Notes under the pieces: model-generated
The model's database searches: none
What the model was told of the DNA's origin: nothing
Seen by the model: only the letters and a program-made list of their open reading frames with translations
Assembly: GCA_051871795.1 (NCBI GenBank)
Contig: JBJEDE010000033.1
Span: forward strand, 16,354 to 80,353
From: Muribaculaceae bacterium
Lineage (GTDB): Bacteria > Bacteroidota > Bacteroidia > Bacteroidales > Muribaculaceae
Reading direction: 5' to 3'
Length of the DNA stretch: 64,000 bases
Translations under genes and position numbers: made by a program
Shown here: positions 1 to 64,000 of the stretch, piece after piece
How the letters are laid out: every line of letters starts with the position of its first letter
Position numbering within the stretch: the first letter of the stretch is position 1

Positions 1-990
1 CTGACCGAATCCGTTGCCGTAGAAGATGCTGTCGCCTGCGAGCGCAGTCGAGCCACTGAAGGGGAACGACGAAAGGTTCATGGCATTGTAGAAAGCTCGC
101 CGTGAGACACTTTCGGGCGCCGGACCTTCCACAGTGTAGAGGTATGTCGCGTCTTCGAAAGCGCTTTCCAAAATCTTACGTACGGAGCTGTAGTTGACCG
201 TGCGCAACGTGCGGTTGTGGGCGAATGCGTATTCGGCAATCACTCTTACAGTAGCCGGTACGGTGTATTTTTCGCCTTCTTTTTTGGGCGGATATGCGTA
301 GAGCACACTCTTCGAGCTGTTGAAGAGCACTCCGTCATTGACGCTGACAGCCGTGGCCAACGACGAGCCCACGACGTATTCGGTGACATTTGTGAGCTTT
401 GTGAGCCCGCACGAAGGATAAAAGGCCTTAAGTCCGCTTGAAAGGGTGACCTTTTTGACATTGCTGTTCCCCACAAATGCATCGGCATATATATAATATA
501 TGTAATTGCTCATTTTGAGCGCGCCATCCGTATATTTGCCCGCTGAAGGCACGCGATAAAGGTTTCTTCCGTCTTTGCTCATCAGCCAGCCGTCGGCGTT
601 TGCGGTAAACACAGTGTTGCCGTCTTCGACGATGAATTTTTGCAGCCTTACACAATATCTGAAGTTGCGCAACGAACCTTTTTCAGCTCCTATTTTCGGG
701 TCGACAGCATTGATGTCGCCGATCGTGGTAATAGAGGCGGGGATGGTGATTTGAGTCACGCCCGTGAGATTGTTCAGCGCCTCAGGTGCAATCGAGGTGA
801 CGGTGTATGTCACACCGTCGACTGTGTATGAGCTTTTGAGTGTGAGTTTGCCGCTTGTGGGTTCGGTCCCGGACCAGCCTGTGATGCGGCAAGTCTTTTT
901 CGATTTGTTGAGCTTGTCGTAGGTGTAAGTGATTGCGCCGGCCGAAACCACGGCGAGCGACATTAATAAAAAGAGTAAAAACTTTCTCAT
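1..990 (-). CDS. BspA-like leucine-rich-repeat surface protein, N-terminal ~330 aa (3' end runs off the window start)
   Basis: Absent from the ORF track because it has no stop in the window. My translation from the ATG at 988-990 gives MRKFLLFLLMSLAVVSAGA (signal peptide), then repeats such as 'ITIPASITTIGD', 'VTLSSGLKAF' and 'TVPATVRVIAEYAFAHNRTLRTV', typical of LRR_5/BspA proteins. Confidence 0.7.
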   Translation of the reverse strand, partial: MRKFLLFLLMSLAVVSAGAITYTYDKLNKSKKTCRITGWSGTEPTSGKLTLKSSYTVDGVTYTVTSIAPEALNNLTGVTQITIPASITTIGDINAVDPKIGAEKGSLRNFRYCVRLQKFIVEDGNTVFTANADGWLMSKDGRNLYRVPSAGKYTDGALKMSNYIYYIYADAFVGNSNVKKVTLSSGLKAFYPSCGLTKLTNVTEYVVGSSLATAVSVNDGVLFNSSKSVLYAYPPKKEGEKYTVPATVRVIAEYAFAHNRTLRTVNYSSVRKILESAFEDATYLYTVEGPAPESVSRRAFYNAMNLSSFPFSGSTALAGDSIFYGNGFGQ

Positions 991-1024
991 TCTCACAAAT
1001 AAAAATTACAGTATGATCAGAGCG

Positions 1025-1032
1025 CAAAAGTA
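1025..1032 (-). promoter_or_regulatory. Bacteroidetes -7 promoter box (TACTTTTG) for the LRR gene
   Basis: Matches TAnnTTTG, 35 nt upstream of the ATG at 990. Confidence 0.45.
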
Positions 1033-1129
1033 TAAAGTATTGTCTGCCCGCGCAATATGTTTCAGTCTACATCGAGTCTACATACATAATTTTATACATA
1101 AGACAGGTCTACAAGACAAAAAAATTCAG

Positions 1130-1137
1130 TATTTTTG
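1130..1137 (+). promoter_or_regulatory. Bacteroidetes -7 promoter box (TATTTTTG) for the 1203 gene
   Basis: Matches TAnnTTTG, 66 nt upstream of the ATG at 1203. Confidence 0.45.
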
Positions 1138-1202
1138 CAACGTGGCGGCATAAATACAACCCCGACCGCCGTTATCAGTCAATTTTTACCCGTAGAGTAG
1201 AT

Positions 1203-2099
1203 ATGAAACATCTGCCTAATGTTTTTGTCACAACGATATTACTCCTTCTTCTGATTTGCTGCAGAGAAGATAACGGACGTCTCTCACCTTTCCGATGGAA
1301 GACGGTAAGCCCCGAAATTGACTCGCTGACAATCACATTCGACTATGCCACCTGGCGCGCGGCACCCGTCGACACTCTGTCCGGCATCGCAGCCCGGGCA
1401 ATGACAATCGCACGTGCCGACAGCAATAACGCACGGCTGATGAGCCGGGCACATTTTTTTCAAGGAGTATGCCTTTTTAAGTCCGGCCGCCGGGCCGAGG
1501 CCGATATGGAATTTGAGCAGGCACGCACGCTCATTGATTCCGCCGGGCATCCCTATGAGGTGCGGCGTATCGATTTCTGGCTCCATGATGCAAAAGACGA
1601 GCATCGCGGAGCAGACGCATATCAGCGTACTATGCAAAACATTGATTTTTACGCAGGGATAGGTGACACAGCGCTTTTGGCGATGCAATACGGCGATTTG
1701 GGACTTTTGCTTAAAAAATACGGCGACCCGAAGCAGGCGCTCACTGCTTTCGAGACAGCTTCGGAAATGTTTGTCAGCGTCGGACTCACCAAACAAGCTC
1801 AGGGCAACATGATTAATATTGCCTCATGCCTCAGGCATACAGGCCGAGATGCCGATGCAGTGAAAATTTTGCGTAGTCTGGCAGCTGACTCGCTGTTCCG
1901 CTCCAATTATACGGCATTTCCGCTTATCTTGCTCAATATTTATTTTTGGGACAACGACACAACGGCGCTAATGCAGGCGTTGCCGATGATTATCGGCAGC
2001 GACTTGCCCATCAACCGCCGTTTGCGCGGCAGAGCTATGGCTGAATATTCGCAGGTGTTGCTGCACCGGGGCGAAGAAGATTCGGCTTATGCTTTTTAA
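1203..2099 (+). CDS. N-terminal half of a TPR-like/LuxR-type regulator (signal-anchor plus TPR-like helical repeats); ends at an in-frame TAA
   Basis: 298-aa ORF with a hydrophobic N-terminus (VFVTTILLLLLICC) and helical repeats. The stop at 2097-2099 is followed directly, in the same frame, by the ATG at 2100. Confidence 0.6.
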   Translation: MKHLPNVFVTTILLLLLICCREDNGRLSPFRWKTVSPEIDSLTITFDYATWRAAPVDTLSGIAARAMTIARADSNNARLMSRAHFFQGVCLFKSGRRAEADMEFEQARTLIDSAGHPYEVRRIDFWLHDAKDEHRGADAYQRTMQNIDFYAGIGDTALLAMQYGDLGLLLKKYGDPKQALTAFETASEMFVSVGLTKQAQGNMINIASCLRHTGRDADAVKILRSLAADSLFRSNYTAFPLILLNIYFWDNDTTALMQALPMIIGSDLPINRRLRGRAMAEYSQVLLHRGEEDSAYAF

Positions 2100-2780
2100 A
2101 TGCGAGCTCTCGGCAATCTTGATCGATCTTACATGGAAGACAGCGTTTTCATCTTGCACAATCACAGCAAGCTGCTGGAGCGAAGAGACGACTACGCGGG
2201 CGCCTTGTCGGCACTGCGACAAAGCATGGAGGTGATGCAGAGAATGAACGATGAAAACGAGCGCGAACAGATACACACGCTCGCAACTTCCAGACTCGTG
2301 TCGGACATCCGAGCCAAGGACGAACTGCGTCACCAGCGGCGCAAAATGATATGGATAGTGATTTCGCTTGCGTTGCTGATAGTTCTGCTTATCACGGTCA
2401 CGATATGGATCAGAGAACGCAACAGGCACAATCTCCGCAGGCTGGAGTCACAATTGGAGAGAGAAACACTGCAACGCAAAATAATGTCGATGCACATAGC
2501 AGCAAGCGACACCGACTCATTTCTCTACACCTTTGTCTCGATTAATCCCAATTTCACACGGCGGCTCAAAGAAGCCTATCCCGATCTCTCGCCAATGGAC
2601 CATAAATTAGCCGCCTTTGCAGCGCTCAACCTTGACATCAAGCAGGTGGCACGCATTCTGGGTATCAAGCCCGAATCAGTGAAGCAATCCCGCTGGCGGC
2701 TCCGGCGCAAGCTCGGTCTGGCGCCGGAAGTCAATCTTGAAGACGCACTCAAACCCTATCTTGATGAAGACCCCGAGTGA
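2100..2780 (+). CDS. C-terminal half of the same regulator: TM helix, coiled coil, LuxR/GerE-type HTH
   Basis: TM segment 'MIWIVISLALLIVLLITVTIWI'. C-terminal 'LSPMDHKLAAFAALNLDIKQVARILGIKPESVKQSRWRLRRKLGL' fits the LuxR-type HTH pattern. Confidence 0.65.
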   Translation: MRALGNLDRSYMEDSVFILHNHSKLLERRDDYAGALSALRQSMEVMQRMNDENEREQIHTLATSRLVSDIRAKDELRHQRRKMIWIVISLALLIVLLITVTIWIRERNRHNLRRLESQLERETLQRKIMSMHIAASDTDSFLYTFVSINPNFTRRLKEAYPDLSPMDHKLAAFAALNLDIKQVARILGIKPESVKQSRWRLRRKLGLAPEVNLEDALKPYLDEDPE

Positions 2781-2907
2781 TGACACTCCGTCAGCATAAT
2801 CAAAGTACCCGCGGGTAAATCCCGGGTTCCTGAAAATCCGCTGATCCGCTGTCGGGCGTGCCGAGGGCTTCCACCTGTTGGTCCGAAAACATGCCGGGCG
2901 AACAAAC

Positions 2908-2946
2908 AAAAATGCAGTCAGCTGAGTGTCAGCTGACTGCATTTTT
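2908..2946. terminator. Bidirectional rho-independent terminator
   Basis: Perfect 14-bp stem (atgcagtcagctga / tcagctgactgcat) with loop gtg, flanked by A5 and T5. It lies between the 3' ends of the regulator (+) and tRNA-Gln (-). Confidence 0.8.
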
Positions 2947-2952
2947 AAGGAG

Positions 2953-3023
2953 TTGCCTTGGAAGGATTCGAACCCTCACAGGCGGAACCAGAATCCGACG
3001 TGCTACCATTACACCACAAGGCA
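2953..3023 (-). tRNA. tRNA-Gln (anticodon CUG)
   Basis: Hand-folded 71-nt cloverleaf: acceptor TGCCTTG/CAAGGCA, D-arm GTGT-AATGGTA-GCAC, anticodon loop TTCTGGT, T-arm GAGGG-TTCGAAT-CCTTC. CCA is not encoded. Confidence 0.85.
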
Positions 3024-3046
3024 ATAGGTGCTGTTGTTTACGGCTG

Positions 3047-3054
3047 CAAAGTTA
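3047..3054 (-). promoter_or_regulatory. -7 promoter box (TAACTTTG) for tRNA-Gln
   Basis: TAnnTTTG, 24 nt upstream of the tRNA 5' end. Confidence 0.5.
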
Positions 3055-3253
3055 GAGAGTTTTTTCGGTTTGGCCAAATTTTTTTGCAATTATTTTTCAT
3101 CGCACCGATTTTTTTTCTTTGTGATGGGGCGTCTTTTTGCCGAAGTCTGCATTTAGAGCCGGGAGTTTGACGGTAAACAGGTGGTTTTCGGTCTCAGGCG
3201 GTTGATGTCGTGCCCCGAGACTCTGACATCGAGTGTACGAAGGTTGGAATATC

Positions 3254-3281
3254 AAAAAGCTGCGACGGATCGCAGCTTTTT
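3254..3281. terminator. Rho-independent terminator downstream of the 3302-4468 gene
   Basis: aaaaa-GCTGCGA-cgga-TCGCAGC-ttttt. Confidence 0.75.
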
Positions 3282-3301
3282 GAGATTATTGAGGGGCTGA
3301 G

Positions 3302-4468
3302 TTATTTCACCACTTTGGTGGCTCGGCCGCCGCGCACTTCGATGCAGATGCCTTCGGGGTTGTTGAGGCGCATGCCCTGAAGGTTGTAGTAAACGGCTGG
3401 AGCATTGTCGCCGTCGGCAATCACGTCGGAGATGCCTGCGGGAGCTGTGTAGTATACAGGGTCGCAGTATTCGCTTTCGCCTGTTACATTGCCTTCGTCG
3501 TCGAGCTGATAGGCTTTGACTGAGACGCCGTAGGTGTTGCCGCCGACAACGTGTTTCTTGTCAATAGCGGTGGCGTTAGTCTCGCCTTCCCACATAAGAA
3601 CGGGGAGTGTGACTTCGCCGGCAGCGTCTGCTGTGATGGAGAATTTTATCGAACGGAAGAAGAGATTGCCGTCAAACTCGTATGTATCGGGATCACCGTA
3701 AGGATAGAGCGACAGAAAGCACTCGTCTGTTGCGCCTGTAAGATCGAATGTGAGAGTCTGGAAATCGGTTGATATGGCGGTTTTGACATATTCGTCGACA
3801 ATGGCGTATTCCTGGTTGGTTTCGTCCCATGCGTAGAGGTCGCAGTAGAAATCGGCTCCTGTGCCGGAGGCAACTTCGACTGTCACGCTCACTTTCTTGT
3901 CTTTGGCAATCGAGAGGTCGTAGATGCCGGTCTCTACGGTAGCGTAAGCGCCATAATAGTAAGCGTACATGTAATTGTCCTCAACGCCGATGGCTCCGTT
4001 GATGTAAACAGGAAGCACGAACTGTGTGCCGATGAGCTGGTCGCTGGTTTCGTAGATGTAGTCCGACTCGACCGGATCTGTAATAGTGCCGGTGCTGCTG
4101 ATGCCGGTGAAGTCGGCGTTGGCAACCTGAAAAGCGGCGCCTGCGTTCACAGGGGCAATCATCGCGCCCTCGGCCACGTAGTAGTTGGCATCGGTTACGG
4201 CATCCCAGGTCACGTCGATGTCGCCCTGAGCGTTAGCAGTCATTTTTACGTTGGTCGGTACGGCCAGTGTCACTGTCTCATCCTCGGCCTTCATCATGTT
4301 TGAGGCGGGGCGGAGTTTGGACGAAAGCACACCGTTGACGGTGCGTTTTACGGCTGTGGTTGCGGGAGCTTTGGCGTTGGCCGGAAGCTGTTTTACGGCG
4401 GTTGATGCGGCGCCGGAAATAGCTACCGAACCTGCGATGAGAAGAGTAAAGAAACTTTTCATAGGCAA
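3302..4468 (-). CDS. T9SS-sorted secreted protein (signal peptide, FN3-like module, T9SS C-terminal domain)
   Basis: N-terminus MPMKSFFTLLIAGSVAISGAAS. The C-terminal 'VYYNLQGMRLNNPEGICIEVRGGRATKVVK' is the type-A Por/T9SS CTD signature. Confidence 0.8.
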   Translation of the reverse strand: MPMKSFFTLLIAGSVAISGAASTAVKQLPANAKAPATTAVKRTVNGVLSSKLRPASNMMKAEDETVTLAVPTNVKMTANAQGDIDVTWDAVTDANYYVAEGAMIAPVNAGAAFQVANADFTGISSTGTITDPVESDYIYETSDQLIGTQFVLPVYINGAIGVEDNYMYAYYYGAYATVETGIYDLSIAKDKKVSVTVEVASGTGADFYCDLYAWDETNQEYAIVDEYVKTAISTDFQTLTFDLTGATDECFLSLYPYGDPDTYEFDGNLFFRSIKFSITADAAGEVTLPVLMWEGETNATAIDKKHVVGGNTYGVSVKAYQLDDEGNVTGESEYCDPVYYTAPAGISDVIADGDNAPAVYYNLQGMRLNNPEGICIEVRGGRATKVVK

Positions 4469-4547
4469 AAATTAGAAATTGTACTGTATATTAGAGATTG
4501 TGGTAGAGATAGGTCGGAAATTGGCCGAATCACTACTAAAATTGCTG

Positions 4548-4555
4548 CAAATGTA
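4548..4555 (-). promoter_or_regulatory. -7 promoter box (TACATTTG)
   Basis: TAnnTTTG, 80 nt upstream of the ATG at 4468. Confidence 0.45.
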
Positions 4556-4606
4556 ATGATTATTTTTAAAACTCGCAAGAGAACAGGCAAATATTGTAAA
4601 AACATT

Positions 4607-4649
4607 AAAAAAATCACTGCTCAGCCATGAGGAGGAGCAGTGATTTTTT
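4607..4649 (-). terminator. Rho-independent terminator after guaD
   Basis: 10-bp stem atcactgctc/gagcagtgat flanked by A and T runs, just 3' of the guaD stop at 4668. Confidence 0.7.
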
Positions 4650-4667
4650 ATGACAGTCGGGAGGAGG

Positions 4668-6056
4668 CTATCGGGCGTCGGCGGCGTAGAGCCAGGGCGT
4701 GTCGCGCCTGCGGTCGTAGACTTTGCGTCCGGCAACGTAGGTGGCGCGGTTGCTGTCAGAGAGCCCGAGCGTGGCAAGTACGAATATTTTCTCTTCAATG
4801 TTGTTGCAGAATTGCATGCGCCAGGCGGCAAAATCGTTGGCATTGAAGTCGAGCACAGCTAAGTCGGCGTCGTAGCCGGGTGCGATACTGCCGATTTTAT
4901 GTTCGAGGTGCAGGGCTTCTGCGCCTCCGCGGGTGGCCATATACAGACTGCGCAACGGCGAAAGGCCTCGCGCGGCGAGCATGCTCACCTTGTAGGCATC
5001 GCCCATCTGGCGCAACAGGGAGAAGTTGGTGCCGGCGCCTACGTCGGTGCCCAGACCTGTGCGCACCGGGTGTGTGCTGTCCTTGGCTTCCCAATATTTG
5101 AATGCGCCGTCGCCGAGGAAGAGGTTGCTGGAGGGGCAATGCGCCACTGCGCAATCGCTGTCGCTGAGCATCTGCCATTCTTCGGGTCTGACGAGGCATG
5201 AATGGGCGAATACCGAACGGTTGCCCACGAGTCCGAAGCGATTGTAGACGTCGGTATAGTTGCGGCAGTCGGGAAAGAGTTCGGCCACCCATTTTATTTC
5301 GTCGGCGTCTTCGTCGAGATGAGTGTGCATGTACACACCTTTGTCTATATACCGTCGGTAGAGCTCGCCTGCGAGCCGGAGTTGTTCGGGAGTGGACGTG
5401 GGGGCAAAACGCGGTATCACGGCGTAGAGCTGTCGGCCCCGGCCGTGCCATTTGAGCAGCAGTTCTTCTGAAATTTCGACGCTGCGGGCGGTGTCGGCAT
5501 CGCGCAGGTAGTCGGGCAGATTTCTGTCTTGCAGCACTTTGCCGGAGATTGTGAGGGCGTTGTATCGTTCGCTTTCTTCGAATAGCGCGTCGACGCTCTG
5601 TGCAAAGGTCGTGGCGAAGACGTTGGCTGTGGTAGTGCCTTCCCGTAGTGTTTGGCGGAAGAAGATTTTTGCCACGCTGTCGGCGAAATCTTTGTCGGCG
5701 AACCGGCCTTCGGCGGGGAATGCGTAGCGGTCGAGCCAGTCGAGGAGCGAACATCCGAACGAGCCTATCATCGGAGTCTGCACATAGTGCACGTGAGTGT
5801 CAATCATGCCCGGGATGATGAGGGCGTCGGAGTAGGTGTCGATGTCGGTGAGCCCGGGATAGAGGGCTATGGTGTGCCGGTAGTCGCCGGCGCTTACGAT
5901 TTTGCCGTCGTCGATGACTATGAGTCCGTCGTGGACGCAGAAGCAGGATTGTGCTTCGTCAGTGATAAAGGGGTCGGCGCAGAATGTCAGAAACGAGCCG
6001 CGCACACCCTTCATGCCGCTCCCGGCGGGAGCGGCCGAGTGGTTGGTATTTTTCAT
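4668..6056 (-). CDS. guaD: Guanine deaminase (amidohydrolase superfamily)
   Basis: 462 aa. 'IIPGMIDTHVHYVQTPMIG' (HxH metal site), 'HCPSSNLFLGDG' and 'GLGTDVGAG' fit guanine deaminase. Confidence 0.75.
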   Translation of the reverse strand: MKNTNHSAAPAGSGMKGVRGSFLTFCADPFITDEAQSCFCVHDGLIVIDDGKIVSAGDYRHTIALYPGLTDIDTYSDALIIPGMIDTHVHYVQTPMIGSFGCSLLDWLDRYAFPAEGRFADKDFADSVAKIFFRQTLREGTTTANVFATTFAQSVDALFEESERYNALTISGKVLQDRNLPDYLRDADTARSVEISEELLLKWHGRGRQLYAVIPRFAPTSTPEQLRLAGELYRRYIDKGVYMHTHLDEDADEIKWVAELFPDCRNYTDVYNRFGLVGNRSVFAHSCLVRPEEWQMLSDSDCAVAHCPSSNLFLGDGAFKYWEAKDSTHPVRTGLGTDVGAGTNFSLLRQMGDAYKVSMLAARGLSPLRSLYMATRGGAEALHLEHKIGSIAPGYDADLAVLDFNANDFAAWRMQFCNNIEEKIFVLATLGLSDSNRATYVAGRKVYDRRRDTPWLYAADAR

Positions 6057-6090
6057 GTCGGTTATAGGTTGTGTCAGAGAGTGTATGGTG

Positions 6091-6621
6091 TCAGAAGGGG
6101 GTATAGCCTTTGTTGAAACTGTCGTCGAGAGGCTCTACCTCGCCGTAGATGGTGGCTTTGAGATTGCGGAACGAGTTGTTGACAAACACGGTGGCGTCGG
6201 CGCTGCGCGGACTGAGGACGATGGTGACGTCGCAGGGGCCCACAGTGGCGCTCACATGATACTCCACGCGTGTCTCGCCGTTGGATTTTGTCGTCATGTT
6301 GTAGCCGGTGACGGTGCCTGAGACGGTGAAGCCTCCGAGGCCGTTTGGACCGCCCGACATGCCGGGCGAAACCTGTACGAGGGCTTTGTCGCCGAGAACG
6401 TTGACAAAATTGGTCGATTCCAAGGCTCCGGGTATCGATTGGTTCTGCACTGTGAGACGGTCGGCCTTGACCTGAAATGCTTTGGCCCGGAGCACGTCGA
6501 GCGCGGTTTGGTGAGCCGCGATTTGCTCGGCTGTTGGCGGCGTTTTCAGCGATTTGCAGCCGCTGAGCGCGGTTAAGGCCAAAGCGGAGATGATGATGAG
6601 AACGTAGTGCAATGTTTTCAT
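6091..6621 (-). CDS. Hypothetical lipoprotein
   Basis: Lipobox 'ALALTALSGCKS'. No recognisable catalytic motif. Confidence 0.6.
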   Translation of the reverse strand: MKTLHYVLIIISALALTALSGCKSLKTPPTAEQIAAHQTALDVLRAKAFQVKADRLTVQNQSIPGALESTNFVNVLGDKALVQVSPGMSGGPNGLGGFTVSGTVTGYNMTTKSNGETRVEYHVSATVGPCDVTIVLSPRSADATVFVNNSFRNLKATIYGEVEPLDDSFNKGYTPF

Positions 6622-6672
6622 AACGAGTATTTATGTTTTGCCGCTTGTGTGATGGCGGCGGTGTTGAGAGAT

Positions 6673-6705
6673 AAAAAAAGCCGCGTCCGAAAGCTCGGTG
6701 CGGCT
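6673..6705 (-). terminator. Rho-independent terminator after rpsO
   Basis: On the minus strand: AGCCGC...GCGGCT stem with an inner ccga/tcgg stem, followed by T7. Confidence 0.7.
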
Positions 6706-6735
6706 CTTTGGGATTTGCGGAAATCCTGCCTGCGA

Positions 6736-7011
6736 TCAGCGGCGGATACCGAGCTCTTTTTGTGCGATGATGGCACGGTAACGGTTGATGTCTTTGCGCA
6801 TCAGGTAGTCGAGAAGGCGACGGCGTTTACCTACCAGCATTTTAAGAGCGCGTTCGGTTGTATGATCTTTGTGATTTGACTTAAGGTGCTGAGTCAAATG
6901 AGCGATACGGATAGAGAATAATGCAATCTGAGCTTCAGGTGAGCCAGTGTCAGTCTTGCCCTTGCCGTACTTCTCGAAGATCTCTACTTTTTGTTCAGAG
7001 CTTAAATGCAT
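6736..7011 (-). CDS. rpsO: 30S ribosomal protein S15
   Basis: 91 aa. 'GSPEAQIALFSIRIAHLTQHLKSNHKDHTTERALKMLVGKRRRLLDYL' is canonical S15. Confidence 0.95.
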   Translation of the reverse strand: MHLSSEQKVEIFEKYGKGKTDTGSPEAQIALFSIRIAHLTQHLKSNHKDHTTERALKMLVGKRRRLLDYLMRKDINRYRAIIAQKELGIRR

Positions 7012-7105
7012 GCTGTGAAGTAATTAAAGGTGTTAATAAAAATTTTAAGCAGTGGCGGCCATCAAATTTCATTACCAAAAAATCAGTCAGGCGCCAAAAG
7101 CGCGA

Positions 7106-7113
7106 CAAAGGTA
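7106..7113 (-). promoter_or_regulatory. -7 promoter box (TACCTTTG) for rpsO
   Basis: TAnnTTTG, 95 nt upstream of the rpsO ATG. Confidence 0.5.
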
Positions 7114-7230
7114 AGCATAATTTTTTGTACACGCAAGCGCAGCGCGGACATTTTGGCTCTGTCGAGCGTTTTGACGGTCAATTTATCGATTTTTAACAAT
7201 TGGAAGGTTGTATATCCCGCACATTCGCAG

Positions 7231-7238
7231 TAACTTTG
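7231..7238 (+). promoter_or_regulatory. -7 promoter box (TAACTTTG) for metK
   Basis: TAnnTTTG, 161 nt upstream of the metK ATG. It implies a long leader. Confidence 0.45.
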
Positions 7239-7244
7239 CAGCCG

Positions 7245-7398
7245 ATAAATGTGGACAAATTTGGCTGCTTGCAACCACAATAAAACAATGCTAAAACCGC
7301 TCAGCTTCCATATCTCATTATGGCTGATTTTTAAGGTTATGCATCGTGGTTGGCAGTGTCCGTCCATGATTTTTTTTAATTTTCAGCAATATTGAGTT
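7245..7398 (+). promoter_or_regulatory. Structured metK leader; candidate SAM-responsive element (class not established)
   Basis: TTTGGC (7262-7267) can pair with GCTAAA (7290-7295) around a GCAACC box. A weak hairpin (atcgtgg...ccatgat) followed by T8 sits just before the ATG. Confidence 0.3.
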
Positions 7399-8682
<1,284 letters not shown>

Positions 8683-8778
8683 TTTGCCACTCTGTCTCCA
8701 TCGATTGTCTGTACGGGTTGCACATCACGCGTAATTAAAAGTGAATTGGGATTTTTTTGCCAATACAAATTTAATCTG

Positions 8779-8786
8779 TATATTTG
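8779..8786 (+). promoter_or_regulatory. -7 promoter box (TATATTTG)
   Basis: TAnnTTTG, 94 nt upstream of the ATG at 8880. Confidence 0.4.
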
Positions 8787-8879
8787 CACAACGATAGCGC
8801 CGATGCCAAATGCAGGTTTGAGCACTGTGTCGGGCGCCGCGCTCAAGAGAGTAGAAAAAATAATCAAACGCATCCGCTT

Positions 8880-9257
8880 ATGACAGAATCAGACCGTAAG
8901 AGCCTCGCCGCTGATCCCGACGGACTCAAAACATACGAATACATAGCCAACCATATCGACACATGCCGCGACGACATCGATGAGCTTGTCGACAATATGG
9001 CCAAAGTGGATCTCACCGGACAGTTTCTGGCCAGCGCGGCGCGATATCTCCACGCCATCGACCCCGAAGTCTTTGCCGAGCCGGTGCACCGTCTGGTTTC
9101 GGCCACCATCGACCGCGACCGCGAGCATCGGTATCTGCCCGACATCTTGCTGAGCATTTATGGTCCGGACTATGCCGACCGTTCCGACGAGCTGCGGGCC
9201 TCCGACAACAACTTCCGGCGTATCTACAAACGTCTCTTCCCATCGACCGCAATATGA
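8880..9257 (+). CDS. Hypothetical protein (125 aa)
   Basis: I trimmed the ORF-track start to the MTESDRKS methionine, because the upstream part overlaps the promoter. Its stop overlaps the next start (ATGA). Confidence 0.5.
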   Translation: MTESDRKSLAADPDGLKTYEYIANHIDTCRDDIDELVDNMAKVDLTGQFLASAARYLHAIDPEVFAEPVHRLVSATIDRDREHRYLPDILLSIYGPDYADRSDELRASDNNFRRIYKRLFPSTAI

Positions 9258-10138
9258 AAAATTTCCTTACATCCGCTGTCTTGTGCATGGCTCTTGCCTC
9301 CTGTTCCGGCAGCTCTTCGGCTTCGAGCCGGCCAAATGACACCACTAACACAGCCACTCAAATGGACGAAAACACTCTGCCCGTCGACTCTGCCTCTGCA
9401 CAGGTCGAATTTGAAACCTCTCTCGGCAACTTCACCGTACTGCTCTACGGCGATACGCCTCTGCATCGTGACAACTTTCTGAAACTTGTGGCCGACAGCG
9501 CCTACAACGGCACTCTCTTCCACCGTGTGATCGACAGCTTTATGGTGCAGGCAGGCGATCCGGATTCAAAAACAGCACAGCCCGGCCAGCAGCTCGGCGC
9601 CGGAGACGTAGGCTACACGATTCCGGCCGAATTCCGCTATCCGAAGCATTTCCACAAGCGCGGAGCACTCGCCGCCGCACGTCAGGGCGACCAGGTGAAC
9701 CCCGAGCGCCGTTCATCGGGATGCCAGTTCTATGTTGTCACCGGCGAAAAATACAACGCTCAGCAAATCAAGCAGATGGAAAGCCGCATGGCGCAAATGC
9801 AGCTGCAAGACCACTTTAACGCTCTCGTTCAGCAGAATCAGGACAAAATACGCCGTATGCGCGCCGAGCGCGACTCATCGGGCCTCACTGCGCTGCAAAA
9901 TCAGCTCGTGGCAGAGACCGAAGCATGGGGACGCGCCAATCCTCTTAAATTTCCGGCCGAGATAATCGAGGCCTACACCACCGTGGGCGGCACGCCGCAT
10001 CTCGACGGCCAGTATACCGTCTTCGGCGAAGTCATCTCCGGCATGGATGTCATCGACAAGATCGAAAAAGTAGAAACCGACCGCAACGACCGCCCCATGG
10101 CAGATATTAAAATCCTGTCGGCCAAAATCGTGAAATGA
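9254..10138 (+). CDS. Peptidyl-prolyl cis-trans isomerase, cyclophilin type (lipoprotein, with insertion)
   Basis: 'LFHRVIDSFMVQAGDP' and 'YTVFGEVISGMDVIDKIE'. N-terminal lipobox 'LASCSG'. Confidence 0.85.
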   Translation: MKNFLTSAVLCMALASCSGSSSASSRPNDTTNTATQMDENTLPVDSASAQVEFETSLGNFTVLLYGDTPLHRDNFLKLVADSAYNGTLFHRVIDSFMVQAGDPDSKTAQPGQQLGAGDVGYTIPAEFRYPKHFHKRGALAAARQGDQVNPERRSSGCQFYVVTGEKYNAQQIKQMESRMAQMQLQDHFNALVQQNQDKIRRMRAERDSSGLTALQNQLVAETEAWGRANPLKFPAEIIEAYTTVGGTPHLDGQYTVFGEVISGMDVIDKIEKVETDRNDRPMADIKILSAKIVK

Positions 10139-11385
10139 TTCACGTCGACACGTTCACATTACCCAACGGCCTGCGTGTGGTGCACAACTTCCACCCGCAG
10201 GCCGTGCTCTCCGCAGTCGAAATCGTTTACCTTACCGGCGCCCGCGACGAGCGCGAAGACGCCACCGGTCTGGCTCACCTCTTCGAGCATCTGATGTTTG
10301 GCGGGACTCCGGCCGTGCCCGATTTCGACTCCGTGCTTGAAGCTGCCGGAGGCTACAGCAACGCAGCCACATCGAGCGATTTCACATACTTTTACGACAT
10401 TCTGCCCGTGCAGAATATCGAAACGGCCCTATGGCTCGAAAGCGACCGTATGCGAGGCCTCGCCTTCTCGCCGCGCAGCCTTGAAGTGCAGCGCCACGTA
10501 GTCATCGAAGAGTTCAAAGAGACGCATCTCAACACACCTTACGGCGGCGTGCAGCACGCATTGCTGCCGCTGATGTACAGCAAGCATCCTTACCGGTGGC
10601 CGGTGATAGGCAAATCGCCCGACCACATCAGCCGCGTCACAACCGATGACGTCAAAAACTGGTTTTACAGCCACTATGCCCCCGACAATGCCGTGCTCTC
10701 GATTGTAGGCAATATAACTTTCGAAAAGGTCAAAGAGTTGGTATACAAATACTTCGGGGACATACCTCCACGCGATATCGCCGAGCGGAATCTCACCGAT
10801 GACCCGCGTCCCGTCGAGCCTCGGGAAGTCACTATCTACGACCGCGTGCCTCAGACGCAAATCACCATAGCATATCGCATGAGTCCCTATGGCACAAGCG
10901 AATACCTTGCCGCCGACGCCATTTCCGATATTCTCAGCAACGGCAAGAGCGCGCGTCTTCCACAGCGTCTGGTGCGCGAGATGGAACTCTTCACCACGGT
11001 CGATGCCTCAATCACAGGCAACGAACATTCCGGACTGTTTCTGCTCACCGGCCGGGTCGCCGACGAGAGCGATGACGCCATAAATACTGCAAAAGAAGCG
11101 CTGATAACTCAGGCCCGGGCTCTTGCGCAAGCAGATACAGCAAGCGATGATGAGCTTGAACGGGCCAAAAACCTCTATGACGCCACTCTCACCTATGCCA
11201 ATGTCTCGGCGCCCGGCAAAGCCCACAATATTGCTATGGCCGCAGTGCATGGTGAAGACATCAACTCAATGGTTGCCGCTTACCGCTCGCTTACCGTTGC
11301 CGACATCACAGCACAGGCGCGGGAGCTATTCATAGACCATGCGCCCGGAATCGTCATCTGCCGTCCGGCCTCCGGGCAGGAGTGA
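10135..11385 (+). CDS. M16 (pitrilysin/insulinase) family zinc peptidase
   Basis: Inverted zinc motif HxxEH in 'GLAHLFEHLMFGG'. 416 aa. Confidence 0.85.
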   Translation: MIHVDTFTLPNGLRVVHNFHPQAVLSAVEIVYLTGARDEREDATGLAHLFEHLMFGGTPAVPDFDSVLEAAGGYSNAATSSDFTYFYDILPVQNIETALWLESDRMRGLAFSPRSLEVQRHVVIEEFKETHLNTPYGGVQHALLPLMYSKHPYRWPVIGKSPDHISRVTTDDVKNWFYSHYAPDNAVLSIVGNITFEKVKELVYKYFGDIPPRDIAERNLTDDPRPVEPREVTIYDRVPQTQITIAYRMSPYGTSEYLAADAISDILSNGKSARLPQRLVREMELFTTVDASITGNEHSGLFLLTGRVADESDDAINTAKEALITQARALAQADTASDDELERAKNLYDATLTYANVSAPGKAHNIAMAAVHGEDINSMVAAYRSLTVADITAQARELFIDHAPGIVICRPASGQE

Positions 11386-11400
11386 GCCGGAGTCAAGGTA

Positions 11401-11454
11401 TATAAGACTTATAAGTTTTATAAGACTTATGAGACTTATGAGACTTATATTGTT
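11401..11454. repeat. 9-bp-period degenerate tandem repeat (about 6 units: tataagact/tataagttt/tatgagact)
   Basis: Read directly. It lies between the convergent genes ending at 11385 and 11473. Confidence 0.85.
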
Positions 11455-11472
11455 GTCAGGCAATCGGTAACC

Positions 11473-12717
11473 TTACCAGCCGCCCGAAGCGCCTCCGCCG
11501 CCGGTGAGGCCGCCACCGAATCCGCCACCGAATCCGCCTCCGCCGAATCCGGAGCCTCCGCGGCCTCCGCCCGGTATCACAAGCGGAGTGGGGAGTTTGG
11601 CTATGTCGTAATATTTGGTATACTCGTAGGTGCAGTTCTGACAGTGGTAGACGCGCATCCCTTTGCCGTCGCGGGAGGTGGTGGGATTGAGTATTATTTG
11701 GTCTTTTATGAGTGAGCAGGTGAGACCGCCGCACTGCGGACAGGGCTGATAATTGGTGAGTTGCGAGCGGTAGGGCAATATTTCGGTTTCGCCGCACGAG
11801 GGGCACAGCCATACGTCGTAGTCTACCGAGTTGAGCCGCTCTTCGGTGTCCTGAGTGGGCGAGAGGAAATCGTTGTCGTGCACCTCGTCGACTTTTTGCA
11901 TTTTGGTACGGCACTTCGGACACTTATGCACGCCGTTGCGCCAGCGGTTGAGCAGTATGAGGTAGGGGACAACAGCCACGAGGGGCACAAATAAGCAGAT
12001 GGCCGACATCACAAGCGCCCACGAGCGCATCGGCACCATGGCCTTATATTTCTCGTAAGGCGTTTTTTTACGGTTGTTCCAGAGCAAAATCACAAACAGC
12101 AGGAGCATAAGCGCCGCCACGGATACGGATATCTTGATGTAGATCGGGAAAAACTCAATGTCAGAGACTCCGGCTGTGTTTTCGTCTTGGTCTGAACGGA
12201 GTTCGTCGGCGGCCGTGGGGTCAATGACGATGTCATGCACTTTCTGCACTCCGGCAAGCAAGCCGCCGCCAAAATCGCCGTGCCGGAATTTGGGAAACAT
12301 GGTGTCGCGAAGGATGCGTCCGGCGACGATGTCGGGGAGCACGCCCTCGGCGCCGTAGCCGGTGCGTATAGTGGCGCGCTTGCGGTCTTTTGCCACGACT
12401 ATCAGGATACCGTTGTCGTTGTCTCCCTTGCCTATGCGCCAGGAGTTAAAGAGATCGGTGGCAAACTCGTCGATGTCGTCGCCATCGAAGTCGTCGATCA
12501 TTACGGCTACTATTTCGGCCGAAGTCTTGCGGCGGGCATCGAGCAGCAGCGAGTCGATGCGCGACTGAGTCAGAGGCGTCACGATGCCGTCTGGATTGAC
12601 CAGATGTTTCGTGCGGTCGGCGCGCTGCACGTTGGGCAGATTCTCGACTGTCCAGATTTCTGCTACGGCGCATATTGCTGCTATGAGGGATATGAGTAAG
12701 AGTGTAAGACGTTTCAT
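11473..12717 (-). CDS. TPM-domain protein (YgcG-like) with TM segments, four CxxC zinc-ribbon pairs and a Gly-rich tail
   Basis: The ORF-track start at 12723 is TTG and the ATG is at 12717. Signal peptide and TPM-like N-domain are present. 'CPKC...CPSC...CPQC...CQNC'. C-terminal GGGRGGSGFGGGGFGGGFGGG. Confidence 0.7.
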   Translation of the reverse strand: MKRLTLLLISLIAAICAVAEIWTVENLPNVQRADRTKHLVNPDGIVTPLTQSRIDSLLLDARRKTSAEIVAVMIDDFDGDDIDEFATDLFNSWRIGKGDNDNGILIVVAKDRKRATIRTGYGAEGVLPDIVAGRILRDTMFPKFRHGDFGGGLLAGVQKVHDIVIDPTAADELRSDQDENTAGVSDIEFFPIYIKISVSVAALMLLLFVILLWNNRKKTPYEKYKAMVPMRSWALVMSAICLFVPLVAVVPYLILLNRWRNGVHKCPKCRTKMQKVDEVHDNDFLSPTQDTEERLNSVDYDVWLCPSCGETEILPYRSQLTNYQPCPQCGGLTCSLIKDQIILNPTTSRDGKGMRVYHCQNCTYEYTKYYDIAKLPTPLVIPGGGRGGSGFGGGGFGGGFGGGLTGGGGASGGW

Positions 12718-12732
12718 TGTCAATGCTTTAAA

Positions 12733-14070
12733 TCATACGGCCGGCAGTGTGTGGCCGTTGAGCTTGCGATAGAGGTTGAGTGCGTAGACGTCGGTCATGG
12801 CCGACACGTGGTCAACGACAGCCTGTATGCGGTCGGCGAGTTCGGGCGCGCGCACATCGTATTGCCCGGGCACTTGCGAGAGCAGCAGACCGGAGTAGTT
12901 GAGCCCGGGATTGGCCACGGCCTGACACAACTTGTCGAGCAGGAAAGTGATGATGCGGTTGCCGGCCAGTTCGATATCGACCACGTCGGGAGCGCAATAA
13001 ATCTTAGACCACGACACTTCGTTGCAGCGCTCGTAGGCTGCCCGTTGCACTGGTGTGATATGGCGCATCAGAGGGTCAGCAAATTCTCCGGAAAGAATCT
13101 TCTCCTCATTGTCGACAAAAGCGTCGGCGCATCGCTCCACGAGCTCTCCGATGGCGCACGAGCGCAGATAGCCCACCTGCTCGTTGGGGTCGGCAATTTT
13201 TTCCATCACATCGTGCACGCGCAGCCGGCGTTGTGAGTCGAAATAGCCGAGCAACAGTGACTTTACCTCGTCGGTGGTGAGAATCTTGAGCTTGTGGGCG
13301 TCTTCGATATCCATGATTTCGTAGCAGATGTCGTCGGCGGCTTCGACGATAAACACCAGAGGATGCCGGGCGTACTTGACCGATCCGTCGGGCTGAGGAT
13401 ACTGCAACATACCCAACTCCCCGGCCACGCGCACAAAGCTTTCGCGCTCCGGGGCAAAGAAACCGAACTTGCCTTTCTCTCCGGCGTGCGATGAGTCGTA
13501 GGGGTATTTCACAACTGATGCGAGAGTGGAGTAGGTCATGGCGAACCCACCCTGACGGCGGCCGTTGAAGCCGTGGGTGAGCAGGCGGAATGCGTTGGCG
13601 TTGCCTTCAAAGTTGATGAGGTCGAGCCATCTCTCCGGCGGCAGCAACCCGCGGTAGATGCTGCCGGCGCCTTCGCTGAAAAAGGTTGCTATAGCTTTTT
13701 CGCCGGAGTGGCCGAAAGGCGGATTGCCGAGGTCGTGAGCCAGGCAGGCGGCCGCCACAATGTCGCCGATGTCGGACAGAGAGTCGGCGGCCGGAGTGCC
13801 GGCGTATTTCAGCCGAAGACGCGAGGCTATGTTGTCGGCCATCGACTTGCCCACGCAGGCTACCTCGAGCGAGTGAGTGAGACGGTTGTGCACGAAGATG
13901 CTGCCCGGTAGCGGAAACACTTGTGTCTTGTTCTGCAGACGGCGGAAGGGCGAAGAGAAGATGAGGCGGTCGTAGTCGCGGCGAAAGTCGCTGCGTCCCG
14001 TACCCTTTTTGGGGTCGTGGTAGTGCTCCAGTCCGAAGCGCTTATCGTTGATGAGTGATAGCCAGTCCAT
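12733..14070 (-). CDS. dgt: dGTP triphosphohydrolase (HD domain)
   Basis: 'RLTHSLEVACVGKS' and 'HDLGNPPFGHSGE'. Start trimmed to MDWLSL at 14070, because the promoter box lies inside the longer ORF. Confidence 0.85.
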   Translation of the reverse strand: MDWLSLINDKRFGLEHYHDPKKGTGRSDFRRDYDRLIFSSPFRRLQNKTQVFPLPGSIFVHNRLTHSLEVACVGKSMADNIASRLRLKYAGTPAADSLSDIGDIVAAACLAHDLGNPPFGHSGEKAIATFFSEGAGSIYRGLLPPERWLDLINFEGNANAFRLLTHGFNGRRQGGFAMTYSTLASVVKYPYDSSHAGEKGKFGFFAPERESFVRVAGELGMLQYPQPDGSVKYARHPLVFIVEAADDICYEIMDIEDAHKLKILTTDEVKSLLLGYFDSQRRLRVHDVMEKIADPNEQVGYLRSCAIGELVERCADAFVDNEEKILSGEFADPLMRHITPVQRAAYERCNEVSWSKIYCAPDVVDIELAGNRIITFLLDKLCQAVANPGLNYSGLLLSQVPGQYDVRAPELADRIQAVVDHVSAMTDVYALNLYRKLNGHTLPAV

Positions 14071-14103
14071 AGTTATTTTAAACCCTTGTGACGATTTCAG
14101 TGA

Positions 14104-14111
14104 CAAAGGTA
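14104..14111 (-). promoter_or_regulatory. -7 promoter box (TACCTTTG) for dgt
   Basis: TAnnTTTG, 34 nt upstream of the ATG at 14070. Confidence 0.5.
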
Positions 14112-14151
14112 AGCATTTTCCGCCAATCTGCGAAATACGGGCCGGCAATGT

Positions 14152-14183
14152 ACGCTGACGTCCTGACGATAACATTTATTGTC
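14152..14183 (+). repeat. Copy 1 of a 32-bp repeat (cctgacgAtaacatttattgtcgaaccggctc), flanked 3' by TAA
   Basis: 31/32 identical to the copy at 63307-63338 on the minus strand. Confidence 0.9.
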
Positions 14184-14192
14184 GAACCGGCT

Positions 14193-14900
14193 CTAATCTT
14201 CGGGCGCGGTATCAGGCTCGTTCTTTGTGGCGGCGGTCTGAGCCGGATTTGCGGCCTGTTGCGCGGCGGAGGTGCGTGCGTCGGCGCCTATGGGCTCGTC
14301 GAGGTCTGCCGAGTTGTCTTCCGTGTCGGGCGAGGCCTTGCGGTGCAGCACACCGGCGTGGAGCCCTTCGACAATCGCTCCGGCGGCAAATACCGCAAGA
14401 GCCGCGGCAGTGACTCCGACAATGGTCGCGCTGTCGATACTCTCACGGCGTACAAATATATATATGGCGAAGGCGGCGAGCGCAAGCGGAAACACATAAT
14501 ACCATGACGGCAGCGTGAACGGCCTGATGCCGACAGCAAGCGCATAGAACTGCCACAGCGAGCACAGAGCCACGATGAGACCGAAGATAAACGGCACCAT
14601 CGGCTCAAACGTGCCGCGAAAAACCAGCATGCACACACCCAATACCACCGCTGCCGAATTGGTTAGCGAAGTGAGCAGACGGTTCAGCCCGGAACCGTTG
14701 TTGAAAAACAGGAGGTTGAAGACTCCGGCGCCCACGAGCAGCACGCCGCCGGCCACTACGATGCGCGATACGGTGGCCTGATCGAGAAACACGAACATCA
14801 GCGCAGCCACTGCGGCAGCTATCACACCCACAAGCACCATCGTGCGGCCACGCATTGTGGTATTTTTGTCGTATTGCAAGGTATTCTTCTCTTCTGTCAT
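14193..14900 (-). CDS. Multi-pass membrane protein (possibly DUF308/HdeD-like) with an acidic C-terminal tail
   Basis: About 6 hydrophobic helices. Start trimmed to MTEEK at 14900, because the promoter box abuts the ORF-track start. Confidence 0.55.
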   Translation of the reverse strand: MTEEKNTLQYDKNTTMRGRTMVLVGVIAAAVAALMFVFLDQATVSRIVVAGGVLLVGAGVFNLLFFNNGSGLNRLLTSLTNSAAVVLGVCMLVFRGTFEPMVPFIFGLIVALCSLWQFYALAVGIRPFTLPSWYYVFPLALAAFAIYIFVRRESIDSATIVGVTAAALAVFAAGAIVEGLHAGVLHRKASPDTEDNSADLDEPIGADARTSAAQQAANPAQTAATKNEPDTAPED

Positions 14901-14934
14901 TTCTTTGTCTTTTGGTGTTGAACGGAACATGGCG

Positions 14935-14942
14935 CAAATTTA
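14935..14942 (-). promoter_or_regulatory. -7 promoter box (TAAATTTG)
   Basis: TAnnTTTG, 35 nt upstream of the ATG at 14900. Confidence 0.45.
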
Positions 14943-15126
14943 CAAATAAATATTGAGAATGTTAAATTCCTTAATAAAACATTTATTTCTTTCGGTTGGT
15001 TGAAACGGTAGCCTGAAACCGGCATTATGCGTCGTATAATCTCCCGGCAGTTTCCATGCCGTGAGCTTTCGCGGGTCATTGCGGCGGCGCTCGGGCAGAA
15101 TATTTGGCAGTCACAAAAAATATGCC

Positions 15127-15134
15127 TACCTTTG
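15127..15134 (+). promoter_or_regulatory. -7 promoter box (TACCTTTG)
   Basis: TAnnTTTG, 57 nt upstream of the ATG at 15191. Confidence 0.5.
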
Positions 15135-15190
15135 CGGTAAACAATCAGAGAAACTTATCAACTTACACTTACCCATAATCAATATCATCA

Positions 15191-16675
15191 ATGAAAAAGT
15201 ATTTACTTCTTGCTCTGGTATGTCTCGGCGCCCTATCGGCGGCGGCTGAGGAATATACCGTCTATCTCAAAAACACGGCCAACTGGTCCAACCCGTGCTG
15301 CTGGGCATGGAACTCTTCGACCGGCGTGAACTGTACGGCCAAGGGTGTGTGGCCCGGCGACGCAATGACCAAAGAAGGAGACCTGTGGAAATTCACGGCT
15401 CCCGACGGAAAAGAACCGAACATGTTTATCTTCTCCAACAGCGGTTCATCGCAAACCAAAAACCTCACATTCGTAAACGGCGCCACTTTTGACTGCTCGG
15501 GCAACAAAGTGTCGGGCGGCGACGATCCGGTGAATCCCCCCGTGACTCCTCCCGAAGGCGGCGATTTCACTCCCGGCACGTATCTCATCACCGACTACTA
15601 TAAAGTCAACCCTGACGGAAAAGTAGGTTCCAACAAAACCATCGCCGTGACCGGCGGAATCAAATGCGGCGCCGTCAGCCACTGGACCGATGCCGAACTT
15701 ATAGCTCAGGGCGTGGCACGCGACGTGTGCATGGCCATTAAAGGCACCCACGAGCGTCCCGTAGTCGACACATATTCGGTCTACGCCGCCTACGACAAGA
15801 CCAACCTCTACATAGGCATACAGTACGTCTACACCGTCTACGACCAGTGGGGCGAAGGCTACCAGCCCGGCGAATCTAAACCCTATAACATGGACGGCAA
15901 GATTATGATCGCATTCGACCTCGACCCCAAAAAAGCATGCGACGGAACACTTACCAACGGTGCATCGGTATGGTTCGACAAAGAGTACACGACATTCGAC
16001 AACGGTATGGACTGCCTCTTCCTCGGCTCCACAAAGCCCGGAGTGGGCAACCCCGGCCTCTTCGTGCCCAATGCCGCCGGCAAATTTGACTACAACGACG
16101 CCAATTCCTGCAAGTCGCACAGCGTGGTTTATGGCTGGGACGACGGTCTGCTGCCGTCAATCGACAAAATCTGGGGTCCGGAAAAATTCAACTACGACCC
16201 CGAGATACTCAAAGGCAACGAAGGCTTTGCCGACCTCAAAGAGCAGATAGCCAAGCTCGGCGGCAAAGACAGCGACCACACATTCTATGAGTTCAAATTC
16301 CCCCTCAGCGACCTCGGCATCACCGAAGACTATATCAAGACCTACGGCATAGGCGTGATGATTGTAGACATCTACGGCTCAAGCGCACACTCGACCACTC
16401 CCTACGACCCGTCGATGTTCGACAACGTGAAAGAGCCCTACTCGATGGATAAATCCACCTCCAAAGAAAAAGAAGACAAGGATATAATCACCTACGGCTT
16501 CGCCCGCGTAGGCAAGCTCGCCACATCCGAGCCCTCAGGTATCGAAAGCATCACCGGCGCCGATGACAGCGCACCGGTTGAATACTACAACCTCCAGGGC
16601 GTGCGTGTCGCCAACCCCGGAAGCGGTATCTACATCCGCCGTCAGGGCACAACAGCCACCAAGGTTATGATGTAA
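15191..16675 (+). CDS. T9SS-sorted secreted protein with an N-terminal starch-binding-like (CBM25/26-type) module
   Basis: Signal peptide. 'YLKNTANWSNPCCWAWN...GVWPGDAMTKEGDLWKF...MFIFSNSGSSQTKNL' resembles CBM25/26. C-terminal 'VEYYNLQGVRVANPGSGIYIRRQGTTATKVMM' is a T9SS CTD. Confidence 0.7.
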   Translation: MKKYLLLALVCLGALSAAAEEYTVYLKNTANWSNPCCWAWNSSTGVNCTAKGVWPGDAMTKEGDLWKFTAPDGKEPNMFIFSNSGSSQTKNLTFVNGATFDCSGNKVSGGDDPVNPPVTPPEGGDFTPGTYLITDYYKVNPDGKVGSNKTIAVTGGIKCGAVSHWTDAELIAQGVARDVCMAIKGTHERPVVDTYSVYAAYDKTNLYIGIQYVYTVYDQWGEGYQPGESKPYNMDGKIMIAFDLDPKKACDGTLTNGASVWFDKEYTTFDNGMDCLFLGSTKPGVGNPGLFVPNAAGKFDYNDANSCKSHSVVYGWDDGLLPSIDKIWGPEKFNYDPEILKGNEGFADLKEQIAKLGGKDSDHTFYEFKFPLSDLGITEDYIKTYGIGVMIVDIYGSSAHSTTPYDPSMFDNVKEPYSMDKSTSKEKEDKDIITYGFARVGKLATSEPSGIESITGADDSAPVEYYNLQGVRVANPGSGIYIRRQGTTATKVMM

Positions 16676-16696
16676 CACACAGACAGCCAAATACGC

Positions 16697-16727
16697 AAAA
16701 AAAAGCCACGCGGAGCGTGGCTTTTTT
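16697..16727 (+). terminator. Rho-independent terminator
   Basis: aaaaaaaa-GCCACGC-gga-GCGTGGC-tttttt. Confidence 0.8.
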
Positions 16728-16821
16728 CATGTGCAATCCGGCATATTGGCAGATGCAAAAAACTCTTGAAAATTATTATAAATCACGCTGCCCCTGTGCT
16801 GGCAATCAATTGTGCGACAGG

Positions 16822-16841
16822 ATTTATTGTCGAACCGGCTC
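16822..16841 (+). repeat. Copy 2 (3'-terminal 20 bp) of the repeat: atttattgtcgaaccggctc, flanked by TAA
   Basis: Identical to the last 20 bp of the copies at 14152 and 63307. It sits 43 bp from the edge of the AT-rich lux-like island. Confidence 0.85.
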
Positions 16842-16884
16842 TAAATAAGTCGCGACAAAGACAGCGCCTGCTGCGACCTAAGGA

Positions 16885-18081
16885 TTATATTATCGAAACG
16901 ATTCGGCTCATCATACCTATGAGGTCATAACCGTCCCAAATGAGTGAAAAGGAGGTCGTCTCGCCTATGGGCACAATTCGGTCGATACCGGTGGGTTTAT
17001 GTAAGGATATGAATTGCCTAAGCTCGTTTTCCGAAAGGCCGAAGTAGCATAGTGTCTGCATCTTTCGGTTTATTATTCCTGTAATCTCATCTAACGATAC
17101 GGCATCATATTCAGTGAAAAAGCCTCCGGCACAGCGGTAGTTTTCAATATTAGCCGGCAGAGTGTCGACTTTGGCCCTTACAATAAGATTGTCGGGGGTT
17201 TCCTCTCTCGTCGCTCCTGCTTCTATGGCCATTTCGTAAAGTGAAGTCAGCTTGTTTACCGCTATTACAGGCTGCAATTGATATTTTGTTTTACTGTACC
17301 GGTAAAAAGATTCCCAGAATATTTTTTTTGCGGATTTTATTTCCTCTTCTTTGCCGATCCATATTACGGAATGAGGTGCGGAGCACGCGTTTTGGTCAAA
17401 TAGGAACGTGTCGTTGTAAAATCCTTCAGCGAGTTTGTTTAACTCCGAGTCTGACAGATTCAGGATGGATGCGGCCTTTATGGCGCAAATGCTGTATCTG
17501 TCGGCAAAACAGATATCGAAAGATCTCGGAGGAAGCTGATTCTTTCTGATTTCAGCAATGGTATTGTCGCCGCCCCAAATCACGCGTATGTCGGCCATTG
17601 ACGAGAAGCGGGCGGTGAAGTCGCTGTTGTGCGAATATCTCACGAGCACTATCCTTTTGCTTGCAGGATAGCCTTCGAGGGCCTTTAAATGCTTGATGAC
17701 AAGATCTATCTGAGGAAATTCCTTTGACGACAGCTTCACTATATTAGAGTTGCCGCTTAATAGTCCGCACACCAACGAGTAACCGAAATTGATGGGTACA
17801 TTTCCCGGCGCGATATGAAATATCGTGCCTCTGCCGAGTCTTAATCTTCCGGTGGAGTGCAGCTCTTTGAGTTTCAGCAGATTGGCTTTTCTGCAAAAGA
17901 ACGCAAAAGTCACCACATCCGGATATGCACGCGCCTGACGGTCTTTGAGTATGCTTGCAGAAAGGTCGTTAAGGAATTCAATAATTGAGTCGTTGAATGG
18001 CTCACATGCCGACGGTAATGTGCTGAAGTCACAGTCCGTTGCGGAAGGAAAAAGTATCTGTAAATTAGAATTTAGTTGCAT
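16885..18081 (-). CDS. LuxC-family acyl-CoA/acyl-protein reductase
   Basis: 398 aa. 'FLFDQNACSAPHSVIW' fits the LuxC active-site Cys context. Its start overlaps the LuxE stop by 17 nt. Confidence 0.7.
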   Translation of the reverse strand: MQLNSNLQILFPSATDCDFSTLPSACEPFNDSIIEFLNDLSASILKDRQARAYPDVVTFAFFCRKANLLKLKELHSTGRLRLGRGTIFHIAPGNVPINFGYSLVCGLLSGNSNIVKLSSKEFPQIDLVIKHLKALEGYPASKRIVLVRYSHNSDFTARFSSMADIRVIWGGDNTIAEIRKNQLPPRSFDICFADRYSICAIKAASILNLSDSELNKLAEGFYNDTFLFDQNACSAPHSVIWIGKEEEIKSAKKIFWESFYRYSKTKYQLQPVIAVNKLTSLYEMAIEAGATREETPDNLIVRAKVDTLPANIENYRCAGGFFTEYDAVSLDEITGIINRKMQTLCYFGLSENELRQFISLHKPTGIDRIVPIGETTSFSLIWDGYDLIGMMSRIVSII

Positions 18082-19153
18082 AAGTGTCGCTACATCCTCT
18101 TATTTCGGCATTTTTGATGCGTCCGAATATTTTAAAATATTTGCCCTTGCGTCCACACGGGCAATCATCTTCGCCTAATATCATGCCTTCGTCTTCGGTA
18201 AGCAATATGTGACCGGGGTAACTCTCAGGCAGCACGCTGACTACTTCAATCAGACCCTTATGGCCGGACTCGGCTTCCGAGAAATCGGCGGGATTGCGTA
18301 TGATCACGTCACTGAAAGCCGAGGTATGCAGATGTCCGCACTCACATTCCATATATATAGTGCCGGTTTGCTCCACCATGCCGTAATAATCGTGGACGTT
18401 TTCAGGCTTGATACCGCACACGTCATTGAGCGTCTGCTTGAACTGTGCAGAAGAAATATTTTCAGAGATAAGTTTTTTCCAACCTCCTCCATGTATCAGC
18501 ACCGCTTTTGAGAGGTCCAGTTTCGTGCCGCTGTTCTTTAATGCCGAGACGAAATGCTGCCAAATCATAAAAGTGAAGCCAAAAAGAAGGATGGTCTCGG
18601 CGTCGCTGTTTTGTTGCAGGAAGTTTGTCACGCCTTCAATGTCAAGATTCATATTCTCGTCGAGAGCATAAGCTCTTTTCGACCCGAACATCGAGAAACC
18701 GAGGATACCGGCGCCTCGTGCAGAAAACATTCTTCTGTCCTTAACCACCGAACACGAATCCAAAATCAACATCGGTACTCTTTTCGAACCAAGAAAATTT
18801 CCTACAATCCTTGTCAGGCACTTGGTCTGGAGGGCCGAAGTCCTGCGGTCCAAAAATATGCGGCTTACCGCCTGTCCGGTCGTGCCCGAAGAAGTCATAG
18901 TCTTTACCACCTCGTCTTTGGGGCATGAGCGCAACACGTATTCCTTAAAGAGCCTCACCGGGAGCATCGGCAGATGCCTGTAGTCAGGGAGATTGTCGAT
19001 GTCGATATGCTCTGAGTCGATAATCTTCCTGTATGATTCGCAGTGCTCGTAATGATGGCGTGTGAGGTCCCTGATCCGCTGATTTAAAATTGCTGATTTG
19101 CTCTCCTTGTCAAGGGAATAAGGCTCCAAATCCAAAATTTCCTCAATAGACAT
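18065..19153 (-). CDS. LuxE-family acyl-protein synthetase
   Basis: 362 aa. 'MTSSGTTGQAVSRIFLD' adenylate-forming motif and LuxE-like length and order relative to LuxC. Confidence 0.7.
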   Translation of the reverse strand: MSIEEILDLEPYSLDKESKSAILNQRIRDLTRHHYEHCESYRKIIDSEHIDIDNLPDYRHLPMLPVRLFKEYVLRSCPKDEVVKTMTSSGTTGQAVSRIFLDRRTSALQTKCLTRIVGNFLGSKRVPMLILDSCSVVKDRRMFSARGAGILGFSMFGSKRAYALDENMNLDIEGVTNFLQQNSDAETILLFGFTFMIWQHFVSALKNSGTKLDLSKAVLIHGGGWKKLISENISSAQFKQTLNDVCGIKPENVHDYYGMVEQTGTIYMECECGHLHTSAFSDVIIRNPADFSEAESGHKGLIEVVSVLPESYPGHILLTEDEGMILGEDDCPCGRKGKYFKIFGRIKNAEIRGCSDTYATKF

Positions 19154-19157
19154 TTTA

Positions 19158-20552
19158 TTATATCATTTTTTGAAGTTCGCTGTAAGCTGTTTTTCCGGAT
19201 GATGTCTTAGGCAATTCCGCAATAGTCCTGACTTTGAATGCCTTAACGTTCAAGCCGGTTATCTTGGAAGAATAATTGCGGATATCGTCAGCGCAGGTTG
19301 CGTCAGTGGTGAAAATGGTGATTAAGTCATCGACACCTGCGCACGCTATCGATTCGAATCTGGGCTTAAGCAGCTGCTCCAGGGCATCAAGATTGCATCT
19401 GTTGCCCCAAATTTTTACGAAACGTTTCATACGTCCGGTAATATAATAAAATCCGTCGGCATCTTTTTTCCCAATGTCACCGGTGTGGAGGCTGCCGTGA
19501 TTTTCGTCGCCTTTGGCAAGGTCTTGAACACATTCGGCATAGCCCAAAGAAACATTTTGTCCTGAGTATACGAGCTCGCCTTCAGCGTCCGCTTCGTTTA
19601 TTTCATTACCAGACTGATCGATGATCGAAAAGCGACCTCCGGGAATGGGCATCCCAATAGAAGAACACTTCTGCACGGCGTATTGTGCCGGAAGATAGCT
19701 CATACGTGCCGTGGCTTCGGTCTGACCGTACATTACTACAAAGCGTTTGCCCTTTGATTGCGAATTTTCGGCGAAAAATTTTACCAATTCAGGCTGAAGC
19801 TTCCCTCCGGCCTGAGTCAAAGTGCTGAGCGACGGCAAATCCATATTGAAAAAACGCAGTCTTTTCAGCATTTCGTAGGTGTATGGCACTCCGGCGAATG
19901 ATGTCGCCTCTTCTTTTCTGACAAAATCCCAAAATTCGCGTTGCAGGATAGACTTGTCGGTAAGCAAAATACATCCGCCGGCGAGCAGATGGCTGTTGAT
20001 TACGCTGAGCCCGTAGCTGTAATGCATCGGCAGAGAGGTTACAGGGCGCTCTTTTTCGGTGATTGATAAATATTCGGCTATGCTCCGGGCGTTGGCGAGA
20101 ATGTTGGACTTTGACAGACGCACGAGCTTAGGTGAGCCGGTAGATCCGCTTGTGGTCAGCAGAAGCGAAAGCTCAGGGTTAATCCGATGCTTTCCTTCGT
20201 GGAGTCTCCAAAGAGAATATCCATGAGTTTTGTGCACTATTTCTCCTTGATCGAAGACTCTGTCGTCCGGAGTCCAGATATAGTTCGGTTTATAGATATC
20301 AATAAGTGGAAGGAGAAGATCGTCGACCTTGTTTTTGTCGAGCATGACCACCGGCATATTATTTTCCGGCGCGCTCAGATAGGCTATGACCGAACCGATA
20401 GAGTTGGAACATAAGCAAAAGCATAACGCGCCATCAGCTTCGACACGTTCGGCCACTGCCCTGATTTCATGAGAAAGTTCGCTGTAAGACAAGGCGTTAC
20501 CCGCATCATCCTTCAGCGCCGTCCCCATATGCTTGTCGATATCAAAAATCAT
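19158..20552 (-). CDS. Stand-alone adenylation enzyme (AMP-dependent ligase, DltA-like carrier-protein loader)
   Basis: 'LLTTSGSTGSPKLVRLS', 'VMYGQTEAT', 'TGDIGKKDADGFYYITGRMKRFVKIWG'. 464 aa. Confidence 0.8.
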   Translation of the reverse strand: MIFDIDKHMGTALKDDAGNALSYSELSHEIRAVAERVEADGALCFCLCSNSIGSVIAYLSAPENNMPVVMLDKNKVDDLLLPLIDIYKPNYIWTPDDRVFDQGEIVHKTHGYSLWRLHEGKHRINPELSLLLTTSGSTGSPKLVRLSKSNILANARSIAEYLSITEKERPVTSLPMHYSYGLSVINSHLLAGGCILLTDKSILQREFWDFVRKEEATSFAGVPYTYEMLKRLRFFNMDLPSLSTLTQAGGKLQPELVKFFAENSQSKGKRFVVMYGQTEATARMSYLPAQYAVQKCSSIGMPIPGGRFSIIDQSGNEINEADAEGELVYSGQNVSLGYAECVQDLAKGDENHGSLHTGDIGKKDADGFYYITGRMKRFVKIWGNRCNLDALEQLLKPRFESIACAGVDDLITIFTTDATCADDIRNYSSKITGLNVKAFKVRTIAELPKTSSGKTAYSELQKMI

Positions 20553-21322
20553 AGAGGAGAGGTTAAATAGGTTCGGATGTCAAAACCGCCGCCGTTAACT
20601 TTAATAGTTTGTCCTGTTACGTATCTTGATTGATCGGAGACTAAGAACATACATACGTCTGCAATTTCCTCAGGTAATCCGAATCGCTTCAAAGCGATAC
20701 CTCTTTTTAGAAGTTCAGATTCCTTTTCAGAAATAGATGAGCTTATCATTTTCGTTTCGGTAGGTCCGGGAGCTATTGCATTAACCCGGATGTTGTATGA
20801 GCCGAGTTCGGATGCGATTTTTTTTGTGGCTATGACAAGAGCGCTCTTGCTTGCGGCATATTCCATTTGCGAGGTGTCTTCTCCCCAGGCTGCAATCGAC
20901 GAGATGTTCACTATCGAGCCTTGACCGTTGCGTGTCATCATTCTCGCAACGAGCTGTGTGAGATAAATAACGCTGAAAAAGTTTATTTCCATCGTTTTTC
21001 TTATCTCCTCCATTTTTGTCATCTGGAACAGGGCTCCCGGGCTGAGATATCCGGCGCAGTTGACAAGGATATCTATGGGCTTTTTTTCTTTACGGATATC
21101 CATAAAACCCTCTTTGATGGATTCGGGTTTTTCCAAATCCATCATCACGGGGCGAATCCACACTCCATGCTCTTTTTGCAGGGATTCGATTTCGTTGAGC
21201 CATTGCGGATCGTCGCGATGAACCACGGCCCAGACGTTGATACCTTTTCCGGCAAATTTTTTCAGGATTGCCAATCCTATGCCGGTGCGGGCGCCGGTGA
21301 CTATGGCATTTTTCCCTTTCAA
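20549..21322 (-). CDS. SDR-family oxidoreductase (FabG-like)
   Basis: 'AIVTGARTGIGLAI' Rossmann motif and 'YAASKSAL' catalytic YxxxK. TTG start overlapping the ACP stop (TTGA). Confidence 0.8.
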   Translation of the reverse strand: MKGKNAIVTGARTGIGLAILKKFAGKGINVWAVVHRDDPQWLNEIESLQKEHGVWIRPVMMDLEKPESIKEGFMDIRKEKKPIDILVNCAGYLSPGALFQMTKMEEIRKTMEINFFSVIYLTQLVARMMTRNGQGSIVNISSIAAWGEDTSQMEYAASKSALVIATKKIASELGSYNIRVNAIAPGPTETKMISSSISEKESELLKRGIALKRFGLPEEIADVCMFLVSDQSRYVTGQTIKVNGGGFDIRTYLTSPL

Positions 21323-21555
21323 ATCTCTACGTCGTATTTGCGGAGGATTTCTTTGCCTTTCTCGTATGAAGAGAAGTCGATGATGTCGTCGGTCTCCATC
21401 ATGATGTCAAATGCGTCTTCAATGGCCGCAACGAGGGTCATGTGGCCCACGGAGTCCCATAATTCCGTACCTTGGTATGCCAGGCCGGCGAGTTTGTCTT
21501 CCGAGATTTCAAGTGTTTGACAGAATGCGTCGTTGTATTTCTGAAGATTGTCCAT
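21319..21555 (-). CDS. Acyl carrier protein
   Basis: 78 aa, acidic. The 'WDSVGHMTLVAAIE' DS motif is the phosphopantetheine attachment site. Confidence 0.75.
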   Translation of the reverse strand: MDNLQKYNDAFCQTLEISEDKLAGLAYQGTELWDSVGHMTLVAAIEDAFDIMMETDDIIDFSSYEKGKEILRKYDVEI

Positions 21556-21591
21556 AAAGCAGGGGATGATTAAGATGAAATGAGGGGTAGT

Positions 21592-22122
21592 TTATTTAAA
21601 CCGTTTGATAAATCTCAGACGATTTTTGTTGTTAAAATAGGCGTCTGCATCGAGGATGTAGAGCTGATTGTAGACATTTTCTTGTCCCGGAGCCATATAT
21701 GAGCCGAGGAAATCGATAAATCTTTGAGCGCGCCGATTGTCGGTAAGAATATGGGAGATGATTCTGTCGACCGTGCCGCTTTCGAATGCCGTGTCAAAAA
21801 GGGCTAAATGCGCGCGGTAGCTTACATCGGAGTTGAGGTAGCGGTCGTCCCAGATGAATACTCCGCCTTCTCCGACTTTGTCATGGATGTCCTTGATATT
21901 GATAAGGCCGATGTCTTGGCCGTGCATCACAATCAAATAAAAGAGGTTGGAATCATTATTGATTTTTTCAAACCATTTTTCCTGCATTTCGGCGGTGATT
22001 TCATCACGGTACTCCATATACTGTGATATTTTGGGGTCGTTTCTCCATCGGCGCACAAGCTCTATTTTGTCGTGAGTCAGGCGTTTAAGCGTGATGCCGT
22101 ATTTTGTGATTTCGTCTTGCAT
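21592..22122 (-). CDS. GNAT-family N-acyltransferase (RimL/Acetyltransf_3-like)
   Basis: 176 aa. 'ITLKRLTHDKIELVRRWRNDP...', 'DIGLINIKDI' and 'NRRAQRFIDFLG' resemble RimJ/RimL-type GNATs. Confidence 0.65.
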   Translation of the reverse strand: MQDEITKYGITLKRLTHDKIELVRRWRNDPKISQYMEYRDEITAEMQEKWFEKINNDSNLFYLIVMHGQDIGLINIKDIHDKVGEGGVFIWDDRYLNSDVSYRAHLALFDTAFESGTVDRIISHILTDNRRAQRFIDFLGSYMAPGQENVYNQLYILDADAYFNNKNRLRFIKRFK

Positions 22123-22173
22123 GAAGTTTATGGCTTATTGTAGAGTATAGGAAGAAGCATAAAATGCATTGTG

Positions 22174-22181
22174 CAAATTTA
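22174..22181 (-). promoter_or_regulatory. -7 promoter box (TAAATTTG) for the six-gene lux-like operon
   Basis: TAnnTTTG, 52 nt upstream of the ATG at 22122. Confidence 0.5.
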
Positions 22182-22212
22182 CGAAAATTATTTCGATTTG
22201 ACAAAACGTCTT

Positions 22213-23733
22213 TCACTCCCACTCGATTGTGGCCGGCGGTTTGGAGGAGATGTCGTAGGTGACGCGGTTCACGCCCTTGACTTTGTTGATGATTTCGTTG
22301 GAGACGTGGGCCAGGAAGTCGTAGGGGAGGTGGGCCCAGTCGGCTGTCATGGCGTCGGTGGAGGTTACGGCACGCAGGGCCACGGCGCGTTCGTAGGTGC
22401 GTTCGTCGCCCATCACTCCCACGCTCTGCACGGGCAGGAGTATCACGCCGGCTTGCCAAATTTGGTCGTAGAGATTCCAGTCGCGCAAGCCTTGTATGAA
22501 GATGTGGTCGGCTTCTTGCAGGATGTGTACTTTTTCGGGGGTGATGTCGCCGAGGATGCGTACGGCAAGTCCGGGACCGGGGAAGGGGTGACGCGATATG
22601 AGGCGGCGGGGAACACCGAGCTTGGCGCCCACGGCGCGCACTTCGTCTTTGAAGAGGAGGCGCAGGGGTTCGCACAGCCGCAGGTTCATGCGTTCGGGGA
22701 GTCCGCCCACGTTGTGATGGCTTTTGATAGTGGTGCCGGTGATGGAGAGACTTTCGATGCAGTCGGGGTAGATGGTGCCTTGGGCGAGCCATCGGGCGTC
22801 GGTGATTTTTTTTGCTTCTTTTTCGAAGACGTCGATGAAGCCTTTACCGATGATTTTGCGTTTGCGTTCGGGGTCGGTGACTCCGGCGAGTTCGGCGAAG
22901 AATTTTGCTGATGCGTCTACGCCGATGACGTTGAGGCCGAGGTCGCGGTAGTCGTGCATCACGTCGTGAAATTCGTTTTTGCGCAGCATGCCGTGGTCGA
23001 CGAAGATGCAGGTGAGGCGGTCGCCGATGGCGCGGTTCAGGAGTACGGCGGCCACGGTGGAGTCTACGCCGCCGCTGAGTCCGAGGATCACGCGGTCGTC
23101 GCCGATTTGCTCTTTGAGCGCGGCTACGGTGGTGTCGATAAACGAGTCGGCGCTCCATGAGCAGCCCGAGCCGCAGATACCGATTACGAAGTTGCGCAGG
23201 AGAGTCATGCCGCAAGTGGAGTGGAACACTTCGGGATGGAACTGGACGCCCCACGCGCGCCGGCCGTCGAGGCGGTAGGCTGCGCAATTTACTTTTTCGG
23301 TGGAGGCTATCACGTGCGCGTGCTCCGGGAGTGATGTGATGGTGTCGCCGTGGCTCATCCACACTTGTGCTCCGGGCTCGATGCCGGCCATCAGGGGGTC
23401 GGAGCCGCTGACAGATGCGAGGATTGCGCGGCCGTATTCGCGTGAGCCGGCTGCCTGCACGTTGCCTCCTCCCTGGTATGCTATGAGTTGTGCTCCGTAG
23501 CAGATGCCGAGCACGGGGTAGCGGTCGATGAGGGCTCGGGTGTCGGTGCTGAAGGCTTTGGGGTCGTAGACCGAGAACGGGCTGCCGGAGAGGATGACAC
23601 CGATTACGTCGGGATCGTCGTGGGGCATTTTGTTGTAGGGGTGGATTTCGCAATAAGTGCCCGACTCGCGCACTCGTCGTGCGATGAGCTGGGTGGTCTG
23701 CGATCCGAAGTCGAGGATGATAATTTTTTCCAT
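22213..23733 (-). CDS. guaA: GMP synthase (glutamine-hydrolysing)
   Basis: 506 aa. '[20 protein letters not shown]' and '[13 protein letters not shown]' PP-loop. C-terminal '...PPATIEWE'. Confidence 0.97.
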
Positions 23734-23769
23734 ATATGTGTTCCTGTTTTGAGGCTGAGTATGGGAGGA

Positions 23770-26145
23770 CTACGATTGTGGCAGGGCTATGCTGATAACT
23801 TCGGCTGCTGTGGCTGCGTAGTGGAAGGTGAGTCCGCGGGTGTAACGCTCGGGTATGTCGTCGATGTCTTTGCGGTTGTCGGGGCAGATGATGATGTCGG
23901 TGATGCCTGAGCGCTTGGCGGCGAGGATTTTTTCTTTTATTCCGCCCACCGCGAGCACTTTGCCGCGGAGGGTGATTTCGCCTGTCATGGCCGTGCGCGG
24001 GCGCAGTTTGCGGCCGGTGAGCAGCGATACCAGAGCGGTGGCGATGGTGATGCCGGCCGAGGGACCGTCTTTTGGTACGGCGCCTTCTGGAAAGTGGATG
24101 TTGATGTCGTTTTTGTCGAATATTTCGGGGTTTATGCCGAGCTCGGCGCTGTGGGTCTTTACCCATTTGAGGGCGATTGTGGCCGACTCTTTCATCACGT
24201 CGCCGAGGTTGCCGGTGAGGGACAGCTGATTGCCTTTTCCGGGCGAAAGGGATGTCTCGACCAGGAGCGTTTCCCCTCCTGCGCGAGTCCAGGCCAGACC
24301 TGTGACCACACCGGGTATGTCGTTGCCTTCGTACCGGTCTTTGGAGTATGGGGGAGTGCCGAGGAGGTCTTGCAGGTGTTCGGGCTCCACGGTGGTCGGG
24401 AATGTTTTGCCTTCCATTGTGGCGAGGATATGGCGCCGGGCGATTTTGGCGAGGGCTTTCTGAAGCTGTCGCACGCCGCTTTCTGCTGTGTAGAGGTCGA
24501 TGATGTCGGTGATGGCTGCGTCGCTAATTGCGAAAGCGTCGGGTGAGATGCCCAGCTCGGTGGCGTTGCGGCGTATGAGGTGAGTGCGTGCGATTTCTAT
24601 TTTCTCTTCGGTGATGTATCCGCTGAGGTTTACCACTTCGAGGCGGTCGAGCAGGGGAGGCGGCAACGTGTCGAGTGAGTTGGCGGTGGCTATGAAAAGC
24701 ACGTGCGAGAGGTCGAAGTCGACGTCGATGTAGTTGTCGTGGAAATGCGCGTTTTGTTCGGGGTCGAGCACTTCGAGCATAGCCGCGGAGGGGTCGCCTT
24801 TGTAGTCGGCGCCTATTTTGTCGATTTCGTCGAGCACGACTACCGGATTTCGGGTGCCGGCGCGCTTGATGGCGTCGATGATACGGCCGGGCATGGCGCC
24901 GATGTAGGTGCGTCGGTGACCTCTTATTTCCGATTCGTCGTGGAGGCCGCCCAAAGCCACTCGCTGATATTGGCGTCCCAGAGCGCGTGCAATCGATTCG
25001 CCGAGCGATGTTTTACCCACTCCGGGAGGGCCGACGAGGCATAGTATGGGTGCTTTCCCGTCGGGATTGTTGATAAGCACGGCGAGCTGTTCAAGGATGC
25101 GCTCTTTTACTTTGTCGAGCGAGCAGTGTTCGCTGTCGAGCGCCTGACGTGCGAGGGCGAAGTCGGTATTTAACTCTGTTTCGACGTTCCACGGCAGAGA
25201 GAGCAGCGTGTCGAGATATGTGTATATGACCGAGTAGTCGGGAGTCTGCGGGTTGTAGCGGCGTAGCCGTGAGAGTTCTTTGAGGGCAACCTCCCGCACA
25301 TTGTCAGGGAGCGCGGCGTCTTCGATGCGGAGAGCCATTTTCTCCACGTCGCCGTCTTCGCCGTAGAGCTCGTTCTGGAGCACTTCGAGCTGCTGTTGCA
25401 TGAAGGCGCGTTTCTGTCCCTCTTCAAGCTCGGTCTTGGTGCGCATCATCAGCTTTTTGAGCAAATCGGCCTCGAGAAGCTTTTCGGAGAGAATGTCGAT
25501 GAAGTGCATTGCACGTTTTTTTGGCGAGGGCGTAGCCAGAAGCTTGATTTTGTCCTTGATTTTGAACGGGAAATTGGTGAGGATGCTGTTGAGGCTGATC
25601 ACAGGCTCGTTGTTTTCGCGCAGCATCTTCAAGGTCTCGCCCGGGGTGTCGGGCCGGAGCGATGCGAACTCCTCGAGCATGTCGAAAATGCGGTTGATAC
25701 AGACTTTGAACTCGGTTTCGTTGTCGATATTGTCGTAATCGTCCGATAAGTTGTCGGCTGCGACGCAGAAGATGTCCTTGGGGCCTTTGGCGGCTTTGCG
25801 GGTTATGTGTATGGCCTGACGACCGAGCAGCAGAGCTGTTTTCGAGCCGTCGGGAAGCTCGATGATTTTAAGCACGATGGCTGCCACACCATATTTATAT
25901 ATGTCGCGAATCGAAGTGGGGAAATCCTCTTCCGGCTCCTTCTGGCAGAAAACGCCAATGGCTGAGTTGTGTTTCTCGCAATATTCGGCGGCTGCGAGCG
26001 ACTCCTCGCGCACCAGAGCGACAGAAATGTTCACGCCCGGAAACAGCACGAGGTTTCGGCTCGGGAGCACAGGTAGACAGTCGAGTTTGACAGGCCTGTT
26101 TATCTTGTCGATATCGATAGAGATGTGTTCGAGATGGAGATCCAT
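23770..26145 (-). CDS. lon: Lon protease (endopeptidase La)
   Basis: 791 aa. Walker A 'GPPGVGKTSLG' and catalytic Ser 'PKDGPSAGIT'. Confidence 0.95.
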   Translation of the reverse strand: MDLHLEHISIDIDKINRPVKLDCLPVLPSRNLVLFPGVNISVALVREESLAAAEYCEKHNSAIGVFCQKEPEEDFPTSIRDIYKYGVAAIVLKIIELPDGSKTALLLGRQAIHITRKAAKGPKDIFCVAADNLSDDYDNIDNETEFKVCINRIFDMLEEFASLRPDTPGETLKMLRENNEPVISLNSILTNFPFKIKDKIKLLATPSPKKRAMHFIDILSEKLLEADLLKKLMMRTKTELEEGQKRAFMQQQLEVLQNELYGEDGDVEKMALRIEDAALPDNVREVALKELSRLRRYNPQTPDYSVIYTYLDTLLSLPWNVETELNTDFALARQALDSEHCSLDKVKERILEQLAVLINNPDGKAPILCLVGPPGVGKTSLGESIARALGRQYQRVALGGLHDESEIRGHRRTYIGAMPGRIIDAIKRAGTRNPVVVLDEIDKIGADYKGDPSAAMLEVLDPEQNAHFHDNYIDVDFDLSHVLFIATANSLDTLPPPLLDRLEVVNLSGYITEEKIEIARTHLIRRNATELGISPDAFAISDAAITDIIDLYTAESGVRQLQKALAKIARRHILATMEGKTFPTTVEPEHLQDLLGTPPYSKDRYEGNDIPGVVTGLAWTRAGGETLLVETSLSPGKGNQLSLTGNLGDVMKESATIALKWVKTHSAELGINPEIFDKNDINIHFPEGAVPKDGPSAGITIATALVSLLTGRKLRPRTAMTGEITLRGKVLAVGGIKEKILAAKRSGITDIIICPDNRKDIDDIPERYTRGLTFHYAATAAEVISIALPQS

Positions 26146-26170
26146 TAAAAGTTAAGGGGGAAATTTTTTG

Positions 26171-26178
26171 CAAAGGTA
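26171..26178 (-). promoter_or_regulatory. -7 promoter box (TACCTTTG) for lon
   Basis: TAnnTTTG, 26 nt upstream of the lon ATG. Confidence 0.5.
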
Positions 26179-26252
26179 CGAAAAATTGCAAAAAAAATCA
26201 ATAATCCCCCGCGGTCATTAGTTTGCGGCCGGAGTTTGAAGCCTGTTTGATG

Positions 26253-26471
26253 TCAGAACTTTGAGCGCCCCGCCTCAGCCACACTCAGTGAAACTGTACC
26301 GCAAAAGCTAAGAGCCGATTCAACATAGCCGATATAGCGCCCGACTTCCCCAGCCGTAACAAATGCCTCGCCTTTATCATAATGCCGAAGTTGACCGCGG
26401 CTTTTGCAAAGATTCTGCCAAAAGTCGGTGTCAATGTTATCGATATATGAGTTGAACTGCGACTGCATCAC
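26253..26471 (-). pseudogene. Truncated N-terminal fragment of a Crp/Fnr-like (cNMP-binding) regulator
   Basis: 72 aa. 'RHYDKGEAFVTAGEVGRYIGYVES' looks like the start of a cNMP-binding beta-roll. The ORF then ends, with no HTH half. Confidence 0.4.
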
Positions 26472-26504
26472 AAAAATATACTATGCCATTACGAAACAAA
26501 AGCA

Positions 26505-26771
26505 TCAGCCGACCGTGATAATAGGCTGCCCGAAGAAAGTGGAAAGCATGGCGAGAGTTGAGATAGTGAAGTTATGCTCGCCGCTCAGCCATTTTGTTAT
26601 TTCACAAGGTCGTTTACCAAGAGCGTCGGCAAACTGTTTTTTCGTCAAGCCCCGCAGTTGCATCAAATCATAAATTCGGTCTGAAATCTGAAAGGAAAGC
26701 TCGGTTTCCAGTTGCAGACTTTTGGGGATGGGCCCCAGCATTTCTTCCAGTGATTTAGCAGTGCGTTTCAT
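26505..26771 (-). CDS. XRE-family HTH antitoxin (HigA-like)
   Basis: 88 aa. 'LRGLTKKQFADALGKRPCEITKWLSGEHNFTISTLAMLSTFFG'. ATGA overlap with the upstream toxin ORF. Confidence 0.7.
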   Translation of the reverse strand: MKRTAKSLEEMLGPIPKSLQLETELSFQISDRIYDLMQLRGLTKKQFADALGKRPCEITKWLSGEHNFTISTLAMLSTFFGQPIITVG

Positions 26772-27238
26772 ATTTCAAATATATTGTCGGTTTCTATTGT
26801 GGATTCAGTTATGCTAACATTGCCGTTAGCAACTTCCTGCTTAAGAAGCTGTTCAAACTTTTGCAAAGTCATTACATAACCGTTAAGAAGTGAATCGTCC
26901 TCGTATCTTTGAGATTTCTTCACTCCTCCATTGCCTAAAACGAGAATTCTATCGGATAACCGCAGACAATAAAGTCTGAGTTTGGAAGATGTAACCGGTA
27001 AAGCTACGACCGAATCATTCATTTTCCCTTCAGGTCGAAAATAGCGCTCCAATGCACCTGTCTTCGCAATACGTGTAATGAATGCCGCTATTCGGGAGAA
27101 GTCCTCACTGTATTCGGCATCTTCTCTGAATTTGGAGACAAATTTCTCAAATTCAGATTCCATATCGCGGAGAAATTGGAAAGTATATATCGTGCAGTTT
27201 TCTCCGTCCCTGATTAAATAGAGTTCTACTTCGCTCAT
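26768..27238 (-). CDS. RelE/HigB (Gp49-like) family toxin with an N-terminal extension
   Basis: 156 aa from the ATG at 27238 (the ORF-track start is TTG). 'KLRLYCLRLSDRILVLGNGGVKKSQRYEDD' matches the Gp49/HigB core pattern. Confidence 0.5.
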   Translation of the reverse strand: MSEVELYLIRDGENCTIYTFQFLRDMESEFEKFVSKFREDAEYSEDFSRIAAFITRIAKTGALERYFRPEGKMNDSVVALPVTSSKLRLYCLRLSDRILVLGNGGVKKSQRYEDDSLLNGYVMTLQKFEQLLKQEVANGNVSITESTIETDNIFEI

Positions 27239-27268
27239 GGTTCGTATCTTGCGTTTTGTATTATAACG

Positions 27269-27276
27269 CAAAGATA
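27269..27276 (-). promoter_or_regulatory. -7 promoter box (TATCTTTG) for the toxin-antitoxin pair
   Basis: TAnnTTTG, 31 nt upstream of the ATG at 27238. Confidence 0.45.
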
Positions 27277-27372
27277 CGACAAATATTTTACTTAAAAATA
27301 AAATTTCTCACATTTCTTACTTTGGTTTTTACGGCGCGCCGCGATACGCCCGACACGGAGGGGGCGGAAGTG

Positions 27373-30039
27373 TCAGCTGCGGCGGCCGGTGTGGAAGAGG
27401 TGGCTGACGCTGTGGAGGAATGGTGACATGCCGGCGAGGTATCCGTATTGCCGCACCCGTGTGTAGCTCAGGCACAGACGTTTGCCGGCGCGCGATATGG
27501 CCACGTAGAGTTTGCGGGCGTCTTCTTTGATCTGGGCGCGTGCCCGTTGTTTCATTTCGGTCGTCGAATATGGCGAGCGGAGCACGTTGTCGGCCGTGAA
27601 GTAGGGATATGTGCCGTCGTTGACTCCGAGCACGACCACGTTGTCGAATTGCAGACCTTTGGCTTTGTGCACGGTCATGATGAAGAGGCGGTCGGTGATG
27701 AGTTCGTCGGAGTTGACGAGGTCGCCTTCGTTGATTGAGACGGTGAGGTCGCGGATGTGCGCCGACACTTGGTCGAAGAGTGTGCCGGGGCTGTCGCGTT
27801 GCACCCATTCGCTCTGTACGTATCGGAGGAATATGTCGAATTTGGGACCGATTTCGTCGATCAGCCCTTGCTCTGTGAGGGTGCGGCAGGTGAAAGCGAG
27901 GTCGTCGGCTATGGTTCGCCCTGTGACACTGACGGGGAGGTGGAGGTAGGACGTGATGTTGGAGCGCAGGGGCGCTATTTTGCCGAGGCGGGCGGCTATC
28001 AGCTGAGTGGAGCGGTTGGCGATGAATTGTTCCTGAGCTCGGAGCACGCCGGCTGCCTGTGCCATGCAGTGGTCGAGCAGCGAAAGTGTGGCTTCGATGT
28101 CGGCGTCGGCCAGATGGGCATTTTCGCCTTGGAGCCCGAAAGTGTCGACAAGTGATGCGAGAGTATATTTTTTCAGCTCGGGAGCCACGAGCTTGGCGAG
28201 GCTGAGAGTGTCGAAGGTAGTGAACGTTACGTCTTCTTGCAGCTCGCGGGCGCAGTTGTTGCGCAGCATCAGATAGTCGTAGGTGATGTTGTGTCCTATC
28301 AGGGGCAGAGAGCCGGTGTAGTCGAGGAAGAGGCGTAGGCCTTCGGCACGGTCCATGTGCGGCCGGGAGGCATATTCGGCTATCAGCGGATTGGGCAAGT
28401 CGCCGAGCATTTCGGGCAGCTCGCGGTCGGTATGGAGTATGATATTGAAGTCCGAGCCGGCCACTTTTTTTCCGTTGCGTATCTTGAAGGCTGCAATCTG
28501 CACGATGTCGTCTTCGAGTACGTTGAGTCCGGTGGTTTCGGTGTCGAAGACAACGGCTTCGCCGCCGGTGTATAGCTCGTAGACTTGACGTATATAAGGC
28601 TTGTGGCGGAGCAGGTCGGAGGGGGTGAGCATGAGCGAGCGCATGGCATGGACCTTGTCGCGGGTGGCAATCTGAGTGCGCAGGCAACCGAGGCCGTAGA
28701 GCAAGCGGGTCCATGCTCCCATGTCGAAGTCGTTGACTATTACCGAATAGAGCGCCGTGAGTGTCTTGTAGGCTTTGGAGCGGAACATATCGGTGCCGGA
28801 AATTTTGAAATTGCTTTTGCCGGCGGCGGTGAGTGCTTCGCTGATTGCGTCGGCCTGAGCGTTGCACGACACGAGTATGGCCATGCGTTCTTTGCCGGCA
28901 GTGTCGAGTTTGAGATAATAGTCGACCATGCCTTCGATGCGCCGTGCTTCTTTCTCCGGGTCTTCCGACTCGGTGAGGATGAGGTCCAGAGGGCGGTGCG
29001 GCTCGTCGCGGACGGCCCGGGGGAGGATTTCCGGCGAGACGCCGAGCACTTGCTCTGCGTAGGTGTTGCACACATCGAGCAGGTATGAGGGGGCGCGGTA
29101 GTTGGACGAGAGGGTGAGTACGTGGCCGTGGCAACGCTTACGGAGGATGTCGAGGTTGCTGAGCTTGGCGCCCATGAATGAGAATATGGCCTGCTGCTCG
29201 TCGCCCAGATACATTGCCGTTGCGCCGGGCGCGGTGAGCTCGTCGGCGATGGCGAGCTGGAGGCGGTTGAGGTCCTGCACTTCGTCGATCTGTATCCAGC
29301 TGTAACGGATGTGGTCGGTGTGCGTGACCATGTGGTCGTAAGCGAGCACGAGCAGGTCGGCGAAGTCGAGCGCGGTGTGCGATTTTTTGTAGGCGGAATA
29401 TTGCAGGGCGCAGGTCAGGGCCTGGTGTTGGGAGGGAATAAGCTGCGGGTCGAAGTTGTAGCGCCCGGCGATGTCGTAGAAGTACGAAAAATCGCGGGTG
29501 AGAAAATCGCCCGACTTTGTGTCGAGCACGCCCGGGCCGGAGGGAAGCACGCTTTCGGGGTGTCCCATGCGCCGCTGGTCAATGTAGGTCGCGAGGCCGG
29601 AGATGTAGTTTATCGCGTTGCGGTTGATGTTGCCGGTGCGGTAATGCACCAGGGTGCTGTTGAGGTCGGAGATGATTTCGGTCTGGTCGTCGTCGTCGAG
29701 GATGTAGGCGTTTTCGGGTATGACTTCGTTGTTGATGAGGTATATCGAGCAGTAGCGGTGCAGGTTGCCGATGAAAATATCCAGTTCGTTGCGCTTGGCC
29801 TCGAGACGCTCGCACACACGGTTGAGCATACCTCGCGAGGCACGGTTGGTGAAGGTGAGGCACAGCATTTCTTCGGGTTTCACGCCTCGGTCGAGAGCGC
29901 GGGCGATGCGTTCGGCGAGAATTTCGGTTTTGCCGCATCCTGGAGGGGCGAGTACGAGATATTTGCCGTCGTGAGCCTCGATGGCTTGCATTTGCAGTGT
30001 GTCGAATTCTTTATTCATAGGTATATCAGATTTTGTCAT
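27373..30039 (-). CDS. UvrD/Rep-type SF1 helicase with an embedded DnaQ-like DEDDh 3'-5' exonuclease domain
   Basis: Start trimmed to MTKSDIPMNKEF (30039). Helicase motifs are 'APPGCGKT', 'TFTNRAS', 'IQIDEVQDLN', 'SSNYRAP', 'TVHKAKGLQFDNVVV' and 'LYVAISRAGKRL'. The exonuclease 'VVFDTETTGL...IGHNITYDY...AHLADADIEAT' lies between motifs IV and V. Confidence 0.85.
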   Translation of the reverse strand: MTKSDIPMNKEFDTLQMQAIEAHDGKYLVLAPPGCGKTEILAERIARALDRGVKPEEMLCLTFTNRASRGMLNRVCERLEAKRNELDIFIGNLHRYCSIYLINNEVIPENAYILDDDDQTEIISDLNSTLVHYRTGNINRNAINYISGLATYIDQRRMGHPESVLPSGPGVLDTKSGDFLTRDFSYFYDIAGRYNFDPQLIPSQHQALTCALQYSAYKKSHTALDFADLLVLAYDHMVTHTDHIRYSWIQIDEVQDLNRLQLAIADELTAPGATAMYLGDEQQAIFSFMGAKLSNLDILRKRCHGHVLTLSSNYRAPSYLLDVCNTYAEQVLGVSPEILPRAVRDEPHRPLDLILTESEDPEKEARRIEGMVDYYLKLDTAGKERMAILVSCNAQADAISEALTAAGKSNFKISGTDMFRSKAYKTLTALYSVIVNDFDMGAWTRLLYGLGCLRTQIATRDKVHAMRSLMLTPSDLLRHKPYIRQVYELYTGGEAVVFDTETTGLNVLEDDIVQIAAFKIRNGKKVAGSDFNIILHTDRELPEMLGDLPNPLIAEYASRPHMDRAEGLRLFLDYTGSLPLIGHNITYDYLMLRNNCARELQEDVTFTTFDTLSLAKLVAPELKKYTLASLVDTFGLQGENAHLADADIEATLSLLDHCMAQAAGVLRAQEQFIANRSTQLIAARLGKIAPLRSNITSYLHLPVSVTGRTIADDLAFTCRTLTEQGLIDEIGPKFDIFLRYVQSEWVQRDSPGTLFDQVSAHIRDLTVSINEGDLVNSDELITDRLFIMTVHKAKGLQFDNVVVLGVNDGTYPYFTADNVLRSPYSTTEMKQRARAQIKEDARKLYVAISRAGKRLCLSYTRVRQYGYLAGMSPFLHSVSHLFHTGRRS

Positions 30040-30053
30040 GTATGTGGCGGGAA

Positions 30054-31115
30054 TCAGAGGCAGAGCCTCATGCCTGTGAGGCGGCTTCTGTATTCCGGAT
30101 TGAGCAGATTGCGCCGAGAAGTGCGGCAGTCGATAAGAGGTGAGTCGTAAGAGCCTCCGCGCACCACGCGGTGCGTACCCTGTGGAGGTCCCGACGGGTC
30201 GGTATGTCCTGATGCCGATGCGTAGGAGTTGTAGTAGAGGTCGGCGCACCATTCGCCCACGTTGCCGCTGAGGTCGTAGATGCCGAGTTCGTTGGGACGC
30301 TTCATGGCCACGCAGTGTGAGCGGCCGTCGGAGTTGAGCCGGTGCCAGATGCAGTTGTCGGCGTCGGAGTGACCGCAACCGGCGTATTTTGTCATTTTGG
30401 ATAGCTTGCCGCCGCGTGCTGCATATTCCCACTGAGCCTCGGTGGGGAGACGGAACGGCCGTCCGGTGGCCTCGCCGAGCAGCCGGCAGAATTCCTGACA
30501 TTCGTCCCAGGTGACTCGCTCAACCGGGAGGTCGGCTCCTCTGCAGAAACTCGGATTGTCGTGCATCACGGCCTCCCACAGCCTCTGAGTCACGGGTCGG
30601 TCGCACAGGAAGAAGTCGGTGAGCGTGACACTCACCGATGGGCGCTCGTCGTAGTTGGCGTCCATGCCCTGCTCGAATGTCGCGCCTAACGAGAATGTGC
30701 CTCCGGCCACGCGCACCATTCTTATCTCCGAGTCGCCGAACGTTATGCCGAGAATGTCGGCTATGGCGTTCTCAGCTATGTCGGGAGGGGCTTCGATGTC
30801 TCCGTCGATGAGCGACAGGGCGGCGGCCACGCATCGCACGGCATAGTCGCACAGCGCGCGGTCGTAGCCTTGGGCGGTGAGCCGAGCGGTGACGGTAACG
30901 ACAGAAGAGGTGTGGTCGGTGCCCGGCCGAAGGGCTTCCTGATAGAGGCTTTCGGTGAGCCCGCGGTCGATCATTGTGAGCATGATGTTGCGCAGCGCGC
31001 CTGTTTCCCAGCTGTGGTAGTCGGAGAGATAACCGGCGAGCCGGCGCGAGCGCACAATCTCGATTCCGTAGGCCGCTACGGCATCGCAGATGCTTTTATG
31101 CAGTGCGGATTGCAT
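30054..31115 (-). CDS. Cytoplasmic FGE/SUMF1-domain protein with an unknown ~130-aa N-terminal domain
   Basis: 'RVTWDECQEFCRLLGEATGRPFRLPTEAQWEYAARGG', 'GNVGEWCADLY' and 'RVVRGGSY'. No signal peptide. 14-nt gap to the helicase start. Confidence 0.8.
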   Translation of the reverse strand: MQSALHKSICDAVAAYGIEIVRSRRLAGYLSDYHSWETGALRNIMLTMIDRGLTESLYQEALRPGTDHTSSVVTVTARLTAQGYDRALCDYAVRCVAAALSLIDGDIEAPPDIAENAIADILGITFGDSEIRMVRVAGGTFSLGATFEQGMDANYDERPSVSVTLTDFFLCDRPVTQRLWEAVMHDNPSFCRGADLPVERVTWDECQEFCRLLGEATGRPFRLPTEAQWEYAARGGKLSKMTKYAGCGHSDADNCIWHRLNSDGRSHCVAMKRPNELGIYDLSGNVGEWCADLYYNSYASASGHTDPSGPPQGTHRVVRGGSYDSPLIDCRTSRRNLLNPEYRSRLTGMRLCL

Positions 31116-31133
31116 TTTACGGTATTGCGGTTG

Positions 31134-31472
31134 TTATCGGTTGGTCGAGTCGATGGCGGCGAGCAGTCCGGTGAGCTGCGTGCGTATGCTTTGCAGCCGC
31201 TCGATGGCACGGTGCCGGCGGCTTACACCGCTGTGGTTGTGGCGTATCATCTCCTGTGCCACATCGAGCTTTATGCCGCGCTCTTTGACCAGATAGTGCA
31301 CCATGCGTATCTTTTCGATGTCGGCGGGTGAGTAGGTGCGGGTGCCTCCGGCGGTGCGCCGTGGCTTGATGATGGTGAACCGGTTTTCCCAGAAGCGCAG
31401 CGTGGAGGTCGGTATGCCGAGTATTTCGGCCACTTCCGAGATTTTGTAATAGCGTTTGTCGAGGTCGGGCAT
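31134..31472 (-). CDS. MerR-family transcriptional regulator
   Basis: 'YKISEVAEILGIPTSTLRFWENRF...GGTRTYSPADIEKIRMVHYLVKERG'. Confidence 0.85.
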   Translation of the reverse strand: MPDLDKRYYKISEVAEILGIPTSTLRFWENRFTIIKPRRTAGGTRTYSPADIEKIRMVHYLVKERGIKLDVAQEMIRHNHSGVSRRHRAIERLQSIRTQLTGLLAAIDSTNR

Positions 31473-31515
31473 GGGTATCAGGAATCAGGATTTTTTTGTG
31501 GTGGTGGGGAGGGTG

Positions 31516-32484
31516 TCAGTCCATGACGTGGCCGGCGTTTTCGGCCTGGCGTATCATTTCGTCGTATTGTGCGGGAGTGAGGTCGTAGAAGTAGTAGTTT
31601 ACAGGGTTTTGTGGCTTGGAGCGGAAGCGCACTTCGTAGTGGAGGTGCGGACCGGTCGATTTTCCGGTGTTGCCCACTTGTCCGATGAGTTCGCCACGCT
31701 CTACGTTCTGGCCCTCCCGGACGCTTATTTTCGACAGGTGGGCGTAGCGTGTGGTGTATTGGTATCCGTGGTCAATCTCGATGAGGTTGCCGTAGCCGCT
31801 CTGCCATCCGGCGAAGACTACGCGGCCTCGTCCGGTGGCGTAGACGGGAGTGCCGACGGGGCAGGCAAAATCCATGCCTTCGTGAAATTTAGAAGTGCCG
31901 TATACGGGGTCGCGGCGATAGCCGTAGCCGGAAGCCATCTGTCGCAGTTTGCTCTCCGATACGGGCTGTATGGCAGGGATATTGTTTATGCGGTCGCGCT
32001 GCGAGAAAGCGAGGTCCCGCAACTCGTCGAATGAGCGTATCTGTGAGTAGACCTGATAGCTGAGGCGGTCGATTTTTGCAGCCACGGCGTCGACGGCGGC
32101 ATCGGCGTCGGAAATGGAGTCGGTGATGCTGCCCCGACGCTCAAGTCCGGCGTATCGTCTGGCGTCGGTCACGGGGTCGGCTTGCATCATCACGCGGTAG
32201 AAATTGTTGTCTCGGGCCTCGATGTCCTCCATCACGGCAATAGCTTCGTCGGCCTGCCGGGAGAGCTCGTCAAGGCGCGAGTGCAGGTGATTGTTCTCTT
32301 GGCGCAACATCCTCTCTTTGGGCATGTCGAAGAGCAAATATGCCGCCGACAGAAGCGCGGTGGCCACAGCGGCGCCGATGAGCCCGTGACGCAACACTGC
32401 CCGCAGGCGCTTCATGGCTGTGGGGTAGACTCGTTCGTATTGCCCGGTCAGAGGATTGTATTTATAATACGTATTACGCGACAT
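31516..32484 (-). CDS. M23-family metallopeptidase
   Basis: 'HEGMDFACPVGTPVYA' and 'VGNTGKSTGPHLHYEV'. N-terminal TM and coiled coil. Confidence 0.9.
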   Translation of the reverse strand: MSRNTYYKYNPLTGQYERVYPTAMKRLRAVLRHGLIGAAVATALLSAAYLLFDMPKERMLRQENNHLHSRLDELSRQADEAIAVMEDIEARDNNFYRVMMQADPVTDARRYAGLERRGSITDSISDADAAVDAVAAKIDRLSYQVYSQIRSFDELRDLAFSQRDRINNIPAIQPVSESKLRQMASGYGYRRDPVYGTSKFHEGMDFACPVGTPVYATGRGRVVFAGWQSGYGNLIEIDHGYQYTTRYAHLSKISVREGQNVERGELIGQVGNTGKSTGPHLHYEVRFRSKPQNPVNYYFYDLTPAQYDEMIRQAENAGHVMD

Positions 32485-32521
32485 AAGGACCGGTAAAGTT
32501 GCAAAAATCAGAAAAAAAAAC

Positions 32522-32529
32522 TACCTTTG
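32522..32529 (+). promoter_or_regulatory. -7 promoter box (TACCTTTG) for alaS
   Basis: TAnnTTTG, 75 nt upstream of the alaS ATG. Confidence 0.5.
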
Positions 32530-32545
32530 CGGTGATTTTCAGCCA

Positions 32546-32553
32546 CAAAGGTA
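32546..32553 (-). promoter_or_regulatory. -7 promoter box (TACCTTTG) for the M23/MerR string, divergent from alaS
   Basis: TAnnTTTG, 62 nt upstream of the ATG at 32484. Confidence 0.5.
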
Positions 32554-32603
32554 ATAAAAAATTTCCAAGGATTAAACACTAAGGTTAAATTTATCAAGCG
32601 ACA

Positions 32604-35225
32604 ATGTTAACAGCCAAAGAAATACGCGAATCATTCAAAGAATTTTTTCGCTCCAAAAATCATAAAATAGTGCCGTCGGCTCCGATGGTGATTAAGGATG
32701 ACCCCACTCTGATGTTCACCAACGCCGGCATGAATCAGTTTAAAGATATTATTCTTGGCAACGTGGTGCCCAAATCCCGGCGTGTAGCTGACTCGCAGAA
32801 GTGTCTGCGCGTATCCGGCAAGCACAACGACCTCGAAGAGGTGGGCCACGACACCTACCACCACACCATGTTCGAAATGCTCGGCAACTGGAGCTTCGGC
32901 GACTATTTCAAGAAAGAGGCCATCGACTGGGCCTGGGAATACCTCGTCGACGTGCTCAAACTCAGTCCCGAACGTCTCTATGCGACCGTATTCGAAGGTT
33001 CGGCCGACGACGGACTGAGCCGCGACGAGGAGGCCGCCGAAATCTGGCTCCGTCACCTGCCCGCCGATCATATCATCAACGGCAACAAGCACGACAACTT
33101 CTGGGAGATGGGCGAAACCGGCCCCTGCGGTCCCTGCTCCGAAATCCACATCGACCTCCGCCCCGAAGAAGAACGTAAAGCCGTCCCCGGCGCCGAGATG
33201 GTGAACAAAGACCACCCGCAGGTGATTGAAATCTGGAATCTCGTCTTCATGCAATACAACCGTAAAGCCGACGGCTCGCTCGAGCCGCTGCCCGCCAAGG
33301 TCATTGACACCGGCATGGGATTCGAACGCCTGTGCATGGCCCTCCAAGGCAAGACATCCAACTACGACACCGACGTCTTCACTCCCCTCATCGACAAAAT
33401 TTCCGCCCTCTCGGGCAAAGAATACGGAAAGGACCACATGACCGACGTGGCTATGCGCGTAATAGCCGACCACGTGCGCACCATTGCCTTCTCAATCGCT
33501 GACTCGCAACTCCCCGACAACGCCAAGGCAGGATACGTGATACGCCGCATCCTGCGCCGAGCCGTGCGCTACGCCTACACGTTCCTGGGTCAGAAGCAAG
33601 CCTTCATGTACCGCCTCGTCGACACGCTCATCGACTCGATGGGCGACGCCTACCCCGAAATCAAAGTGCAGCGCGAGCTCATCATGCGTGTAATCAAAGA
33701 AGAAGAAGATGCCTTCCTGCGCACGCTCGACAACGGCATCCGTCTGCTCGACAACGCCATCGAAGCAGCGCACAAGGCCGGACGCACCGAAATCTCAGGC
33801 GACGAAGCATTCACGCTCTACGACACCTACGGCTTCCCCCTCGACCTCACCGAGCTCATCCTCAAAGAGAAGGGCATGACCCTCGACCACGAAGCCTTCG
33901 ACCGTAACATGCAGGCTCAGAAACAGCGCGCGCGCAACGCCGCTGCCGTCGAAGCATCCGACTGGGTAGTGCTCCGCGAGGGCGAACAGCAATTCGTGGG
34001 CTACGACGAAAACTCCGTCGAGGCGCACATCCTCCGTTACCGCCACGTAAAACAGAAAAACAAAGAATACTACCAGATAGTGCTCGACCGCACCCCCTTC
34101 TACGCCGAAATGGGCGGTCAGCTCGGCGACCGAGGCACACTGACCTCACCCTCAGGCCATGTGACCGAAATCTTCGACACCAAGCGCGAGAACGGTATGG
34201 GCGTACAGCTTGTCGCCAAGCTCCCCGAAAATCCGGAGGAGACGTTCACCGCCGCCATCGACTGCAAGGCACGTCTGGCCACTTCGTGCAACCACACGGC
34301 CACTCACCTGCTGCACTATGCCCTGCGTCAGGTGCTCGGCACACACGTGGAGCAGAAAGGCTCTTACGTGTCGCCCGAAGTGCTCCGCTTCGACTTCTCG
34401 CACTTCCAGAAGCTCACACCCGAAGAAATACGCCGCGTCGAACATCTTGCCAACGCTCTGGTGCGTCAGGCCATACCCCTCGACGAGTGCCGCAATATGC
34501 CCATCGCTGAAGCACGTAAAATGGGCGCCATGGCTCTCTTCGGCGAGAAATACGGCGACGAAGTGCGCGTGATACGCTACGGCGACTCTGTCGAGCTCTG
34601 CGGCGGCACACACGTGGCCAACACCGGCAACATAGGCATGATACGCATCGTCTCGGAGAGCAGTATCGCAGCCGGCATCCGCCGTATCGAGGCTGTCACG
34701 GCCGAAAACCTCGAAAACGACATGGATGACAAGGCCGACATACTCAAAGCTATCTCCGCTCTCTTCAACAACGCTCCCGACGTGGTGGCCGCTATCCGCA
34801 AATCGATGGAAGAGAACAGCACCCTGCGCAAAAACGCCGAGAAATACTTCAGCGAGCGTGTGGCAATGCTCACCGAGCAAGCGCTTGCCGCCGCCGAAAC
34901 CATCAACGGTATCAAAGTAGTGTCGATGATAGGCAACCGTGTGCCCGAAGTGGTCAAAAACGTAGCTTTCGGTGTCCGCGCCGCATCACCCGAAGACACA
35001 GCCTTTATCGCAGCCACAGTAGATGCGTCGGGCAAACCGCTGCTCACTGTCATGCTCACCGACAACATCGTAAAATCCGGCAAAAACGCCTCGGCTATCG
35101 TGCGCGAAGCAGCCAAGGCCATCAAGGGCGGAGGCGGCGGTCAGCCCGGTTTCGCTCAGGCAGGCGGCAAAGACGCATCCGGCATCGAACGCGCCTACGA
35201 GCTCCTGCGCGCCGCGCTCGTCTGA
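32604..35225 (+). CDS. alaS: Alanine--tRNA ligase
   Basis: 873 aa. '[16 protein letters not shown]', '[11 protein letters not shown]' and editing-domain '[16 protein letters not shown]'. Confidence 0.97.
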
Positions 35226-35263
35226 GAGATTTGCGACTTATAACCGAATTTCCTCTCCCTTAA

Positions 35264-36466
35264 ATGAAAATCAATCCACTCATCAACTTTCTGCACCGGC
35301 AACTGCTGTCAGCGGCGTCTGCCGGTGCGGCTTTTTGCCAAATATCTGTCGTAACCGCACTTGCGATGCTGACGGTGTCGTGCTCGGACAACGAGCCGGA
35401 GCCGCCTGTGGTCGACACAACCCGTACGGTATTGGTATATATGGTGGCTGCCAACGATTTAGGTTCGGTCGGGCTCGACACCGACGATATCGAAGAGATG
35501 CGGCAGGCCGCACGTGAGGGACACTTCGGCAAGTCGCGCCTGTTGGTCTATCATGCCCCGTATTCAGGTGATGCTCAGATCAAAGAAGTGCTCGCCGACG
35601 GCACGGTGACGGCGCTTAAGACTTATCCTTCCGGCACGGCGTCGGTATCGGTCGAACGTATGCGGCAGGTGATTGCCGACACCAAATCGGCCGCTCCCGC
35701 CTTAGATTACGGCATGGTGCTCTGGAGCCATTCATCAGGATGGATAGTCGACGGCATAGAAGACAACCCATCCGCTAAGGGTTTGTGTTACTCCTACGGC
35801 TTGGACGGCGGACGCACCATGAACATTGCCTCTCTGCGACGTGCCATAGACGATGCCGGACTGTCGTTTATCTACTTCGACTGCTGCCTGATGGGCGGTG
35901 TAGAGGTGATGTACGAGTTGCGCCGAGCCGTGGACAAGGCAGTGGTGAGCGCAGCCGAAGTGGCTTTGCCCGGTATGCCTTATCATCTGAGTCTCCGCTA
36001 CCTGATGTCGCCCGAAGCCGACCTTGTGAAGGCAGCCGAGACTACATATCGCTATTACGAAAGCTTCACGTCGCTCTACGACCGCAGCTGCACCATATCG
36101 GTCATTGACCTCACTGCTCTCGAAGCACTGGCGGCAGCAACGCGCGGCATCTACGCCACATCCCCGGTGCCGGTGCCGGAGGGATATGAAAAGAAGTCAT
36201 ACACCGAGCGCGATACATATTATTTTGATTTCGCCGATTATATCGACGCTCTCGCCGCCGGCGACGTAGCTGCGCGCAGGGCATGGCACGATGCTTTCGA
36301 CCGTGTGGTGGTCTACAAAGCGGCCACTCGATATTTCCAGTCGGTGGTTGACCTCTCGCATCACAGCGGGCTCTCTACCTATATTTTTACCTCTGCCGAC
36401 GGCGCTTCGGCCCGGGGCTACGACACCACCGGCTGGTACTCCGACGTGGCTTCGGCACTTTTGTGA
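35264..36466 (+). CDS. Clostripain-family (C11) cysteine peptidase, lipoprotein/secreted
   Basis: 'VLVYMVAANDLG', 'MVLWSHSSGW' (catalytic His) and 'IYFDCCLMGGVEVMYEL' (catalytic Cys). Confidence 0.7.
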   Translation: MKINPLINFLHRQLLSAASAGAAFCQISVVTALAMLTVSCSDNEPEPPVVDTTRTVLVYMVAANDLGSVGLDTDDIEEMRQAAREGHFGKSRLLVYHAPYSGDAQIKEVLADGTVTALKTYPSGTASVSVERMRQVIADTKSAAPALDYGMVLWSHSSGWIVDGIEDNPSAKGLCYSYGLDGGRTMNIASLRRAIDDAGLSFIYFDCCLMGGVEVMYELRRAVDKAVVSAAEVALPGMPYHLSLRYLMSPEADLVKAAETTYRYYESFTSLYDRSCTISVIDLTALEALAAATRGIYATSPVPVPEGYEKKSYTERDTYYFDFADYIDALAAGDVAARRAWHDAFDRVVVYKAATRYFQSVVDLSHHSGLSTYIFTSADGASARGYDTTGWYSDVASALL

Positions 36467-36552
36467 ACCCTATGCCCGAGACTCGGGTTATATAATTGTC
36501 GGCATCCTTTGCCGAATGTCTGTTACAATAAGCGCTTCCTTCAATTATCGGT

Positions 36553-37653
36553 ATGTTTTTCGCTCAAAATCCGCTCAACCCCATAGCTGTCCCCGATTCT
36601 GTGCCCGACAAGGCACAGGAGATTGAAATGCTCAAATCTCTGCCGTTCGACGAGCTGATGCAACACCTGGTGCAGGGTGTCGTATCCCTCGCCATCAACA
36701 TAGTTGTGGCTGTTATAGTCTTCTATGTCGGCAAATTCGTGATTACACGCATCCAGTCGCTGGTGGTCTCGATTATGATAAAACGACGCGCCGAGCGTTC
36801 GGTGGTGACATTCGTGTCGTCGCTGGTGCGCATCACGCTCTATTTCCTGCTCATAATCGTAGTCATCGGCATCCTCGGCATCGAAACGTCATCGTTTATC
36901 GCTCTCTTCGCTTCGGCCGGCGTCGCAATCGGCATGGCTCTGAGCGGCACGCTGCAAAATTTTGCTGGTGGCGTACTTATTCTCTTTATAAAGCCTTATA
37001 AAGTAGGTGATTACATTGAGAGCGGAGGGTTCGCCGGCACTGTGGCCGAGATACAGATTTTCCACACTATCATTGTCACCCCCGACAACAAGTCGATACT
37101 TATCCCCAACGGCGTGCTTTCCAACGGCTCAATCAACAACTGGAGCCGCGAGGATTACCGGCGCGTTGACTGGACCGTGTCGATATCTTACGGCGACGAT
37201 GTAGAGACAGCACGCAACACGATACTCGAGTTGCTCCGTGCCGACGAGCGTGTGGTGCAGCGATATATCGAAGACGATATCGAAGAGGAAATCCGCGAGA
37301 CGGAAGAAGCTGCGGCCGCCGTGCCTGAACATGAAAATCACGGCTGGTTGTGGAGGCTCTTCCACTCGCAGCGTTCGCAGGCATCGCAGCTGATGAAGAA
37401 GTGGGAGAAAAATGCCGCGCAGAAGCAGAGTATGCGCATGCCGAAAATTGACCGCAGCCCTATAGTCAAGGTAGGCGCGCTGGCCGACAGCTCGGTCAAC
37501 CTCACTGTGCGCGCCTGGACACGCAAAGAGAACTACTGGGACCTCTATTGGGATGTAAACGAGCGCATCTATACACTCCTTCCGGCCGCAGGCATCAACT
37601 TCCCGTTCCCGCAGATGGACGTGCACCTGAGCCGCCCGACAGCAGGCGCATAG
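36553..37653 (+). CDS. MscS-family mechanosensitive channel
   Basis: 'KVGDYIESGGFAGTVAEIQIFHTIIVTPDNKSILIPNGVLSNGSINNWS', with three preceding TM helices. Confidence 0.85.
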   Translation: MFFAQNPLNPIAVPDSVPDKAQEIEMLKSLPFDELMQHLVQGVVSLAINIVVAVIVFYVGKFVITRIQSLVVSIMIKRRAERSVVTFVSSLVRITLYFLLIIVVIGILGIETSSFIALFASAGVAIGMALSGTLQNFAGGVLILFIKPYKVGDYIESGGFAGTVAEIQIFHTIIVTPDNKSILIPNGVLSNGSINNWSREDYRRVDWTVSISYGDDVETARNTILELLRADERVVQRYIEDDIEEEIRETEEAAAAVPEHENHGWLWRLFHSQRSQASQLMKKWEKNAAQKQSMRMPKIDRSPIVKVGALADSSVNLTVRAWTRKENYWDLYWDVNERIYTLLPAAGINFPFPQMDVHLSRPTAGA

Positions 37654-37671
37654 CTAAATAGCTAAAACAAC

Positions 37672-37704
37672 AAAAGTGCCGGACGGCCTCGCCCGGCACT
37701 TTTT
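37672..37704. terminator. Bidirectional terminator between mscS-like (+) and der (-)
   Basis: aaa-AGTGCCGG-acggcctcgc-CCGGCACT-tttt. Confidence 0.7.
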
Positions 37705-37717
37705 GTGCGGAGAGTAA

Positions 37718-39034
37718 TTATTTCTCCCTCATGTAAATGCTTATCGGAGTGCCGGTGAAGTTCCAGTGCTCGCGTATTTTGTTCTCGAGATAGCGGCGGT
37801 AGGGCTCTTTGACCCACTGGGGCAGGTTGCAGAAGAAGATGAATGTGGGCACCTGCGCGCCTTTGAGCATTGTCACATATTTGATTTTGACATATTTGCC
37901 TTTGTTGGCAGGCGGCGGATATGCGGCGATGTCTTCGAGCATCACGCGGTTGACCTCCGACGTGGGGATGATGCGCTTGCGGTTGCGGTAGACGTCGACG
38001 GCGCTTTGTATCACTTTGTAGATGCGCTGTTTGGTAAGCGCCGAAGCGAAGATGATGGGGAAGTCGGTGAAAGGCGCCATGCGCGCGCGGATAGCTTCCT
38101 CGAAGTGGCGTATGGCGGCCTGTGATTTGTCTTCGGCAAGGTCCCACTTGTTGATTACGACTACGAGTCCCTTGCGGTTTTTCTGTATGAGCGAGAATAT
38201 GTTGAGGTCCTGAGCTTCGATGCCGCGCGTGGCGTCAATCATGAGTATGCACACGTCGCTGTTTTCGATGGCGCGTATCGAGCGTATCACGGAGTAATAC
38301 TCGATGTCTTCGGTGACCTTGTTTTTCTTGCGTATGCCGGCCGTGTCGACGAGATAGAAGTCGAATCCGAACTTGTTGTAGCGTGTGTAAATAGAGTCGC
38401 GTGTGGTGCCGGCGATGTCGGTTACGATGTGGCGGTCCTCGCCGATGAATGCGTTGATGAGGCTTGATTTGCCGGCGTTGGGGCGTCCCACGATGGCAAA
38501 ACGGGGGATGTCTTCGAGCACTTCGCCGTCATCGTCTTTTTCAGGAAGTTCTTTTACCACCTCGTCGAGGAGGTCGCCGGTGCCGTAGCCGCTTACAGCC
38601 GACACGGGGTAGGGCTCGCCCAGACCCAGAGAGTAGAATTCGGGCACGTTGTAGAGCCAGTCGTTGGAGTCTACTTTGTTGGCCACGAGTATCACGGGTT
38701 TGCGCGATTTGCGCAGGATTTCGGCCACGTGGTCGTCGAGGTCGGTGACGCCGTTCATGGCATCGACCACAAAGAGTATTTCGTCGGCTTGCTCGATGGC
38801 GAGGTTCACCTGTTTGTTGATTTCGTTTTCAAAAACGTCTTCAGAGTTCACCACCCATCCGCCGGTGTCGACGATGGAAAATTCCTTACCGTTCCAATCG
38901 ACTTTGCCGTACTGCCGGTCGCGTGTGGTGCCGGCAGTGGGGTCGACGATTGCCGTGCGCGATTGGGTGAGACGATTGAAGAGTGTCGATTTACCGACAT
39001 TCGGACGTCCTACGATTGCTACTAACTGCCCCAT
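37718..39034 (-). CDS. der: Ribosome-biogenesis GTPase Der (EngA)
   Basis: Two G domains: '[16 protein letters not shown]' and '[16 protein letters not shown]'. Start trimmed to MGQLVAIV. Confidence 0.95.
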
Positions 39035-39178
39035 ATTATGATAATTGAGAGTTGTTATTGATTTTATTGGCACCGGAGCTTGCACCGGTGTGACAATGCA
39101 AATTTAACATTAAATTGTTAAATATGCAAATTCTTTATTGCCTCAGGCCGTGAAATGTCGGCTTGGCTTCGGCTTCGG

Positions 39179-40060
39179 TCACTCGATATAGCCGAACGAG
39201 CGCAGTTTGTTCTCGCGGTTGCGCCAGTTCGCTTCGACTTTGACAAACATTTCGAGATAAACCTTCTTGCCGAAGAAAGTTTCGATGTCTTTTCTTGCCT
39301 CGGTGCCGACTTTTTTGAGCATTGCGCCGCCTTTGCCGATGAGGATGCCTTTTTGCGACTCGCGCTCCACGTAGATGACGGCCATAATGTGTATCGAAGT
39401 CTCTTTTTCTTCGAATTTCTCGACGATTACCTCCACCGAATAGGGCACTTCTTTATCGTAGTTGAGAAGTATCTTCTCGCGGATGATTTCAGTGACGAAA
39501 AAGCGGGCGGGCTTGTCGGTGAGTGCGTCGGTGCCGAAGTATGGCTGACCCTCGGGCAGGAGCTCGATGATGCGCTGCATGAGGTTCGTGACATTGAAGT
39601 GCTCAAGAGCCGAGGTGGGGAAGATTTCGGCGTTGGGGAGTTTGGCGCGCCAGCTGTCGACGAGTTTTTCGAGCTCGTCCTGTCCTTTGAGCAGATCTAT
39701 TTTGTTGATAACCAGTAGTACGGGTACTTTCTCTTTGGCGACGCGGGCGAGGAAGTCGGCGTTCTTTTCGGGATCTTCGATTACGTCGGTCACATAGATG
39801 AGTTCGTCGGCGTCGGTGAGGGCGCCTTCGCTGAAGTTGAGCATGCTCTCCTGCAGCTTGTATTTGGGTTTGAGCACGCCGGGAGTGTCGGAAAATACAA
39901 TCTGATATTCGGGACCGTTGACGATGCCCATGATGCGGTGGCGTGTGGTCTGCGCTTTTGATGTGATGATGCTCAGCCTTTCGCCCACAAGATCATTCAT
40001 CAGAGTGGATTTGCCGACGTTAGGGTTGCCTACGATATTTACAAAGCCTGATTTAAACAT
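39179..40060 (-). CDS. era: GTPase Era
   Basis: '[17 protein letters not shown]' and a C-terminal KH domain. 293 aa. Confidence 0.95.
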   Translation of the reverse strand: MFKSGFVNIVGNPNVGKSTLMNDLVGERLSIITSKAQTTRHRIMGIVNGPEYQIVFSDTPGVLKPKYKLQESMLNFSEGALTDADELIYVTDVIEDPEKNADFLARVAKEKVPVLLVINKIDLLKGQDELEKLVDSWRAKLPNAEIFPTSALEHFNVTNLMQRIIELLPEGQPYFGTDALTDKPARFFVTEIIREKILLNYDKEVPYSVEVIVEKFEEKETSIHIMAVIYVERESQKGILIGKGGAMLKKVGTEARKDIETFFGKKVYLEMFVKVEANWRNRENKLRSFGYIE

Positions 40061-40361
40061 ATTGTCTGTATAAATAAATAAAACATACCGGTGGCGGATA
40101 GAGCACGTTAGGCCGGTTGTCGCGCCTCATTGCCACGAGATTCATATATAGAACAAACGCACGGGGAGCGAGGATGGAAAATTAAGATATTTTAACGCGG
40201 CGGCTTCTCGCGGCTTCTTTATTGTGATGTTGAGGTATGTTGTGGGTGAAACGTGGATTGAAAGTTTACCGTGGCCCGGGGCACCGGACAAGGAAAACAA
40301 GCGAGGGTGCACCAAAATTCGCATTTTGACACACCCTCGTATGAGTTCAGGATCCGGGCGG

Positions 40362-41345
40362 TTAAAGATCCCAGACAATGTACATCGCGCCCCAAGTGAA
40401 TCCGGCGCCGAAAGCGGTGAGGATGAGCTTGTCGCCTTTCTTGAGCAGGTGTTTCTTCTCGTCGAGGCAGAGGGGGATTGAAGCGGCCGATGTGTTGCCG
40501 TAGTGCTCGATGTTGACCAGTACCTTCTCCATAGGCACGTTGGCGCGTGAGGCCACGGCTTCGATGATGCGGAGGTTGGCCTGATGGGGGATGAGGTATG
40601 CGATGTCGTCGACGGTGAGGCCGTTGCGCTTCATCACGTCGAGGCTTGAAGTGAGCATATCGGTGACAGCGTGTTTGTATACGGCGCGGCCCTCCTGATA
40701 TACGTAATGCTCGTGGGCATCGACCGATTCGTGCGATGCGGGGCGAGCCGAGCCGCCGGCTTTCATAAGCAGGTGAGGCAGACCTTCGCCGTCGATATGG
40801 AATATGCCGTCGATTACACCAACGCCTTCTTTTTCGGTGGGCTCTACCATCACGGCGGCAGCGGCGTCGCCGAAGAGCGGGCAGGTCGAACGGTCGGTAT
40901 AGTCGGTCATTGACGACATCATCTCGGCGGCCACAACGATTACTTTTTTGTACATACCCGAACGCACGTAAGCAGTGGCGTCCTGAAGCGCTACGATGAA
41001 GCCGGCGCAAGCGGCCTGAATGTCATATCCGTAACCTTTGATGCCGCAGCCGTGGATAATAATCGATGCTGTGGACGGGAAGCGGTAATCAGGATTGGAT
41101 GTGGCGCAAATGAGCAGGTCAACGTCTTCGGGGGCAACGCCGGTGGACTGAAGCAGTCGGTTTACTGCCTCAATGCCCATATATGATGAGCCTGCACCCT
41201 CTTTTTTGAGTATGTGGCGCTCTTTGATGCCGACGCGAGAGGTAATCCATTCGTCGTTGGTATCGACTATTTTAGAGAGCATATCGTTGTCAAGTATGTC
41301 GTCGGGGACATACGAAGCTATACCTGAGATGCGAGCGTTGAGCAT
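40362..41345 (-). CDS. fabH: 3-oxoacyl-ACP synthase III
   Basis: 'ISGIASYVPD', 'AACAGF' active-site Cys and 'GNTSAASIPL'. Start trimmed to MLNARISG. Confidence 0.93.
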   Translation of the reverse strand: MLNARISGIASYVPDDILDNDMLSKIVDTNDEWITSRVGIKERHILKKEGAGSSYMGIEAVNRLLQSTGVAPEDVDLLICATSNPDYRFPSTASIIIHGCGIKGYGYDIQAACAGFIVALQDATAYVRSGMYKKVIVVAAEMMSSMTDYTDRSTCPLFGDAAAAVMVEPTEKEGVGVIDGIFHIDGEGLPHLLMKAGGSARPASHESVDAHEHYVYQEGRAVYKHAVTDMLTSSLDVMKRNGLTVDDIAYLIPHQANLRIIEAVASRANVPMEKVLVNIEHYGNTSAASIPLCLDEKKHLLKKGDKLILTAFGAGFTWGAMYIVWDL

Positions 41346-41630
41346 TTTATTTCTTTTAAATAGGTGAACAAGGCTTGATATCTGAAGCATCGTCGCGCAG
41401 AACGTGTGCTGAGCCTTAACGATAATTTAAATATGATTTCTGTGGTCGGAGTTCTGAAATCGTTTGTTTGGCTGTCTTGGTCTGGGCGCCTGTCCGGAGC
41501 TGTATCATGACGGTCAACTGTATAACGTCCGGACGCGGCTGTTTGTTTTGCCGTGTGTTTGCTCTTGGGCAATTGCCCTGAGGGCGTGCGGGGCGTCGGA
41601 CAGTGTTTGTTCCGCAAGCCGGATGAAGCA

Positions 41631-41638
41631 CAAAGGTA
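41631..41638 (-). promoter_or_regulatory. -7 promoter box (TACCTTTG), 286 nt upstream of fabH
   Basis: TAnnTTTG directly 3' of a 12-bp hairpin that follows rpmF. Confidence 0.35.
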
Positions 41639-41750
41639 CATTCACAACTTAGCGCCTAAATCTGAGCCGTGGCTCTGATTTAGGGGCGTCGTTGCAGAAA
41701 TTTTTGCTTTGCCGGGCTGACGATGATGTGAGACCAAGGCTCGTTGCAGC

Positions 41751-41936
41751 TTAGACGGTAGCAGCTTTTTCGATGGCGATGCGACCGCGATAGTATCCAC
41801 ATTCGTTGCATACGGTGTGGTACACGTGCCATGCGCCGCAGTTGGGGCAAAGTGCAAGTGTGGGCATAACGGCCTTATCGTGGGTTCTGCGTTTTGCAGT
41901 GCGTGTCTTGGATTGTTTTCGTTTAGGATGTGCCAT
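41751..41936 (-). CDS. rpmF: 50S ribosomal protein L32
   Basis: 'MAHPKRKQSKTRTAKRRTHDKA...CPNCGAWHVYHTVCNECGYYRG'. Confidence 0.95.
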   Translation of the reverse strand: MAHPKRKQSKTRTAKRRTHDKAVMPTLALCPNCGAWHVYHTVCNECGYYRGRIAIEKAATV

Positions 41937-42008
41937 TTTATGTTAATGTTTTATTTTAGTTAATATGCTGTTGAGTGTCAGTCGAATGTGTGCTGCCGCC
42001 GGCCGGTG

Positions 42009-42590
42009 TCAGTCGTCGGTGTCGCTGCCGAGGCCTTTGAGAGCGTCCCAGCGCGGGTCGGACGGGGTGTCGGAGTCGGTCATTGAGTCAATCTCGTCGA
42101 TGAGCTCATCTTCGAGCTCGCTGTCTTCGTTGCCCGAGCGCACGCGGTGCTTGCGCAGCATGGCGCTCATCTGGCGGTTGCATTTTCCGGCCGGATGCAC
42201 GTGTTTGATGGGTATCTCGAGCACGACGGTGTCGTAAATCATGTATGAGACGTTGAGGTCGCGGTCGCTTTCGGGTATGATGAGCAGGTTGTCGCTGCTG
42301 TCGTCGTAGTCGGCGCCGTATTGCACGTTGATGTTGTACGTGGCGTCGACGGGCAGTGTCATCTCATCGAGGCAACGGTCGCACAGCAGCACGATGTCGC
42401 CGGTGATGTGAAAACTGAGCTCGTAGATGTCGCGGGCATAAACTACCGTGAGCTTTACCTCCAGATTTGCGCCGTGGATGTCGGTGTTCTCCATATTGGA
42501 GAAGAATTCCGGGCCCAAATGGAAGCAGAACTCATGAGTGCCTTCGGTGAGGCTTTTCAGTGGCAGGTTAAATTCCGAGAACTTTCCCAT
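42009..42590 (-). CDS. yceD: YceD/DUF177 family protein
   Basis: 193 aa. Conserved position upstream of rpmF, with 'LLCDRCLDEM' and an acidic tail. Confidence 0.75.
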   Translation of the reverse strand: MGKFSEFNLPLKSLTEGTHEFCFHLGPEFFSNMENTDIHGANLEVKLTVVYARDIYELSFHITGDIVLLCDRCLDEMTLPVDATYNINVQYGADYDDSSDNLLIIPESDRDLNVSYMIYDTVVLEIPIKHVHPAGKCNRQMSAMLRKHRVRSGNEDSELEDELIDEIDSMTDSDTPSDPRWDALKGLGSDTDD

Positions 42591-42615
42591 TGTGATTGTA
42601 GTTGGAAAAACTTTG

Positions 42616-42623
42616 CAAAGTTA
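42616..42623 (-). promoter_or_regulatory. -7 promoter box (TAACTTTG) for yceD-rpmF
   Basis: TAnnTTTG, 26 nt upstream of the ATG at 42590. Confidence 0.5.
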
Positions 42624-42744
42624 GGTATTTATTCCTGATTTTGCAAAGTTTTCGACATATTTTCCTTATTTTTATATTTTTTAGGCCTGCGCGGATTGTG
42701 TCAGTCGTCTGACTCTCGCGGCACTCAGGCTCTTCGGGGGCTGT

Positions 42745-43623
42745 TTATTGCAGGCCTGAGACGGCAACGTCGCGCGAGATTTTCGACACAAGTCCCTGAA
42801 GCACTTTGCCGGGGCCGATTTCGATAAATTCGGTGGCGCCGTCGGCAATCATGTTGCGCACGGTCTGTGTCCAGCGCACGGGAGCTGTGAGCTGTGCCAC
42901 GAGATTGGCTTTGATTTCTTCGGGGTCGGTGTGGGGGAGGGCGTCAACGTTCTGATATACGGGGCACACGGGCGTATGGAACTGTGTGTGGGCGATGGCT
43001 TCGGCCAGCTCGGCGCGTGCGGGCTCCATGCAGGGAGAGTGGAAGGCGCCCGAGACTTTGAGCTTGAGCGCGCGTTTGGCTCCGGCGGCTTTTGCGGCTT
43101 CGCAAGCGGCGTCGATGGCCTCATTTTCGCCCGAAATCACAATCTGACCTGGGCAGTTGTAGTTGGCGCATACTACCACTCCGGGCACTGAGTTGCAGAT
43201 GTCTTCTACCTGCTCGTCGGTGAGGGCGATGATGGCGGCCATGGTCGAGGGGTGTATCTCGCAGGCTTTCTGCATGGCTTGGGCGCGAGCCGAAACCAGA
43301 CGGAGGCCGTCGGCGAAGTCAAGCGCGCCGGCTGTTACGAGAGCCGAAAATTCGCCGAGCGAGTGGCCGGCTGTCATGTCGGGGCGGAACTCCTGCTCAA
43401 GCGATTTGGCGAGGATGACGGAGTGAAGGAAGATGGCAGGCTGTGTCACGCGTGTCTGGCGCAGGTCTTCGTCGGTGCCGGCGTGCATGAGGTCGGTGAT
43501 GCGGAAGCCGAGGATGTCGTTGGCCTGTTCGAAGAGTGCGCGTGATGCTGCGTTATTGTCGTAGAGGTCTTTGCCCATGCCTACGAACTGGGCGCCCTGA
43601 CCGGGGAATACGTATGCTTTCAT
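42745..43623 (-). CDS. fabD: Malonyl-CoA:ACP transacylase
   Basis: 'VFPGQGAQFVGMG' and 'AGHSLGEFSAL'. Confidence 0.95.
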   Translation of the reverse strand: MKAYVFPGQGAQFVGMGKDLYDNNAASRALFEQANDILGFRITDLMHAGTDEDLRQTRVTQPAIFLHSVILAKSLEQEFRPDMTAGHSLGEFSALVTAGALDFADGLRLVSARAQAMQKACEIHPSTMAAIIALTDEQVEDICNSVPGVVVCANYNCPGQIVISGENEAIDAACEAAKAAGAKRALKLKVSGAFHSPCMEPARAELAEAIAHTQFHTPVCPVYQNVDALPHTDPEEIKANLVAQLTAPVRWTQTVRNMIADGATEFIEIGPGKVLQGLVSKISRDVAVSGLQ

Positions 43624-43748
43624 GTGAAATACGAAATTATACTTTGTTGGTTTATTTACAAACAGTTATGATTGCTACGGCTCTTGCGGCCGGGCGCTGT
43701 GGCCACAACCGGACGCCGAGACGCATAACAATCTTCTTTATCTCAATG

Positions 43749-43756
43749 CAAAGTTA
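43749..43756 (-). promoter_or_regulatory. -7 promoter box (TAACTTTG) for fabD
   Basis: TAnnTTTG, 126 nt upstream of the fabD ATG. Confidence 0.4.
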
Positions 43757-43862
43757 CGCCAAATCACTTACTTACGGATAAATAGCAGTGTTAAAAATAA
43801 TTAATACGGTCGATTGCTTCCGAAAAATTCAAAAAAGATTGGCTCGCACGGCAATTAATTGC

Positions 43863-43870
43863 TATCTTTG
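43863..43870 (+). promoter_or_regulatory. -7 promoter box (TATCTTTG) for tatA
   Basis: TAnnTTTG, 121 nt upstream of the tatA ATG. Confidence 0.4.
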
Positions 43871-43990
43871 TAAGTATAAAACGCAAAAGCCGTAGCGAAG
43901 CTCCGGAGCCAAGTGTCGCGAAGGGGCGTGCGAGGGCCTGTCACTCAGTGCGTAAAGTGCTATTAACCAATCTGAAACCTGAATATATCG

Positions 43991-44215
43991 ATGACTGTAC
44001 TTTTTATAGCCGGCCTCAAGGGATGGCAGTTGATATTCGTCGTGCTCGTGATTTTTCTCCTCTTCGGAGGCGTAAAGAAGATACCCGATTTCATGCGTTC
44101 GCTCGGCAAGGGCGTGCACAGCTTCAGGCAAGGTCTTGAAGACGCCAAGGAGGAGATGAACCGTCCCGTCGAGAAGCGCGGCGGCGACAACAAGGATAAA
44201 GAAGACGATAAATGA
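43991..44215 (+). CDS. tatA: Twin-arginine translocase subunit TatA/E
   Basis: 74 aa. 'WQLIFVVLVIFLLFGGVKKIPDFMRSLGKGVHSFRQG'. Confidence 0.9.
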   Translation: MTVLFIAGLKGWQLIFVVLVIFLLFGGVKKIPDFMRSLGKGVHSFRQGLEDAKEEMNRPVEKRGGDNKDKEDDK

Positions 44216-44292
44216 CATCAGCCCTGCGGCAGCCGGCGCACGCTCTCTGACCTGCGTCGGAGCGGCAGGCCGTTGCTGCGATTTCTTTTATA

Positions 44293-45144
44293 ATGACACA
44301 GCAGAAGGAATTCACATTCTGGGACCATCTCTCCGAGCTGCGCGATGTGGCCATACGCATATTCGTGCTGCTGACGGTGCTGTCCACGGCATTTTTCTTC
44401 GTGATGCCGTGGATATTCGACCATGTGATACTTGCGCCGGCGTCAGGGTCGTTCCCGCTCTATCGCCTGCTCTCGGGCTTACATGGCGACGGCTCGCTGC
44501 TGCCCGATTTTTCGGGCGAGGACTTTCATGTCGATATTATCAATATCGAGCTTGCCAGCCAGTTTTTCGTGCACATTTCGGCGTCGTTCTGGCTCGCGGT
44601 GGTGACGGCCTTTCCTGTCATTATCTATATGGTGTGGGGCTTTGTGTCGCCCGGTCTTTACGAGCATGAGAAGCGCGGCGCGCGCAAGGCATTCCTGTTC
44701 GGCAACCTGATGTTTTACCTCGGCATGGCCACGGGCTATTTCGTGGCTTTCCCGATGATGCTGAGATTTCTGGCCGACTATCATCTGAGCGACCGCATCG
44801 CCAACACGGTTTCGCTTACATCGTATATGGACTCATTTTATATGCTTGTGTTCATGATGGGGCTTCTCTTCGAGTTGCCGCTGCTGGCGTGGATACTCGG
44901 CAAAACGGGATTGCTCAGACGCGGATTTTTTGCCAGATACCGCCGCTACGCCATCGTGGGTCTGCTTATCATAGCGGGTATCGTAACTCCGACGAGCGAC
45001 CTTGTGACGCTGATGATAGTCTTTTTGCCTGTCTACATACTTTGGGAGGCGAGCGCGTTGCTTGTGCCGCCCGAAGAGGCCGGGACCGACCGAGGCGTCG
45101 ACGATTCTGCGGCCTCCGACACCGACAATGTGACAAATTCTTAA
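44293..45144 (+). CDS. tatC: Twin-arginine translocase subunit TatC
   Basis: 283 aa, 6 TM. 'FWDHLSELR' N-terminal motif. Confidence 0.9.
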   Translation: MTQQKEFTFWDHLSELRDVAIRIFVLLTVLSTAFFFVMPWIFDHVILAPASGSFPLYRLLSGLHGDGSLLPDFSGEDFHVDIINIELASQFFVHISASFWLAVVTAFPVIIYMVWGFVSPGLYEHEKRGARKAFLFGNLMFYLGMATGYFVAFPMMLRFLADYHLSDRIANTVSLTSYMDSFYMLVFMMGLLFELPLLAWILGKTGLLRRGFFARYRRYAIVGLLIIAGIVTPTSDLVTLMIVFLPVYILWEASALLVPPEEAGTDRGVDDSAASDTDNVTNS

Positions 45145-45348
45145 ACGTATATAAGTATGACACCGAAATTATTTAACGTATTGATTAGTCAACGCATCTT
45201 TTGGCATCTTTCCGGCACTTTGTGCGAGTCCGTTCAGTTACGATGCCCGCATCGCTCCTTCACGTACTCACCCAAATCACCCGGAAATACGCTCAAAATA
45301 TGCATTAACTAATTTGCGGGTCATACTTACCTGAAAAATTTCTACCGT

Positions 45349-46521
45349 ATGCCCCGTATCGGACTTTTGCCCCGCATTCTCATCGCCATTGCCGCCGGCA
45401 TAGGAGCCGGATACATATTCCCCGGATGGCTTGCAAGCTGTTTCGCCACGTTCAACGGCGTTTTCTCGTCTTTTCTCGGTTTTATCGTGCCGCTGCTCAT
45501 TGTAGGCTTTGTGGCTCCGGCCATAGCCGATATCGGCGGCCGTGCCGGCAAGATGCTTCTTGTCACCGCTCTACTGGCCTACGGATTCACGCTTATGGCC
45601 GGGTTCATATCCTATTTCACGGCCGATGCGTTTTTCCCAAACATGATTACTGCCGACGTGAGCCTCAGTCCGGAATCGGCGGCATCATCGTCGGCGCCGT
45701 ATTTCACCATTGACATCGCGCCTCTTATGGGGGTGATGTCGGCTCTCGTGCTGGCTTTTGTGCTCGGACTCGGCACGGCCAAGTGCGGAGCGAAGACTCT
45801 ACACGGCCTTCTTGCCGATTTTCGTTCGGTTATCTCTTATGTAATAGGCCGGGTAATAATCCCGCTGTTGCCTCTTTACATCTTCGGCATCTTTCTCGAC
45901 ATGACAATGTCCGGGCAAGTGGGTCCGATTTTGCTCACGTTCATCAAAATAATTGTGGTAATATTTGTGCTGCATGCGGGCATACTGGTGCTTCAATACT
46001 GCATAGCGGGAGCGGTTGCGCGCAAAAATCCTCTGTCGTGCCTGTGGAGCATGCTTCCGGCCTATTTCACGGCTTTGGGCACACAGTCGTCGGCGGCCAC
46101 AATTCCGGTCACGCTCGAGCACGTTATCGGGATGGGAGTAGACAAGGATGTAGCCGGATTCACCGTGCCGCTGTGCGCCACCATCCACATGTCGGGCTCT
46201 ACGCTCAAGATTGTGGCCTGCGCGCTGGCGCTGATGATAGCGAGGGGCGCCGATTACGATATGGCAATGTTCGCCGGTTTTATTGCCATGCTCGGCATTA
46301 CCATAATAGCAGCTCCGGGAGTGCCGGGAGGCGCCATCATGGCCTCGTTGGGCCTTCTGGGCTCGATGCTGGGCTTCTCGCAGGCCGATTGCGCGCTGAT
46401 GATAGCCCTATATATTGCCATGGACAGCTTCGGCACCGCCTGCAATGTCACCGGCGACGGAGCCATTGCGCTGATTGTAGACCGCATCTTCCGCCATCCG
46501 GCTCAAGCGCCCGGACAATAA
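45349..46521 (+). CDS. Dicarboxylate/amino-acid:cation symporter family transporter (SstT-like)
   Basis: 390 aa polytopic. 'GFIVPLLIVGFVAPAIADIG' and 'GTQSSAATIPVT' resemble DAACS/SstT. Confidence 0.7.
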   Translation: MPRIGLLPRILIAIAAGIGAGYIFPGWLASCFATFNGVFSSFLGFIVPLLIVGFVAPAIADIGGRAGKMLLVTALLAYGFTLMAGFISYFTADAFFPNMITADVSLSPESAASSSAPYFTIDIAPLMGVMSALVLAFVLGLGTAKCGAKTLHGLLADFRSVISYVIGRVIIPLLPLYIFGIFLDMTMSGQVGPILLTFIKIIVVIFVLHAGILVLQYCIAGAVARKNPLSCLWSMLPAYFTALGTQSSAATIPVTLEHVIGMGVDKDVAGFTVPLCATIHMSGSTLKIVACALALMIARGADYDMAMFAGFIAMLGITIIAAPGVPGGAIMASLGLLGSMLGFSQADCALMIALYIAMDSFGTACNVTGDGAIALIVDRIFRHPAQAPGQ

Positions 46522-46564
46522 TCGGCACGGTAAAACAAACTGCAAAAATCTGCGTTATATCAAT

Positions 46565-47179
46565 ATGAGAAAAATCAGTATAATTGCCTTTCTGGCATCG
46601 TTCTTTATTGCATTTCAGTCGCACGCGCTTTCGGGCGAAGAAATCATGAAGCGCACGGCTGCGAATGTCAACGGCGCACCCTCGATGACATTCCGGTTCA
46701 CCGCAACAACGGGCGACGGCGCCCGCACAACCGGCACGCTCACCATGTGCCGCTCGCGTTTTGTGATGCAGACCGCCGTGCAGTCGGTGTGGTACGACGG
46801 ACGCTCGCTGTGGAGCTACGCGCCTTCGGCCGGCGAGACCAACCTCAGCGAGCCGTTGCCCGAAGAACTGCTCGAAATCAATCCGTTCGACATTCTCAAC
46901 CAACACGCCTCGCTATACAGCATCAAGAAACTCAGTCCCGTAGGTAAAGACGAACGTATCGAGCTCACGGCACGCAAGAAGTCAATGGCCGTGCGTCGGG
47001 CCGTACTCGTAGTGAATCATGCCACGATGCTCCCGACAGCAATAGATGTCACATTCTCCAATTCGGCCCGTATGAGCATTGTCATATCCTCAGCCCAAAA
47101 AGGGAAGGCACTCCCCGCATCTGCTTTCACATACCCGAAAGCCAAATATCCCAAAGTCAAGGTCATTGACCTGCGATGA
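46565..47179 (+). CDS. LolA-like outer-membrane lipoprotein carrier/sorting protein
   Basis: Signal peptide, ~200 aa, 'VWYDGRSLWSY' beta-rich pattern. Confidence 0.5.
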   Translation: MRKISIIAFLASFFIAFQSHALSGEEIMKRTAANVNGAPSMTFRFTATTGDGARTTGTLTMCRSRFVMQTAVQSVWYDGRSLWSYAPSAGETNLSEPLPEELLEINPFDILNQHASLYSIKKLSPVGKDERIELTARKKSMAVRRAVLVVNHATMLPTAIDVTFSNSARMSIVISSAQKGKALPASAFTYPKAKYPKVKVIDLR

Positions 47180-47289
47180 GGTGAATCGTCGGCTCAACAT
47201 TCCGCCACGGCCTCGAATCAGCGACTTACGGAAGGCTTTTGTTAGCCTGTGCTATCATATATTTTGCCAATCAATAAAACTACAATAGA

Positions 47290-48219
47290 ATGATAAAATG
47301 CCTTATCATCGGTTCCGGACCTGCCGGATACACCGCAGCAATTTACGCCTCGCGCGCCAATCTCTCGCCCGTGCTTTATGAAGGCCACCAGCCCGGCGGC
47401 CAGCTCACCACAACCACCGAAGTCGAAAACTTTCCCGGCTATCCTCAGGGCGTGACCGGCCGTCAGCTTATGGACGACATGCGTGCCCAGGCCGAACGCT
47501 TCGGAGCCGATATCCGTCCGGGGTTCGTCACGGATGTCGATTTCAGCGTGCGTCCGCTGAAGGTCACGATCGACTCGTCGACAACTCTTGAAGCCGAGTC
47601 GGTGATTATCGCTACCGGTGCGGCTGCCCGCTATCTCGGCATACCGGGCGAAGATAAATTTCGCGGGGCCGGCGTGTCGGCCTGCGCCACGTGCGACGGC
47701 TTTTTCTACCGCGGACGCACCGTGGCCGTAGTCGGCGGAGGCGACACGGCTTGTGAAGAAGCATCATACCTTGCCTCCATAGCCCGGAAAGTGTATCTGA
47801 TAGTGCGCAAAGACTATCTGCGCGCCTCCAAGGTTATGCAACAGCGTGTGCTCGAGAATCCCAATATAACAGTGCTATTCAACACCAACACGCTCGAGCT
47901 CATCGGCGACGAATTTCTCGAAAAAGCGCGTCTGGTTGAGAATCGCGGCACCGAACGCGAACGGGTGCATGAAATCGCCATCGACGGATTTTTCCTCGCC
48001 ATCGGCCATCAGCCTAATACCAAAGTCTTTGAAGGACATATCGCACTCGACGAGCAGGGATATATCGTTACCTACGGAGGACTCACGGCCACTTCGGTGC
48101 CCGGCGTATTCGCAGCCGGAGATGTGGCCGACCCTGATTATCAGCAGGCTATCGTGGCAGCTGCCTCAGGCTGCCGTGCCGCGATGGATGCCGAGAAATT
48201 TCTCATCGAAAACAAATAA
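47290..48219 (+). CDS. trxB: Thioredoxin-disulfide reductase
   Basis: 'IIGSGPAGYTAAIYA' and redox-active 'CATCDG'. Confidence 0.95.
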   Translation: MIKCLIIGSGPAGYTAAIYASRANLSPVLYEGHQPGGQLTTTTEVENFPGYPQGVTGRQLMDDMRAQAERFGADIRPGFVTDVDFSVRPLKVTIDSSTTLEAESVIIATGAAARYLGIPGEDKFRGAGVSACATCDGFFYRGRTVAVVGGGDTACEEASYLASIARKVYLIVRKDYLRASKVMQQRVLENPNITVLFNTNTLELIGDEFLEKARLVENRGTERERVHEIAIDGFFLAIGHQPNTKVFEGHIALDEQGYIVTYGGLTATSVPGVFAAGDVADPDYQQAIVAAASGCRAAMDAEKFLIENK

Positions 48220-48224
48220 CCGAC

Positions 48225-48251
48225 AAGTGCCGCCCGAGCCGGGCGGCACTT
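48225..48251 (+). terminator. Hairpin terminator after trxB
   Basis: AGTGCCGCCC-gagcc-GGGCGGCACT stem. The T-run is weak. Confidence 0.55.
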
Positions 48252-48261
48252 ATCAGTTTTA

Positions 48262-48316
48262 TAGGCTATTGTAGCTAAATTAGCTAATTTAGCTATCTTA
48301 GCTATTTTAGCTAATA
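48262..48316. repeat. 9-bp-period tandem repeat of the palindromic core TAGCTA (about 6 units)
   Basis: tagctaaat/tagctaatt/tagctatct/tagctattt/tagctaata, read directly, between convergent trxB and ftsK. A 2-unit version (tagctaaa x2) starts at the mscS-like stop codon, 37651-37666. Confidence 0.85.
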
Positions 48317-48344
48317 ATTATCGTATTTCCTTTTTTCGGCGGTG

Positions 48345-50975
48345 TCAGTTGCCGAGCATCTGGTCGAGCGTGATTTGGTCGACAAGGATGGTGCGTGGCT
48401 TGGAGCCGCATACGGGTCCGACAATGCCGGCGGCCTGCATCTGGTCCATGAGCTTGCCGGCGCGGTTGTAACCGATGCCGAACTGTCGCTGGAGCGACGA
48501 CGTGGAGCCTTGCTGGCGTGTGACCACAAAGCGTGCGGCTTCGTCGAAGAGCGGGTCGCGGTCGGTCGAAGCTCCGGCTATCGCTCCGCCTTCTCCGGCC
48601 TCAGGCACGTATTCGGGTAGCATATAGGCGTGTTCGTATCCCACCTGATTGTCGATGTATCCGGTGAGAGTTTCGACTTCCTCTGTCGAGATGAAGGCGC
48701 ACTGCACGCGCTCGAGCGACCCGTTGTGGCTAAAAAGCATATCGCCTCGGCCGATGAGGCGGTTGGCGCCCGTGCGGTCGAGGATGGTCTTTGAGTCGAC
48801 CATCTGGCTCACGCGGAATGCTATGCGGCCGGGGAAATTGGCTTTGATGATGCCGGTGATGACGTTGGTCGACGGGCGTTGTGTGGCGATAATCATGTGT
48901 ATGCCCACGGCGCGCGCTTTCTGTGCGATGCGTGCGATAGGCGTCTCCACTTCCTTGCCGGCGGTCATGATAAGGTCGGCGAACTCGTCGACAACCACAA
49001 CGATAAACGGCAGGTACTTGTGGCCGTCAGAGGGGTTGAGCCGTCGCTGTTTGAATTTGCGGTTGTATTCCTCTATCGATCTCACGCCGGCTTTGCGCAG
49101 TAGAGCGTAGCGGTCGTCCATTTCTACGCAGAGCGAGTTGAGCGTTTCAATCACTTTGGCCATATCTGTTATGATTGCGTCTTCCTCGCCGGGGAGCTTG
49201 GCCAGATAGTGGCGTTCGAGCTTGCTGTAAAGGCTGAATTCGACCATTTTGGGGTCGATAAGCACGAATTTCAGTTCCGAGGGGTGCTTCTTGTAGAGCA
49301 GCGAAGCGATAATGGCATTGAGACCGACCGACTTACCCATACCGGTGGCGCCGGCCACGAGCAGGTGGGGCATTTTGGCAAGATCGGCTATGAAGATATC
49401 GTTTGAGATGGTGGCGCCCATGGCCATTGGGAGAGCCATGTTGCAGTCGCGGAATTTTTTTGATGCTATGACCGAGCGCATCGACACGGTCTGCGGGTCA
49501 CGGTTTGGCACTTCGATGCCCACGGTGCCTTTGCCCGGAATGGGGGCTATAATGCGGATGCCCATGGCTGCGAGTGAGAGGGCGATGTCGTCTTCAAGCC
49601 GTTTGATCTGAGCGATGCGAACACCCTCGGCGGGCACTATCTCGTAGAGGGTGACGGTGGGACCTACTGTCGCCTCGATTTTGGAGATTGGTATCTTGTA
49701 TTCGAGCAGAGTCTTCACTATGCGCTCTTTATTCTCCTGCTGCTCGTCCATGTCGACGCTGACGCTCACGGGGCGGTCTTCGAGAAGCTCGACCGTGGGC
49801 ATCTGATAGCGCGAGAGGTCGGCGTGCGGGTCGTACTCCGCCGAAGCGGCGCCGGCGGCTGTACCGGCATCGGTGGCAATTTCGATTTCAGAGGTTGTGA
49901 CGGTGAAGTTTTCGCTTTGATTATCAGAGTTATCGGAGTTATCAGAGTTATCAGAGTTATCAGAGTTTTCCTGCTGCTCTGATGCCACATTATCGATTTC
50001 TGATTCGGAGTTCTGACGCATATCATCGGCGGCGGGGTCGAGCACGATGTTGAGCGTTTGCGGAGCCGTTTCGGCGCTGTCGGCCGAAACAGACTCGGCT
50101 TCGGACTCATCGTCGTGAGCGTCATCGGCCTGATTTTCGCTGTCCTGCAAGACTTCAAGCTCGCGGCGGCGTTCTTCTTCGAGCTGTTGTTGCAGGCGGC
50201 GTCGCTCGCGTATTTCGGCATACTTCGCGTAGATGCTTTTTAGGTCAGAAAGATAGACACAGATGACTGCGAGCACGAGCAAAGCCGACACGATGATGGC
50301 GCCGAGAACGGTAGTGTACTGTATCAGCAGCTCGTTGATGTAGTGTCCGTGTTCACCGCCGTAGTAGAAGAACGACGGCGTGTCGTAGGTCACGAGGCCT
50401 GCCACGACCGAAACGGTAATCATGACCAGCAGGCACTTGAAAGTGGCCGACCAGAACGATACCTTCCTGAACCGGAGCTGTCCCAGTGCCAGCGCGATAA
50501 AATAAACGACGAGAACCAGCGCGCCCACACCGAAGCCCTGCGACATGAGCACACGCGAGAGCCATAGACCCAGAGCGCCGGCGGCGTTTTTCACACTGTT
50601 GGAGTTTTTAGCCATCTCGGGCAGAGATTTGTTGAGAGCTTCGCTTTGGTCAGCCTCGCCCGAGTGCAGATAGCTTACCAATCCCACCACCACAAGGATA
50701 GATAGGGCAATGAGCAAGCCGCCGCAGAAGAGCCGGAAGCCGTCGGAATTGAGAAAAGCGAAGAGTGAATTATGTTGCTTTGGTGCAGATTGCTTTTCGG
50801 GTTCCTGAGCCGGCTGCTCGCGACGCGGCCGGTCGGTTGCGGGGCGTTTTTTACGTCGCTCGGGCGATGAGGCGCGCTCGGCAGGACGAGAGGGTGCAGT
50901 ACGGGTGTCCGGCGCCGAGAGGTCGTCGGGGTCGTAACCGTCTATTTGAAAATCGAGGTCTTCGGATTGTGCCAT
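48345..50975 (-). CDS. ftsK: DNA translocase FtsK
   Basis: N-terminal TM helices, acidic linker, 'LLVAGATGMGKSVGLN' Walker A and a gamma-domain-like C-terminus. Start trimmed to MAQSEDL. Confidence 0.93.
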   Translation of the reverse strand: MAQSEDLDFQIDGYDPDDLSAPDTRTAPSRPAERASSPERRKKRPATDRPRREQPAQEPEKQSAPKQHNSLFAFLNSDGFRLFCGGLLIALSILVVVGLVSYLHSGEADQSEALNKSLPEMAKNSNSVKNAAGALGLWLSRVLMSQGFGVGALVLVVYFIALALGQLRFRKVSFWSATFKCLLVMITVSVVAGLVTYDTPSFFYYGGEHGHYINELLIQYTTVLGAIIVSALLVLAVICVYLSDLKSIYAKYAEIRERRRLQQQLEEERRRELEVLQDSENQADDAHDDESEAESVSADSAETAPQTLNIVLDPAADDMRQNSESEIDNVASEQQENSDNSDNSDNSDNSDNQSENFTVTTSEIEIATDAGTAAGAASAEYDPHADLSRYQMPTVELLEDRPVSVSVDMDEQQENKERIVKTLLEYKIPISKIEATVGPTVTLYEIVPAEGVRIAQIKRLEDDIALSLAAMGIRIIAPIPGKGTVGIEVPNRDPQTVSMRSVIASKKFRDCNMALPMAMGATISNDIFIADLAKMPHLLVAGATGMGKSVGLNAIIASLLYKKHPSELKFVLIDPKMVEFSLYSKLERHYLAKLPGEEDAIITDMAKVIETLNSLCVEMDDRYALLRKAGVRSIEEYNRKFKQRRLNPSDGHKYLPFIVVVVDEFADLIMTAGKEVETPIARIAQKARAVGIHMIIATQRPSTNVITGIIKANFPGRIAFRVSQMVDSKTILDRTGANRLIGRGDMLFSHNGSLERVQCAFISTEEVETLTGYIDNQVGYEHAYMLPEYVPEAGEGGAIAGASTDRDPLFDEAARFVVTRQQGSTSSLQRQFGIGYNRAGKLMDQMQAAGIVGPVCGSKPRTILVDQITLDQMLGN
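49918..49971 (-). repeat. In-frame 9-bp tandem repeat inside the ftsK linker, encoding (DNS)n
   Basis: agttatcag about 6 times on the plus strand, giving 'ENSDNSDNSDNSDNSDNQ' in the protein. Confidence 0.85.
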
Positions 50976-51048
50976 GTGTGTGTCAGACAGTGTGAAATGT
51001 AAGGGATGAAAAGATAAATCGGACTGATGGGATAATAATAGCCGCAGA

Positions 51049-51693
51049 TTATAAATCGGCAAGTCGCGATATCACGCTTTCGGGGTCGGGAGCCGCGAAA
51101 ACGGCGTTGCCGGCCACCAGAGCGTCGGCTCCTGCTTCGGCCAGCAGGGGAGCCGTGTCGAGATTGACGCCGCCGTCTACCTCTATCAGCGTTTTTGCTC
51201 CCGAGCCGTCGATGAGAGCGCGCAGACGTCGCACTTTGTCGAGTGTGTGGCTGATGAATCGCTGACCGCCGAATCCGGGGTTGACGCTCATGAGTAGCAC
51301 CATGTCGAGTTCGCCGATGATGTCGCGCAGAAGTTCGACCGGTGTTGCGGGATTGAGTGTCACTGCCGGACGCATGCCGGCGTCGCGGATTGCGGTGACC
51401 GTGCGATGCAGATGAGTGCAGGCCTCGAGGTGAACGTTCATGATTTCGGCTCCGCAGTCGCGCACTTGTTGGATGAATTTTTGCGGTTCTACAATCATCA
51501 GGTGCACGTCGAGAGGCTTGCGTGCCTTGCGAGCGATGGCTTTGATTACGGGGAAGCCGAATGAGATGTTGGGGACAAAGACGCCGTCCATCACGTCGAT
51601 GTGGAACCATTGGGCGCGGCTTCGGTTCACCATCTCGACATCGCGGTCAAGGCAGCCGAAGTCAGCCGAAAGCAGTGAGGGAGCAACAATCAT
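51049..51693 (-). CDS. rpe: Ribulose-phosphate 3-epimerase
   Basis: 'IVAPSLLSADFG', 'HIDVMDG' and 'VNPGFGGQ'. Start trimmed to MIVAPS. Confidence 0.93.
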   Translation of the reverse strand: MIVAPSLLSADFGCLDRDVEMVNRSRAQWFHIDVMDGVFVPNISFGFPVIKAIARKARKPLDVHLMIVEPQKFIQQVRDCGAEIMNVHLEACTHLHRTVTAIRDAGMRPAVTLNPATPVELLRDIIGELDMVLLMSVNPGFGGQRFISHTLDKVRRLRALIDGSGAKTLIEVDGGVNLDTAPLLAEAGADALVAGNAVFAAPDPESVISRLADL

Positions 51694-51724
51694 GATATAT
51701 AATATAATGTGTGTCGGTTCGGGA

Positions 51725-52417
51725 TTAAATATTTTCGGATGTTCCGGTGTCGGCATTGTGTTTGCGGCCGAATGCATTGTAGAGGATAACGGCCACGCAC
51801 ACGAGCAAGAGCGCCACCCCGGCGTAAGAGAGGTAGGAGTTGTATTGCTCGACTTTCTCGATGAGCCGGTCGAGCGGGACCTGATGTCCGAGCCACCAGC
51901 CGAGCAGGGCGAGTATGGCGTTCCACACTCCGGCGCCGAGCGCTGTGAAGATGCAGAAGGTGCCGATATTCATGCGCGCGAGTCCGGCTGGAATACTGAT
52001 GAGCTGACGCACTGCGGGGATGAGGCGGCCGATAAAAGTCGATACCGCTCCGTAGCGGTCGAAGTATCTTTCGGCCTTGTCGACTTTGGCGCGGTCGATG
52101 AGACAGGCATGCCCCAGACGCGAATCGGCGAAGGCGTAGACCACCGGGCGGCCAATCCACAGCGCCAGACCGTAATTTATGAGAGCGCCCACAAGAGCGC
52201 CGGCTGTGGCTACGAGTACAATCATAAATACGTTCATGTCGCCTTTGGCTACGGCCAGATAGGCGGCAGGCGGTATCACCAGCTCCGACGGAAACGGGAT
52301 GAACGAGCTCTCAATAATCATAAAGAGGAACACAAACCAGTAGTTGGCGTTCTCCACAAACCAGTTGAAAAAGGAGTTGGCATCAAAAATAGCCAGAAGT
52401 ACGGTCAGGTCGGTCAT
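51725..52417 (-). CDS. DedA-family membrane protein
   Basis: 'IIESSFIPFPSELVIPPAAYLA' and 'GRLIPAVRQLISIPAG'. Confidence 0.85.
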   Translation of the reverse strand: MTDLTVLLAIFDANSFFNWFVENANYWFVFLFMIIESSFIPFPSELVIPPAAYLAVAKGDMNVFMIVLVATAGALVGALINYGLALWIGRPVVYAFADSRLGHACLIDRAKVDKAERYFDRYGAVSTFIGRLIPAVRQLISIPAGLARMNIGTFCIFTALGAGVWNAILALLGWWLGHQVPLDRLIEKVEQYNSYLSYAGVALLLVCVAVILYNAFGRKHNADTGTSENI

Positions 52418-53025
52418 TCGGCTTTAAGTTCTTGAAGTCGTGCGATATATTTGCCTATGATGTCGAACTCGAGATTTACGCGCGAGCCAACGCGGATGGC
52501 CGAGAAGTTGGTGTGCTCGAAGGTGTAGGGGATGATGGCCACTCGGAAGCTGCGGGCCGTAGAGTCGCACACGGTGAGACTTACGCCGTTGACCGTCACC
52601 GAGCCTTTCTCCACTGTCATATAGCCTTTTGCCACCAGCTCGGGAGTGACGTCGTACTCAAACTTGAAGTAAGTGCTTCCCTCCACTTCCTGTATCTCGG
52701 TGCACACGGCGGTGCAGTCGACATGGCCCTGCACGATGTGTCCGTCGAGACGTCCGTTCATGAGCATCGAGCGCTCGAGGTTGACGAGCGAGCCGGGCTT
52801 GAGGTCGCCGAGGTTAGAACGGTCGAGTGTCTCCTGAATGGCGGTGACGGTGTAGGTGCCGTCGGGGAAAATGGCAGTGACGGTGAGGCACACGCCGTTG
52901 TGTGCCACCGATTGGTCGATTTTGAGTTCGGAAGCGAACGTGCAGGCCAGGCGCAGGTTCACATTGCCTCCTGCACGCTCCACAGCCGCCACACGGGCGG
53001 CCTCTTCAACTATACCTGAAAACAT
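52414..53025 (-). CDS. ribE: Riboflavin synthase
   Basis: 'MFSGIVEE', 'GVCLTV' and 'GVSLTV' duplicated barrels. Confidence 0.93.
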   Translation of the reverse strand: MFSGIVEEAARVAAVERAGGNVNLRLACTFASELKIDQSVAHNGVCLTVTAIFPDGTYTVTAIQETLDRSNLGDLKPGSLVNLERSMLMNGRLDGHIVQGHVDCTAVCTEIQEVEGSTYFKFEYDVTPELVAKGYMTVEKGSVTVNGVSLTVCDSTARSFRVAIIPYTFEHTNFSAIRVGSRVNLEFDIIGKYIARLQELKAE

Positions 53026-53057
53026 AAATGCTTATAAATTAATACCTGTTGGAATGA

Positions 53058-55412
53058 TTACTTTTTCAAAACTATTTCAGCCTCGGTGCCGGGCACGTAA
53101 GTGAACGAGAACGTGTCGGGTGCCAACATTCTGACTGCGCTGCTCAGACCGGCTTTGGGGAATGTGCCGGCGCCGAGTACGCGGAATGTAAGGGCGATTT
53201 TTGAGGGAGCGCCGGGGTATGTGCCATTTGAGCTGACTGTGATTTTTACGTTGCCGTCGGTGTCGATAGAACCTTTGAAGGTGATGAGGCGATATTCGCC
53301 TTTTTTCAGGGCATCGGGCGATGTACGGTCATCGTCGTAGAGTGTGTAGGTTGATTCCACGCCTTCTGCGGGGTAAAAGTTGACCGTGAAGCGGTCGGGG
53401 CGGTAGTCGCGGGTCGAATTCATTTTATATTCGGCCATCGGGATGAATGAGCCGGCTTTGACAAAGAGCGGAAGCATGCTCAGAGGGGCAGGATATACGA
53501 CAGTCGAACCTCCGGCGTATTTCTGCGCGGGGTTGGCGAAGTCGACCCATGTGCCTTCGGGGAAAGTGACGGTGCGCTCCACGGCTCCTTTTTCCATCAC
53601 CGGAGCCACGAGCACTTCCGAGCCCCAGAGATACTCGTCGGGGATGCTGTCGTAGCGCGAGCTGCTGCCCGGCTCGCAGAAGTTGAGCGGACGCACCAGA
53701 GGCCAGCCTTTTGTGGCGTTCTCGTAGGCGAGTGTGTAGTTGTAGGGAAGCCAGCGGTAGCGGTCGAGGATGAGTTTTTTGATTATCGGCTGATATTCGG
53801 GATAGTGATAAGGCTCGGCTTTGAACTGAGCGTGGGTGCGGAGCATGGGTGAGAATGTGCCAAGCTGCAGCCAGCGCACATAGAGTTCGGCGTCTTCGGG
53901 ATTGGCGGGGTCGACGGCAAAGCCGCCCACGTCATGTCCCATATATCCCAGTCCGGAGAGACCCGAGTTGAGCATTATCGTGACCTGAGGCTGAAGGCCG
54001 CCCCACGAGCGTGAGACGTCGGTGCTCCATGGGAAGACGCTGTAGCGTTGTAGTCCGATGGTGCCTCCGCGCATCATGGTTATCAGACGGCGGTCGGGAT
54101 ATTCTTTTGCGAAGAGGTCGCTGATGATTTTGCTCCAGTCGTTGCCGTAGATATTGTGATACTGACGTGCGGTGAGGCCGTTGGCGTGTAGTCCGGTTTC
54201 GGGATGCACTTCGGGCTCGCCCAGGTCGCCCCACCAGCCGCCTATGCCCATGTCGGTGAGGAGTTTGTAGCGGTCGGAAAGCCAGCGGCGTGTGTCAGGA
54301 TTCGACACGTCGAACATGCCGCCTTCGCCTACCCATATCTTGACTTCCTGCGGAGCTTTGCCTGTCGAGTCGGCCACGAACATTCCTTTGGGAGCCAGCT
54401 CGTTGTAGTTGTCAATGGCACGGCCGTTGCGCAGCACGTAAGGCTGAGAGATGGCCACGAGATTTACGCCTTTTTTCTTCAGCCGGGCAAGCATTTTTTC
54501 GGGGTCGGGCCATTGCGAGGGCTCCCATTCGAGACGGCCCATGTCTTGCTCCTTGCCGTACCAGTAGAGGTCGAGCACGATGCCGTCGAGCGGGTATCCG
54601 GCCCGCTTGAGTGTGTCGACCACGCCGAGAGTTTCGCGTTGGTCGTGGTAGCCGTATTTAGACGTGATGTAGCCCAGAGTCCACAGCGGAGGCAGAGGCT
54701 GGCGTCCGGTGAGCGACGAGAGACGCTCGGTGACGTCGGCAAGAGTGGAGGCGCCGTTGATGAAGTAGTAGCTCAGGGGACGCGGATTCTCGGTCACGTA
54801 TTCGATTTTGGAATCTTTACCGAGGTAGAGCGTTGCGGCCGCGAAGTCGTCGAAGAGCAATGCGAAGCCGTCGGTAGAGAGGAAGAGGGGCATCGTGATG
54901 TTCATCTGTGAGATGCGGGGGTCGGTCTTGGTGTAGCCGTAGTTCTGACGGTTGTACATCACCAGTGTGTCGCCGCGCAGGTTGAGTTTGTGGCCGCGCT
55001 CGCCGGCGCCGTAATAAGAACCGCGCGAGGTGGTTGATAGCGTGAGCGCCTGCTTGCCGTCTGCGATGGCGCGAGTGCCCGGGTCTGTCACCACTTTGCC
55101 TGCTCCGGCGTTGATTGTGACTTCGCCGTTGGCAGGATTGAGTGTTGCAGTTACTCCGGCAGATGTGATGAGCAGGTCGAGATCGCCGGCGACAGTAATG
55201 CGTGCGTCGGCGTCGGTGTCGGCTTCAAGAGCGGTGACAGTGGGCAGCTGACGCGCTCCGGCGGCTGCATTGGTCACTTTGATGATATTGTCGGTCACTG
55301 CCTCGACGGTCACGGTGCGTCCGTCGGAGAGCGTTTTTTGCAGACGGGGCGTTTCGGCATTGGCGCAGAAAGCTCCGAGTGCGAGGGTGGCTGCTGCAAG
55401 AATATATTTCAT
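53058..55412 (-). CDS. Glycoside hydrolase family 31 (alpha-glucosidase/xylosidase-like), secreted
   Basis: 'GIGGWWGDLGEPE' nucleophile region, 'RYSVFPWSTDVSRSW' and 'GHDVGGF'. Signal peptide. Confidence 0.8.
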   Translation of the reverse strand: MKYILAAATLALGAFCANAETPRLQKTLSDGRTVTVEAVTDNIIKVTNAAAGARQLPTVTALEADTDADARITVAGDLDLLITSAGVTATLNPANGEVTINAGAGKVVTDPGTRAIADGKQALTLSTTSRGSYYGAGERGHKLNLRGDTLVMYNRQNYGYTKTDPRISQMNITMPLFLSTDGFALLFDDFAAATLYLGKDSKIEYVTENPRPLSYYFINGASTLADVTERLSSLTGRQPLPPLWTLGYITSKYGYHDQRETLGVVDTLKRAGYPLDGIVLDLYWYGKEQDMGRLEWEPSQWPDPEKMLARLKKKGVNLVAISQPYVLRNGRAIDNYNELAPKGMFVADSTGKAPQEVKIWVGEGGMFDVSNPDTRRWLSDRYKLLTDMGIGGWWGDLGEPEVHPETGLHANGLTARQYHNIYGNDWSKIISDLFAKEYPDRRLITMMRGGTIGLQRYSVFPWSTDVSRSWGGLQPQVTIMLNSGLSGLGYMGHDVGGFAVDPANPEDAELYVRWLQLGTFSPMLRTHAQFKAEPYHYPEYQPIIKKLILDRYRWLPYNYTLAYENATKGWPLVRPLNFCEPGSSSRYDSIPDEYLWGSEVLVAPVMEKGAVERTVTFPEGTWVDFANPAQKYAGGSTVVYPAPLSMLPLFVKAGSFIPMAEYKMNSTRDYRPDRFTVNFYPAEGVESTYTLYDDDRTSPDALKKGEYRLITFKGSIDTDGNVKITVSSNGTYPGAPSKIALTFRVLGAGTFPKAGLSSAVRMLAPDTFSFTYVPGTEAEIVLKK

Positions 55413-55486
55413 GAATATCGGATATTGAATTTTGAATTTTGAATTGTCGGAGAGATTATGTAGAATGTCGGATGTTGAATGTTGAA

Positions 55487-57235
55487 TCAGGGGTCAACGA
55501 CGTTGAGGTAGCTCTGGACGCTGATTTTGTGGTCGTTGTCGGGGTTGTAGGTGCTTAGACCTGATTTCAGACGCGGTTTTTTGTGTTTGCCGAGGTTGAT
55601 GTGGTTTACGATGTTGGCAAACGAGCGTGAGTCGGCAAGTTTCGGTCCCCAGACATCGATGATGCGGCTGCGGTTTATTGTGTTGAGGTCTTCATAGAGT
55701 CCGCGCAGGTCGGGGAAGCGGTCGAGGGAGTCTTTGTCCCATATTTTGTTGGCGTCGAGATATTCGACGGCTCTCTGCAATCCGGCTGATTTGGCGGCCG
55801 GAGCCGGTGCGGAAACGGGTGCGGGAGCGGCGACGTCGGCAGTTGATTTTGCCGGTGTGCCGGGTTCGGCGGGTCGGTCGGTGGAGGAGGATACGGCGGC
55901 GATGGTGTCGTTATCGGTGGTTTCGGCGCTGTCCGAGCCGGAGCATGTGCATAGGAATGCCAGCAGAGCGCCGATTATGGCGCCGGCGATGCCCCAGACA
56001 ATGTTAATCATCAGGCTCTTGCGCTGGTTGCCGCCGTCGTATACGAGGTGGTTGCTGCGCGAGGGTCCTTCCTGGATGTCGTCGGCCGGCTCGTAGCCGT
56101 CGATGGGGCTGTCGGTAAGTTCGCCCGAGGTGTGGATAGTGAAATGAATCATTCCGGCTATGTCGCTCGACTTGGCCGATATCTCGAAATTGTATACTTT
56201 GCCGCGTTCGCGAAGTTGAATGATAGTCTGCGACGACTGAGCGAGATTGGTGCGTGCCTGATAGGTCTCGTATCCGTCGCAAATGACAGTGAGCTCGGCG
56301 TTGACAAGTTCGGCGTGAGTGAAGTAGCAGCCGTCGGTGATGTCGATGCCGTTGACAAAAATCTGGCATTGCGACGATATGTTGCGGCGTGTCGAGAGCG
56401 ATGTCACGGCAAACGATTTGGGTGTGATGCGCTTCTTTGACTCGCCGGCCGAGGCACATTCGGGTCTGATGCCGATGCTATCGACGGTGACCTGCTGCAC
56501 CATATCCTGAAATCCGGGACGTTTCCACACTATGTCGACCTGCTCGTGCATGGGCACATACATGGTGCGGTCGAAGTGCCGGCCGAACAGGTAAGGCTTG
56601 AAGCCGTCGGGATGCTCTTCGGGCGGGAGCATCTCCACCATCTGCTGCAGCGGGATGTCGGTAAGGTCGGTGCCGGTGCAGTTGATGCCCAGCGAAGCGT
56701 CGACAAGAAGCACGCCGGCAAACGGAAGGTAAGCCGACTGATATAGGTAGACTCCGAGCAGGTCGATGAGCTCGCGGTCGGTGTCGCCTCCGTAGTATCT
56801 GAAAGCGTAATCGTCGCCATGGTTGCTCACGATGCCCGGCGCGTCAGGTGCGGAAGGGTATTCGGTAGAGAATACCGCACGCATTTCGGCCAAGTCGTCG
56901 GCCGAAATGGAAGAACCGGAAATCTTGACTGTCACGAAACGGACCACTTCGAGCAGTTGCTCGGCCTCGATGCGGAGGTCGGCGGGCACGAAGATCCATG
57001 CAGCCACGTGGTCGGCCTTGTGACCTATAATGGTGGAAATCACGCCGATAAGTGTTCCGGTCTCGATGTAGCGCACATAGTAGAATGTGTTTTTCTCCTC
57101 TAAGTCGTAGTCCGGAATCTGCAATGCGCGGCGCACGTCGGCTATGCTGCGCCTGATGTCTTCATCGGGGTTGAGATTGAAGATGTTTTTGTAGTCAGCG
57201 CCCGATCGGTTTATGTATAATTGGAGCTTATTCAT
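55487..57235 (-). CDS. Orphan 582-aa single-pass membrane protein (large N-terminal region, TM, Ala/Pro-rich linker, ~100-aa C-domain)
   Basis: Good ATG and promoter box. No signal peptide. TM 'LMINIVWGIAGAIIGALLAFLC', then 'PAEPGTPAKSTADVAAPAPVSAPAPAAK'. I recognise no family. Confidence 0.65.
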   Translation of the reverse strand: MNKLQLYINRSGADYKNIFNLNPDEDIRRSIADVRRALQIPDYDLEEKNTFYYVRYIETGTLIGVISTIIGHKADHVAAWIFVPADLRIEAEQLLEVVRFVTVKISGSSISADDLAEMRAVFSTEYPSAPDAPGIVSNHGDDYAFRYYGGDTDRELIDLLGVYLYQSAYLPFAGVLLVDASLGINCTGTDLTDIPLQQMVEMLPPEEHPDGFKPYLFGRHFDRTMYVPMHEQVDIVWKRPGFQDMVQQVTVDSIGIRPECASAGESKKRITPKSFAVTSLSTRRNISSQCQIFVNGIDITDGCYFTHAELVNAELTVICDGYETYQARTNLAQSSQTIIQLRERGKVYNFEISAKSSDIAGMIHFTIHTSGELTDSPIDGYEPADDIQEGPSRSNHLVYDGGNQRKSLMINIVWGIAGAIIGALLAFLCTCSGSDSAETTDNDTIAAVSSSTDRPAEPGTPAKSTADVAAPAPVSAPAPAAKSAGLQRAVEYLDANKIWDKDSLDRFPDLRGLYEDLNTINRSRIIDVWGPKLADSRSFANIVNHINLGKHKKPRLKSGLSTYNPDNDHKISVQSYLNVVDP

Positions 57236-57255
57236 CGTTTGCAGTTTTTATCCTA

Positions 57256-57263
57256 CAAATTTA
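57256..57263 (-). promoter_or_regulatory. -7 promoter box (TAAATTTG)
   Basis: TAnnTTTG, 21 nt upstream of the ATG at 57235. Confidence 0.5.
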
Positions 57264-57516
57264 CGCCAAATCATTGACATTTCATGCTTTTTTGCGAAAA
57301 AAGTTGTTTCGGACATCAACCTTTCTCAATCCGGGGGCGTTATAATTGCGAAATAAGAAAAAGATCAGAGTAATATTTCACCCTGCAGATTGACATAAAG
57401 GACGCGCAGGCGGTAGAAACCGCACATGATGCACCCGACACACTATGAAAAGCACACGTCATGCGTATGAAATCGACGCAGCTCCGTCCAAAGCAATGAA
57501 ACCTTGGTTTCAGCAC

Positions 57517-57558
57517 AAAAACAGCCGTTTATCCCCTCAGAGGTAAACGGCTGTTTTT
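57517..57558. terminator. Strong rho-independent terminator downstream of the KilA-N gene
   Basis: aaaa-ACAGCCGTTTA-tcccctcagagg-TAAACGGCTGT-tttt. Confidence 0.8.
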
Positions 57559-57598
57559 GAAGGCTTCCGGCCATATAAGTATGACTATCTATACACAA

Positions 57599-58414
57599 TT
57601 ATTTCAATAGTTTTCTATCGTTGTTGCCGCTCTCCAAGATGCTCATCTGATGGATTGCGATTTGGTTCAGCTTCACGAGCCGCTCGCTTTGCGTCATTCC
57701 TTGCTCGATGAAAACAGCATTGAGGTTTTCCATATTCGACAGGCAGATAAGTTCGTTGATAGTAGCATAGTCGCGAATATTCCCTTTGAGGTCCGGATTG
57801 GCCTCGCGCCATTGCTTTGCCGTCACACCGAACATCGCCACATTCAGCACATCGGCTTCGTTGGCGTAGATGATGCTCGCCTGAGCTGGAGTAACCTCCG
57901 CAGGGACAAGGTTCTGCTTTATGGCATCGGTGTGTATAAGGTAGTTGATTTTCGACAACTCACGTTTCGCCGACCATCCCAACAACCGCTGTTCCTCAGC
58001 CTTTAACCTCTGAAATTCCTCTATAAGATATAATTTGAACGGCACACTTATGGCAGACCCGAATTCAAAGGCTATATCCTTGTGTGCATAGGTGCCTCCA
58101 TACCGACCTTTCTTTACTATTATGCCGATTGCATTCGTGCGCTCTATCCATTCTGATGCGCTCAAAACAAAAGAAGGCAAACCTGCGCTCATTTTAAAGT
58201 GGTCAAATTCGACCACTTTAAAATGAGGGTTATGAATCACCTCCCAGGTGCCAAGAAATTCAATTGTGTAGCGGTTTCGTAACCAGTTCTTGATTATGTC
58301 GGCGGAGCGGTTATCTCCCTCTTTGGCCGTAGCCATATCAGTGAGAGATATATAATCCTGTTTCTCTACCGAGAGAATAGTGATAGGTGTGTTTTGAACT
58401 GTAATCTTTGCCAT
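57599..58414 (-). CDS. KilA-N domain-containing protein
   Basis: 271 aa. 'YISLTDMATAKEG...IKNWLRNRYTIEFLGTWE...GGTYAHKDIAFEFGSAISVPFKLYLI' is the KilA-N DNA-binding fold pattern common in Bacteroidales mobile DNA. AT-rich. Confidence 0.75.
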   Translation of the reverse strand: MAKITVQNTPITILSVEKQDYISLTDMATAKEGDNRSADIIKNWLRNRYTIEFLGTWEVIHNPHFKVVEFDHFKMSAGLPSFVLSASEWIERTNAIGIIVKKGRYGGTYAHKDIAFEFGSAISVPFKLYLIEEFQRLKAEEQRLLGWSAKRELSKINYLIHTDAIKQNLVPAEVTPAQASIIYANEADVLNVAMFGVTAKQWREANPDLKGNIRDYATINELICLSNMENLNAVFIEQGMTQSERLVKLNQIAIHQMSILESGNNDRKLLK

Positions 58415-58505
58415 TGTTTCAGATACGGTCTATATGCCAATACGCTAAGTTACACATTTTCGCTGACATCCGGCGTATTCCCTTGAAATTTAGTCTCTTT
58501 GTTGT

Positions 58506-60260
58506 TTAGTTATAAATGTTGCTGAAAAACGTCCATGCGCCTGCCGCGACAATTAATATCAATATTATGTATACAAGGACTCGGAGACATGATTCTTTCT
58601 TTTCCTCGGGTGTGGTGTTATCGCCTTCCTCGGATGTCGTGTTATCGTCTTCCGCGGGTGTCGTGTTGACGTCTTGGATATGAGTCGTGATGAAGAAGGG
58701 AAATACGGCCGACTCTACGCCGTTGATTGTGAAGCGTATGGCGTAACGTCCGTTTGGTAAGGGAGAGCGGTTGAATTTGAGCCTGTTCAGTTCGAGAGTG
58801 CCGGAGCTGCTGACGCGGTGGTTGACTGTTTCAGAGCATTGCACCTGATGCAAGGAGCCTATTGAATATGTGTATATCTTATAAGAAATTTCGACCACGT
58901 CGACAGCCGATGCAAGGGTGTAGCTGATGCGCGGTTCGATGTAGGAGGGCAGAGGCTCGGGCGCGTAAGTCTCTCCGTCTGCGCCTTTGCGGTCGGCAGG
59001 GTCATGGAAGAAGTCCACGTCGGTGATTGTCAGCGGCGAGACTGATGATATGGGTCTCTTGACACTGAATGTTTTGCTCGTGCGTTTGCCCTCGCCCCAG
59101 AGTATTTCGATGCGCCAAGAGCCTTCGGTCAGAAAAGCTGTGCCTTGTTCCGAACCTATGGCTTTGAGCCGCACGGTGTCGCCTTTGATAAACGAGACTG
59201 TCTGCATTGCGGTGAATCCGCCCTCTCTTCCGGCGGGGGCTATCATGTTGCCGTTAGGGTCGCAGACTTTGATTCTGAGCTTCACGTCGCGGCGCGTCAC
59301 CGCAGGTGAAGAGGAGAAAATTTCGATTACGGGGGTGATGTATTGCGTAGTGGTTGTCGTCGTCCGTTGAGTGGGATTGCCGTCGGCGTCGCCGGCGATG
59401 ATGTCGGTGATGCGTATGCTGATGTCCGACAAGCCGGAGTCGGCCGCCGGGGTGATGTCAAATTCTTTGGTGAGATGCAGCCTGCCGTTGGCATATACGA
59501 GCATTTTGTAATGGCCGGCGGCCAACATCGCACAGTTGCCGAAGGGATTGAGAGTCAGACTGCCGCTGCCGCTCTCGGCGGTACACTCGTTGACGCTGAT
59601 GGCAACTTCTGTGCCCGTAGCCTTGACCAGCCGGCAGGTGATTTTCCACTTCGAGCCCACGACAGTTGTGCGGTAGCTGACGGTAGGGCGGAGCATTTCG
59701 GTGCCCTGTGGTACGGCGGCGCACGATGAGCTCAACACCGAGCCTCGCCGGTTGAGGATATCGATGCCGGCGTCGTTGATTTGCAGTATCGGACGCCCTC
59801 CGGCCGGTGGAGGCGGAGGAGGCGTCGAGGGACCTGATGATGTGTTGTTGTCTGATGGCGTATGTGTCTGAGTGCGCTGATTATCTCGCGGAGCGGCATT
59901 TCGGTCTGAGCCCGAGCCCCCGGGATCGGCATTGCGTTGGCCGCCTGCGTTGCCCGATTGGGGAAACCGCAGCAGCAGCTCGGTGCGGAACTGCCGGTAA
60001 TCGGCCTCGTTCACGGTGTAGATATTTGCCGCCACGCCTCGGAAACGCTGGATTTGTGTCTTGAGGTCGGGGAGGTTGCCGTGGCGCTCGTCGTTGCGCA
60101 CGAGCACGTCGATTTGCTTGTCGGCCCGGCGTGAAAGCTCTTCCGAAAATTCGTTGTCGCGCCATGCGTTGTTGAGAAAATCAAACGCGGCGCCCTCCTC
60201 GGCCGAAAGTTGCTTGCGGCATTTGTCGATGTAGGCCGACGAGGAGAGCCAATGCTCCAT
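58506..60260 (-). CDS. 584-aa tail-anchored protein of unknown function, immediately downstream of the Hsp70 paralog
   Basis: Start set at MEHWLSS (60260), because the ORF-track extension overlaps the Hsp70 C-terminus. Order of parts: helical N-domain, Gly/Pro/Asn-rich spacer (PPPPPP), repeated beta-rich modules, acidic Thr-rich spacer, one C-terminal TM 'VLVYIILILIVAAGAWTFF'. Confidence 0.7.
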   Translation of the reverse strand: MEHWLSSSAYIDKCRKQLSAEEGAAFDFLNNAWRDNEFSEELSRRADKQIDVLVRNDERHGNLPDLKTQIQRFRGVAANIYTVNEADYRQFRTELLLRFPQSGNAGGQRNADPGGSGSDRNAAPRDNQRTQTHTPSDNNTSSGPSTPPPPPPAGGRPILQINDAGIDILNRRGSVLSSSCAAVPQGTEMLRPTVSYRTTVVGSKWKITCRLVKATGTEVAISVNECTAESGSGSLTLNPFGNCAMLAAGHYKMLVYANGRLHLTKEFDITPAADSGLSDISIRITDIIAGDADGNPTQRTTTTTTQYITPVIEIFSSSPAVTRRDVKLRIKVCDPNGNMIAPAGREGGFTAMQTVSFIKGDTVRLKAIGSEQGTAFLTEGSWRIEILWGEGKRTSKTFSVKRPISSVSPLTITDVDFFHDPADRKGADGETYAPEPLPSYIEPRISYTLASAVDVVEISYKIYTYSIGSLHQVQCSETVNHRVSSSGTLELNRLKFNRSPLPNGRYAIRFTINGVESAVFPFFITTHIQDVNTTPAEDDNTTSEEGDNTTPEEKKESCLRVLVYIILILIVAAGAWTFFSNIYN

Positions 60261-60342
60261 TTTTATTTTGAAAATCCTTGGATTCACAGTCGAAAGGTTG
60301 AGAGTGAGCGGATAGTGAGCGGATGTAGGAGCTGCCGGAGCG

Positions 60343-61908
60343 TTACTGTATGTTGTAGTTGTCGAAACCGGCGCGTTTCGAGTCGATTTCGGCGCGGGTG
60401 CGCACACCGTTGATGTGGAGCACGAAGTCGAGACGGTCGTTGTCGACGCAGGCCGTGACGGAGAGCACGCCTTCCGCATCGATGGTGAAGGTGACTATGA
60501 CAGGAGTCTGTGCCGGCCATTTTTTAGTGAGCCGGAGCGCGTGATCGTCGATGAGGGTGCAGTATCTGTCGTCGACGATTGCGCCGGAAGCGGGGTCGGT
60601 GAAGTCGCTTTCGAAGACTTTCATCGACACGGCAGCCTGATTGTCGGTTGTGGTGTAGAATGTGAGTTTCTGCGACACCGGGAGAGTGGTGTTGGCAAAA
60701 ATCATGTTGCGCACTTTTTTCCCTTCCATGTCGGTGCCGTAGGTTTTGGATGTCACGTTCACCACGTTCATGCCGTCGGTTGCCGACATGGGGGTGTCGT
60801 TGTCGGGCGAAGCGGCTGATGACTCTTCTTCGAGTTTATATTTCGCGAAAAGGGCGGCGCCTTTTGCCACGCACTGATTGGGGTCGGAGAATCTGGCGTC
60901 GACGTCAAACTCGGCGTCGACTCTCGTTTTGACCTGCGGCATGAGCGACGAACCGCCTACAAGCAGAAACTCGTCGATGTGCCCGTAGCCTTTCTTCTCG
61001 GCTATTTCGAGAGTCTTGCGGGTGTAGTTGACAGTCTCTTCGAGCAGGCTTTCGGTGAGAGCGTCGAAGAGCTCGCGGTCAAATTCAATCTTTGCCGGAC
61101 GGCCCTCGTACTGGAAGTTGGCGCGGGTCGACATTCTTGCCGTGAGGCGTTTTTTTTGTTCTTCGGCGATGTTGAGGAAGAAATTGCGTACGGCTGGCTC
61201 GTCGATAGAGTATGAGGTGGAGTTTTTCTCGTTGAAGACATCGAGGAGAAATTTGGCAAGCTCCATGTCCCAGTCTGTGCCTCCGAGGTGGTGGTTTCCT
61301 CCGGTTGCGATGACGCGTATCGAGTTGCCCTCGACGCGGATGATGGTGACGTCGAAAGTGCCTCCGCCGAGGTCGTAGACAAGCACGGTCTTTTGGTCGC
61401 CGGTGCGCACGCCGTAGGCTATTGCGGCCGCCGTGGGCTCGTTGATAACAGCGAGGACGTTGAGACCGGCCAGTTCGCCGGCCTGTCGGGTCTGCAGCCG
61501 GGCTTTCTGTCCGAAGTAGGCCGGGCAGGTGATGACGACGTTGGTGGTGGGCTGCTCGCACTGTCCTTGCGAATTGGCGTCGTTGACGAGCTTTCGGAGG
61601 ATGAATGATGAAATTTCGGCCGGGTCGTAGCCGTATGGCAGGCCGTTGCGGGTCTTGTCGAAGTCGGCGTCGACGCCCATGCGCCGTTTCACTAAGGCTA
61701 CGGTGTTTTGCGGGTCGATGGCGAGCATGCTTTTGGCCTCTTTGCCGACGATGATGTCGGTTTGTGATTCGAAATACACTACCGACGGCGTGGTGGACTC
61801 GCCTTCGAGACTTTCGAGTACCATAGGCTGCCCGTATTTGTCGAGTTGGGCTATGCAGCTGTAGGTTGTGCCCAGGTCGATTCCGTAGACTGCTTGTGCG
61901 TTATCCAT
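60343..61908 (-). CDS. Non-canonical Hsp70-family ATPase (NBD plus beta-sandwich SBD, no helical lid)
   Basis: 521 aa. 'YGIDLGTTYSCIA', 'VLVYDLGGGTFDV', 'LLVGGSSLMPQV' and SBD-beta-like 'VIVTFTIDAEGVLSVTA'. Confidence 0.85.
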   Translation of the reverse strand: MDNAQAVYGIDLGTTYSCIAQLDKYGQPMVLESLEGESTTPSVVYFESQTDIIVGKEAKSMLAIDPQNTVALVKRRMGVDADFDKTRNGLPYGYDPAEISSFILRKLVNDANSQGQCEQPTTNVVITCPAYFGQKARLQTRQAGELAGLNVLAVINEPTAAAIAYGVRTGDQKTVLVYDLGGGTFDVTIIRVEGNSIRVIATGGNHHLGGTDWDMELAKFLLDVFNEKNSTSYSIDEPAVRNFFLNIAEEQKKRLTARMSTRANFQYEGRPAKIEFDRELFDALTESLLEETVNYTRKTLEIAEKKGYGHIDEFLLVGGSSLMPQVKTRVDAEFDVDARFSDPNQCVAKGAALFAKYKLEEESSAASPDNDTPMSATDGMNVVNVTSKTYGTDMEGKKVRNMIFANTTLPVSQKLTFYTTTDNQAAVSMKVFESDFTDPASGAIVDDRYCTLIDDHALRLTKKWPAQTPVIVTFTIDAEGVLSVTACVDNDRLDFVLHINGVRTRAEIDSKRAGFDNYNIQ

Positions 61909-62133
61909 GGGGTTGATAGATTGAGAGGAATGCGTCAGGGCGGTCTTTTTCTGCCGCTTTCAGCAAATGAAGCGAGGAATAGAGATTATGACTGTTGCGC
62001 GCTTTATTGTCCGAAGCATGACAGAGGTTCTGACCGCCTTGATGCAGGTAAGATATAAAATTAAGATTATTTACAGATCATTGACGTTGGCCGGCCGGAG
62101 CCGGGAGCAGATTGTTGAGGTGGGTATTGCTGT

Positions 62134-62430
62134 TCAGAATATCACTTTGGTTGTCTTGCCGCCGCGGCGCATGATGTAAATGCCCGATTCGGGATTCTCG
62201 ACGCGGATGCCTTGCAGATTGTAATATTCCGCTTTGTCGTTATCGTCGGCTTCGACAGCTCCGATGCCGGTAGTGTCCACTTTGAGACATTCAATTTTGA
62301 TGTTGTTGAGACGCCGTTGTCAGCGACTGTTTCTTCTGTGATTACGGGATTGGGCAGCCATACCACAGCGTTGGCGCCTAAGAGACCGCCAAGAAGCATT
62401 GAGGCGGCGAGAAGTAATTTTTTTCTTCAT
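62134..62430 (-). pseudogene. Frame-disrupted remnant of a small T9SS-cargo gene (signal peptide plus T9SS CTD)
   Basis: ATG followed by an A7 run. The signal peptide 'LLLAASMLLGGLLGANA' is in frame 2. The CTD 'EYYNLQGIRVENPESGIYIMRRGGKTTKVIF*' is in frame 1, after a frame-1 TGA. Confidence 0.6.
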
Positions 62431-62662
62431 TGATTTTTGATTGGTTATTGTAACTATTGGATTGAAATCTTTAAATGTAGTGTCGGCACTTGCCTTTGTC
62501 ACGGTAATGTCCGAATTCAGGAGCGGTAAGTGAGGAGAAAAGTCATAATTACCGATTATTCAGCAAATTTAGTGATTTTTATGCTGGTTTAGTTGTATTT
62601 GTCAATTAAAAATTGTTAATCGCGGCTGTTGTGACGATTTGTCGGTTGATTCTGAGAGCGTG

Positions 62663-63229
62663 TCAGGATTTGCTGAGCTTGTATACGGTTACAGTGGCTT
62701 GACGCAGTATTTTCCCGTTTTGCCCGGAATAGTATCCGTGAGCAACCGCCGATGCGATTTTTCCATCAAGCGTAGCATCGTCGGTAGGGACTGACTGTAC
62801 GCAATTGTGCTTCGCACGGTCGAATCGTTCCATCGGTAGCGGCATTATTGCCGTGGTATTGAAGTCTTCGGCAAGAATGTCGGTGACGAACTCGGAGAGA
62901 TACTCCACTTGCTGCATAAGTCGGTCATATTCAGGATTGTCGAGCACGATAGTGTCGGAGCTGTCGCTTTGGAGCTGTTTGACGCGAGTGTCGATTTTGA
63001 TTATGGCCTGCAGCAGAGTGTTACGCAGTTCGGCAATCATATTGTTGCGCATCTCGCTCATGTCGGCGTGGAGATTTCGGATTGTCTCGTCCTTTGCGAT
63101 TGACTTTTGCAGCATTTGCTCGATTCTGTCGAGACGGGAGGCAATTGCGTCGTCACGCTGTGTGTCGGTCTGAGTTGCTGAAGCTGTCGCTGAAATGTCG
63201 GAAGAGGGTATGTTTTGATTGGTTTCCAT
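62663..63229 (-). CDS. Divergent GrpE-like nucleotide-exchange factor
   Basis: 188 aa from METNQ. Long N-terminal helix, then 'ERFDRAKHNCVQSVPTDDATLDGKIASAVAHGYYSGQNGKILRQATVTVYK', which follows the GrpE C-terminal pattern (FDP..HEA....G.I..V...GY.....LRPA.V.V). Confidence 0.6.
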   Translation of the reverse strand: METNQNIPSSDISATASATQTDTQRDDAIASRLDRIEQMLQKSIAKDETIRNLHADMSEMRNNMIAELRNTLLQAIIKIDTRVKQLQSDSSDTIVLDNPEYDRLMQQVEYLSEFVTDILAEDFNTTAIMPLPMERFDRAKHNCVQSVPTDDATLDGKIASAVAHGYYSGQNGKILRQATVTVYKLSKS

Positions 63230-63252
63230 ATGCGCAACATTGAATTTTGCAC

Positions 63253-63260
63253 CAAAGATA
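63253..63260 (-). promoter_or_regulatory. -7 promoter box (TATCTTTG) for the GrpE-like gene
   Basis: TAnnTTTG, 24 nt upstream of the ATG at 63229. Confidence 0.45.
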
Positions 63261-63306
63261 AAGAAAATATTCGATATATGCAACAGTCTGCAACTTTGCA
63301 GCCTAA

Positions 63307-63338
63307 GAGCCGGTTCGACAATAAATGTTAACGTCAGG
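63307..63338 (-). repeat. Copy 3 of the 32-bp repeat (cctgacgTtaacatttattgtcgaaccggctc), flanked by TTA
   Basis: 31/32 identical to 14152-14183. It lies 156 bp 3' of the transposase stop, in the same orientation. Confidence 0.9.
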
Positions 63339-63493
63339 GCGGTCAATCGTTGAGTGATTTTTCTTTAGCTCTTGAGGGAGCGATGGGGTTCCATCGTGAC
63401 CGAAAGAGATGAAGGAAAGCGCCAACGAGTGGCCGGGGTGAAGGTAACTTACGTCCCGTCAAATAAATATGTGAAGCATAATATGGCAGTTGG

Positions 63494-64000
63494 TCAACAG
63501 TAGCGGAGCATAAAAAGTATCGCGGCAAGATTTGTCATTGCCCGTGCAGACGACAGACAGCGTTCGTAATTCCGGCATAGTCGCCGATAGTTTTCGGGCC
63601 ATGAGTCAGTACGTTCCACCACCCGACGGCCTGACAGGGGGCGAACTTCCGCTGTGCCGGAATTGGATTTCACACATTCGACGATGCATCCGTCAAGTCC
63701 GGAACCGACATCACAATATCCTTTGTCCGCTTTGACCAAAGACACTGATTGATAGTATAACCGCATATCTTTCAATAGCAGATACACGCCTTTCACTTTC
63801 TTGAAGCCATCAACTCCCTTTTGTGACTGCGCATATCCTGAACGGACGCTCCGGCTGTCGGTGACGACGACTGTAGGCCGTGGCTTTCGCCCCGTCTTGC
63901 GGCGAACTTCCGCAACCGGCCTGCGCAGAAAAAACACGAGATTTGTCGATTCGCTCCACTTGCGGAAATGGTAATATACAGTAGCGGGCGGTGGATAATA
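63494..64000 (-). mobile_element. IS5-family (DDE_Tnp_1) transposase gene, C-terminal ~168 codons; the ORF continues past the window end
   Basis: 'YPPPATVYYHFRKW', 'VVVTDSRSVRS...GFKKVKG', 'ADKGY' and 'RRVVERTDSWPENYRRLCRNYERCLSSARAMTNLAAILFMLRY' match IS5-family transposases. The 'M' at 63937 in the ORF track is an internal GTG, and the frame stays open to 64000. Confidence 0.8.

Follow-up and report, generated by a model that had tools for sequence, protein, structure and literature searches.

What would a compact set of acyl-activating and acyl-reducing genes do between guaA and the gene of a CBM26 surface protein? The question arises from a preliminary description of a 64,000-nt stretch of Muribaculaceae DNA (the window), in which six genes were taken for a horizontally acquired, self-contained pathway with an unknown acceptor.

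The six genes and their products

All six reading frames of the cassette, taken from the open-reading-frame list of the 64-kb window, are intact and lie on the minus strand between 16885 and 22122 (Table 1). They are packed as had been described: the LuxE and LuxC genes overlap by 17 nt, the ligase and LuxE genes are 4 nt apart, SDR and ligase overlap at ATGA, ACP and SDR at TTGA, and 36 nt separate GNAT from ACP. Searches of Pfam, NCBIfam and the PDB uphold the LuxE, LuxC, ACP, SDR, adenylase and GNAT calls, and the LuxC and LuxE assignments of the frames at 16885 and 18065 stood when these were checked by profile search.

Table 1. Features of the cassette and its surroundings (window coordinates)
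Feature	Position	Strand	Remark
Terminator hairpin and T-run of the convergent CBM26 gene	16705..16727	+	Left limit of homology with the cassette-less allele
Strain-variable segment, 5486 nt	16727..22212		Unrelated 207 nt instead in cassette-less strains of the same species
22-nt motif GATTTATTGTCGAACCGGCTCT	16821..16842	+	Repeated within the species
LuxC-like acyl-thioester reductase, 398 aa	16885..18081	-	Pfam LuxC, 6.8e-25
LuxE-like acyl-protein synthetase, 362 aa	18065..19153	-	Pfam LuxE, 2.1e-62, full length
Adenylate-forming ligase (AMP-ligase), 464 aa	19158..20552	-	Pfam AMP-binding, 7.6e-43
FabG-like short-chain dehydrogenase/reductase (SDR), 257 aa	20549..21322	-	Pfam adh_short_C2, 1.4e-56
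Dedicated acyl carrier protein (ACP), 78 aa	21319..21555	-	Weak ACP match, NF002150
GNAT N-acyltransferase, PseH/WecD-like, 176 aa	21592..22122	-	Pfam Acetyltransf_3, 7.5e-13
Bacteroidetes-type promoter motif TTTG-N20-TAAATTTG	22174..22205	-	About 52 nt upstream of the GNAT start codon, within the variable segment

The GNAT, proposed to carry an acyl group from the ACP to a sugar amine, scores 59 bits against the NCBIfam PseH model, under the cut-off of 93, and its sole PDB match is PseH (4XPK, E 1.3e-7). Within the ACP, the motif WDSVGH holds the presumed phosphopantetheine site, Ser35, and is kept in all related-cassette ACPs compared, which are 63-81% identical to that of the window. Inspection of the translations by eye found the TGxxxGxG, NxAG and YxxxK motifs in the SDR, which falls in a transketolase-linked SDR clade (51-71% identity), and every core ANL (adenylate-forming enzyme) motif in the AMP-ligase, which presumably loads an acid onto the ACP. 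This ligase reaches no equivalog cut-off in the NCBIfam profile search, and the label “DltA-like” given to it earlier fits poorly: DltA models give it 81-83 bits, where the cut-offs are 476 and 560, and the nearest solved structures are the oxalate-CoA ligases 5IE0 and 6QJZ, which hint weakly at a small polar acid as substrate. The LuxE-like protein aligns with residues 25-366 of 7XC6_E, contains the nucleotide motif TSSGTTGQ, and places its C-terminal Cys354 on a cysteine near the LuxE C-terminus. In the LuxC-like protein, Cys233 (FDQNACSAP) aligns with the cysteine in the YDQQACFST segment of 7XC6_A, which we take to be the catalytic one.

A strain-variable segment

The cassette is strain-variable and foreign, because an empty site is found in 4 metagenome contigs (L214-L217) that encode an identical GuaA and have 207 nt between guaA and the CBM26 gene, with homology to the window ending at 22213 and at 16726/16727. 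Some strains of this Muribaculaceae species, which inhabits the rat gut, carry the filled allele between guaA and the gene of the CBM26 surface protein. Base composition agrees, with 46.0% G+C in the segment from 16727 to 22212, compared with 54.9% for the remaining window, and the cassette genes have G+C z-scores of -1.9 to -2.8 and GC3 values of 0.49-0.62, compared with a mean of 0.67. A contrast of about 43-45% with about 55-65% G+C had been estimated beforehand; the deviation itself is borne out by windowed G+C and GC3, but its size is slightly smaller (45-48% in 1-kb windows of the cassette, 52-61% alongside). Horizontal acquisition, as originally suggested, is thus supported by the compositional deviation, by the empty-site allele in the same species and by closest relatives that are at most 84% identical and lie in other genomic contexts.

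The repeat at the left edge, first described as IS-end-like, is real: its 22-nt motif occurs in 3 copies in the window, where 0 are expected by chance. The likeness to an IS end extends to shape only, as the motif is also present in the cassette-less allele (within the variable segment, it is the one sequence that both alleles have in common) and comes with no transposase, terminal inverted repeat or target duplication. At the other edge, the promoter box noted at 22174-22181 does read TAAATTTG on the minus strand, with TTTG preceding it at the right distance. Across the window, the bipartite pattern TTTG-N17-23-TAnnTTTG has 7 matches, compared with 0.76 expected.

The cassette is present in at least 19 sequencing runs, mainly rat-gut metagenomes, with a divergence of 0.8-1.3%. 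Runs labelled RNA-Seq that match the cassette behave like DNA. Among 40 listed population variants from 4 independent metagenomes, 29 are synonymous and 10 non-synonymous, with no frameshift, and the window differs from locus L001 by 3 synonymous and 0 non-synonymous changes. Purifying selection acts on the cassette within the species.

Relatives and a proposed role

A profile scan of about 48 open reading frames over 64 kb, with unmatched frames rescanned at a relaxed threshold, identified no glycosyltransferase, flippase, polymerase or sugar-nucleotide gene, in agreement with the earlier description, and the flanks of the cassette, 16.7 kb on the left and 41.8 kb on the right, are free of acceptor-pathway genes. 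The module family to which it belongs (ACP, SDR, with or without a split transketolase, AMP-ligase, LuxE and LuxC) is widespread, with more than 8000 LuxE homologues and 345 confirmed genome loci across phyla (60-74% identity), in which the core gene order is conserved. Its normal setting is usually a capsule, O-antigen or flagellin-glycan locus, one example being a locus with a protein annotated as Bacteroides eggerthii. The prior statement that such cassettes occur mostly in surface-glycan loci holds: of the 55 long related loci, 48 have sugar-pathway genes no more than 10 kb away, and published islands agree (PMC7874193, PMC4875605).

The neighbors of the GNAT are the most informative. Its family recurs directly beside genes for a DegT aminotransferase, a GT56 (WecF-like) transferase and a Wzx flippase, and these adjoin orthologues of the window GNAT with 58-74% identity. 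In L020 and L278, the genes from GNAT to LuxC are followed by DegT and GT56, with Wzx or Wzt; in L283, the same arrangement through DegT and GT56 adjoins integrase and TraQ genes. Because L282 pairs a member of the family (58% identity) with RmlA, RmlB, DegT and GT56 but draws on a KAS III-based acyl supply, it shows the GNAT of this family to be the putative acyl-ACP-to-amino-sugar step. These neighborhoods, together with kinship to PseH, its only solved relative, speak against the self-contained pathway with a wholly unknown acceptor that had been put forward; the cassette therefore looks like a donor half whose acceptor half lies outside the window.

By analogy, we consider it rather probable that this horizontally acquired, strain-variable operon encodes the acyl-donor half of a pathway for the N-acylation of an amino sugar that would be made elsewhere, with product and acceptor both predicted. 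LuxE would adenylate a short polar acid, either a (di)carboxylic or a hydroxy acid, at one carboxyl for reduction to the aldehyde by LuxC, and the SDR would convert the aldehyde carbonyl to a hydroxyl. The AMP-ligase would put the remaining carboxyl on the dedicated ACP, a tethering that may precede or follow reduction, and the PseH/WecD-like GNAT would then take the hydroxy-acyl group off the ACP and join it to the 4-amino nitrogen of a nucleotide-linked 4-amino-4,6-dideoxyhexose, such as dTDP-Fuc4N/Qui4N or UDP-4-amino-AltNAc. The genes for the acceptor sugar, its glycosyltransferase and its flippase would have to lie at another place in the genome, so that the cassette would act in trans; if so, it would be a gain-or-loss editor of N-acyl decoration on a surface glycan. 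Every chemical step is drawn by analogy, because the literature searched contained no biochemically characterised member of the module family.

A small-molecule pathway without any glycan link, making a free N-acyl amine, aldehyde or related metabolite (a signal, osmolyte or antimicrobial), would fit the 64 kb without a glycan gene, the cassette's own promoter and the purifying selection, as well as a Ponticoccus plasmid copy that has metC and genes for amino-acid transport as neighbors and, in an incomplete gene table, no annotated glycan gene close by. We nevertheless regard this as unlikely, given that the GNAT family repeatedly adjoins DegT, GT56, Wzx and RmlAB genes, that most module copies lie within glycan loci, that the other two “stranded” copies have a Wzx-like flippase beside the GNAT, and that the cassette includes neither an exporter nor an amine-forming gene.

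The relatives also bear on whether the cassette has decayed. Bacteroidales loci of the form GNAT-ACP-SDR-TktN-TktC-AMP-LuxE-LuxC(-DegT-GT56-Wzx) (L082, L008, L020, L276, L278, L280, L283) have the gene order of the window and orthologous products (LuxE 84% in L082 and 69-70% in L008 and L020; GNAT 58-74%; ACP 64-81%; SDR 55-71%). In every close relative, a split transketolase separates SDR and ligase; the window copy lacks it, and it has no DegT, GT56 or Wzx gene in its vicinity. L008 and L276 stand among housekeeping genes as the window copy does, yet have retained a Wzx-like gene. The C-terminal tail of the SDR and its ATGA junction resemble those of the lost TktC gene, and this junction comparison indicates that the window copy is a reduced derivative of the 8-gene form through in-frame loss of the transketolase. 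A shorter or otherwise altered acyl chain is the probable consequence, and the substrate of the SDR, an enzyme of the transketolase-linked clade, may no longer be made. One could see in the cassette an orphaned remnant of a larger glycan island, stripped of transketolase, aminotransferase, transferase and flippase and with no consequential product in its host, as all close relatives have 2-5 extra genes (the transketolase pair, DegT, GT56, Wzx) and many strains of the species have no cassette. The intact frames and catalytic motifs, a deletion that stays in frame and keeps the ATGA translational coupling, and the predominantly synonymous, frameshift-free variants of the four metagenomes make that quite improbable.

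A Lux-like fatty-acid reductase, with a fatty aldehyde of long chain as its product, or else an acyl-ACP destined for a lipid or for a “liposugar” of the kind suggested for the Aeromonas islands, is very improbable despite the homology to LuxC and LuxE and the lipid-bearing glycan that authors have speculated about (PMC7874193, PMC4875605), since equivalog scores in NCBIfam fall far under the cut-offs (54 vs 750 bits for LuxC, 85 vs 550 for LuxE), the window has neither a LuxD acyl-transferase nor a luciferase, the nearest solved ligases use oxalate, and the comparable wbe genes of V. cholerae O1 go with a C4 dihydroxy acid as N-acyl group (PMC3441752).

Comparison with known systems

The LuxCDE fatty-acid reductase of bioluminescent bacteria, known from the cryo-EM structure 7XC6 (PMC9157457), shares homologous LuxC and LuxE folds with the cassette, including the aligned cysteines, and presumably its chemistry of adenylation, thioester formation and NADPH reduction to an aldehyde. 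In the window, unlike in LuxCDE, the module comes with an ACP, a ligase and a GNAT, and its substrate is probably a short polar acid rather than myristate.

In gene make-up, the cassette resembles wbeK-wbeO of V. cholerae O1, with an ACP (WbeK), an ATP-dependent ligase (WbeL, 471 aa, compared with 464 aa in the window), a LuxC and LuxE reductase, an alcohol-forming dehydrogenase and an acyltransferase (WbeO). A pathway for tetronate supply in this organism was reportedly proposed by Morona et al. in 1995 (Gene 166:19). The wbeL, wbeM and wbeN genes are required for the O1 antigen, the perosamine of which carries 3-deoxy-L-glycero-tetronate (2,4-dihydroxybutanoyl) as N-acyl group; tetronate synthesis is the role given to wbeL, the annotation of wbeM is alcohol dehydrogenase, and that of wbeN is acyl-CoA reductase/acyl-protein synthetase (PMC3441752, PMC9915646). 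The acceptor there is a nucleotide 4-amino-4,6-dideoxyhexose. WbeN is one fused LuxC/LuxE protein (2478-nt gene) whereas the window has separate genes, the dehydrogenase is of the iron type rather than an SDR, and the genes lie within the O-antigen cluster, unlike the cassette.

Flagellin glycosylation islands of Aeromonas have the gene order pseH-ACP-FabG-AMP-luxE-luxC (PMC7874193), and the same gene set is also present in Enterobacteriaceae (PMC4875605). Likened by gene order, the Aeromonas block, whose function is not biochemically established, matches the window in all six functions, from a PseH-type GNAT first to LuxC last, and neither includes a transketolase. The Aeromonas block serves flagellin glycans and is flanked by pse genes on one side and by glycosyltransferases on the other, while the cassette is alone between guaA and the CBM26 gene. 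Muribaculaceae are not known to be motile. The gene set is already known from surface-sugar loci, and the window therefore holds an unusually placed copy of it rather than a new system.

Alternative alleles downstream of guaA

An exact-sequence look-up with the GuaA protein of the window returned four metagenome contigs (L214-L217), in which the CBM26 gene lies about 0.2 kb after guaA and is followed by membrane-protein, HD-domain and TPM genes, as in the window. Nucleotide homology between these contigs and the window is 96-99.7%, with exact limits at 22213 (the stop codon of guaA) and at 16726/16727 (where the T-run of the CBM26 terminator ends). Between these limits the empty allele holds 207 nt and the window 5486 nt, and the cassette segment is a replacement of the shorter sequence, not a clean insertion. 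The preliminary description had taken the cassette to be horizontally acquired, and the empty-site allele strongly supports this claim. A search for the syntenic site in reference genomes, using CBM26 and GuaA, returned homologues that were at most 81% identical and did not share a conserved neighbourhood, and thus gave no information on an empty site.

No transposase or integrase was found in or beside the segment, no terminal inverted repeats or target-site duplication at its junctions, and no direct or inverted repeats flanking it; Rfam gave no match at the junctions. Three copies of a motif of 21-22 nt, (C/G)ATTTATTGTCGAACCGGCTCT, are present in the window where 0 are expected, with similarity ending sharply after ...GGCTCT. 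Its copy inside the segment is the sole piece that the filled and empty alleles have in common there, and the motif was seen only in contigs of the same species, the cassette-less allele included. It could be a regulatory or a recombination site. The segment does not show the marks of an insertion sequence, transposon or integrative element, given the lack of transposase, integrase and repeats and the presence of the motif in the empty allele as well.

By its flanking genes, the host belongs to the Muribaculaceae. At least 19 public runs contain the cassette; they come from several studies and are for the most part rat-gut metagenomes. In four such metagenomes it differs from the window at 45-69 positions (0.8-1.3%), and the 40 best-supported variant positions comprise 29 synonymous, 10 non-synonymous and 1 intergenic change, with 0 breaking a frame. 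Considering this divergence, and the 29 against 10 variants with frames intact, we reasoned that the cassette has been in this species for some time, under purifying selection. Between the window and L001, the cassette diverges by 0.06% and the CBM26 gene by 2.7%; a very recent sweep of the cassette was rejected on the basis of the divergence seen in the metagenomes of other studies. Two of the cassette-holding runs, X1 and X3, are labelled TRANSCRIPTOMIC RNA-Seq. Both show flat contig depth across genes and spacers alike over window positions 13000-26000 and contain contigs of at least 50 kb; they therefore behave like metagenomic DNA and are unusable as expression evidence. An RNA query at gene level returned assembled contigs only. 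Within guaA, contigs of several runs skip 82-238 nt, which is probably assembly-graph noise from co-occurring related species.

Anatomy and surroundings of the cassette

The preliminary description had read six tightly packed genes of the GNAT, ACP, SDR, adenylase, LuxE and LuxC types from the sequence, preceded by one promoter box, low in G+C and with no glycosyltransferase, flippase, polymerase or sugar-nucleotide gene in the window. All of these readings held. The ORF map reproduces the reported spacing exactly (36 nt between GNAT and ACP, TTGA and ATGA overlaps at the next two junctions, 4 nt between ligase and LuxE, and 17 nt shared by LuxE and LuxC), and profile searches with Pfam and NCBIfam uphold each of the six domain assignments. 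The GNAT belongs to Acetyltransf_3; its top NCBIfam model is PseH (TIGR03585, UDP-4-amino-4,6-dideoxy-AltNAc N-acetyltransferase), at 59.2 bits against a cut-off of 93.1, and PseH 4XPK is its sole PDB match, so that it is best described from these scores as PseH-like, not PseH. The ACP is a divergent carrier protein with a weak match to NF002150, and its WDSVGH motif (Ser35) is common to all cassette-type ACPs compared. The SDR is FabG-like (adh_short_C2 at 1.4e-56). The ligase is an AMP-binding enzyme (7.6e-43) whose closest solved structures are oxalate-CoA ligases; reading the translations by eye, we found the core motifs of ligase and SDR intact. A long-chain FadD-like ligase was ruled out on scores, as was a DltA-like one, for which the models gave 81-83 bits against cut-offs of 476 and 560. 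The last two ORFs retained their LuxE and LuxC identities, with PF04443 covering the former at full length (212 bits) and PF05893 matching the latter (88 bits). The alignment of the LuxE-like protein with LuxE 7XC6_E runs from end to end, Cys354 of the former matching the C-terminal cysteine of the latter, and Cys233 of the LuxC-like protein (FDQNACSAP) aligns with the cysteine of YDQQACFST in Photobacterium LuxC 7XC6_A; we take the two aligned cysteines to be the catalytic ones of LuxE and LuxC.

The promoter box reads TAAATTTG on the minus strand, with TTTG 20 nt upstream, and together they form a bipartite Bacteroidetes promoter motif about 52 nt ahead of the GNAT start. The window has 7 matches to the pattern TTTG-N17-23-TAnnTTTG where 0.76 are expected, an enrichment of about nine-fold, and those of the seven sites that were compared with the ORF map all lie just upstream of gene starts. 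Segment G+C is 46.0%, compared with 54.9% in the remaining window; the per-gene z-scores of the cassette range from -1.9 to -2.8, and its GC3 values, 0.49-0.62, lie below the mean of 0.67 calculated from 39 other genes. Two other low-G+C islets, represented by an ORF between lon and the helicase gene and by a KilA-N domain gene, are probably other foreign insertions.

Pfam scans of about 48 ORFs over the 64 kb, repeated with a relaxed threshold on the ORFs that lacked a match, placed only housekeeping and degradative genes around the cassette, and detected no glycosyltransferase, flippase, polymerase or sugar-nucleotide gene. To the left lie metK and genes for a cyclophilin, an M16 peptidase, a TPM-domain protein, a dGTPase-looking HD-domain protein and the CBM26 protein. 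To the right follow guaA, lon, a UvrD-exonuclease fusion gene, an M23 peptidase gene, alaS, a C11 peptidase gene, mscS and der, and further on era, fabH, fabD, tatC, ftsK, a GH31 hydrolase gene, the KilA-N gene and grpE.

Positions of the features of the window discussed in the text
Feature	Position	Strand	Remark
GNAT ORF	21592-22122	-	176 aa
ACP ORF	21319-21555	-	78 aa
SDR ORF	20549-21322	-	257 aa
AMP-ligase ORF	19158-20552	-	464 aa
LuxE-like ORF	18065-19153	-	362 aa
LuxC-like ORF	16885-18081	-	398 aa
Variable segment	16727-22212		5486 nt
Promoter box	22174-22181	-
Bipartite promoter motif, GNAT	22174-22205	-
Further promoter-motif site	8756-8786
Further promoter-motif site	15103-15134
Further promoter-motif site	39099-39130
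21-22 nt motif	14173-14194	+
21-22 nt motif	16821-16842	+	inside the segment
21-22 nt motif	63306-63327	-
guaA stretch with skips	23097-23495
tRNA gene	2953-3023	-
SAM-II riboswitch	7245-7304	+	60 bits, gathering score 44; just upstream of metK
metK	7399-8682
Low-G+C islet	26000-27300
ORF between lon and helicase	26768-27271		GC3 0.38; no Pfam match
UvrD-type helicase	27373-30501	-	1042 aa; its N- and C-terminal helicase domains are separated by an inserted RNase_T exonuclease domain
KilA-N domain gene, low-G+C islet	57599-58414		46% G+C

Relatives of the module and partners of the GNAT

Homologues of the LuxE-like protein number more than 8000 in the protein collection, and species-representative genomes yielded 345 confirmed loci at 60-74% identity. 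These are spread over Bacteroidota, Firmicutes, spirochaetes and Proteobacteria, which indicates frequent horizontal transfer. Gene order is conserved among the related loci as ACP, (SDR), (two genes), AMP-ligase, LuxE and LuxC, where the additional pair, seen in 41 of 80 loci, encodes a split transketolase (TktN and TktC). Capsule loci hold the module, including one whose LuxE is annotated as Bacteroides eggerthii, in the company of GT1, GT2, DegT, Bac_transf, FdtA and UDP-glucose dehydrogenase genes. In a BLAST search with sugar-pathway seeds, 48 of the 55 long related loci had sugar-pathway genes within 10 kb. A proteobacterial plasmid version (L285, from Rhizobium beringeri, 3365-15609) comprises genes for the transketolase pair, an LpxA-like acyltransferase, ACP, AMP-ligase, a glycosyltransferase, LuxE, LuxC, SDR, a GMC oxidoreductase, FabZ and a methyltransferase.

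The GNAT is a rarer component, found in 3 of the 80 genome loci and in L082, the closest metagenomic relative (LuxE 84% identical), and a search with it returned 412 relatives. In Bacteroidales cassettes of this kind an orthologous GNAT (58-74% identity) lies directly upstream of the cassette ACP, the same position as in the window; these cassettes also carry the split transketolase and downstream DegT, GT56 and Wzx genes, all four of which are absent from the window. Among the related loci, L020 has Wzt, then the GNAT-to-LuxC block, then DegT and a WecF-like GT56; in L278 the block is followed by a gene of metallo-beta-lactamase fold, DegT, GT56 and Wzx, and in L283 by DegT, GT56 and Wzx, with integrase and TraQ genes adjoining. 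In L283 (1-2829), genes for Toprim, TraQ, lysozyme and a tyrosine integrase stand no more than about 7 kb from the block, which suggests that the block is carried on a conjugative transposon. L280 has its cassette between GT1 genes, with DegT. In L282 (6345-15061) a member of the GNAT family (58% identity) stands after RmlA/RmlB and before DegT, GT56 and EpsG, and acyl supply involves a different ACP, an SDR and a FabH-like KAS III, an alternative source of acyl groups (probably 3-hydroxybutanoyl) for the same transferase step. From these contexts we conclude that the constant partners of the GNAT are makers and users of a nucleotide 4-amino-4,6-dideoxyhexose, while the acyl-building genes are interchangeable. 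By analogy with PseH and WecD, these partners argue for the GNAT being an acyl-ACP-dependent sugar N-acyltransferase.

Cassettes also lie among housekeeping genes in two other Bacteroidales genomes (L008 and L276/L277), where the gene next to the GNAT on its upstream side encodes a Wzx-like protein of 12 helices. There, the Wzx-like flippase gene and an eight-gene GNAT cassette stand alone, at SurE/adk in L008 (3921-12266) and at asd/fba in L276 (8533-16992). These sites show that "stranded" donor modules recur, and none of the versions seen is as reduced as the copy in the window. The preliminary description had called the cassette a self-contained pathway of unknown acceptor; that part is not supported in view of the constant amino-sugar partners of the GNAT, and we suggest that the cassette is more likely the donor half of a pathway that N-acylates amino sugars, with the acceptor half located apart from it.

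The reduction extends to the transketolase. All loci whose SDR is more than 50% identical to that of the window have the split transketolase between SDR and ligase. The window SDR ends in ...TSPL-stop, its stop overlapping the ligase start through ATGA, and in L082 it is TktC that ends in ...SSL-stop, at the same ATGA junction. The simplest reading is that an in-frame deletion fused the SDR to the last TktC codons and kept translational coupling.

Proposed chemistry and comparison with known systems

Following the same logic as the Vibrio cholerae O1 wbe region, LuxE and LuxC would convert one of the carboxyls of a short polar acid into an aldehyde by reduction, the SDR would reduce that carbonyl to an alcohol, the ligase would load the other carboxyl onto the ACP, and the GNAT would move the resulting hydroxy-acyl group to a sugar amine. 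It is possible, though we hold it rather unlikely as a whole, that the module family serves in general as a carboxylate-reduction route to tetronate-type hydroxy-acyl-ACP donors for amino sugars, and that stand-alone copies edit the N-acyl groups of surface glycans in trans, by gain or loss. Under this carboxylate-reduction reading, the module without transketolase would give a C4 group of dihydroxybutanoyl type, the split transketolase would add a C2 unit to the aldehyde to give a 3-deoxyhexonoyl skeleton, and the in-frame loss in the window would have changed the acyl group from C6 to C4, as a natural switch. In Aeromonas AH-3, which has the same six-gene block, a pseudaminic acid derivative of 376.14 Da and an unexplained 102-Da moiety have been described (PMC7874193). 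Exchanging one acetyl (42.011) of a Pse5Ac7Ac residue (316.127) for C4H6O3 (102.032) gives 376.148 Da; the match would fit a C4 acyl group, and we regard it as a lead, not a test. The 3-deoxyhexonoyl skeleton expected with the transketolase would be that of the 2-methoxy-4,5,6-trihydroxyhexanoyl group reported on the flagellin sugar of Treponema denticola (PMC13439194). With T. bryantii LuxE as seed, the matches of a profile scan were for the most part loci of Lachnospiraceae and other Firmicutes (71-85% identical), and the T. denticola locus was not among them.

Taken alone, the locus is unremarkable, a known accessory module that stands in an unusual place; it is also a minimal six-gene version of a very common module. 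The cassette-plus and cassette-minus strains that occur naturally within one species offer a ready comparison for identifying the acyl group and what accepts it. Should the trans-acting reading be true, gut Bacteroidales could alter the fine chemistry of a surface glycan through the gain or loss of a 5.5-kb donor module outside the glycan locus; in other bacteria, such chemistry of surface glycans influences recognition by phages and by the immune system (PMC3441752).

In content and order (ACP, FabG-like SDR, AMP-ligase, LuxE, LuxC), the cassette equals the glycan-locus module of Aeromonas and Enterobacteriaceae flagellin islands and of Bacteroides capsule loci. That module is usually embedded among glycosyltransferase or sugar-nucleotide genes, whereas the window copy has none in 64 kb. 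In Aeromonas group II flagellin glycosylation islands the same gene set immediately follows pseH (PMC7874193), and it is also found in Enterobacteriaceae flagellin islands (PMC4875605), its function being only guessed in both accounts. We found no biochemical characterisation of the ACP-SDR-ligase-LuxE-LuxC module in the searched literature, and the cassette adds a new member, reduced in content and odd in its location, to this known, biochemically uncharacterised family. Compared with LuxCDE, the aligned LuxC and LuxE cysteines are kept, but the equivalog models give only 54 bits against 750 for LuxC (NF052251) and 85 against 550 for LuxE (NF052244), and Pfam detected neither the LuxD acyl-transferase nor the luxAB luciferase in the window. 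DltA/DltC D-alanylation differs in the sub-threshold DltA scores, and no MBOAT protein (DltB) or DltD was found in the window.

By analogy of components, the closest genetically studied counterpart is the V. cholerae O1 wbe region, in which WbeK is an ACP and WbeO an acyltransferase, and for which the tetronate pathway was reportedly first proposed by Morona et al. in 1995. There, wbeL, wbeM and wbeN are each required for the O1 antigen, whose perosamine is N-acylated with 3-deoxy-L-glycero-tetronate (2,4-dihydroxybutanoyl); WbeL is a 471-aa ATP-binding protein assigned to tetronate synthesis, wbeM is annotated as an iron-type alcohol dehydrogenase, and WbeN (825 aa) as an acyl-CoA reductase/acyl-protein synthetase (PMC3441752, PMC9915646). 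When compared by component set, the ACP, ligase, LuxC/LuxE reductase, alcohol dehydrogenase and acyltransferase functions of WbeK-O all have a putative counterpart in the window; however, the reductase is fused and the dehydrogenase an Fe-ADH in V. cholerae (PMC9915646), whereas in the window the reductase is split and the dehydrogenase is an SDR.

Follow-up and report, generated by a model that had tools for sequence, protein, structure and literature searches.

A gene pair encoding a cytoplasmic lectin-fold protein and a UvrD-DEDDh helicase-exonuclease in gut Bacteroidales

Conflict systems use FGE-like domains as sensors or binders (PMC7159879, PMC13581612). According to PMC11090510, which cites Anantharaman 2012 and Gao 2020, TerY-P triads are known companions of DNA-processing modules, and defence activity has been validated for TerY-P-like modules. 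The papers examined, which covered Anantharaman, Iyer & Aravind 2012 through summaries, mention neither a UvrD-DEDDh helicase paired with a lectin-fold protein nor the seven-helix N-terminal domain described below.

This study was concerned with a locus in a 64,000-nucleotide stretch of DNA (the window). The ORF list and Pfam identify three consecutive genes on its minus strand, which encode a MerR regulator, an FGE-domain protein (the partner protein) and a helicase (Table 1). The gap between the MerR and FGE genes is 18 nt. Between the FGE stop codon and the first ATG of the helicase there are 11 nt, or 14 nt if the stop itself is included, which confirms the original prediction of a same-strand string with gaps of 18 and 14 nt.

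Table 1. Positions of the features discussed, numbered within the window.
Feature	Position	Strand	Details and evidence
MerR-family regulator	31134-31472	-	112 aa; MerR_1 E 2.6e-21; Pfam and NCBIfam
Cytoplasmic partner protein, 353 aa	30054-31115	-	ORF; Pfam; alignment A1; AF2
Partner N-terminal adaptor-like helical domain, about residues 1-112	30780-31115	-	AF2, Foldseek, profile search
Partner FGE-sulfatase-fold (C-type lectin-like) domain, residues 132-351	30063-30722	-	Pfam E 5e-42
SF1A UvrD-like helicase with DEDDh 3'-5' exonuclease	27373-30042	-	UvrD-helicase, UvrD_C, RNase_T (Pfam)
DEDDh (RNase_T/DnaQ-like) domain inside helicase, residues 497-655	28078-28554	-	Pfam E 4e-17; PADLOC DEDDh E 1e-20
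M23 peptidase (context only)	31516-32484	-	Pfam Peptidase_M23 E 6e-40
Bacteroides-type -7 promoter motif TACCTTTG, upstream of M23	32546-32553	-	Motif scan
Toxin-antitoxin-like two-gene pair (PDC-M64 B and C)	26505-27271	-	PADLOC; GC; promoter motif

Domains of the partner protein

The partner protein has no signal peptide, its highest 15-residue mean Kyte-Doolittle hydropathy over the whole protein is 1.5, and residues 4-99 fold into a helical bundle. These results show, at the level of sequence prediction, a cytoplasmic protein that is not exported, as had been proposed. The AF2 model of the whole protein had a pLDDT of 77.5, and the N-domain modelled alone gave a seven-helix bundle with a pLDDT of 93.5 and a pTM of 0.88. 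Residues 1 to about 115 have no Pfam match, and Foldseek found no structural match for the N-domain in the PDB (best E 2.6). A profile search placed the N-domain in 1,069 protein clusters at E<=1e-3. Its carriers have varied binding or ATPase C-termini: in other proteins the domain is fused to FtsK (in some cases FtsK with a gamma domain), LRR, TPR, Sel1 or uncharacterised C-terminal modules. It is present on up to five proteins within a single related operon, and its carriers typically adjoin TerY-P kinase/phosphatase/vWA triads and BREX.

The C-terminal domain was compared with true FGEs and with 27 full-length relatives of the partner protein (alignment A1). It could be read as an active oxidase or modifier (FGE-like Cys-to-formylglycine or EgtB/PvdO-like) of the helicase, another target or a small molecule, since the FGE-sulfatase Pfam match spans nearly the whole profile (4-253 of 255) and both the second catalytic-site Cys (C330) and the GN(V/I)xEW calcium-site motif are invariant in A1. 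However, the fold that the original prediction called complete is enzymatically incomplete. Alignment to the S. coelicolor FGE and within A1 places Ser at the first catalytic Cys of true FGEs in the window protein and Asp or Asn in its relatives, and therefore the bis-cysteine Cu(I) site cannot form. In addition, the EgtB-type DinB-like iron-binding domain is absent, all NCBIfam scores of the FGE protein fall far under the cut-offs, and no sulfatase gene occurs in the annotated part of the window (about 11.5-39 kb) or among the annotated genes of related loci. Sequence and fold both place the non-enzymatic TvpA (PDB 2y3c) nearest: it was the top Foldseek match and scored E 7e-55 in a PDB profile search, versus 1e-31 for true FGEs. 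An enzymatic reading is very unlikely on these grounds. The comparisons show a domain with a predicted TvpA-like C-type-lectin/FGE fold, without copper binding of the true-FGE kind. Since one catalytic Cys is missing and TvpA is nearest, a binding module is favoured: of the sensor-or-modifier role first suggested, the sensor or binder would stand and the modifier appears unlikely. TvpA, as the best match in structure and sequence, also raises the reading that the FGE-fold gene is a diversity-generating retroelement (DGR) target encoding a TvpA-like hypervariable receptor, with the helicase as a neighbour by chance. DGRs are common in gut Bacteroidales. This reading is scarcely credible for the present locus, where no template/variable repeat was found within 20 kb of sequence and no reverse transcriptase among the annotated genes around the pair (about 11.5-39 kb). 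In A1, the C-terminal stretch corresponding to the hypervariable part of DGR targets ranks with the best-conserved portions of the partner family, and the adjacency of the helicase is conserved rather than accidental.

The helicase and its linkage to the partner gene

Domain and residue comparisons show a UvrD-type motor and a DEDDh 3'-5' exonuclease that are both predicted to be intact in the helicase. The family alignment (A2) has invariant helicase residues (Walker A K38, DEVQD 253-257) and invariant DEDDh residues (D500, E502, D589, H643, D648). The original assignment as an SF1 helicase-exonuclease holds, as a UvrD helicase with an inserted DEDDh domain, but the length of 889 aa, counted from the first ATG, probably does not. 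The real start is probably the ATG at 30018, which gives 881 aa and a 35-nt gap to the FGE gene, because the nearest database relatives begin MNKEF (P0121, 881 aa), A2 starts at MNKEF and not at the first ATG of the window ORF, and two 1-nt indels that compensate each other, at 30035 and 30042, occur in one strain (run X19). NCBIfam scores of the helicase lie far under the PcrA, UvrD, Rep and AddA cut-offs.

A full-length relative of the FGE protein could be examined with its downstream sequence in 19 loci (the window, L081, L085, L088, L096-L109 and L182), and the helicase comes directly after it in every one; L105 ends at a contig edge with only the FGE C-domain visible, and L107 and L109 represent a single arrangement in almost identical copies. 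Because the pair recurs in 19 loci that cover at least five kinds of genomic setting, its adjacency is far beyond chance. The start and stop codons of the two genes often overlap (L100, L103, L104 and L105), the pairwise identities of the two proteins are correlated over 16 loci (r=0.965), and the helicase is absent (0/80) from control loci with other FGE-domain genes. Thus, the linkage from the FGE side, the co-divergence and the overlapping codons support a functional unit, as was predicted: a two-gene module, inherited together and conserved in gut Bacteroidales. From the helicase side, co-occurrence across genomes is not constant. Every FGE-linked helicase belongs to one clade, and three lineages of that clade lack the FGE gene (MerR-helicase in L090, panB-helicase in L092 and yjbR-helicase-dinB in L095), all in ordinary chromosomal contexts. 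The sister clade has the FGE gene in 0 of 66 loci, and a related clade that is never paired is widely distributed among Bacteroides, Phocaeicola and Prevotella of the human gut. Comparison across the helicase clade indicates that the partner gene was lost or gained repeatedly.

Neighbouring genes and transcription

The MerR protein is HspR-like, lacks an effector-binding domain and is 88% identical in L085 and L090. In L090, alaS-M23-MerR is followed directly by the helicase with no FGE gene; in L085, it is followed by a PIN gene and then the FGE-helicase pair. MerR is absent from the other 17 paired loci, besides the window and L085. Judged by this gene order, MerR and M23 are ancestral neighbours and MerR is not a component of the module. 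The suggestion that only the last two genes form the unit is borne out, and the proposed MerR-type control of the module is not supported. In a motif scan, TACCTTTG was the sole such promoter motif on the minus strand before a motif at 27276, and no terminator-like site was found between these minus-strand genes. M23 is probably the first gene of the transcription unit, and the pair is probably co-transcribed with M23-MerR by read-through from the M23 promoter, probably as a consequence of its position in this genome and not as a property of the module.

The TerY-P triad occurs in 9 of the 14 metagenome loci L096-L109, and also in L081 and L088, and BrxL lies upstream in eight of those nine and in L081. 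Larger N-domain operons adjoin TerY-C, Ser/Thr kinase, vWA and PP2C (TerY-P) genes and BREX genes, related loci have SF1 helicase and WYL, PIF1, Endonuclease_NS and Schlafen-like genes nearby, and one paired member is on a 205-kb plasmid. In the window, tblastn found no TerY-P triad. Mobile-element hallmarks were not found at the window locus, which was a fixed feature of all the pig, sheep and bovine gut runs examined. The window pair is 60-66% identical to its relatives, compared with 59-61% for the flanking C11 peptidase and 62% for TPM, and by these values some ordinary genes at its flanks have diverged at least as far. PADLOC matched the helicase through generic UvrD and DEDDh profiles alone, has no model for the partner protein, and identified next door a pair resembling PDC-M64, a PADLOC candidate defence system (PDC-M64B E 3.5e-46, PDC-M64C E 5.7e-23). 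This pair abuts the helicase, has a GC of 0.49 versus about 0.57 nearby and owns the promoter motif at 27276; it is a unit separate from the helicase module. In L085, a PIN gene is inserted at the same spot, beside the pair.

Proposed role and comparison with known systems

The chance that the partner and helicase here are a stripped-down DNA-degrading surveillance module is put at about even, a reading taken from context because the pair elsewhere sits in large phage-defence-type islands. The lectin-fold domain would bind a specific ligand, an invader or DNA-associated molecule, and this ligand would be conserved because the partner family conserves the surface that varies so strongly in DGR proteins. 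Docking of the partner onto DNA-processing machinery would fall to the N-domain. Once the ligand is bound, the helicase-exonuclease would be licensed or targeted to open and digest DNA from 3' ends, much as RecBCD/AddAB or Gabija-type defence systems do. The minimal form, partner and helicase without the TerY-P switch or extra N-domain proteins, would be the one in the window. The defence pair originally predicted is upheld in part: relatives lie in BREX, TerY-P and SF1 helicase and WYL islands, but defence is only inferred, because the same helicase clade also stands alone in housekeeping-looking contexts.

The helicase itself may be a repair enzyme, because its clade occurs unpaired in ordinary contexts and its sister clade is never paired in the 66 loci. 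Extended to the whole locus, the helicase-exonuclease would be a core Bacteroidales DNA-repair or replication-restart enzyme with no conflict role, and the lectin-fold protein an optional accessory or targeting subunit that, for example, tethers it to a cellular structure or lesion. This is possible but rather doubtful. It would fit the helicases of the same clade alone beside panB, dinB or MerR, the never-paired clade common in human-gut genera, the synteny of the window with relatives (alaS-M23-MerR) and its invariance across strains, the probable co-transcription with a cell-wall peptidase and an HspR-like regulator, and the N-domain-FtsK (gamma domain) fusions, which point to chromosome handling. 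However, most paired members are in BREX/TerY-P islands with other defence-type genes, one is on the plasmid noted above, the partner gene is repeatedly lost or gained, and the N-domain arrays (LRR, TPR, Sel1, lectin) resemble a variable sensor repertoire and not a repair complex.

The surveillance reading can be set beside several described systems. In related loci, genes for TerY-C, a Ser/Thr kinase, vWA and PP2C immediately precede the pair, and helicases, nucleases and FtsK-like ATPases also occur, as in the TerY-P theme of a phosphorylation switch with DNA processing (Anantharaman, Iyer & Aravind 2012, as summarised in PMC11090510 and PMC4978471); the window differs in having no triad. 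With FGE/SUMF1 the partner shares the overall fold, Pfam family, second catalytic-site Cys and GNVxEW structural motif, but it lacks the first catalytic Cys, is cytoplasmic, has no sulfatase partner and has a helical domain added at its N-terminus. Its FGE-type C-type lectin fold is shared by TvpA (the Treponema denticola DGR variable protein, PDB 2Y3C) and by the FGS binding domains of NTPase-centred conflict systems, and TvpA and FGS domains also lack the FGE catalytic cysteine pair. In contrast to TvpA, the partner has no DGR and its C-terminal ligand face is conserved, not hypervariable. FGS domains are always C-terminal to other modules, as in the partner, but their systems have a vWA-MoxR, STAND or GTPase core where a helicase-exonuclease is found here, and UvrD is not mentioned in that account (Kaur et al. 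2020, PMC7159879). The N-domain resembles the effector-associated domains (EADs) of bacterial conflict systems in Kaur et al. 2020 as a small all-helical N-terminal module repeated on otherwise unrelated proteins of one locus, a likeness of arrangement. By this analogy, the shared N-domain suggests assembly through a common adaptor, and we infer that the N-domains may interact homotypically. Lastly, AddA/RecB, Gabija GajB (UvrD-like) and DEDDh-DinG fusions combine motor and nuclease in one polypeptide. The present helicase differs in that its DEDDh domain sits inside the helicase 2A/2B region and it has no GajA, AddB or RecC/D partner, but like them it joins motor and nuclease; PADLOC GajB profiles match it at E 1e-47, and its longer relatives (1146-aa variants) carry, in addition, a RecB-type PD-(D/E)XK nuclease domain.

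The gene string in the window

Four genes on one strand make up the string: an M23 peptidase, a MerR regulator, the cytoplasmic FGE-fold protein (here called the partner) and the UvrD-type helicase with an inserted exonuclease. The original prediction had described the MerR, partner and helicase genes of this string correctly in their open reading frames and domains. A signal peptide or hydrophobic segment was looked for in the partner sequence and none was found, which agrees with the view that this FGE protein is not exported.

Features of the gene string and its immediate neighbours
Feature	Window positions	Strand	Basis
M23 peptidase	31516-32484	minus	ORF + Pfam
MerR regulator, HspR-like, 112 aa	31134-31472	minus	ORF + Pfam/NCBIfam
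Partner, 353 aa; FGE-sulfatase at residues 132-351	30054-31115	minus	Pfam PF03781, E 5e-42
Helicase ORF, 889 aa; UvrD-helicase, UvrD_C, RNase_T/DEDDh inserted at 497-655	27373-30042	minus	Pfam
PDC-M64-like pair, 167 aa + 88 aa (HTH), 4-nt overlap	26505-27271	minus	PADLOC
alaS, divergent, on the strand opposite to M23-MerR-partner-helicase	32604-35225		ORF/annotation

The true start of the helicase is probably the second ATG at 30018, giving a protein of 881 aa and a 35-nt gap, because three observations agree. The database relatives closest to the window helicase begin at this ATG and the family alignment of the helicase (A2) begins there too. In addition, a strain from a bovine metagenome (run X19) lacks one nucleotide at 30035 and has an extra one after 30042, changes that compensate each other within the first eight codons of the long open reading frame and indicate that those codons are not translated.

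A sigma-70 promoter scan is inapplicable to Bacteroidota, and a scan for the Bacteroides -7 motif (TAnnTTTG) was used in its place. This strand has the motif at just two places, ahead of M23 (32553) and ahead of the next unit (27276), and no terminator-like sites were found between the M23, MerR, partner and helicase genes. The motif pattern makes it probable that the four genes form one transcript. In metatranscriptome run X3 the locus is covered continuously by contigs of even depth, one of which reaches from M64B across the helicase into the FGE gene; these contigs are unstranded and may include DNA. The gene arrangement is identical across pig, sheep and bovine gut metagenomes. An apparent deletion joint (27125 to 32868) in the DNA runs, recurring in all runs with identical loose ends, was rejected as an artefact produced by a foreign contig that matches over 20 nt on either side.

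The MerR and M23 genes are ancestral neighbours of the pair, since alaS, M23 and MerR (88% identical) are shared with the related loci L085 and L090 and what follows them differs between these loci. This agrees with the suggestion that M23-MerR beside alaS came first. MerR stands before the pair only in the window and in L085, and is absent from the other 17 loci; in L090 it directly precedes the helicase and the partner is missing. The proposed control of the pair by MerR therefore finds no backing in conservation across genomes, and the MerR part of the string is incidental. In L085-L087 a PIN_3-domain gene (L086 1925-2344) and about 440 nt of unannotated sequence lie between MerR and the FGE gene, which are separated by 18 nt in the window. 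Small insertions of toxin type seem to be tolerated at this position behind MerR.

The PDC-M64-like pair lies directly downstream of the helicase and was matched by PADLOC to the candidate defence system PDC-M64 (B, E 3.5e-46; C, E 5.7e-23). Its GC content is about 0.49 versus 0.57 around it, and a Bacteroides-type promoter motif of its own precedes it. The pair has the look of a toxin-antitoxin-type element inserted between helicase and lon, and Candidatus Limimorpha caballi (L063) carries a homologue of it. Further away (16885-22122, minus strand), between guaA and a CBM26 protein, is a low-GC (0.46-0.49) cluster encoding a LuxC-like acyl-CoA reductase, a LuxE-like acyl-protein synthetase, an AMP-binding enzyme, a short-chain dehydrogenase and a GNAT acetyltransferase. 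L085 lacks this stretch and has TPM/HD genes after the helicase, which indicates that at least 13 kb of the window was inserted or rearranged here.

Linkage of the partner and the helicase

The pairing of partner and helicase is a genuine conserved module. Every full-length relative in the family alignment of the partner (A1; 36-63% identity, plus one same-species copy at 97%) that was traced to its contig had the helicase-exonuclease gene directly downstream of it. A metagenome scan with A2 gave 80 loci, which were screened by HMMs built from A1 and A2. An FGE-family gene was immediately upstream in all 14 loci with a helicase 47-50% identical to that of the window, often with overlapping stop and start codons, and the A1 HMM found none in the 66 loci with a helicase of 36-43% identity. 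The control set consisted of paralogue loci from a contig scan with the full FGE alignment, which matched generic FGE motifs only; the helicase was present in none of these 80 loci with other FGE-domain genes. Over 16 loci the pairwise identities of partner and helicase correlated with r = 0.965, which indicates that the two were inherited together.

The expected co-occurrence of the two genes was thus confirmed from the side of the partner, which had the helicase at every locus traced, but the converse fails. In a neighbour-joining tree every FGE-linked helicase falls in one clade, which also includes unpaired members: L090 (helicase 60% identical, directly behind alaS-M23-MerR), L092 (panB-helicase) and L095 (yjbR-helicase-dinB). 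An exact-sequence look-up of the window helicase gave no match. When viral contigs were scanned for the helicase, a single close match emerged, at 49% identity and on the contig that holds L104. The other matches were two remote UvrD-type relatives (26%) and a partial one covering about 310 residues at 35%.

The pair occurs in several contexts. In L085 it is at the same alaS-M23-MerR site, in L081-84 it lies behind a BREX/TerY-P island, and L088 presents a third context. The common order upstream of the pair is BrxL, TerY-C, Ser/Thr kinase, vWA, PP2C, a 366-aa protein and 0-2 proteins with the N-terminal domain of the partner (N-domain), followed by the partner and the helicase-exonuclease. 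After the helicase comes either an SF1 (AAA_11/12) helicase with WYL or a small N-domain protein with FtsK. A metagenome contig (L110, Ga0065708_1014829) holds a sister lineage to the FGE-linked clade, at 43% identity, in which the FGE gene is missing but the SF1 (AAA_11/12) helicase and WYL still follow. This suggests that the helicase-SF1-WYL association predates the FGE partnership.

A TerY-like vWA, kinase and PP2C are present in 12 related loci (L081, L088, L096, L098-L101, L103, L104, L106, L182 and, partly, L176). The full operon is found in the cultured Prevotella sp. E2-28 (L182), at about 21,007-40,640 of its 205-kb plasmid pE2-28 (NZ_CP091789.1). Its order is HTH, TerY-C, kinase, vWA, PP2C, N-domain protein, hypothetical, 366-aa protein, FGE partner, helicase-exonuclease, FtsK (N-domain), N-domain protein, hypothetical, OmpA-family, hypothetical and FtsK (N-domain). 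The 366-aa protein belongs to no Pfam family and is absent from the window; it was seen in L081 (6897-7997), with orthologues in 12 other loci at 47-91% identity, and in TerY-P-linked operons its place is always after PP2C and before the N-domain/FGE genes.

Domains of the two proteins

The C-terminal domain of the partner has the FGE fold, with the FGE-sulfatase profile (Pfam PF03781) covered over positions 4-253 of 255. The catalytic site of FGE is a copper-binding Cys pair, C336/C341 in the human enzyme and C272/C277 in S. coelicolor. In the alignment to Streptomyces FGE (2q17/6muj) the first Cys is replaced by Ser in the window protein and by Asp or Asn in its relatives, so that only the second (C330) is invariant in the family and the pair is not retained. 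The EgtB, PvdO and GldK profiles of NCBIfam score far under their cut-offs. The fold of FGE/SUMF1 is therefore present without its Cys pair or export, and the genes annotated around the pair, in the window and in related loci, include no sulfatase. The nearest match was instead TvpA, a variable protein of a Treponema denticola diversity-generating retroelement (DGR), which shares the FGE-type C-type lectin fold. It ranked first by Foldseek of the AF2 model (2y3c, E 2e-13; FGE structures at E about 1e-8) and in the family profile search (2Y3C, E 7e-55 versus 1e-31 for true FGEs). Because TvpA is nearest, the first Cys is replaced and the EgtB, PvdO and GldK scores are so low, the domain is best read, from sequence and fold comparison, as a ligand-binding C-type-lectin-fold module and not an enzyme; an enzymatic role is unlikely.

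A role as a DGR target, to which the likeness to TvpA might point, is also unlikely. Genes for TvpA-type proteins end in a 3' variable repeat and have a template repeat and a reverse transcriptase close by. For the partner, no repeat of the 3' end of its gene was detected within 20 kb (window 20-40 kb searched), and the genes annotated from about 11.5 to 39 kb include no reverse transcriptase. In addition, the family shows conservation of its C-terminal face, the part that is variable in DGR proteins.

Residues 1 to about 115 of the partner have no Pfam match. Modelled alone, this N-domain is a seven-helix bundle (pLDDT 93.5, very confident) that resembles no PDB structure (best E 2.6) and belongs to no Pfam family. 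Its profile found 1,069 clusters among 1.84 billion representatives, nearly always in N-terminal position. The C-terminal partners seen in 124 of these clusters include FGE-sulfatase, Sel1, TPR, LRR, PEGA, Lcl_C, FtsK and HerA ATPases. The domain is carried by four proteins of L096 and, in the operon of the Prevotella plasmid, by five, two of which are FtsK-like translocases. In the 64 kb of the window the partner is the only N-domain protein and the helicase the only UvrD-type gene. This putative adaptor domain appears to be undescribed. In L176 (Logan SRR21150944 contig, 413-6870) PP2C is followed by an array including DUF2971, an N-domain-LRR protein (637 aa) and a 307-aa FGE-sulfatase protein, with no helicase within the 7.6-kb contig. 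Thus arrays of N-domains and binding modules also follow TerY-P-type genes on their own.

The helicase carries SF1A motifs that are invariant in A2, among others Walker A GCGKT, DEVQD, YLGDEQQAIFSF and NYR. These motifs are intact. The equivalog cut-offs of the housekeeping helicases are not reached (NCBIfam bits of 160 versus 911 for PcrA, 139 versus 1144 for UvrD and 144 versus 951 for Rep). The inserted domain (Pfam RNase_T, E 4e-17) has all catalytic residues of the DEDDh (DnaQ/RNase T) 3'-5' exonucleases, D500, E502, D589, H643 and D648, each invariant in 24 sequences. The C-terminal PD-(D/E)XK nuclease of the AddA/RecB type is absent from the 881/889-aa window protein. However, helicases of 1146-1162 aa (L081-L084, L096-L099, L101, L102, L106) have a C-terminal extension of about 280 aa with a RecB-like PD-(D/E)XK motif (GTxDLI...YDWK), so that a single chain combines the UvrD motor with both a DEDDh exonuclease and a PD-(D/E)XK nuclease.

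Proposed function and relation to known systems

In the best-supported model, the partner would bind a conserved ligand through its lectin fold, and the adaptor domain would couple it to the helicase, which would unwind DNA and degrade it from 3' ends. Full systems would add sensors and control through more N-domain proteins and the TerY-P switch, with the window as a minimal pair. Linkage, co-divergence, genomic contexts, the identities of the domains and their intact catalytic residues are direct observations, and from these we infer the interaction of partner and helicase, the ligand and the function in defence. More tentatively, the N-domain may be an undescribed adaptor that recruits interchangeable binders (FGE/lectin, LRR, TPR, Sel1) and FtsK-type translocases to a UvrD-DEDDh(-PD-(D/E)XK) helicase-nuclease, gated by TerY-P in full systems. 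This would constitute a Bacteroidales anti-phage/anti-plasmid multi-sensor family of which the window holds the two-gene core, a reading we consider possible. In the main alternative, which we regard as less likely, the helicase serves in repair and the partner is its optional accessory subunit. This alternative is backed by the unpaired clade members in ordinary contexts and by the stable chromosomal locus in the window. The divergence of the helicase (60-66%) also speaks for it, being no greater than that of some ordinary flanking genes, and an argument from fast evolution was dropped on this ground.

Under the sensor reading, both the conserved lectin-fold binder with its helicase-exonuclease and the adaptor domain, uncharacterised across about a thousand protein clusters, would add a way of coupling recognition to DNA degradation. 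The finding would also give a testable handle on what TerY-P triads control, with the E2-28 plasmid operon as an experimentally tractable model. If the pair is a repair module instead, it would define an unstudied accessory factor of a helicase widespread in Bacteroidales.

Catalogues of defence systems come mostly from Proteobacteria and Firmicutes, and gut and rumen Bacteroidales are poorly covered. The PADLOC check of the partner gave no specific match to any system in PADLOC-DB v2 (no hit at E<=0.01 for the window protein or at E<=1e-5 for the L081 orthologue), and the 366-aa protein and the N-domain likewise lack a PADLOC model. Literature searches did not find an FGE and UvrD-exonuclease pair or defence system, and the Ter paper of Anantharaman et al. 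2012 could still describe the pair. GajB profiles of Gabija match the helicase generically, and no GajA (ATPase-TOPRIM)-like gene adjoins it in the window or related loci. The literature describes TerY-P triads as phosphorylation switches attached to DNA-processing modules, and TerY-P-like modules as validated defence systems (PMC11090510, citing Anantharaman 2012 and Gao 2020; PMC4978471). An adjacent triad is missing from the window, where tblastn of the triad proteins against all 64 kb found nothing, but is present in the 12 related loci. FGE-like ("FGS") domains have been proposed to bind invader molecules (PMC7159879) and are sensors of defence STAND proteins (PMC13581612). The pair is best filed with the TerY-P-type, FGS-sensor conflict systems built around DNA-processing enzymes.

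Follow-up and report, generated by a model that had tools for sequence, protein, structure and literature searches.

Within the window, a 64,000-nucleotide stretch of a Muribaculaceae bacterium genome (assembly GCA_051871795.1, contig JBJEDE010000033.1), three genes on the minus strand encode a GrpE homologue, a lidless Hsp70, and a tail-anchored protein, hereafter the partner (Table 1), and form a conserved operon. The best explanation as a whole, to which an even chance is given, is that this operon is chromosomal and vertically conserved in Bacteroidales, and that its products would constitute a dedicated Hsp70/GrpE machine for the cell envelope, tethered to the inner membrane and docked through a new, co-chaperone-like N-terminal domain of the partner (N-domain). 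Since this new helical domain occupies the position where a J-domain would be expected, the Hsp70 machine may operate without the usual J-protein.

Table 1. Features of the GrpE–Hsp70–partner operon, in window coordinates.
Feature	Position	Strand	Basis
Promoter -7 box of Bacteroidales type, TATCTTTG, 24 nt ahead of the ATG of the GrpE-like gene	63253..63260	-	pattern search
GrpE-like nucleotide exchange factor, 188 aa, short N-terminal coiled-coil variant	62663..63229	-	PF01025
Lidless Hsp70, 521 aa: nucleotide-binding domain (NBD), linker, beta-sandwich substrate domain, one terminal helix	60343..61908	-	PF00012
Hsp70 NBD, residues 1 to about 356, J-docking surface remodelled	60841..61908	-	alignment of 120 representatives
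Hsp70 substrate-binding beta-sandwich, residues about 384–487	60448..60759	-	DnaK alignment
Partner, tail-anchored, 593 aa from GTG 60287 (584 aa from ATG 60260)	58506..60287	-	ORF list, start context
Partner five-helix N-domain, residues 1–107	59967..60287	-	AlphaFold pLDDT 92
Partner, three tandem beta-sandwich (Ig/FN3/macroglobulin-like) domains, residues 168–533	58689..59786	-	AlphaFold secondary structure, pLDDT
Partner C-terminal transmembrane tail anchor, residues 567–592	58512..58589	-	hydropathy; helix 567–592 in AlphaFold model

The triad is spread over gut Bacteroidales and was seen, in differing housekeeping surroundings, in Prevotella, Rikenellaceae, Bacteroidaceae, Muribaculaceae, Butyricimonas, Barnesiella, and Alistipes, all of the carriers being uncultured MAGs. 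Motifs of the Hsp70 substrate domain served as the sole criterion for selecting 32 Bacteroidales species loci. In all 30 that could be tested, the short Hsp70 gene is immediately preceded by the GrpE-like gene (gap of 4–64 nt), and in 29 of the 32 a gene for a membrane protein with the N-domain lies directly downstream (gap of 0–221 nt); the other three (L025, L042, and L043) contain the Hsp70 and GrpE genes, with no recognisable partner downstream. The co-conservation of the three genes, which the first-pass annotation had proposed to check, is borne out across Bacteroidales. The GrpE–Hsp70 gap is 4–122 nt in the other loci and 754 nt, from stop to start, in the window, where 1.2 kb had been estimated and where the interval contains a frameshifted small ORF. 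The G+C content, described as host-like, is so for the Hsp70 and partner genes (0.56–0.59) but not for the GrpE-like and KilA-N genes (0.46–0.50).

The Hsp70 had been described as having an intact ATPase and beta-sandwich but no lid, and this description stands: its match to PF00012 (E 8e-97) covers profile positions 1–487 of 599, and because it stops there, the protein is regarded as lidless. The C-terminus of the family falls at about DnaK residue 525 in all 120 representatives, in which K70, P143, E171, and T199 (DnaK numbering) are invariant. In the beta-sandwich, F426, Q433, V436, and P419 are mostly retained and the arch residue M404 is not conserved. The allosteric clamp is remodelled with respect to DnaK (K414 to A, D326 to I, and D393 to N). 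Residue conservation demonstrates a lidless ATPase with a predicted intact active site and a putative peptide-binding beta-sandwich. As had been proposed, it is a specialised paralogue and not a housekeeping chaperone, with a score of 319 bits against a DnaK equivalog cut-off of 648 and identities of 33% to E. coli DnaK and 31–32% to HscC.

The DnaK residues that touch the HPD motif and helix II of the J-domain are known (Mayer 2021, PMC8215388). Across the 120 representatives, R167 is always replaced, by A, G, or S; Y or F takes the place of Q378; D211 falls in a deletion; E206 is never E; and E217 is K or R in 118. Of the six side chains that contact the J-domain, five are therefore absent or of reversed charge in every representative or in almost every one. 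This alignment demonstrates that the predicted counterpart of the surface that binds J-domains in DnaK has been remodelled. The loss of R167 is nevertheless not proof of independence from J-domains, because R167 is also absent from more distant GrpE-linked short Hsp70s, which have been reported beside DnaJ-fused proteins (Kaur et al. 2020, PMC7159879), and because Firmicutes loci give weak J-like matches with the J-domain HMM. Earlier inspection had seen no J-protein nearby, and profile searches agree: among the five ORFs from 55487 to 63229, Pfam recovers PF00012 and PF01025 and no J-domain, and the J-domain HMM has no match within ±10 kb of any Bacteroidales locus. Of the 27 Pfam families that match 76 partner proteins, the 25 commonest do not include PF00226. 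The tripeptide in 'EEHPDGF', already judged to be out of J-domain context, belongs to a protein without a Pfam match. An ordinary Hsp70 triad, whose J-protein (e.g., the housekeeping DnaJ) is encoded elsewhere and whose downstream membrane protein is merely co-located or a minor accessory, could explain why the family has kept two features that J-domains use, P419 and the hydrophobic linker, and is in line with the DnaJ-fused neighbours of related short Hsp70s. It seems quite improbable, however, given the loss of J-domain contacts, the adjacency of the N-domain protein across family-level divergence, and the near confinement of the N-domain to this architecture, which nearly all of its carriers share (117 clusters among 1.84 billion representatives).

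The product of the upstream gene, previously read as GrpE-like, reaches 44.5 bits against PF01025 (cut-off 25.8; profile positions 22–165 of 165), and its family profile matches the GrpE structures 4ANI (E 1e-6) and 1DKG (E 1e-4) over their full length; against the NCBIfam GrpE equivalog models it scores 16–25 bits, the cut-offs being 164–194. These profile matches identify the predicted protein as a true, fast-evolving GrpE homologue and uphold the earlier reading, and like the Hsp70 it is a specialised paralogue rather than the housekeeping copy. The promoter box assigned to this gene was recovered with the pattern TANNTTTG as a TAnnTTTG box that matches at the level of consensus only, and the pattern has 36 matches over the window, against 22.5 expected by chance.

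Of the tail-anchored protein first annotated, the membrane anchor stands, whereas the start does not: translation probably begins at GTG 60287 and not at ATG 60260, with the N-terminus MNPRIFKIKMEHW, because the nine additional residues are kept among homologues. Hydropathy and the full AlphaFold model (mean pLDDT 71) both predict a single, C-terminal transmembrane helix with one residue beyond it. Tail anchoring holds in the clade of the window, but elsewhere the homologues mostly span the membrane in bitopic or polytopic fashion and carry periplasmic domains after the transmembrane helix, and at least one such helix is predicted in 80 of 94 long homologues. SH3_3 immediately follows the helix in partner homologues, and then TonB_C, FKBP, AhpC/TSA (thioredoxin-like), Sel1, or YARHG; the C-terminal ends are very variable and include multi-pass and CD225 forms. 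The beta domains of the window partner resemble, in Foldseek searches, tandem MG/Ig arrays (e.g., complement C5, CD109, and alpha-2-macroglobulin; E about 1e-10), with a weak match to DUF6941 under its cut-off, and are separated from the N-domain by a Pro-rich disordered linker (residues 104–164, pLDDT below 50).

The N-domain, of about 105 aa, is the sole segment of the partner that can be aligned across families. It almost always starts at residue 1, is duplicated in some partners, and carries the near-invariant residues W13, E31, L38, and H69 (GTG numbering), the last directly ahead of the loop linking helices 3 and 4. As it has no signal peptide, it would therefore face the cytoplasm. It has no Pfam match, hhalign against J-domains gives a probability of 1.2%, and a Foldseek fold search of PDB and BFVD returned nothing at E<=0.001. 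By profile comparison and predicted fold, the N-domain is new, with neither a Pfam family nor similarity to J-domains.

The partner might instead be the client, a membrane protein that Hsp70 and GrpE insert, hold, assemble, or disassemble, with the N-domain or the Pro-rich linker as recognition element, comparable to DnaK aiding the membrane entry of tail-anchored DjlC or to the Hsp70 control of oligomeric scaffolds. Tail-anchored proteins, to which the window partner belongs, are a class that needs DnaK in E. coli (Mayer 2021); moreover, the genes are strictly adjacent, the linker is an extended segment of the type bound by Hsp70 substrate domains, and the tandem beta-sandwich arrays could form assemblies. 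This role is nonetheless unlikely, as the homologues are mostly not tail-anchored, the conserved part is a folded helical domain rather than an extended peptide, the client-like regions (linker, beta domains, and periplasmic parts) are the freely varying ones, and a complete Hsp70/GrpE pair serving one client would be unusual.

In the preferred explanation, that of a membrane-tethered machine for the envelope, the N-domain would be a docking or co-chaperone element: it would bring the Hsp70 to the membrane and might also trigger or gate its ATPase, replacing the role played by the J-domain of DjlB and DjlC with HscC, and the Hsp70 cycle would be reset by the GrpE-like protein. The variable remainder of the partner, i.e., cytoplasmic beta-sandwich repeats in the clade of the window and mostly a transmembrane helix plus periplasmic domains elsewhere, could position the machine or link it to the envelope. 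Its likely task would be quality control or remodelling of membrane or exported proteins, or envelope-state signalling.

A conflict or defence role had been suggested on the grounds of the neighbouring KilA-N gene and IS5 element, and these grounds do not hold. In the syntenic locus L003 the same place is taken by an Fe-ADH gene, and housekeeping genes surround the module; the KilA-N/PDC-S22 gene is an insertion missing from this relative and is, like the IS5 fragment, incidental. Other triad carriers present different housekeeping contexts. The 582-aa protein encoded at 55487 was rejected as a module member, as it is confined to close relatives. A reduced conflict (anti-phage or similar) system, in which Hsp70/GrpE would serve as a sensor or threshold device that depends on NTP and the membrane protein would be the effector, would be kin to the Hsp70–GrpE theme that Kaur et al. 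2020 describe for their predicted GAP1-N2 GTPase-centric systems. Indeed, in a rough neighbour-joining tree, the Bacteroidales short Hsp70s cluster with GrpE-linked short Hsp70s of Lachnospiraceae, Oscillospiraceae, and Actinobacteria (40–42% identity) and not with DnaK, HscA, and HscC (32–35%), and these relatives adjoin DO-GTPase2 and GAP1-N2 genes in Actinobacteria and two Ser/Thr kinases in Lachnospiraceae. The variable ends of the partner also count in favour of this reading, as does the pace of change: between the window and L003, the GrpE-like protein and the partner are 43% and 39% identical and their neighbours 75–85%, which amounts to evolution about three times faster. Such a system is rather unlikely all the same. 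None of the three proteins is matched by PADLOC; the window and the inspected Bacteroidales loci contain no GTPase, no GAP1, and no toxic effector that could be recognised, and have housekeeping genes rather than defence islands around the module; viral contigs yielded no family members or relatives; and PLSDB plasmids hold no family member and no relative above 37.5% identity. In addition, for the related systems a role in conflict is no more than a prediction.

Compared with known systems, the module shares with DnaK–DnaJ–GrpE the Hsp70 fold, all the catalytic residues, the beta-sandwich substrate domain, and a GrpE-type exchange factor, but falls below both equivalog cut-offs (for GrpE, 25 against 172 bits), has neither lid nor DnaJ, has a remodelled J-docking surface and allosteric clamp, and includes a membrane protein with a new domain. 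MxDnaK2 (SglK, MXAN_6671) of Myxococcus xanthus is a full-length Hsp70 that cooperates with J-domain proteins. It is likewise a second, specialised Hsp70 with its own grpE paralogue, MXAN_6672, located directly upstream and co-transcribed, but it is retrieved by the DnaK (PRK00290) model (PMC11019930). Furthermore, it belongs to a different phylum and has no N-domain membrane partner. By analogy only, in the mitochondrial import motor (mtHsp70/Mge1/Tim44) a non-J tether likewise keeps an Hsp70 and its GrpE-type exchange factor at a membrane; however, the motor requires the J-protein Pam18, Tim44 shows no sequence relationship, and the direction and purpose, protein import, are different.

The GAP1-N2 systems (Kaur, Burroughs, Iyer and Aravind 2020, PMC7159879) contain the nearest non-Bacteroidales relatives of the Hsp70/GrpE pair and include a beta-sandwich-repeat (FNIII) protein whose N-terminal domain faces the Hsp70; the systems are also membrane-proximal and often have SH3 domains. 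The Bacteroidales module differs in having no GAP1, DO-GTPase, tubulin, or kinase, and its N-domain is neither DnaJ nor TPR, with no detectable kinship to the N-termini of the Firmicutes and Actinobacteria partners (hhalign probability 1% or less). In architecture, the comparison with HscC and DjlB/DjlC made at the outset is apt: a specialised, shortened Hsp70 has a dedicated partner with an N-terminal Hsp70-facing domain, the J-domain in E. coli DjlB and DjlC, and a C-terminal transmembrane tail, and the Hsp70s share the same deletions (NBD lobe I, D211 loop, and 'GrpE signature' segment). By identity, however, the window Hsp70 is no nearer to HscC than to DnaK or HscA; HscC retains a short lid, R167, Q378, E206, and E217, which the Bacteroidales family does not, and a J-domain with an HPE motif can be recognised in DjlB and DjlC where the Bacteroidales partner has none. 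Finally, HscC probably does without GrpE (Mayer 2021), whereas the Bacteroidales lidless Hsp70 family always comes with a GrpE of its own.

The genes for the GrpE-like protein, the short Hsp70 and a membrane protein, hereafter the partner, form a conserved operon rather than a local accident. Relatives of the Hsp70, with 51-80% identity and 510-543 aa, are abundant in metagenome bins of gut Bacteroidales, and the named ones, all from MAGs of uncultured carriers, are annotated only as "Hsp70 family protein". Gene tables for six relatives give the identical order of GrpE-like gene, short Hsp70 and a 521-835-aa protein without Pfam match, flanked by differing housekeeping genes that include PFK and ClpB, DMRL synthase, Suf genes, and transketolase with OmpA. 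A census of one genome per GTDB species, scanned with two Hsp70 substrate-domain motifs only and with flanks searched by HMMs built from the window's family, yielded 32 Bacteroidales loci. The GrpE-like gene lies 4-64 nt upstream of the Hsp70 gene in all 30 loci having upstream sequence, and a protein with the N-terminal domain of the partner (the N-domain) is encoded 0-221 nt downstream in 29 of the 32, the exceptions being L025, L042 and L043. The first-pass annotation, which had described Hsp70 and GrpE paralogs beside a tail-anchored partner, is borne out, with small corrections to the distances and to the start codon of the partner. In a Prevotella MAG (L044:6121-9301), two tandem copies of the short Hsp70 lie between the GrpE-like gene and the partner.

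Features of the module and of its surroundings in the window
Feature	Coordinates	Strand	Evidence or remark
582-aa protein	55487-57235	-	no Pfam match
KilA-N domain gene	57599-58414	-	PDC-S22 match
Partner, 593 aa from GTG 60287	58506-60287	-	homologue N-terminal conservation
Hsp70, 521 aa	60343-61908	-	PF00012 match
Decayed small gene	62134-62430	-	between GrpE-like and Hsp70 genes; ATG then A7 tract
Promoter-like box TAAATTTG	62564-62571		upstream of decayed small gene
GrpE-like protein, 188 aa	62663-63229	-	PF01025 match
IS5-family transposase fragment	63494-63937	-	C-terminal third of model only

In the window, the GrpE-like and Hsp70 genes are separated by about 755 nt, a gap that is unusual relative to the other loci and is explained by the insertion of the decayed small gene. 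A one-base shift at its A7 tract yields a textbook signal peptide, MKKKLLLAASMLLGGLLGANA. The last 48 codons of the gene lie in a different frame and finish with the tail YYNLQG...GIYI...KV, which weakly matches the sorting domain of the T9SS (Por_Secre_tail, E 0.11); this 48-aa ORF recurs as a gene call in L001 and L002, two independent assemblies. The IS5 fragment (35.5 bits, cut-off 110) is situated just upstream of the promoter-like box of the module, and the window ends 63 nt further. A scan for sigma-70 promoters and terminators gave counts at chance level, and an Rfam scan of 55000-64000 gave no credible match.

The Hsp70 matches PF00012 (Pfam, E 8e-97) over profile positions 1-487 of 599 only, and possesses the ATPase residues K70, E171 and T199, the linker and the beta-sandwich by which the superfamily is recognised. 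Housekeeping DnaK, a protein of about 640 aa with a helical lid, is delimited by the NCBIfam equivalogs NF001413 and TIGR02350, against which the window Hsp70 reaches 319.5 bits (cut-off 648) and 313.9 bits (cut-off 822.55), respectively, and the HscA model TIGR01991 gives 299.4 bits (cut-off 708.55). Because the equivalog scores fall below the cut-offs, the protein is neither DnaK nor HscA; moreover, it ends at about DnaK residue 525, and no genes of the isc operon, in which HscA is encoded with HscB, lie nearby. HscC proteins have 550-580 aa, a shortened lid and no GrpE partner, and are served by their cognate J-proteins DjlB and DjlC; membership of this subfamily was rejected, since the short Hsp70s related to the window protein (the family) comprise 510-543 aa, end at about DnaK residue 525 and always adjoin a GrpE gene. 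The window Hsp70 is 31% identical to E. coli HscC, and the family stands apart from HscC in a neighbour-joining tree.

The GrpE-like protein is a genuine GrpE homologue. It scores 44.5 bits against PF01025 (gathering cut-off 25.8) over profile positions 22-165 of 165, and its family profile matches two crystal structures of GrpE over their whole length, 4ANI (E 1e-6) and 1DKG (E 1e-4). Housekeeping GrpE was rejected, as its best NCBIfam equivalog score is 25.3 bits for a cut-off of 172. By the equivalog cut-offs, both proteins are specialised, non-housekeeping paralogs, as had been supposed, and no further Hsp70, GrpE or DnaJ is encoded within the 64-kb window.

When 120 family representatives were aligned to E. 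coli DnaK (DnaK numbering throughout), K70, P143, E171 and T199 proved invariant, so that ATP hydrolysis should work in these proteins. All 120 end at about residue 525, past the first helix after the beta-sandwich, and the lid is absent. The J-domain contacts of DnaK listed in Mayer 2021 (PMC8215388) are systematically altered: R167 is A, G or S and never R, Q378 is Y or F, D211 falls within a deleted loop, E217 has become K or R in 118 of the 120, E206 is never E, and D477 is acidic in 43 only. P419 is kept, as is a hydrophobic linker, with VVNV replacing VLLL. Neither half of the K414-D326 clamp survives (A and I stand in their place) and N replaces D393, so the allosteric wiring differs from that of DnaK.

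In a rough neighbour-joining distance tree without bootstrap or other support values, the family groups with short GrpE-linked Hsp70s of Lachnospiraceae, Oscillospiraceae, Actinobacteria, Planctomycetes and Methanomassiliicoccales, to which it is 36-42% identical, and is placed away from DnaK, HscA and HscC (32-35%). R167 and Q378 are also missing from these relatives outside Bacteroidales, and the loss of R167 alone is no proof of independence from J-domains, because related short Hsp70s without it have been reported beside DnaJ fusions. Those fusions would fit an ordinary triad that uses a J-protein encoded elsewhere in the genome, which we consider distinctly unlikely. Gut methanogenic archaea, represented by the Methanomassiliicoccales loci (L055, L060-L062, L068), also have a short, GrpE-linked Hsp70 that belongs to this broad clade. 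Some of these loci carry a full-length DnaK-type gene within a few kb of the short Hsp70, a hint that genes may have passed between bacteria and archaea of the gut.

The third gene of the operon has no family in Pfam. Nine codons preceding the ATG at 60260 are conserved in partner homologues, the first of them being GTG 60287, and the start was set there because of this conservation. Partner families align across their first ~105 residues only, with W4, E22, L29 and H60 near-invariant (numbered from the ATG; W13, E31, L38 and H69 from the GTG), and in some clades the N-domain is present in two copies. AlphaFold models it as a confident five-helix domain (pLDDT 92) with the conserved His just ahead of the loop between helices 3 and 4. 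Word-indexed protein searches returned 5 proteins for the partner and 2 for the N-domain alignment, and the N-domain family was recovered instead from genome loci and an exhaustive profile search. In the latter, 1.84 billion representative proteins gave 117 clusters only, for a query alignment shallower than that derived from the loci. The N-domain is essentially always N-terminal in these clusters, with one clear exception in which it follows a protein kinase, the arrangement seen in P0228 (638 aa), where a protein-kinase domain precedes it. As far as these libraries show, the N-domain family is new.

The full-length model of the partner runs from the helical N-domain through a Pro-rich, disordered linker and three beta-sandwich domains, which resemble tandem macroglobulin/Ig arrays, to a C-terminal transmembrane helix. 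The protein is tail-anchored: it lacks a signal peptide, and its only transmembrane helix (residues 567-592 of 593) lies at the extreme C-terminus. Tail-anchoring is limited to the clade of the window, most homologues having a mid-protein helix or several; simple hydropathy calls predict at least one transmembrane helix in 80 of 94 long homologues, and most commonly one helix lies in mid-protein with 200-500 residues behind it. Among 76 homologues, Pfam recognised SH3_3 (33), MORN (17), TonB_C (6), Sel1 (4) and FKBP_C (3), while YARHG, CD225 and thioredoxin-type families were each recognised in one or two; SH3_3 directly follows the transmembrane helix and other domains lie beyond it. Therefore, the design comprises a cytoplasmic N-domain and a membrane anchor, to which most lineages add a periplasmic module for wall or outer-membrane binding or for folding catalysis. 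The partner is a membrane protein, and its constant part is the cytoplasmic helical domain.

P0130 (969 aa) has two N-domains and about five transmembrane helices, after which SH3_3, FKBP and AhpC/TSA thioredoxin-like domains place folding catalysts beyond the membrane. At L010:11043-13976 (also in L011 and L014), the first partner is followed by a second N-domain protein, 977 aa long, which contains several transmembrane helices and matches DUF2914 and HupH_C weakly; some genomes therefore seem to equip one Hsp70 with two alternative adaptors.

The absence of a J-domain from the neighbouring ORFs, which had been noted by inspection, holds under profile searches with Pfam and a J-domain HMM, the latter without a match in any Bacteroidales locus searched. 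A cryptic J-domain in the partner was likewise rejected. The N-domain has no Pfam match to PF00226, and hhalign against a J-domain alignment including DjlB and DjlC gave a probability of 1.2%. Its conserved His is not followed by the Pro-Asp of an HPD motif (or the Pro-Glu of HPE), and its model has five helices instead of the four of the J fold. Foldseek against PDB and BFVD gave no structure within E<=0.001, and the PDB matches listed include no J-domain; a few BAG-domain chains at E>1 and TM ~0.25 are not meaningful. PF00226 is absent from the 25 most frequent of the 27 Pfam families matched by the 76 homologues.

Partners in Firmicutes and Actinobacteria have N-termini that look J-like and lack HPD, and homology of the N-domain to them was rejected (hhalign probability <=1%). 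A distinct conserved cluster occurs in Lachnospiraceae, at L046:4711-13141 and at comparable loci (L049, L052 and others); it encodes two protein kinases of the Ser/Thr type, a GrpE-like protein, a short Hsp70 of ~551 aa, a membrane protein of 140 aa and a ~680-aa protein. The latter ends in SH3_3 and has a J-like N-terminus with Trp at the HPD site, for which hhalign support as a J-domain is weak (probability 2.6%).

Adjacency of related Hsp70s to paired Ser/Thr kinases, the occurrence of the nearest Hsp70/GrpE relatives in GAP1-N2/DO-GTPase systems, which Kaur et al. 2020 predicted, and the fast evolution of the accessory genes (GrpE-like and partner) speak for a reduced conflict system. Nevertheless, this reading is unlikely, as no GTPase, GAP1 or toxic effector was found, and there is neither a PADLOC match nor a defence-island context nor mobility. 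Pfam detects no GAP1-N2 protein and no DO-type GTPase in the window ORFs, and the genes tabulated for the Bacteroidales loci include neither; with both missing, the module is not a GTPase-centric system of that type, whereas both are present at an actinobacterial relative locus (L073). PADLOC-DB 2.0 has no match for the Hsp70 or the partner and only a chance-level one for the GrpE-like protein (E 0.036). Family members were not found on the viral contigs searched, and plasmids gave nothing above 37.5% identity.

The KilA-N gene beside the module had been read as a clue to an accessory or conflict role, and this no longer stands: the neighbour is incidental, because the syntenic relative L003, collinear with the window across GH31 glycosidase, riboflavin synthase and DedA genes, has an Fe-ADH gene in that slot. 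For the same reason, the KilA-N gene looks like the recent insertion of a candidate defence element made up of one gene. The stretch around it is low in GC (0.46), and the gene matches PDC-S22, a PADLOC candidate defence family, almost end to end (E 2.5e-131). Between the window and L003, the flanking GH31, RibE and DedA proteins are 75-85% identical, the Hsp70 79%, the GrpE-like protein 43% and the partner 39%; from these identities, the GrpE-like protein and the partner appear to evolve about three times faster than their Hsp70 ATPase. The 582-aa protein beside the GH31 gene was rejected as a fourth component, as it occurs only in the close relatives L001, L003 and L004 (67% identity); it has a mid-protein transmembrane helix and an Ala/Pro-rich linker, and its "HPD" lies outside any J-domain.

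The module thus combines a lidless Hsp70, predicted to be ATPase-competent, with a rewritten J-docking surface and no J-domain nearby. We give about even weight to a dedicated, membrane-tethered Hsp70/GrpE machine in which the N-domain is the Hsp70 contact and the task is envelope-related. In such a machine, the N-domain would meet the Hsp70, tether it to the inner membrane and possibly gate its ATPase, the GrpE-like protein would reset the cycle, and the variable remainder of the partner could set the site or target. Such a task at the envelope, as opposed to folding in general, is what the FKBP, thioredoxin-like, TonB_C and SH3_3 domains on the periplasmic side point to. If the partner were instead a client of the Hsp70/GrpE pair, its disordered linker and tail anchor would fit, but a conserved folded N-domain with free variation elsewhere would not, and this seems unlikely.

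To our knowledge, all Hsp70 systems examined to date depend on a J-domain for coupling substrate binding to ATP hydrolysis. It is a doubtful but consequential proposition that the N-domain represents a new class of Hsp70 co-chaperone replacing the J-domain, in a J-independent Hsp70/GrpE cycle wired through one membrane-spanning protein to periplasmic modules. If true, cytoplasmic ATP would drive or report events in the Bacteroidales envelope, the linked modules serving peptidoglycan or outer-membrane binding or folding catalysis (SH3_3, TonB_C, FKBP, thioredoxin-like). Should the N-domain drive or tether the cycle, it would be a second way of controlling an Hsp70 and would link cytoplasmic chaperone power to the envelope of dominant gut bacteria; even with a distant J-protein involved, the analysis defines a novel domain family and a system of three proteins that can be tested.

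Our literature search found no description of the Bacteroidales module. A review recognises only DnaK, HscA and HscC as prokaryotic Hsp70 types (PMC8215388), and other DnaK derivatives are considered largely unexplored "dark matter" (PMC13580251). The Hsp70-GrpE theme of GAP1-N2 systems, a near case, has not been reported from Bacteroidetes and lacks such an N-domain (PMC7159879). Myxococcus MxDnaK2 also has its own upstream GrpE, but no N-domain of this kind (PMC11019930). The layout of the partner mirrors that of DjlB and DjlC, with their N-terminal J-domain and C-terminal tail anchor, and the family shares with HscC the deletions of a lobe-I segment, the D211 loop and the "GrpE signature" segment. 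Nevertheless, despite these three common deletions the family is only 31-32% identical to HscC, and HscC with DjlB/DjlC has no N-domain of the module's kind. Beside these systems, the module presents a compact, clear-cut and widely conserved case, one that retains its private GrpE and has a novel domain at the place of the J-domain.
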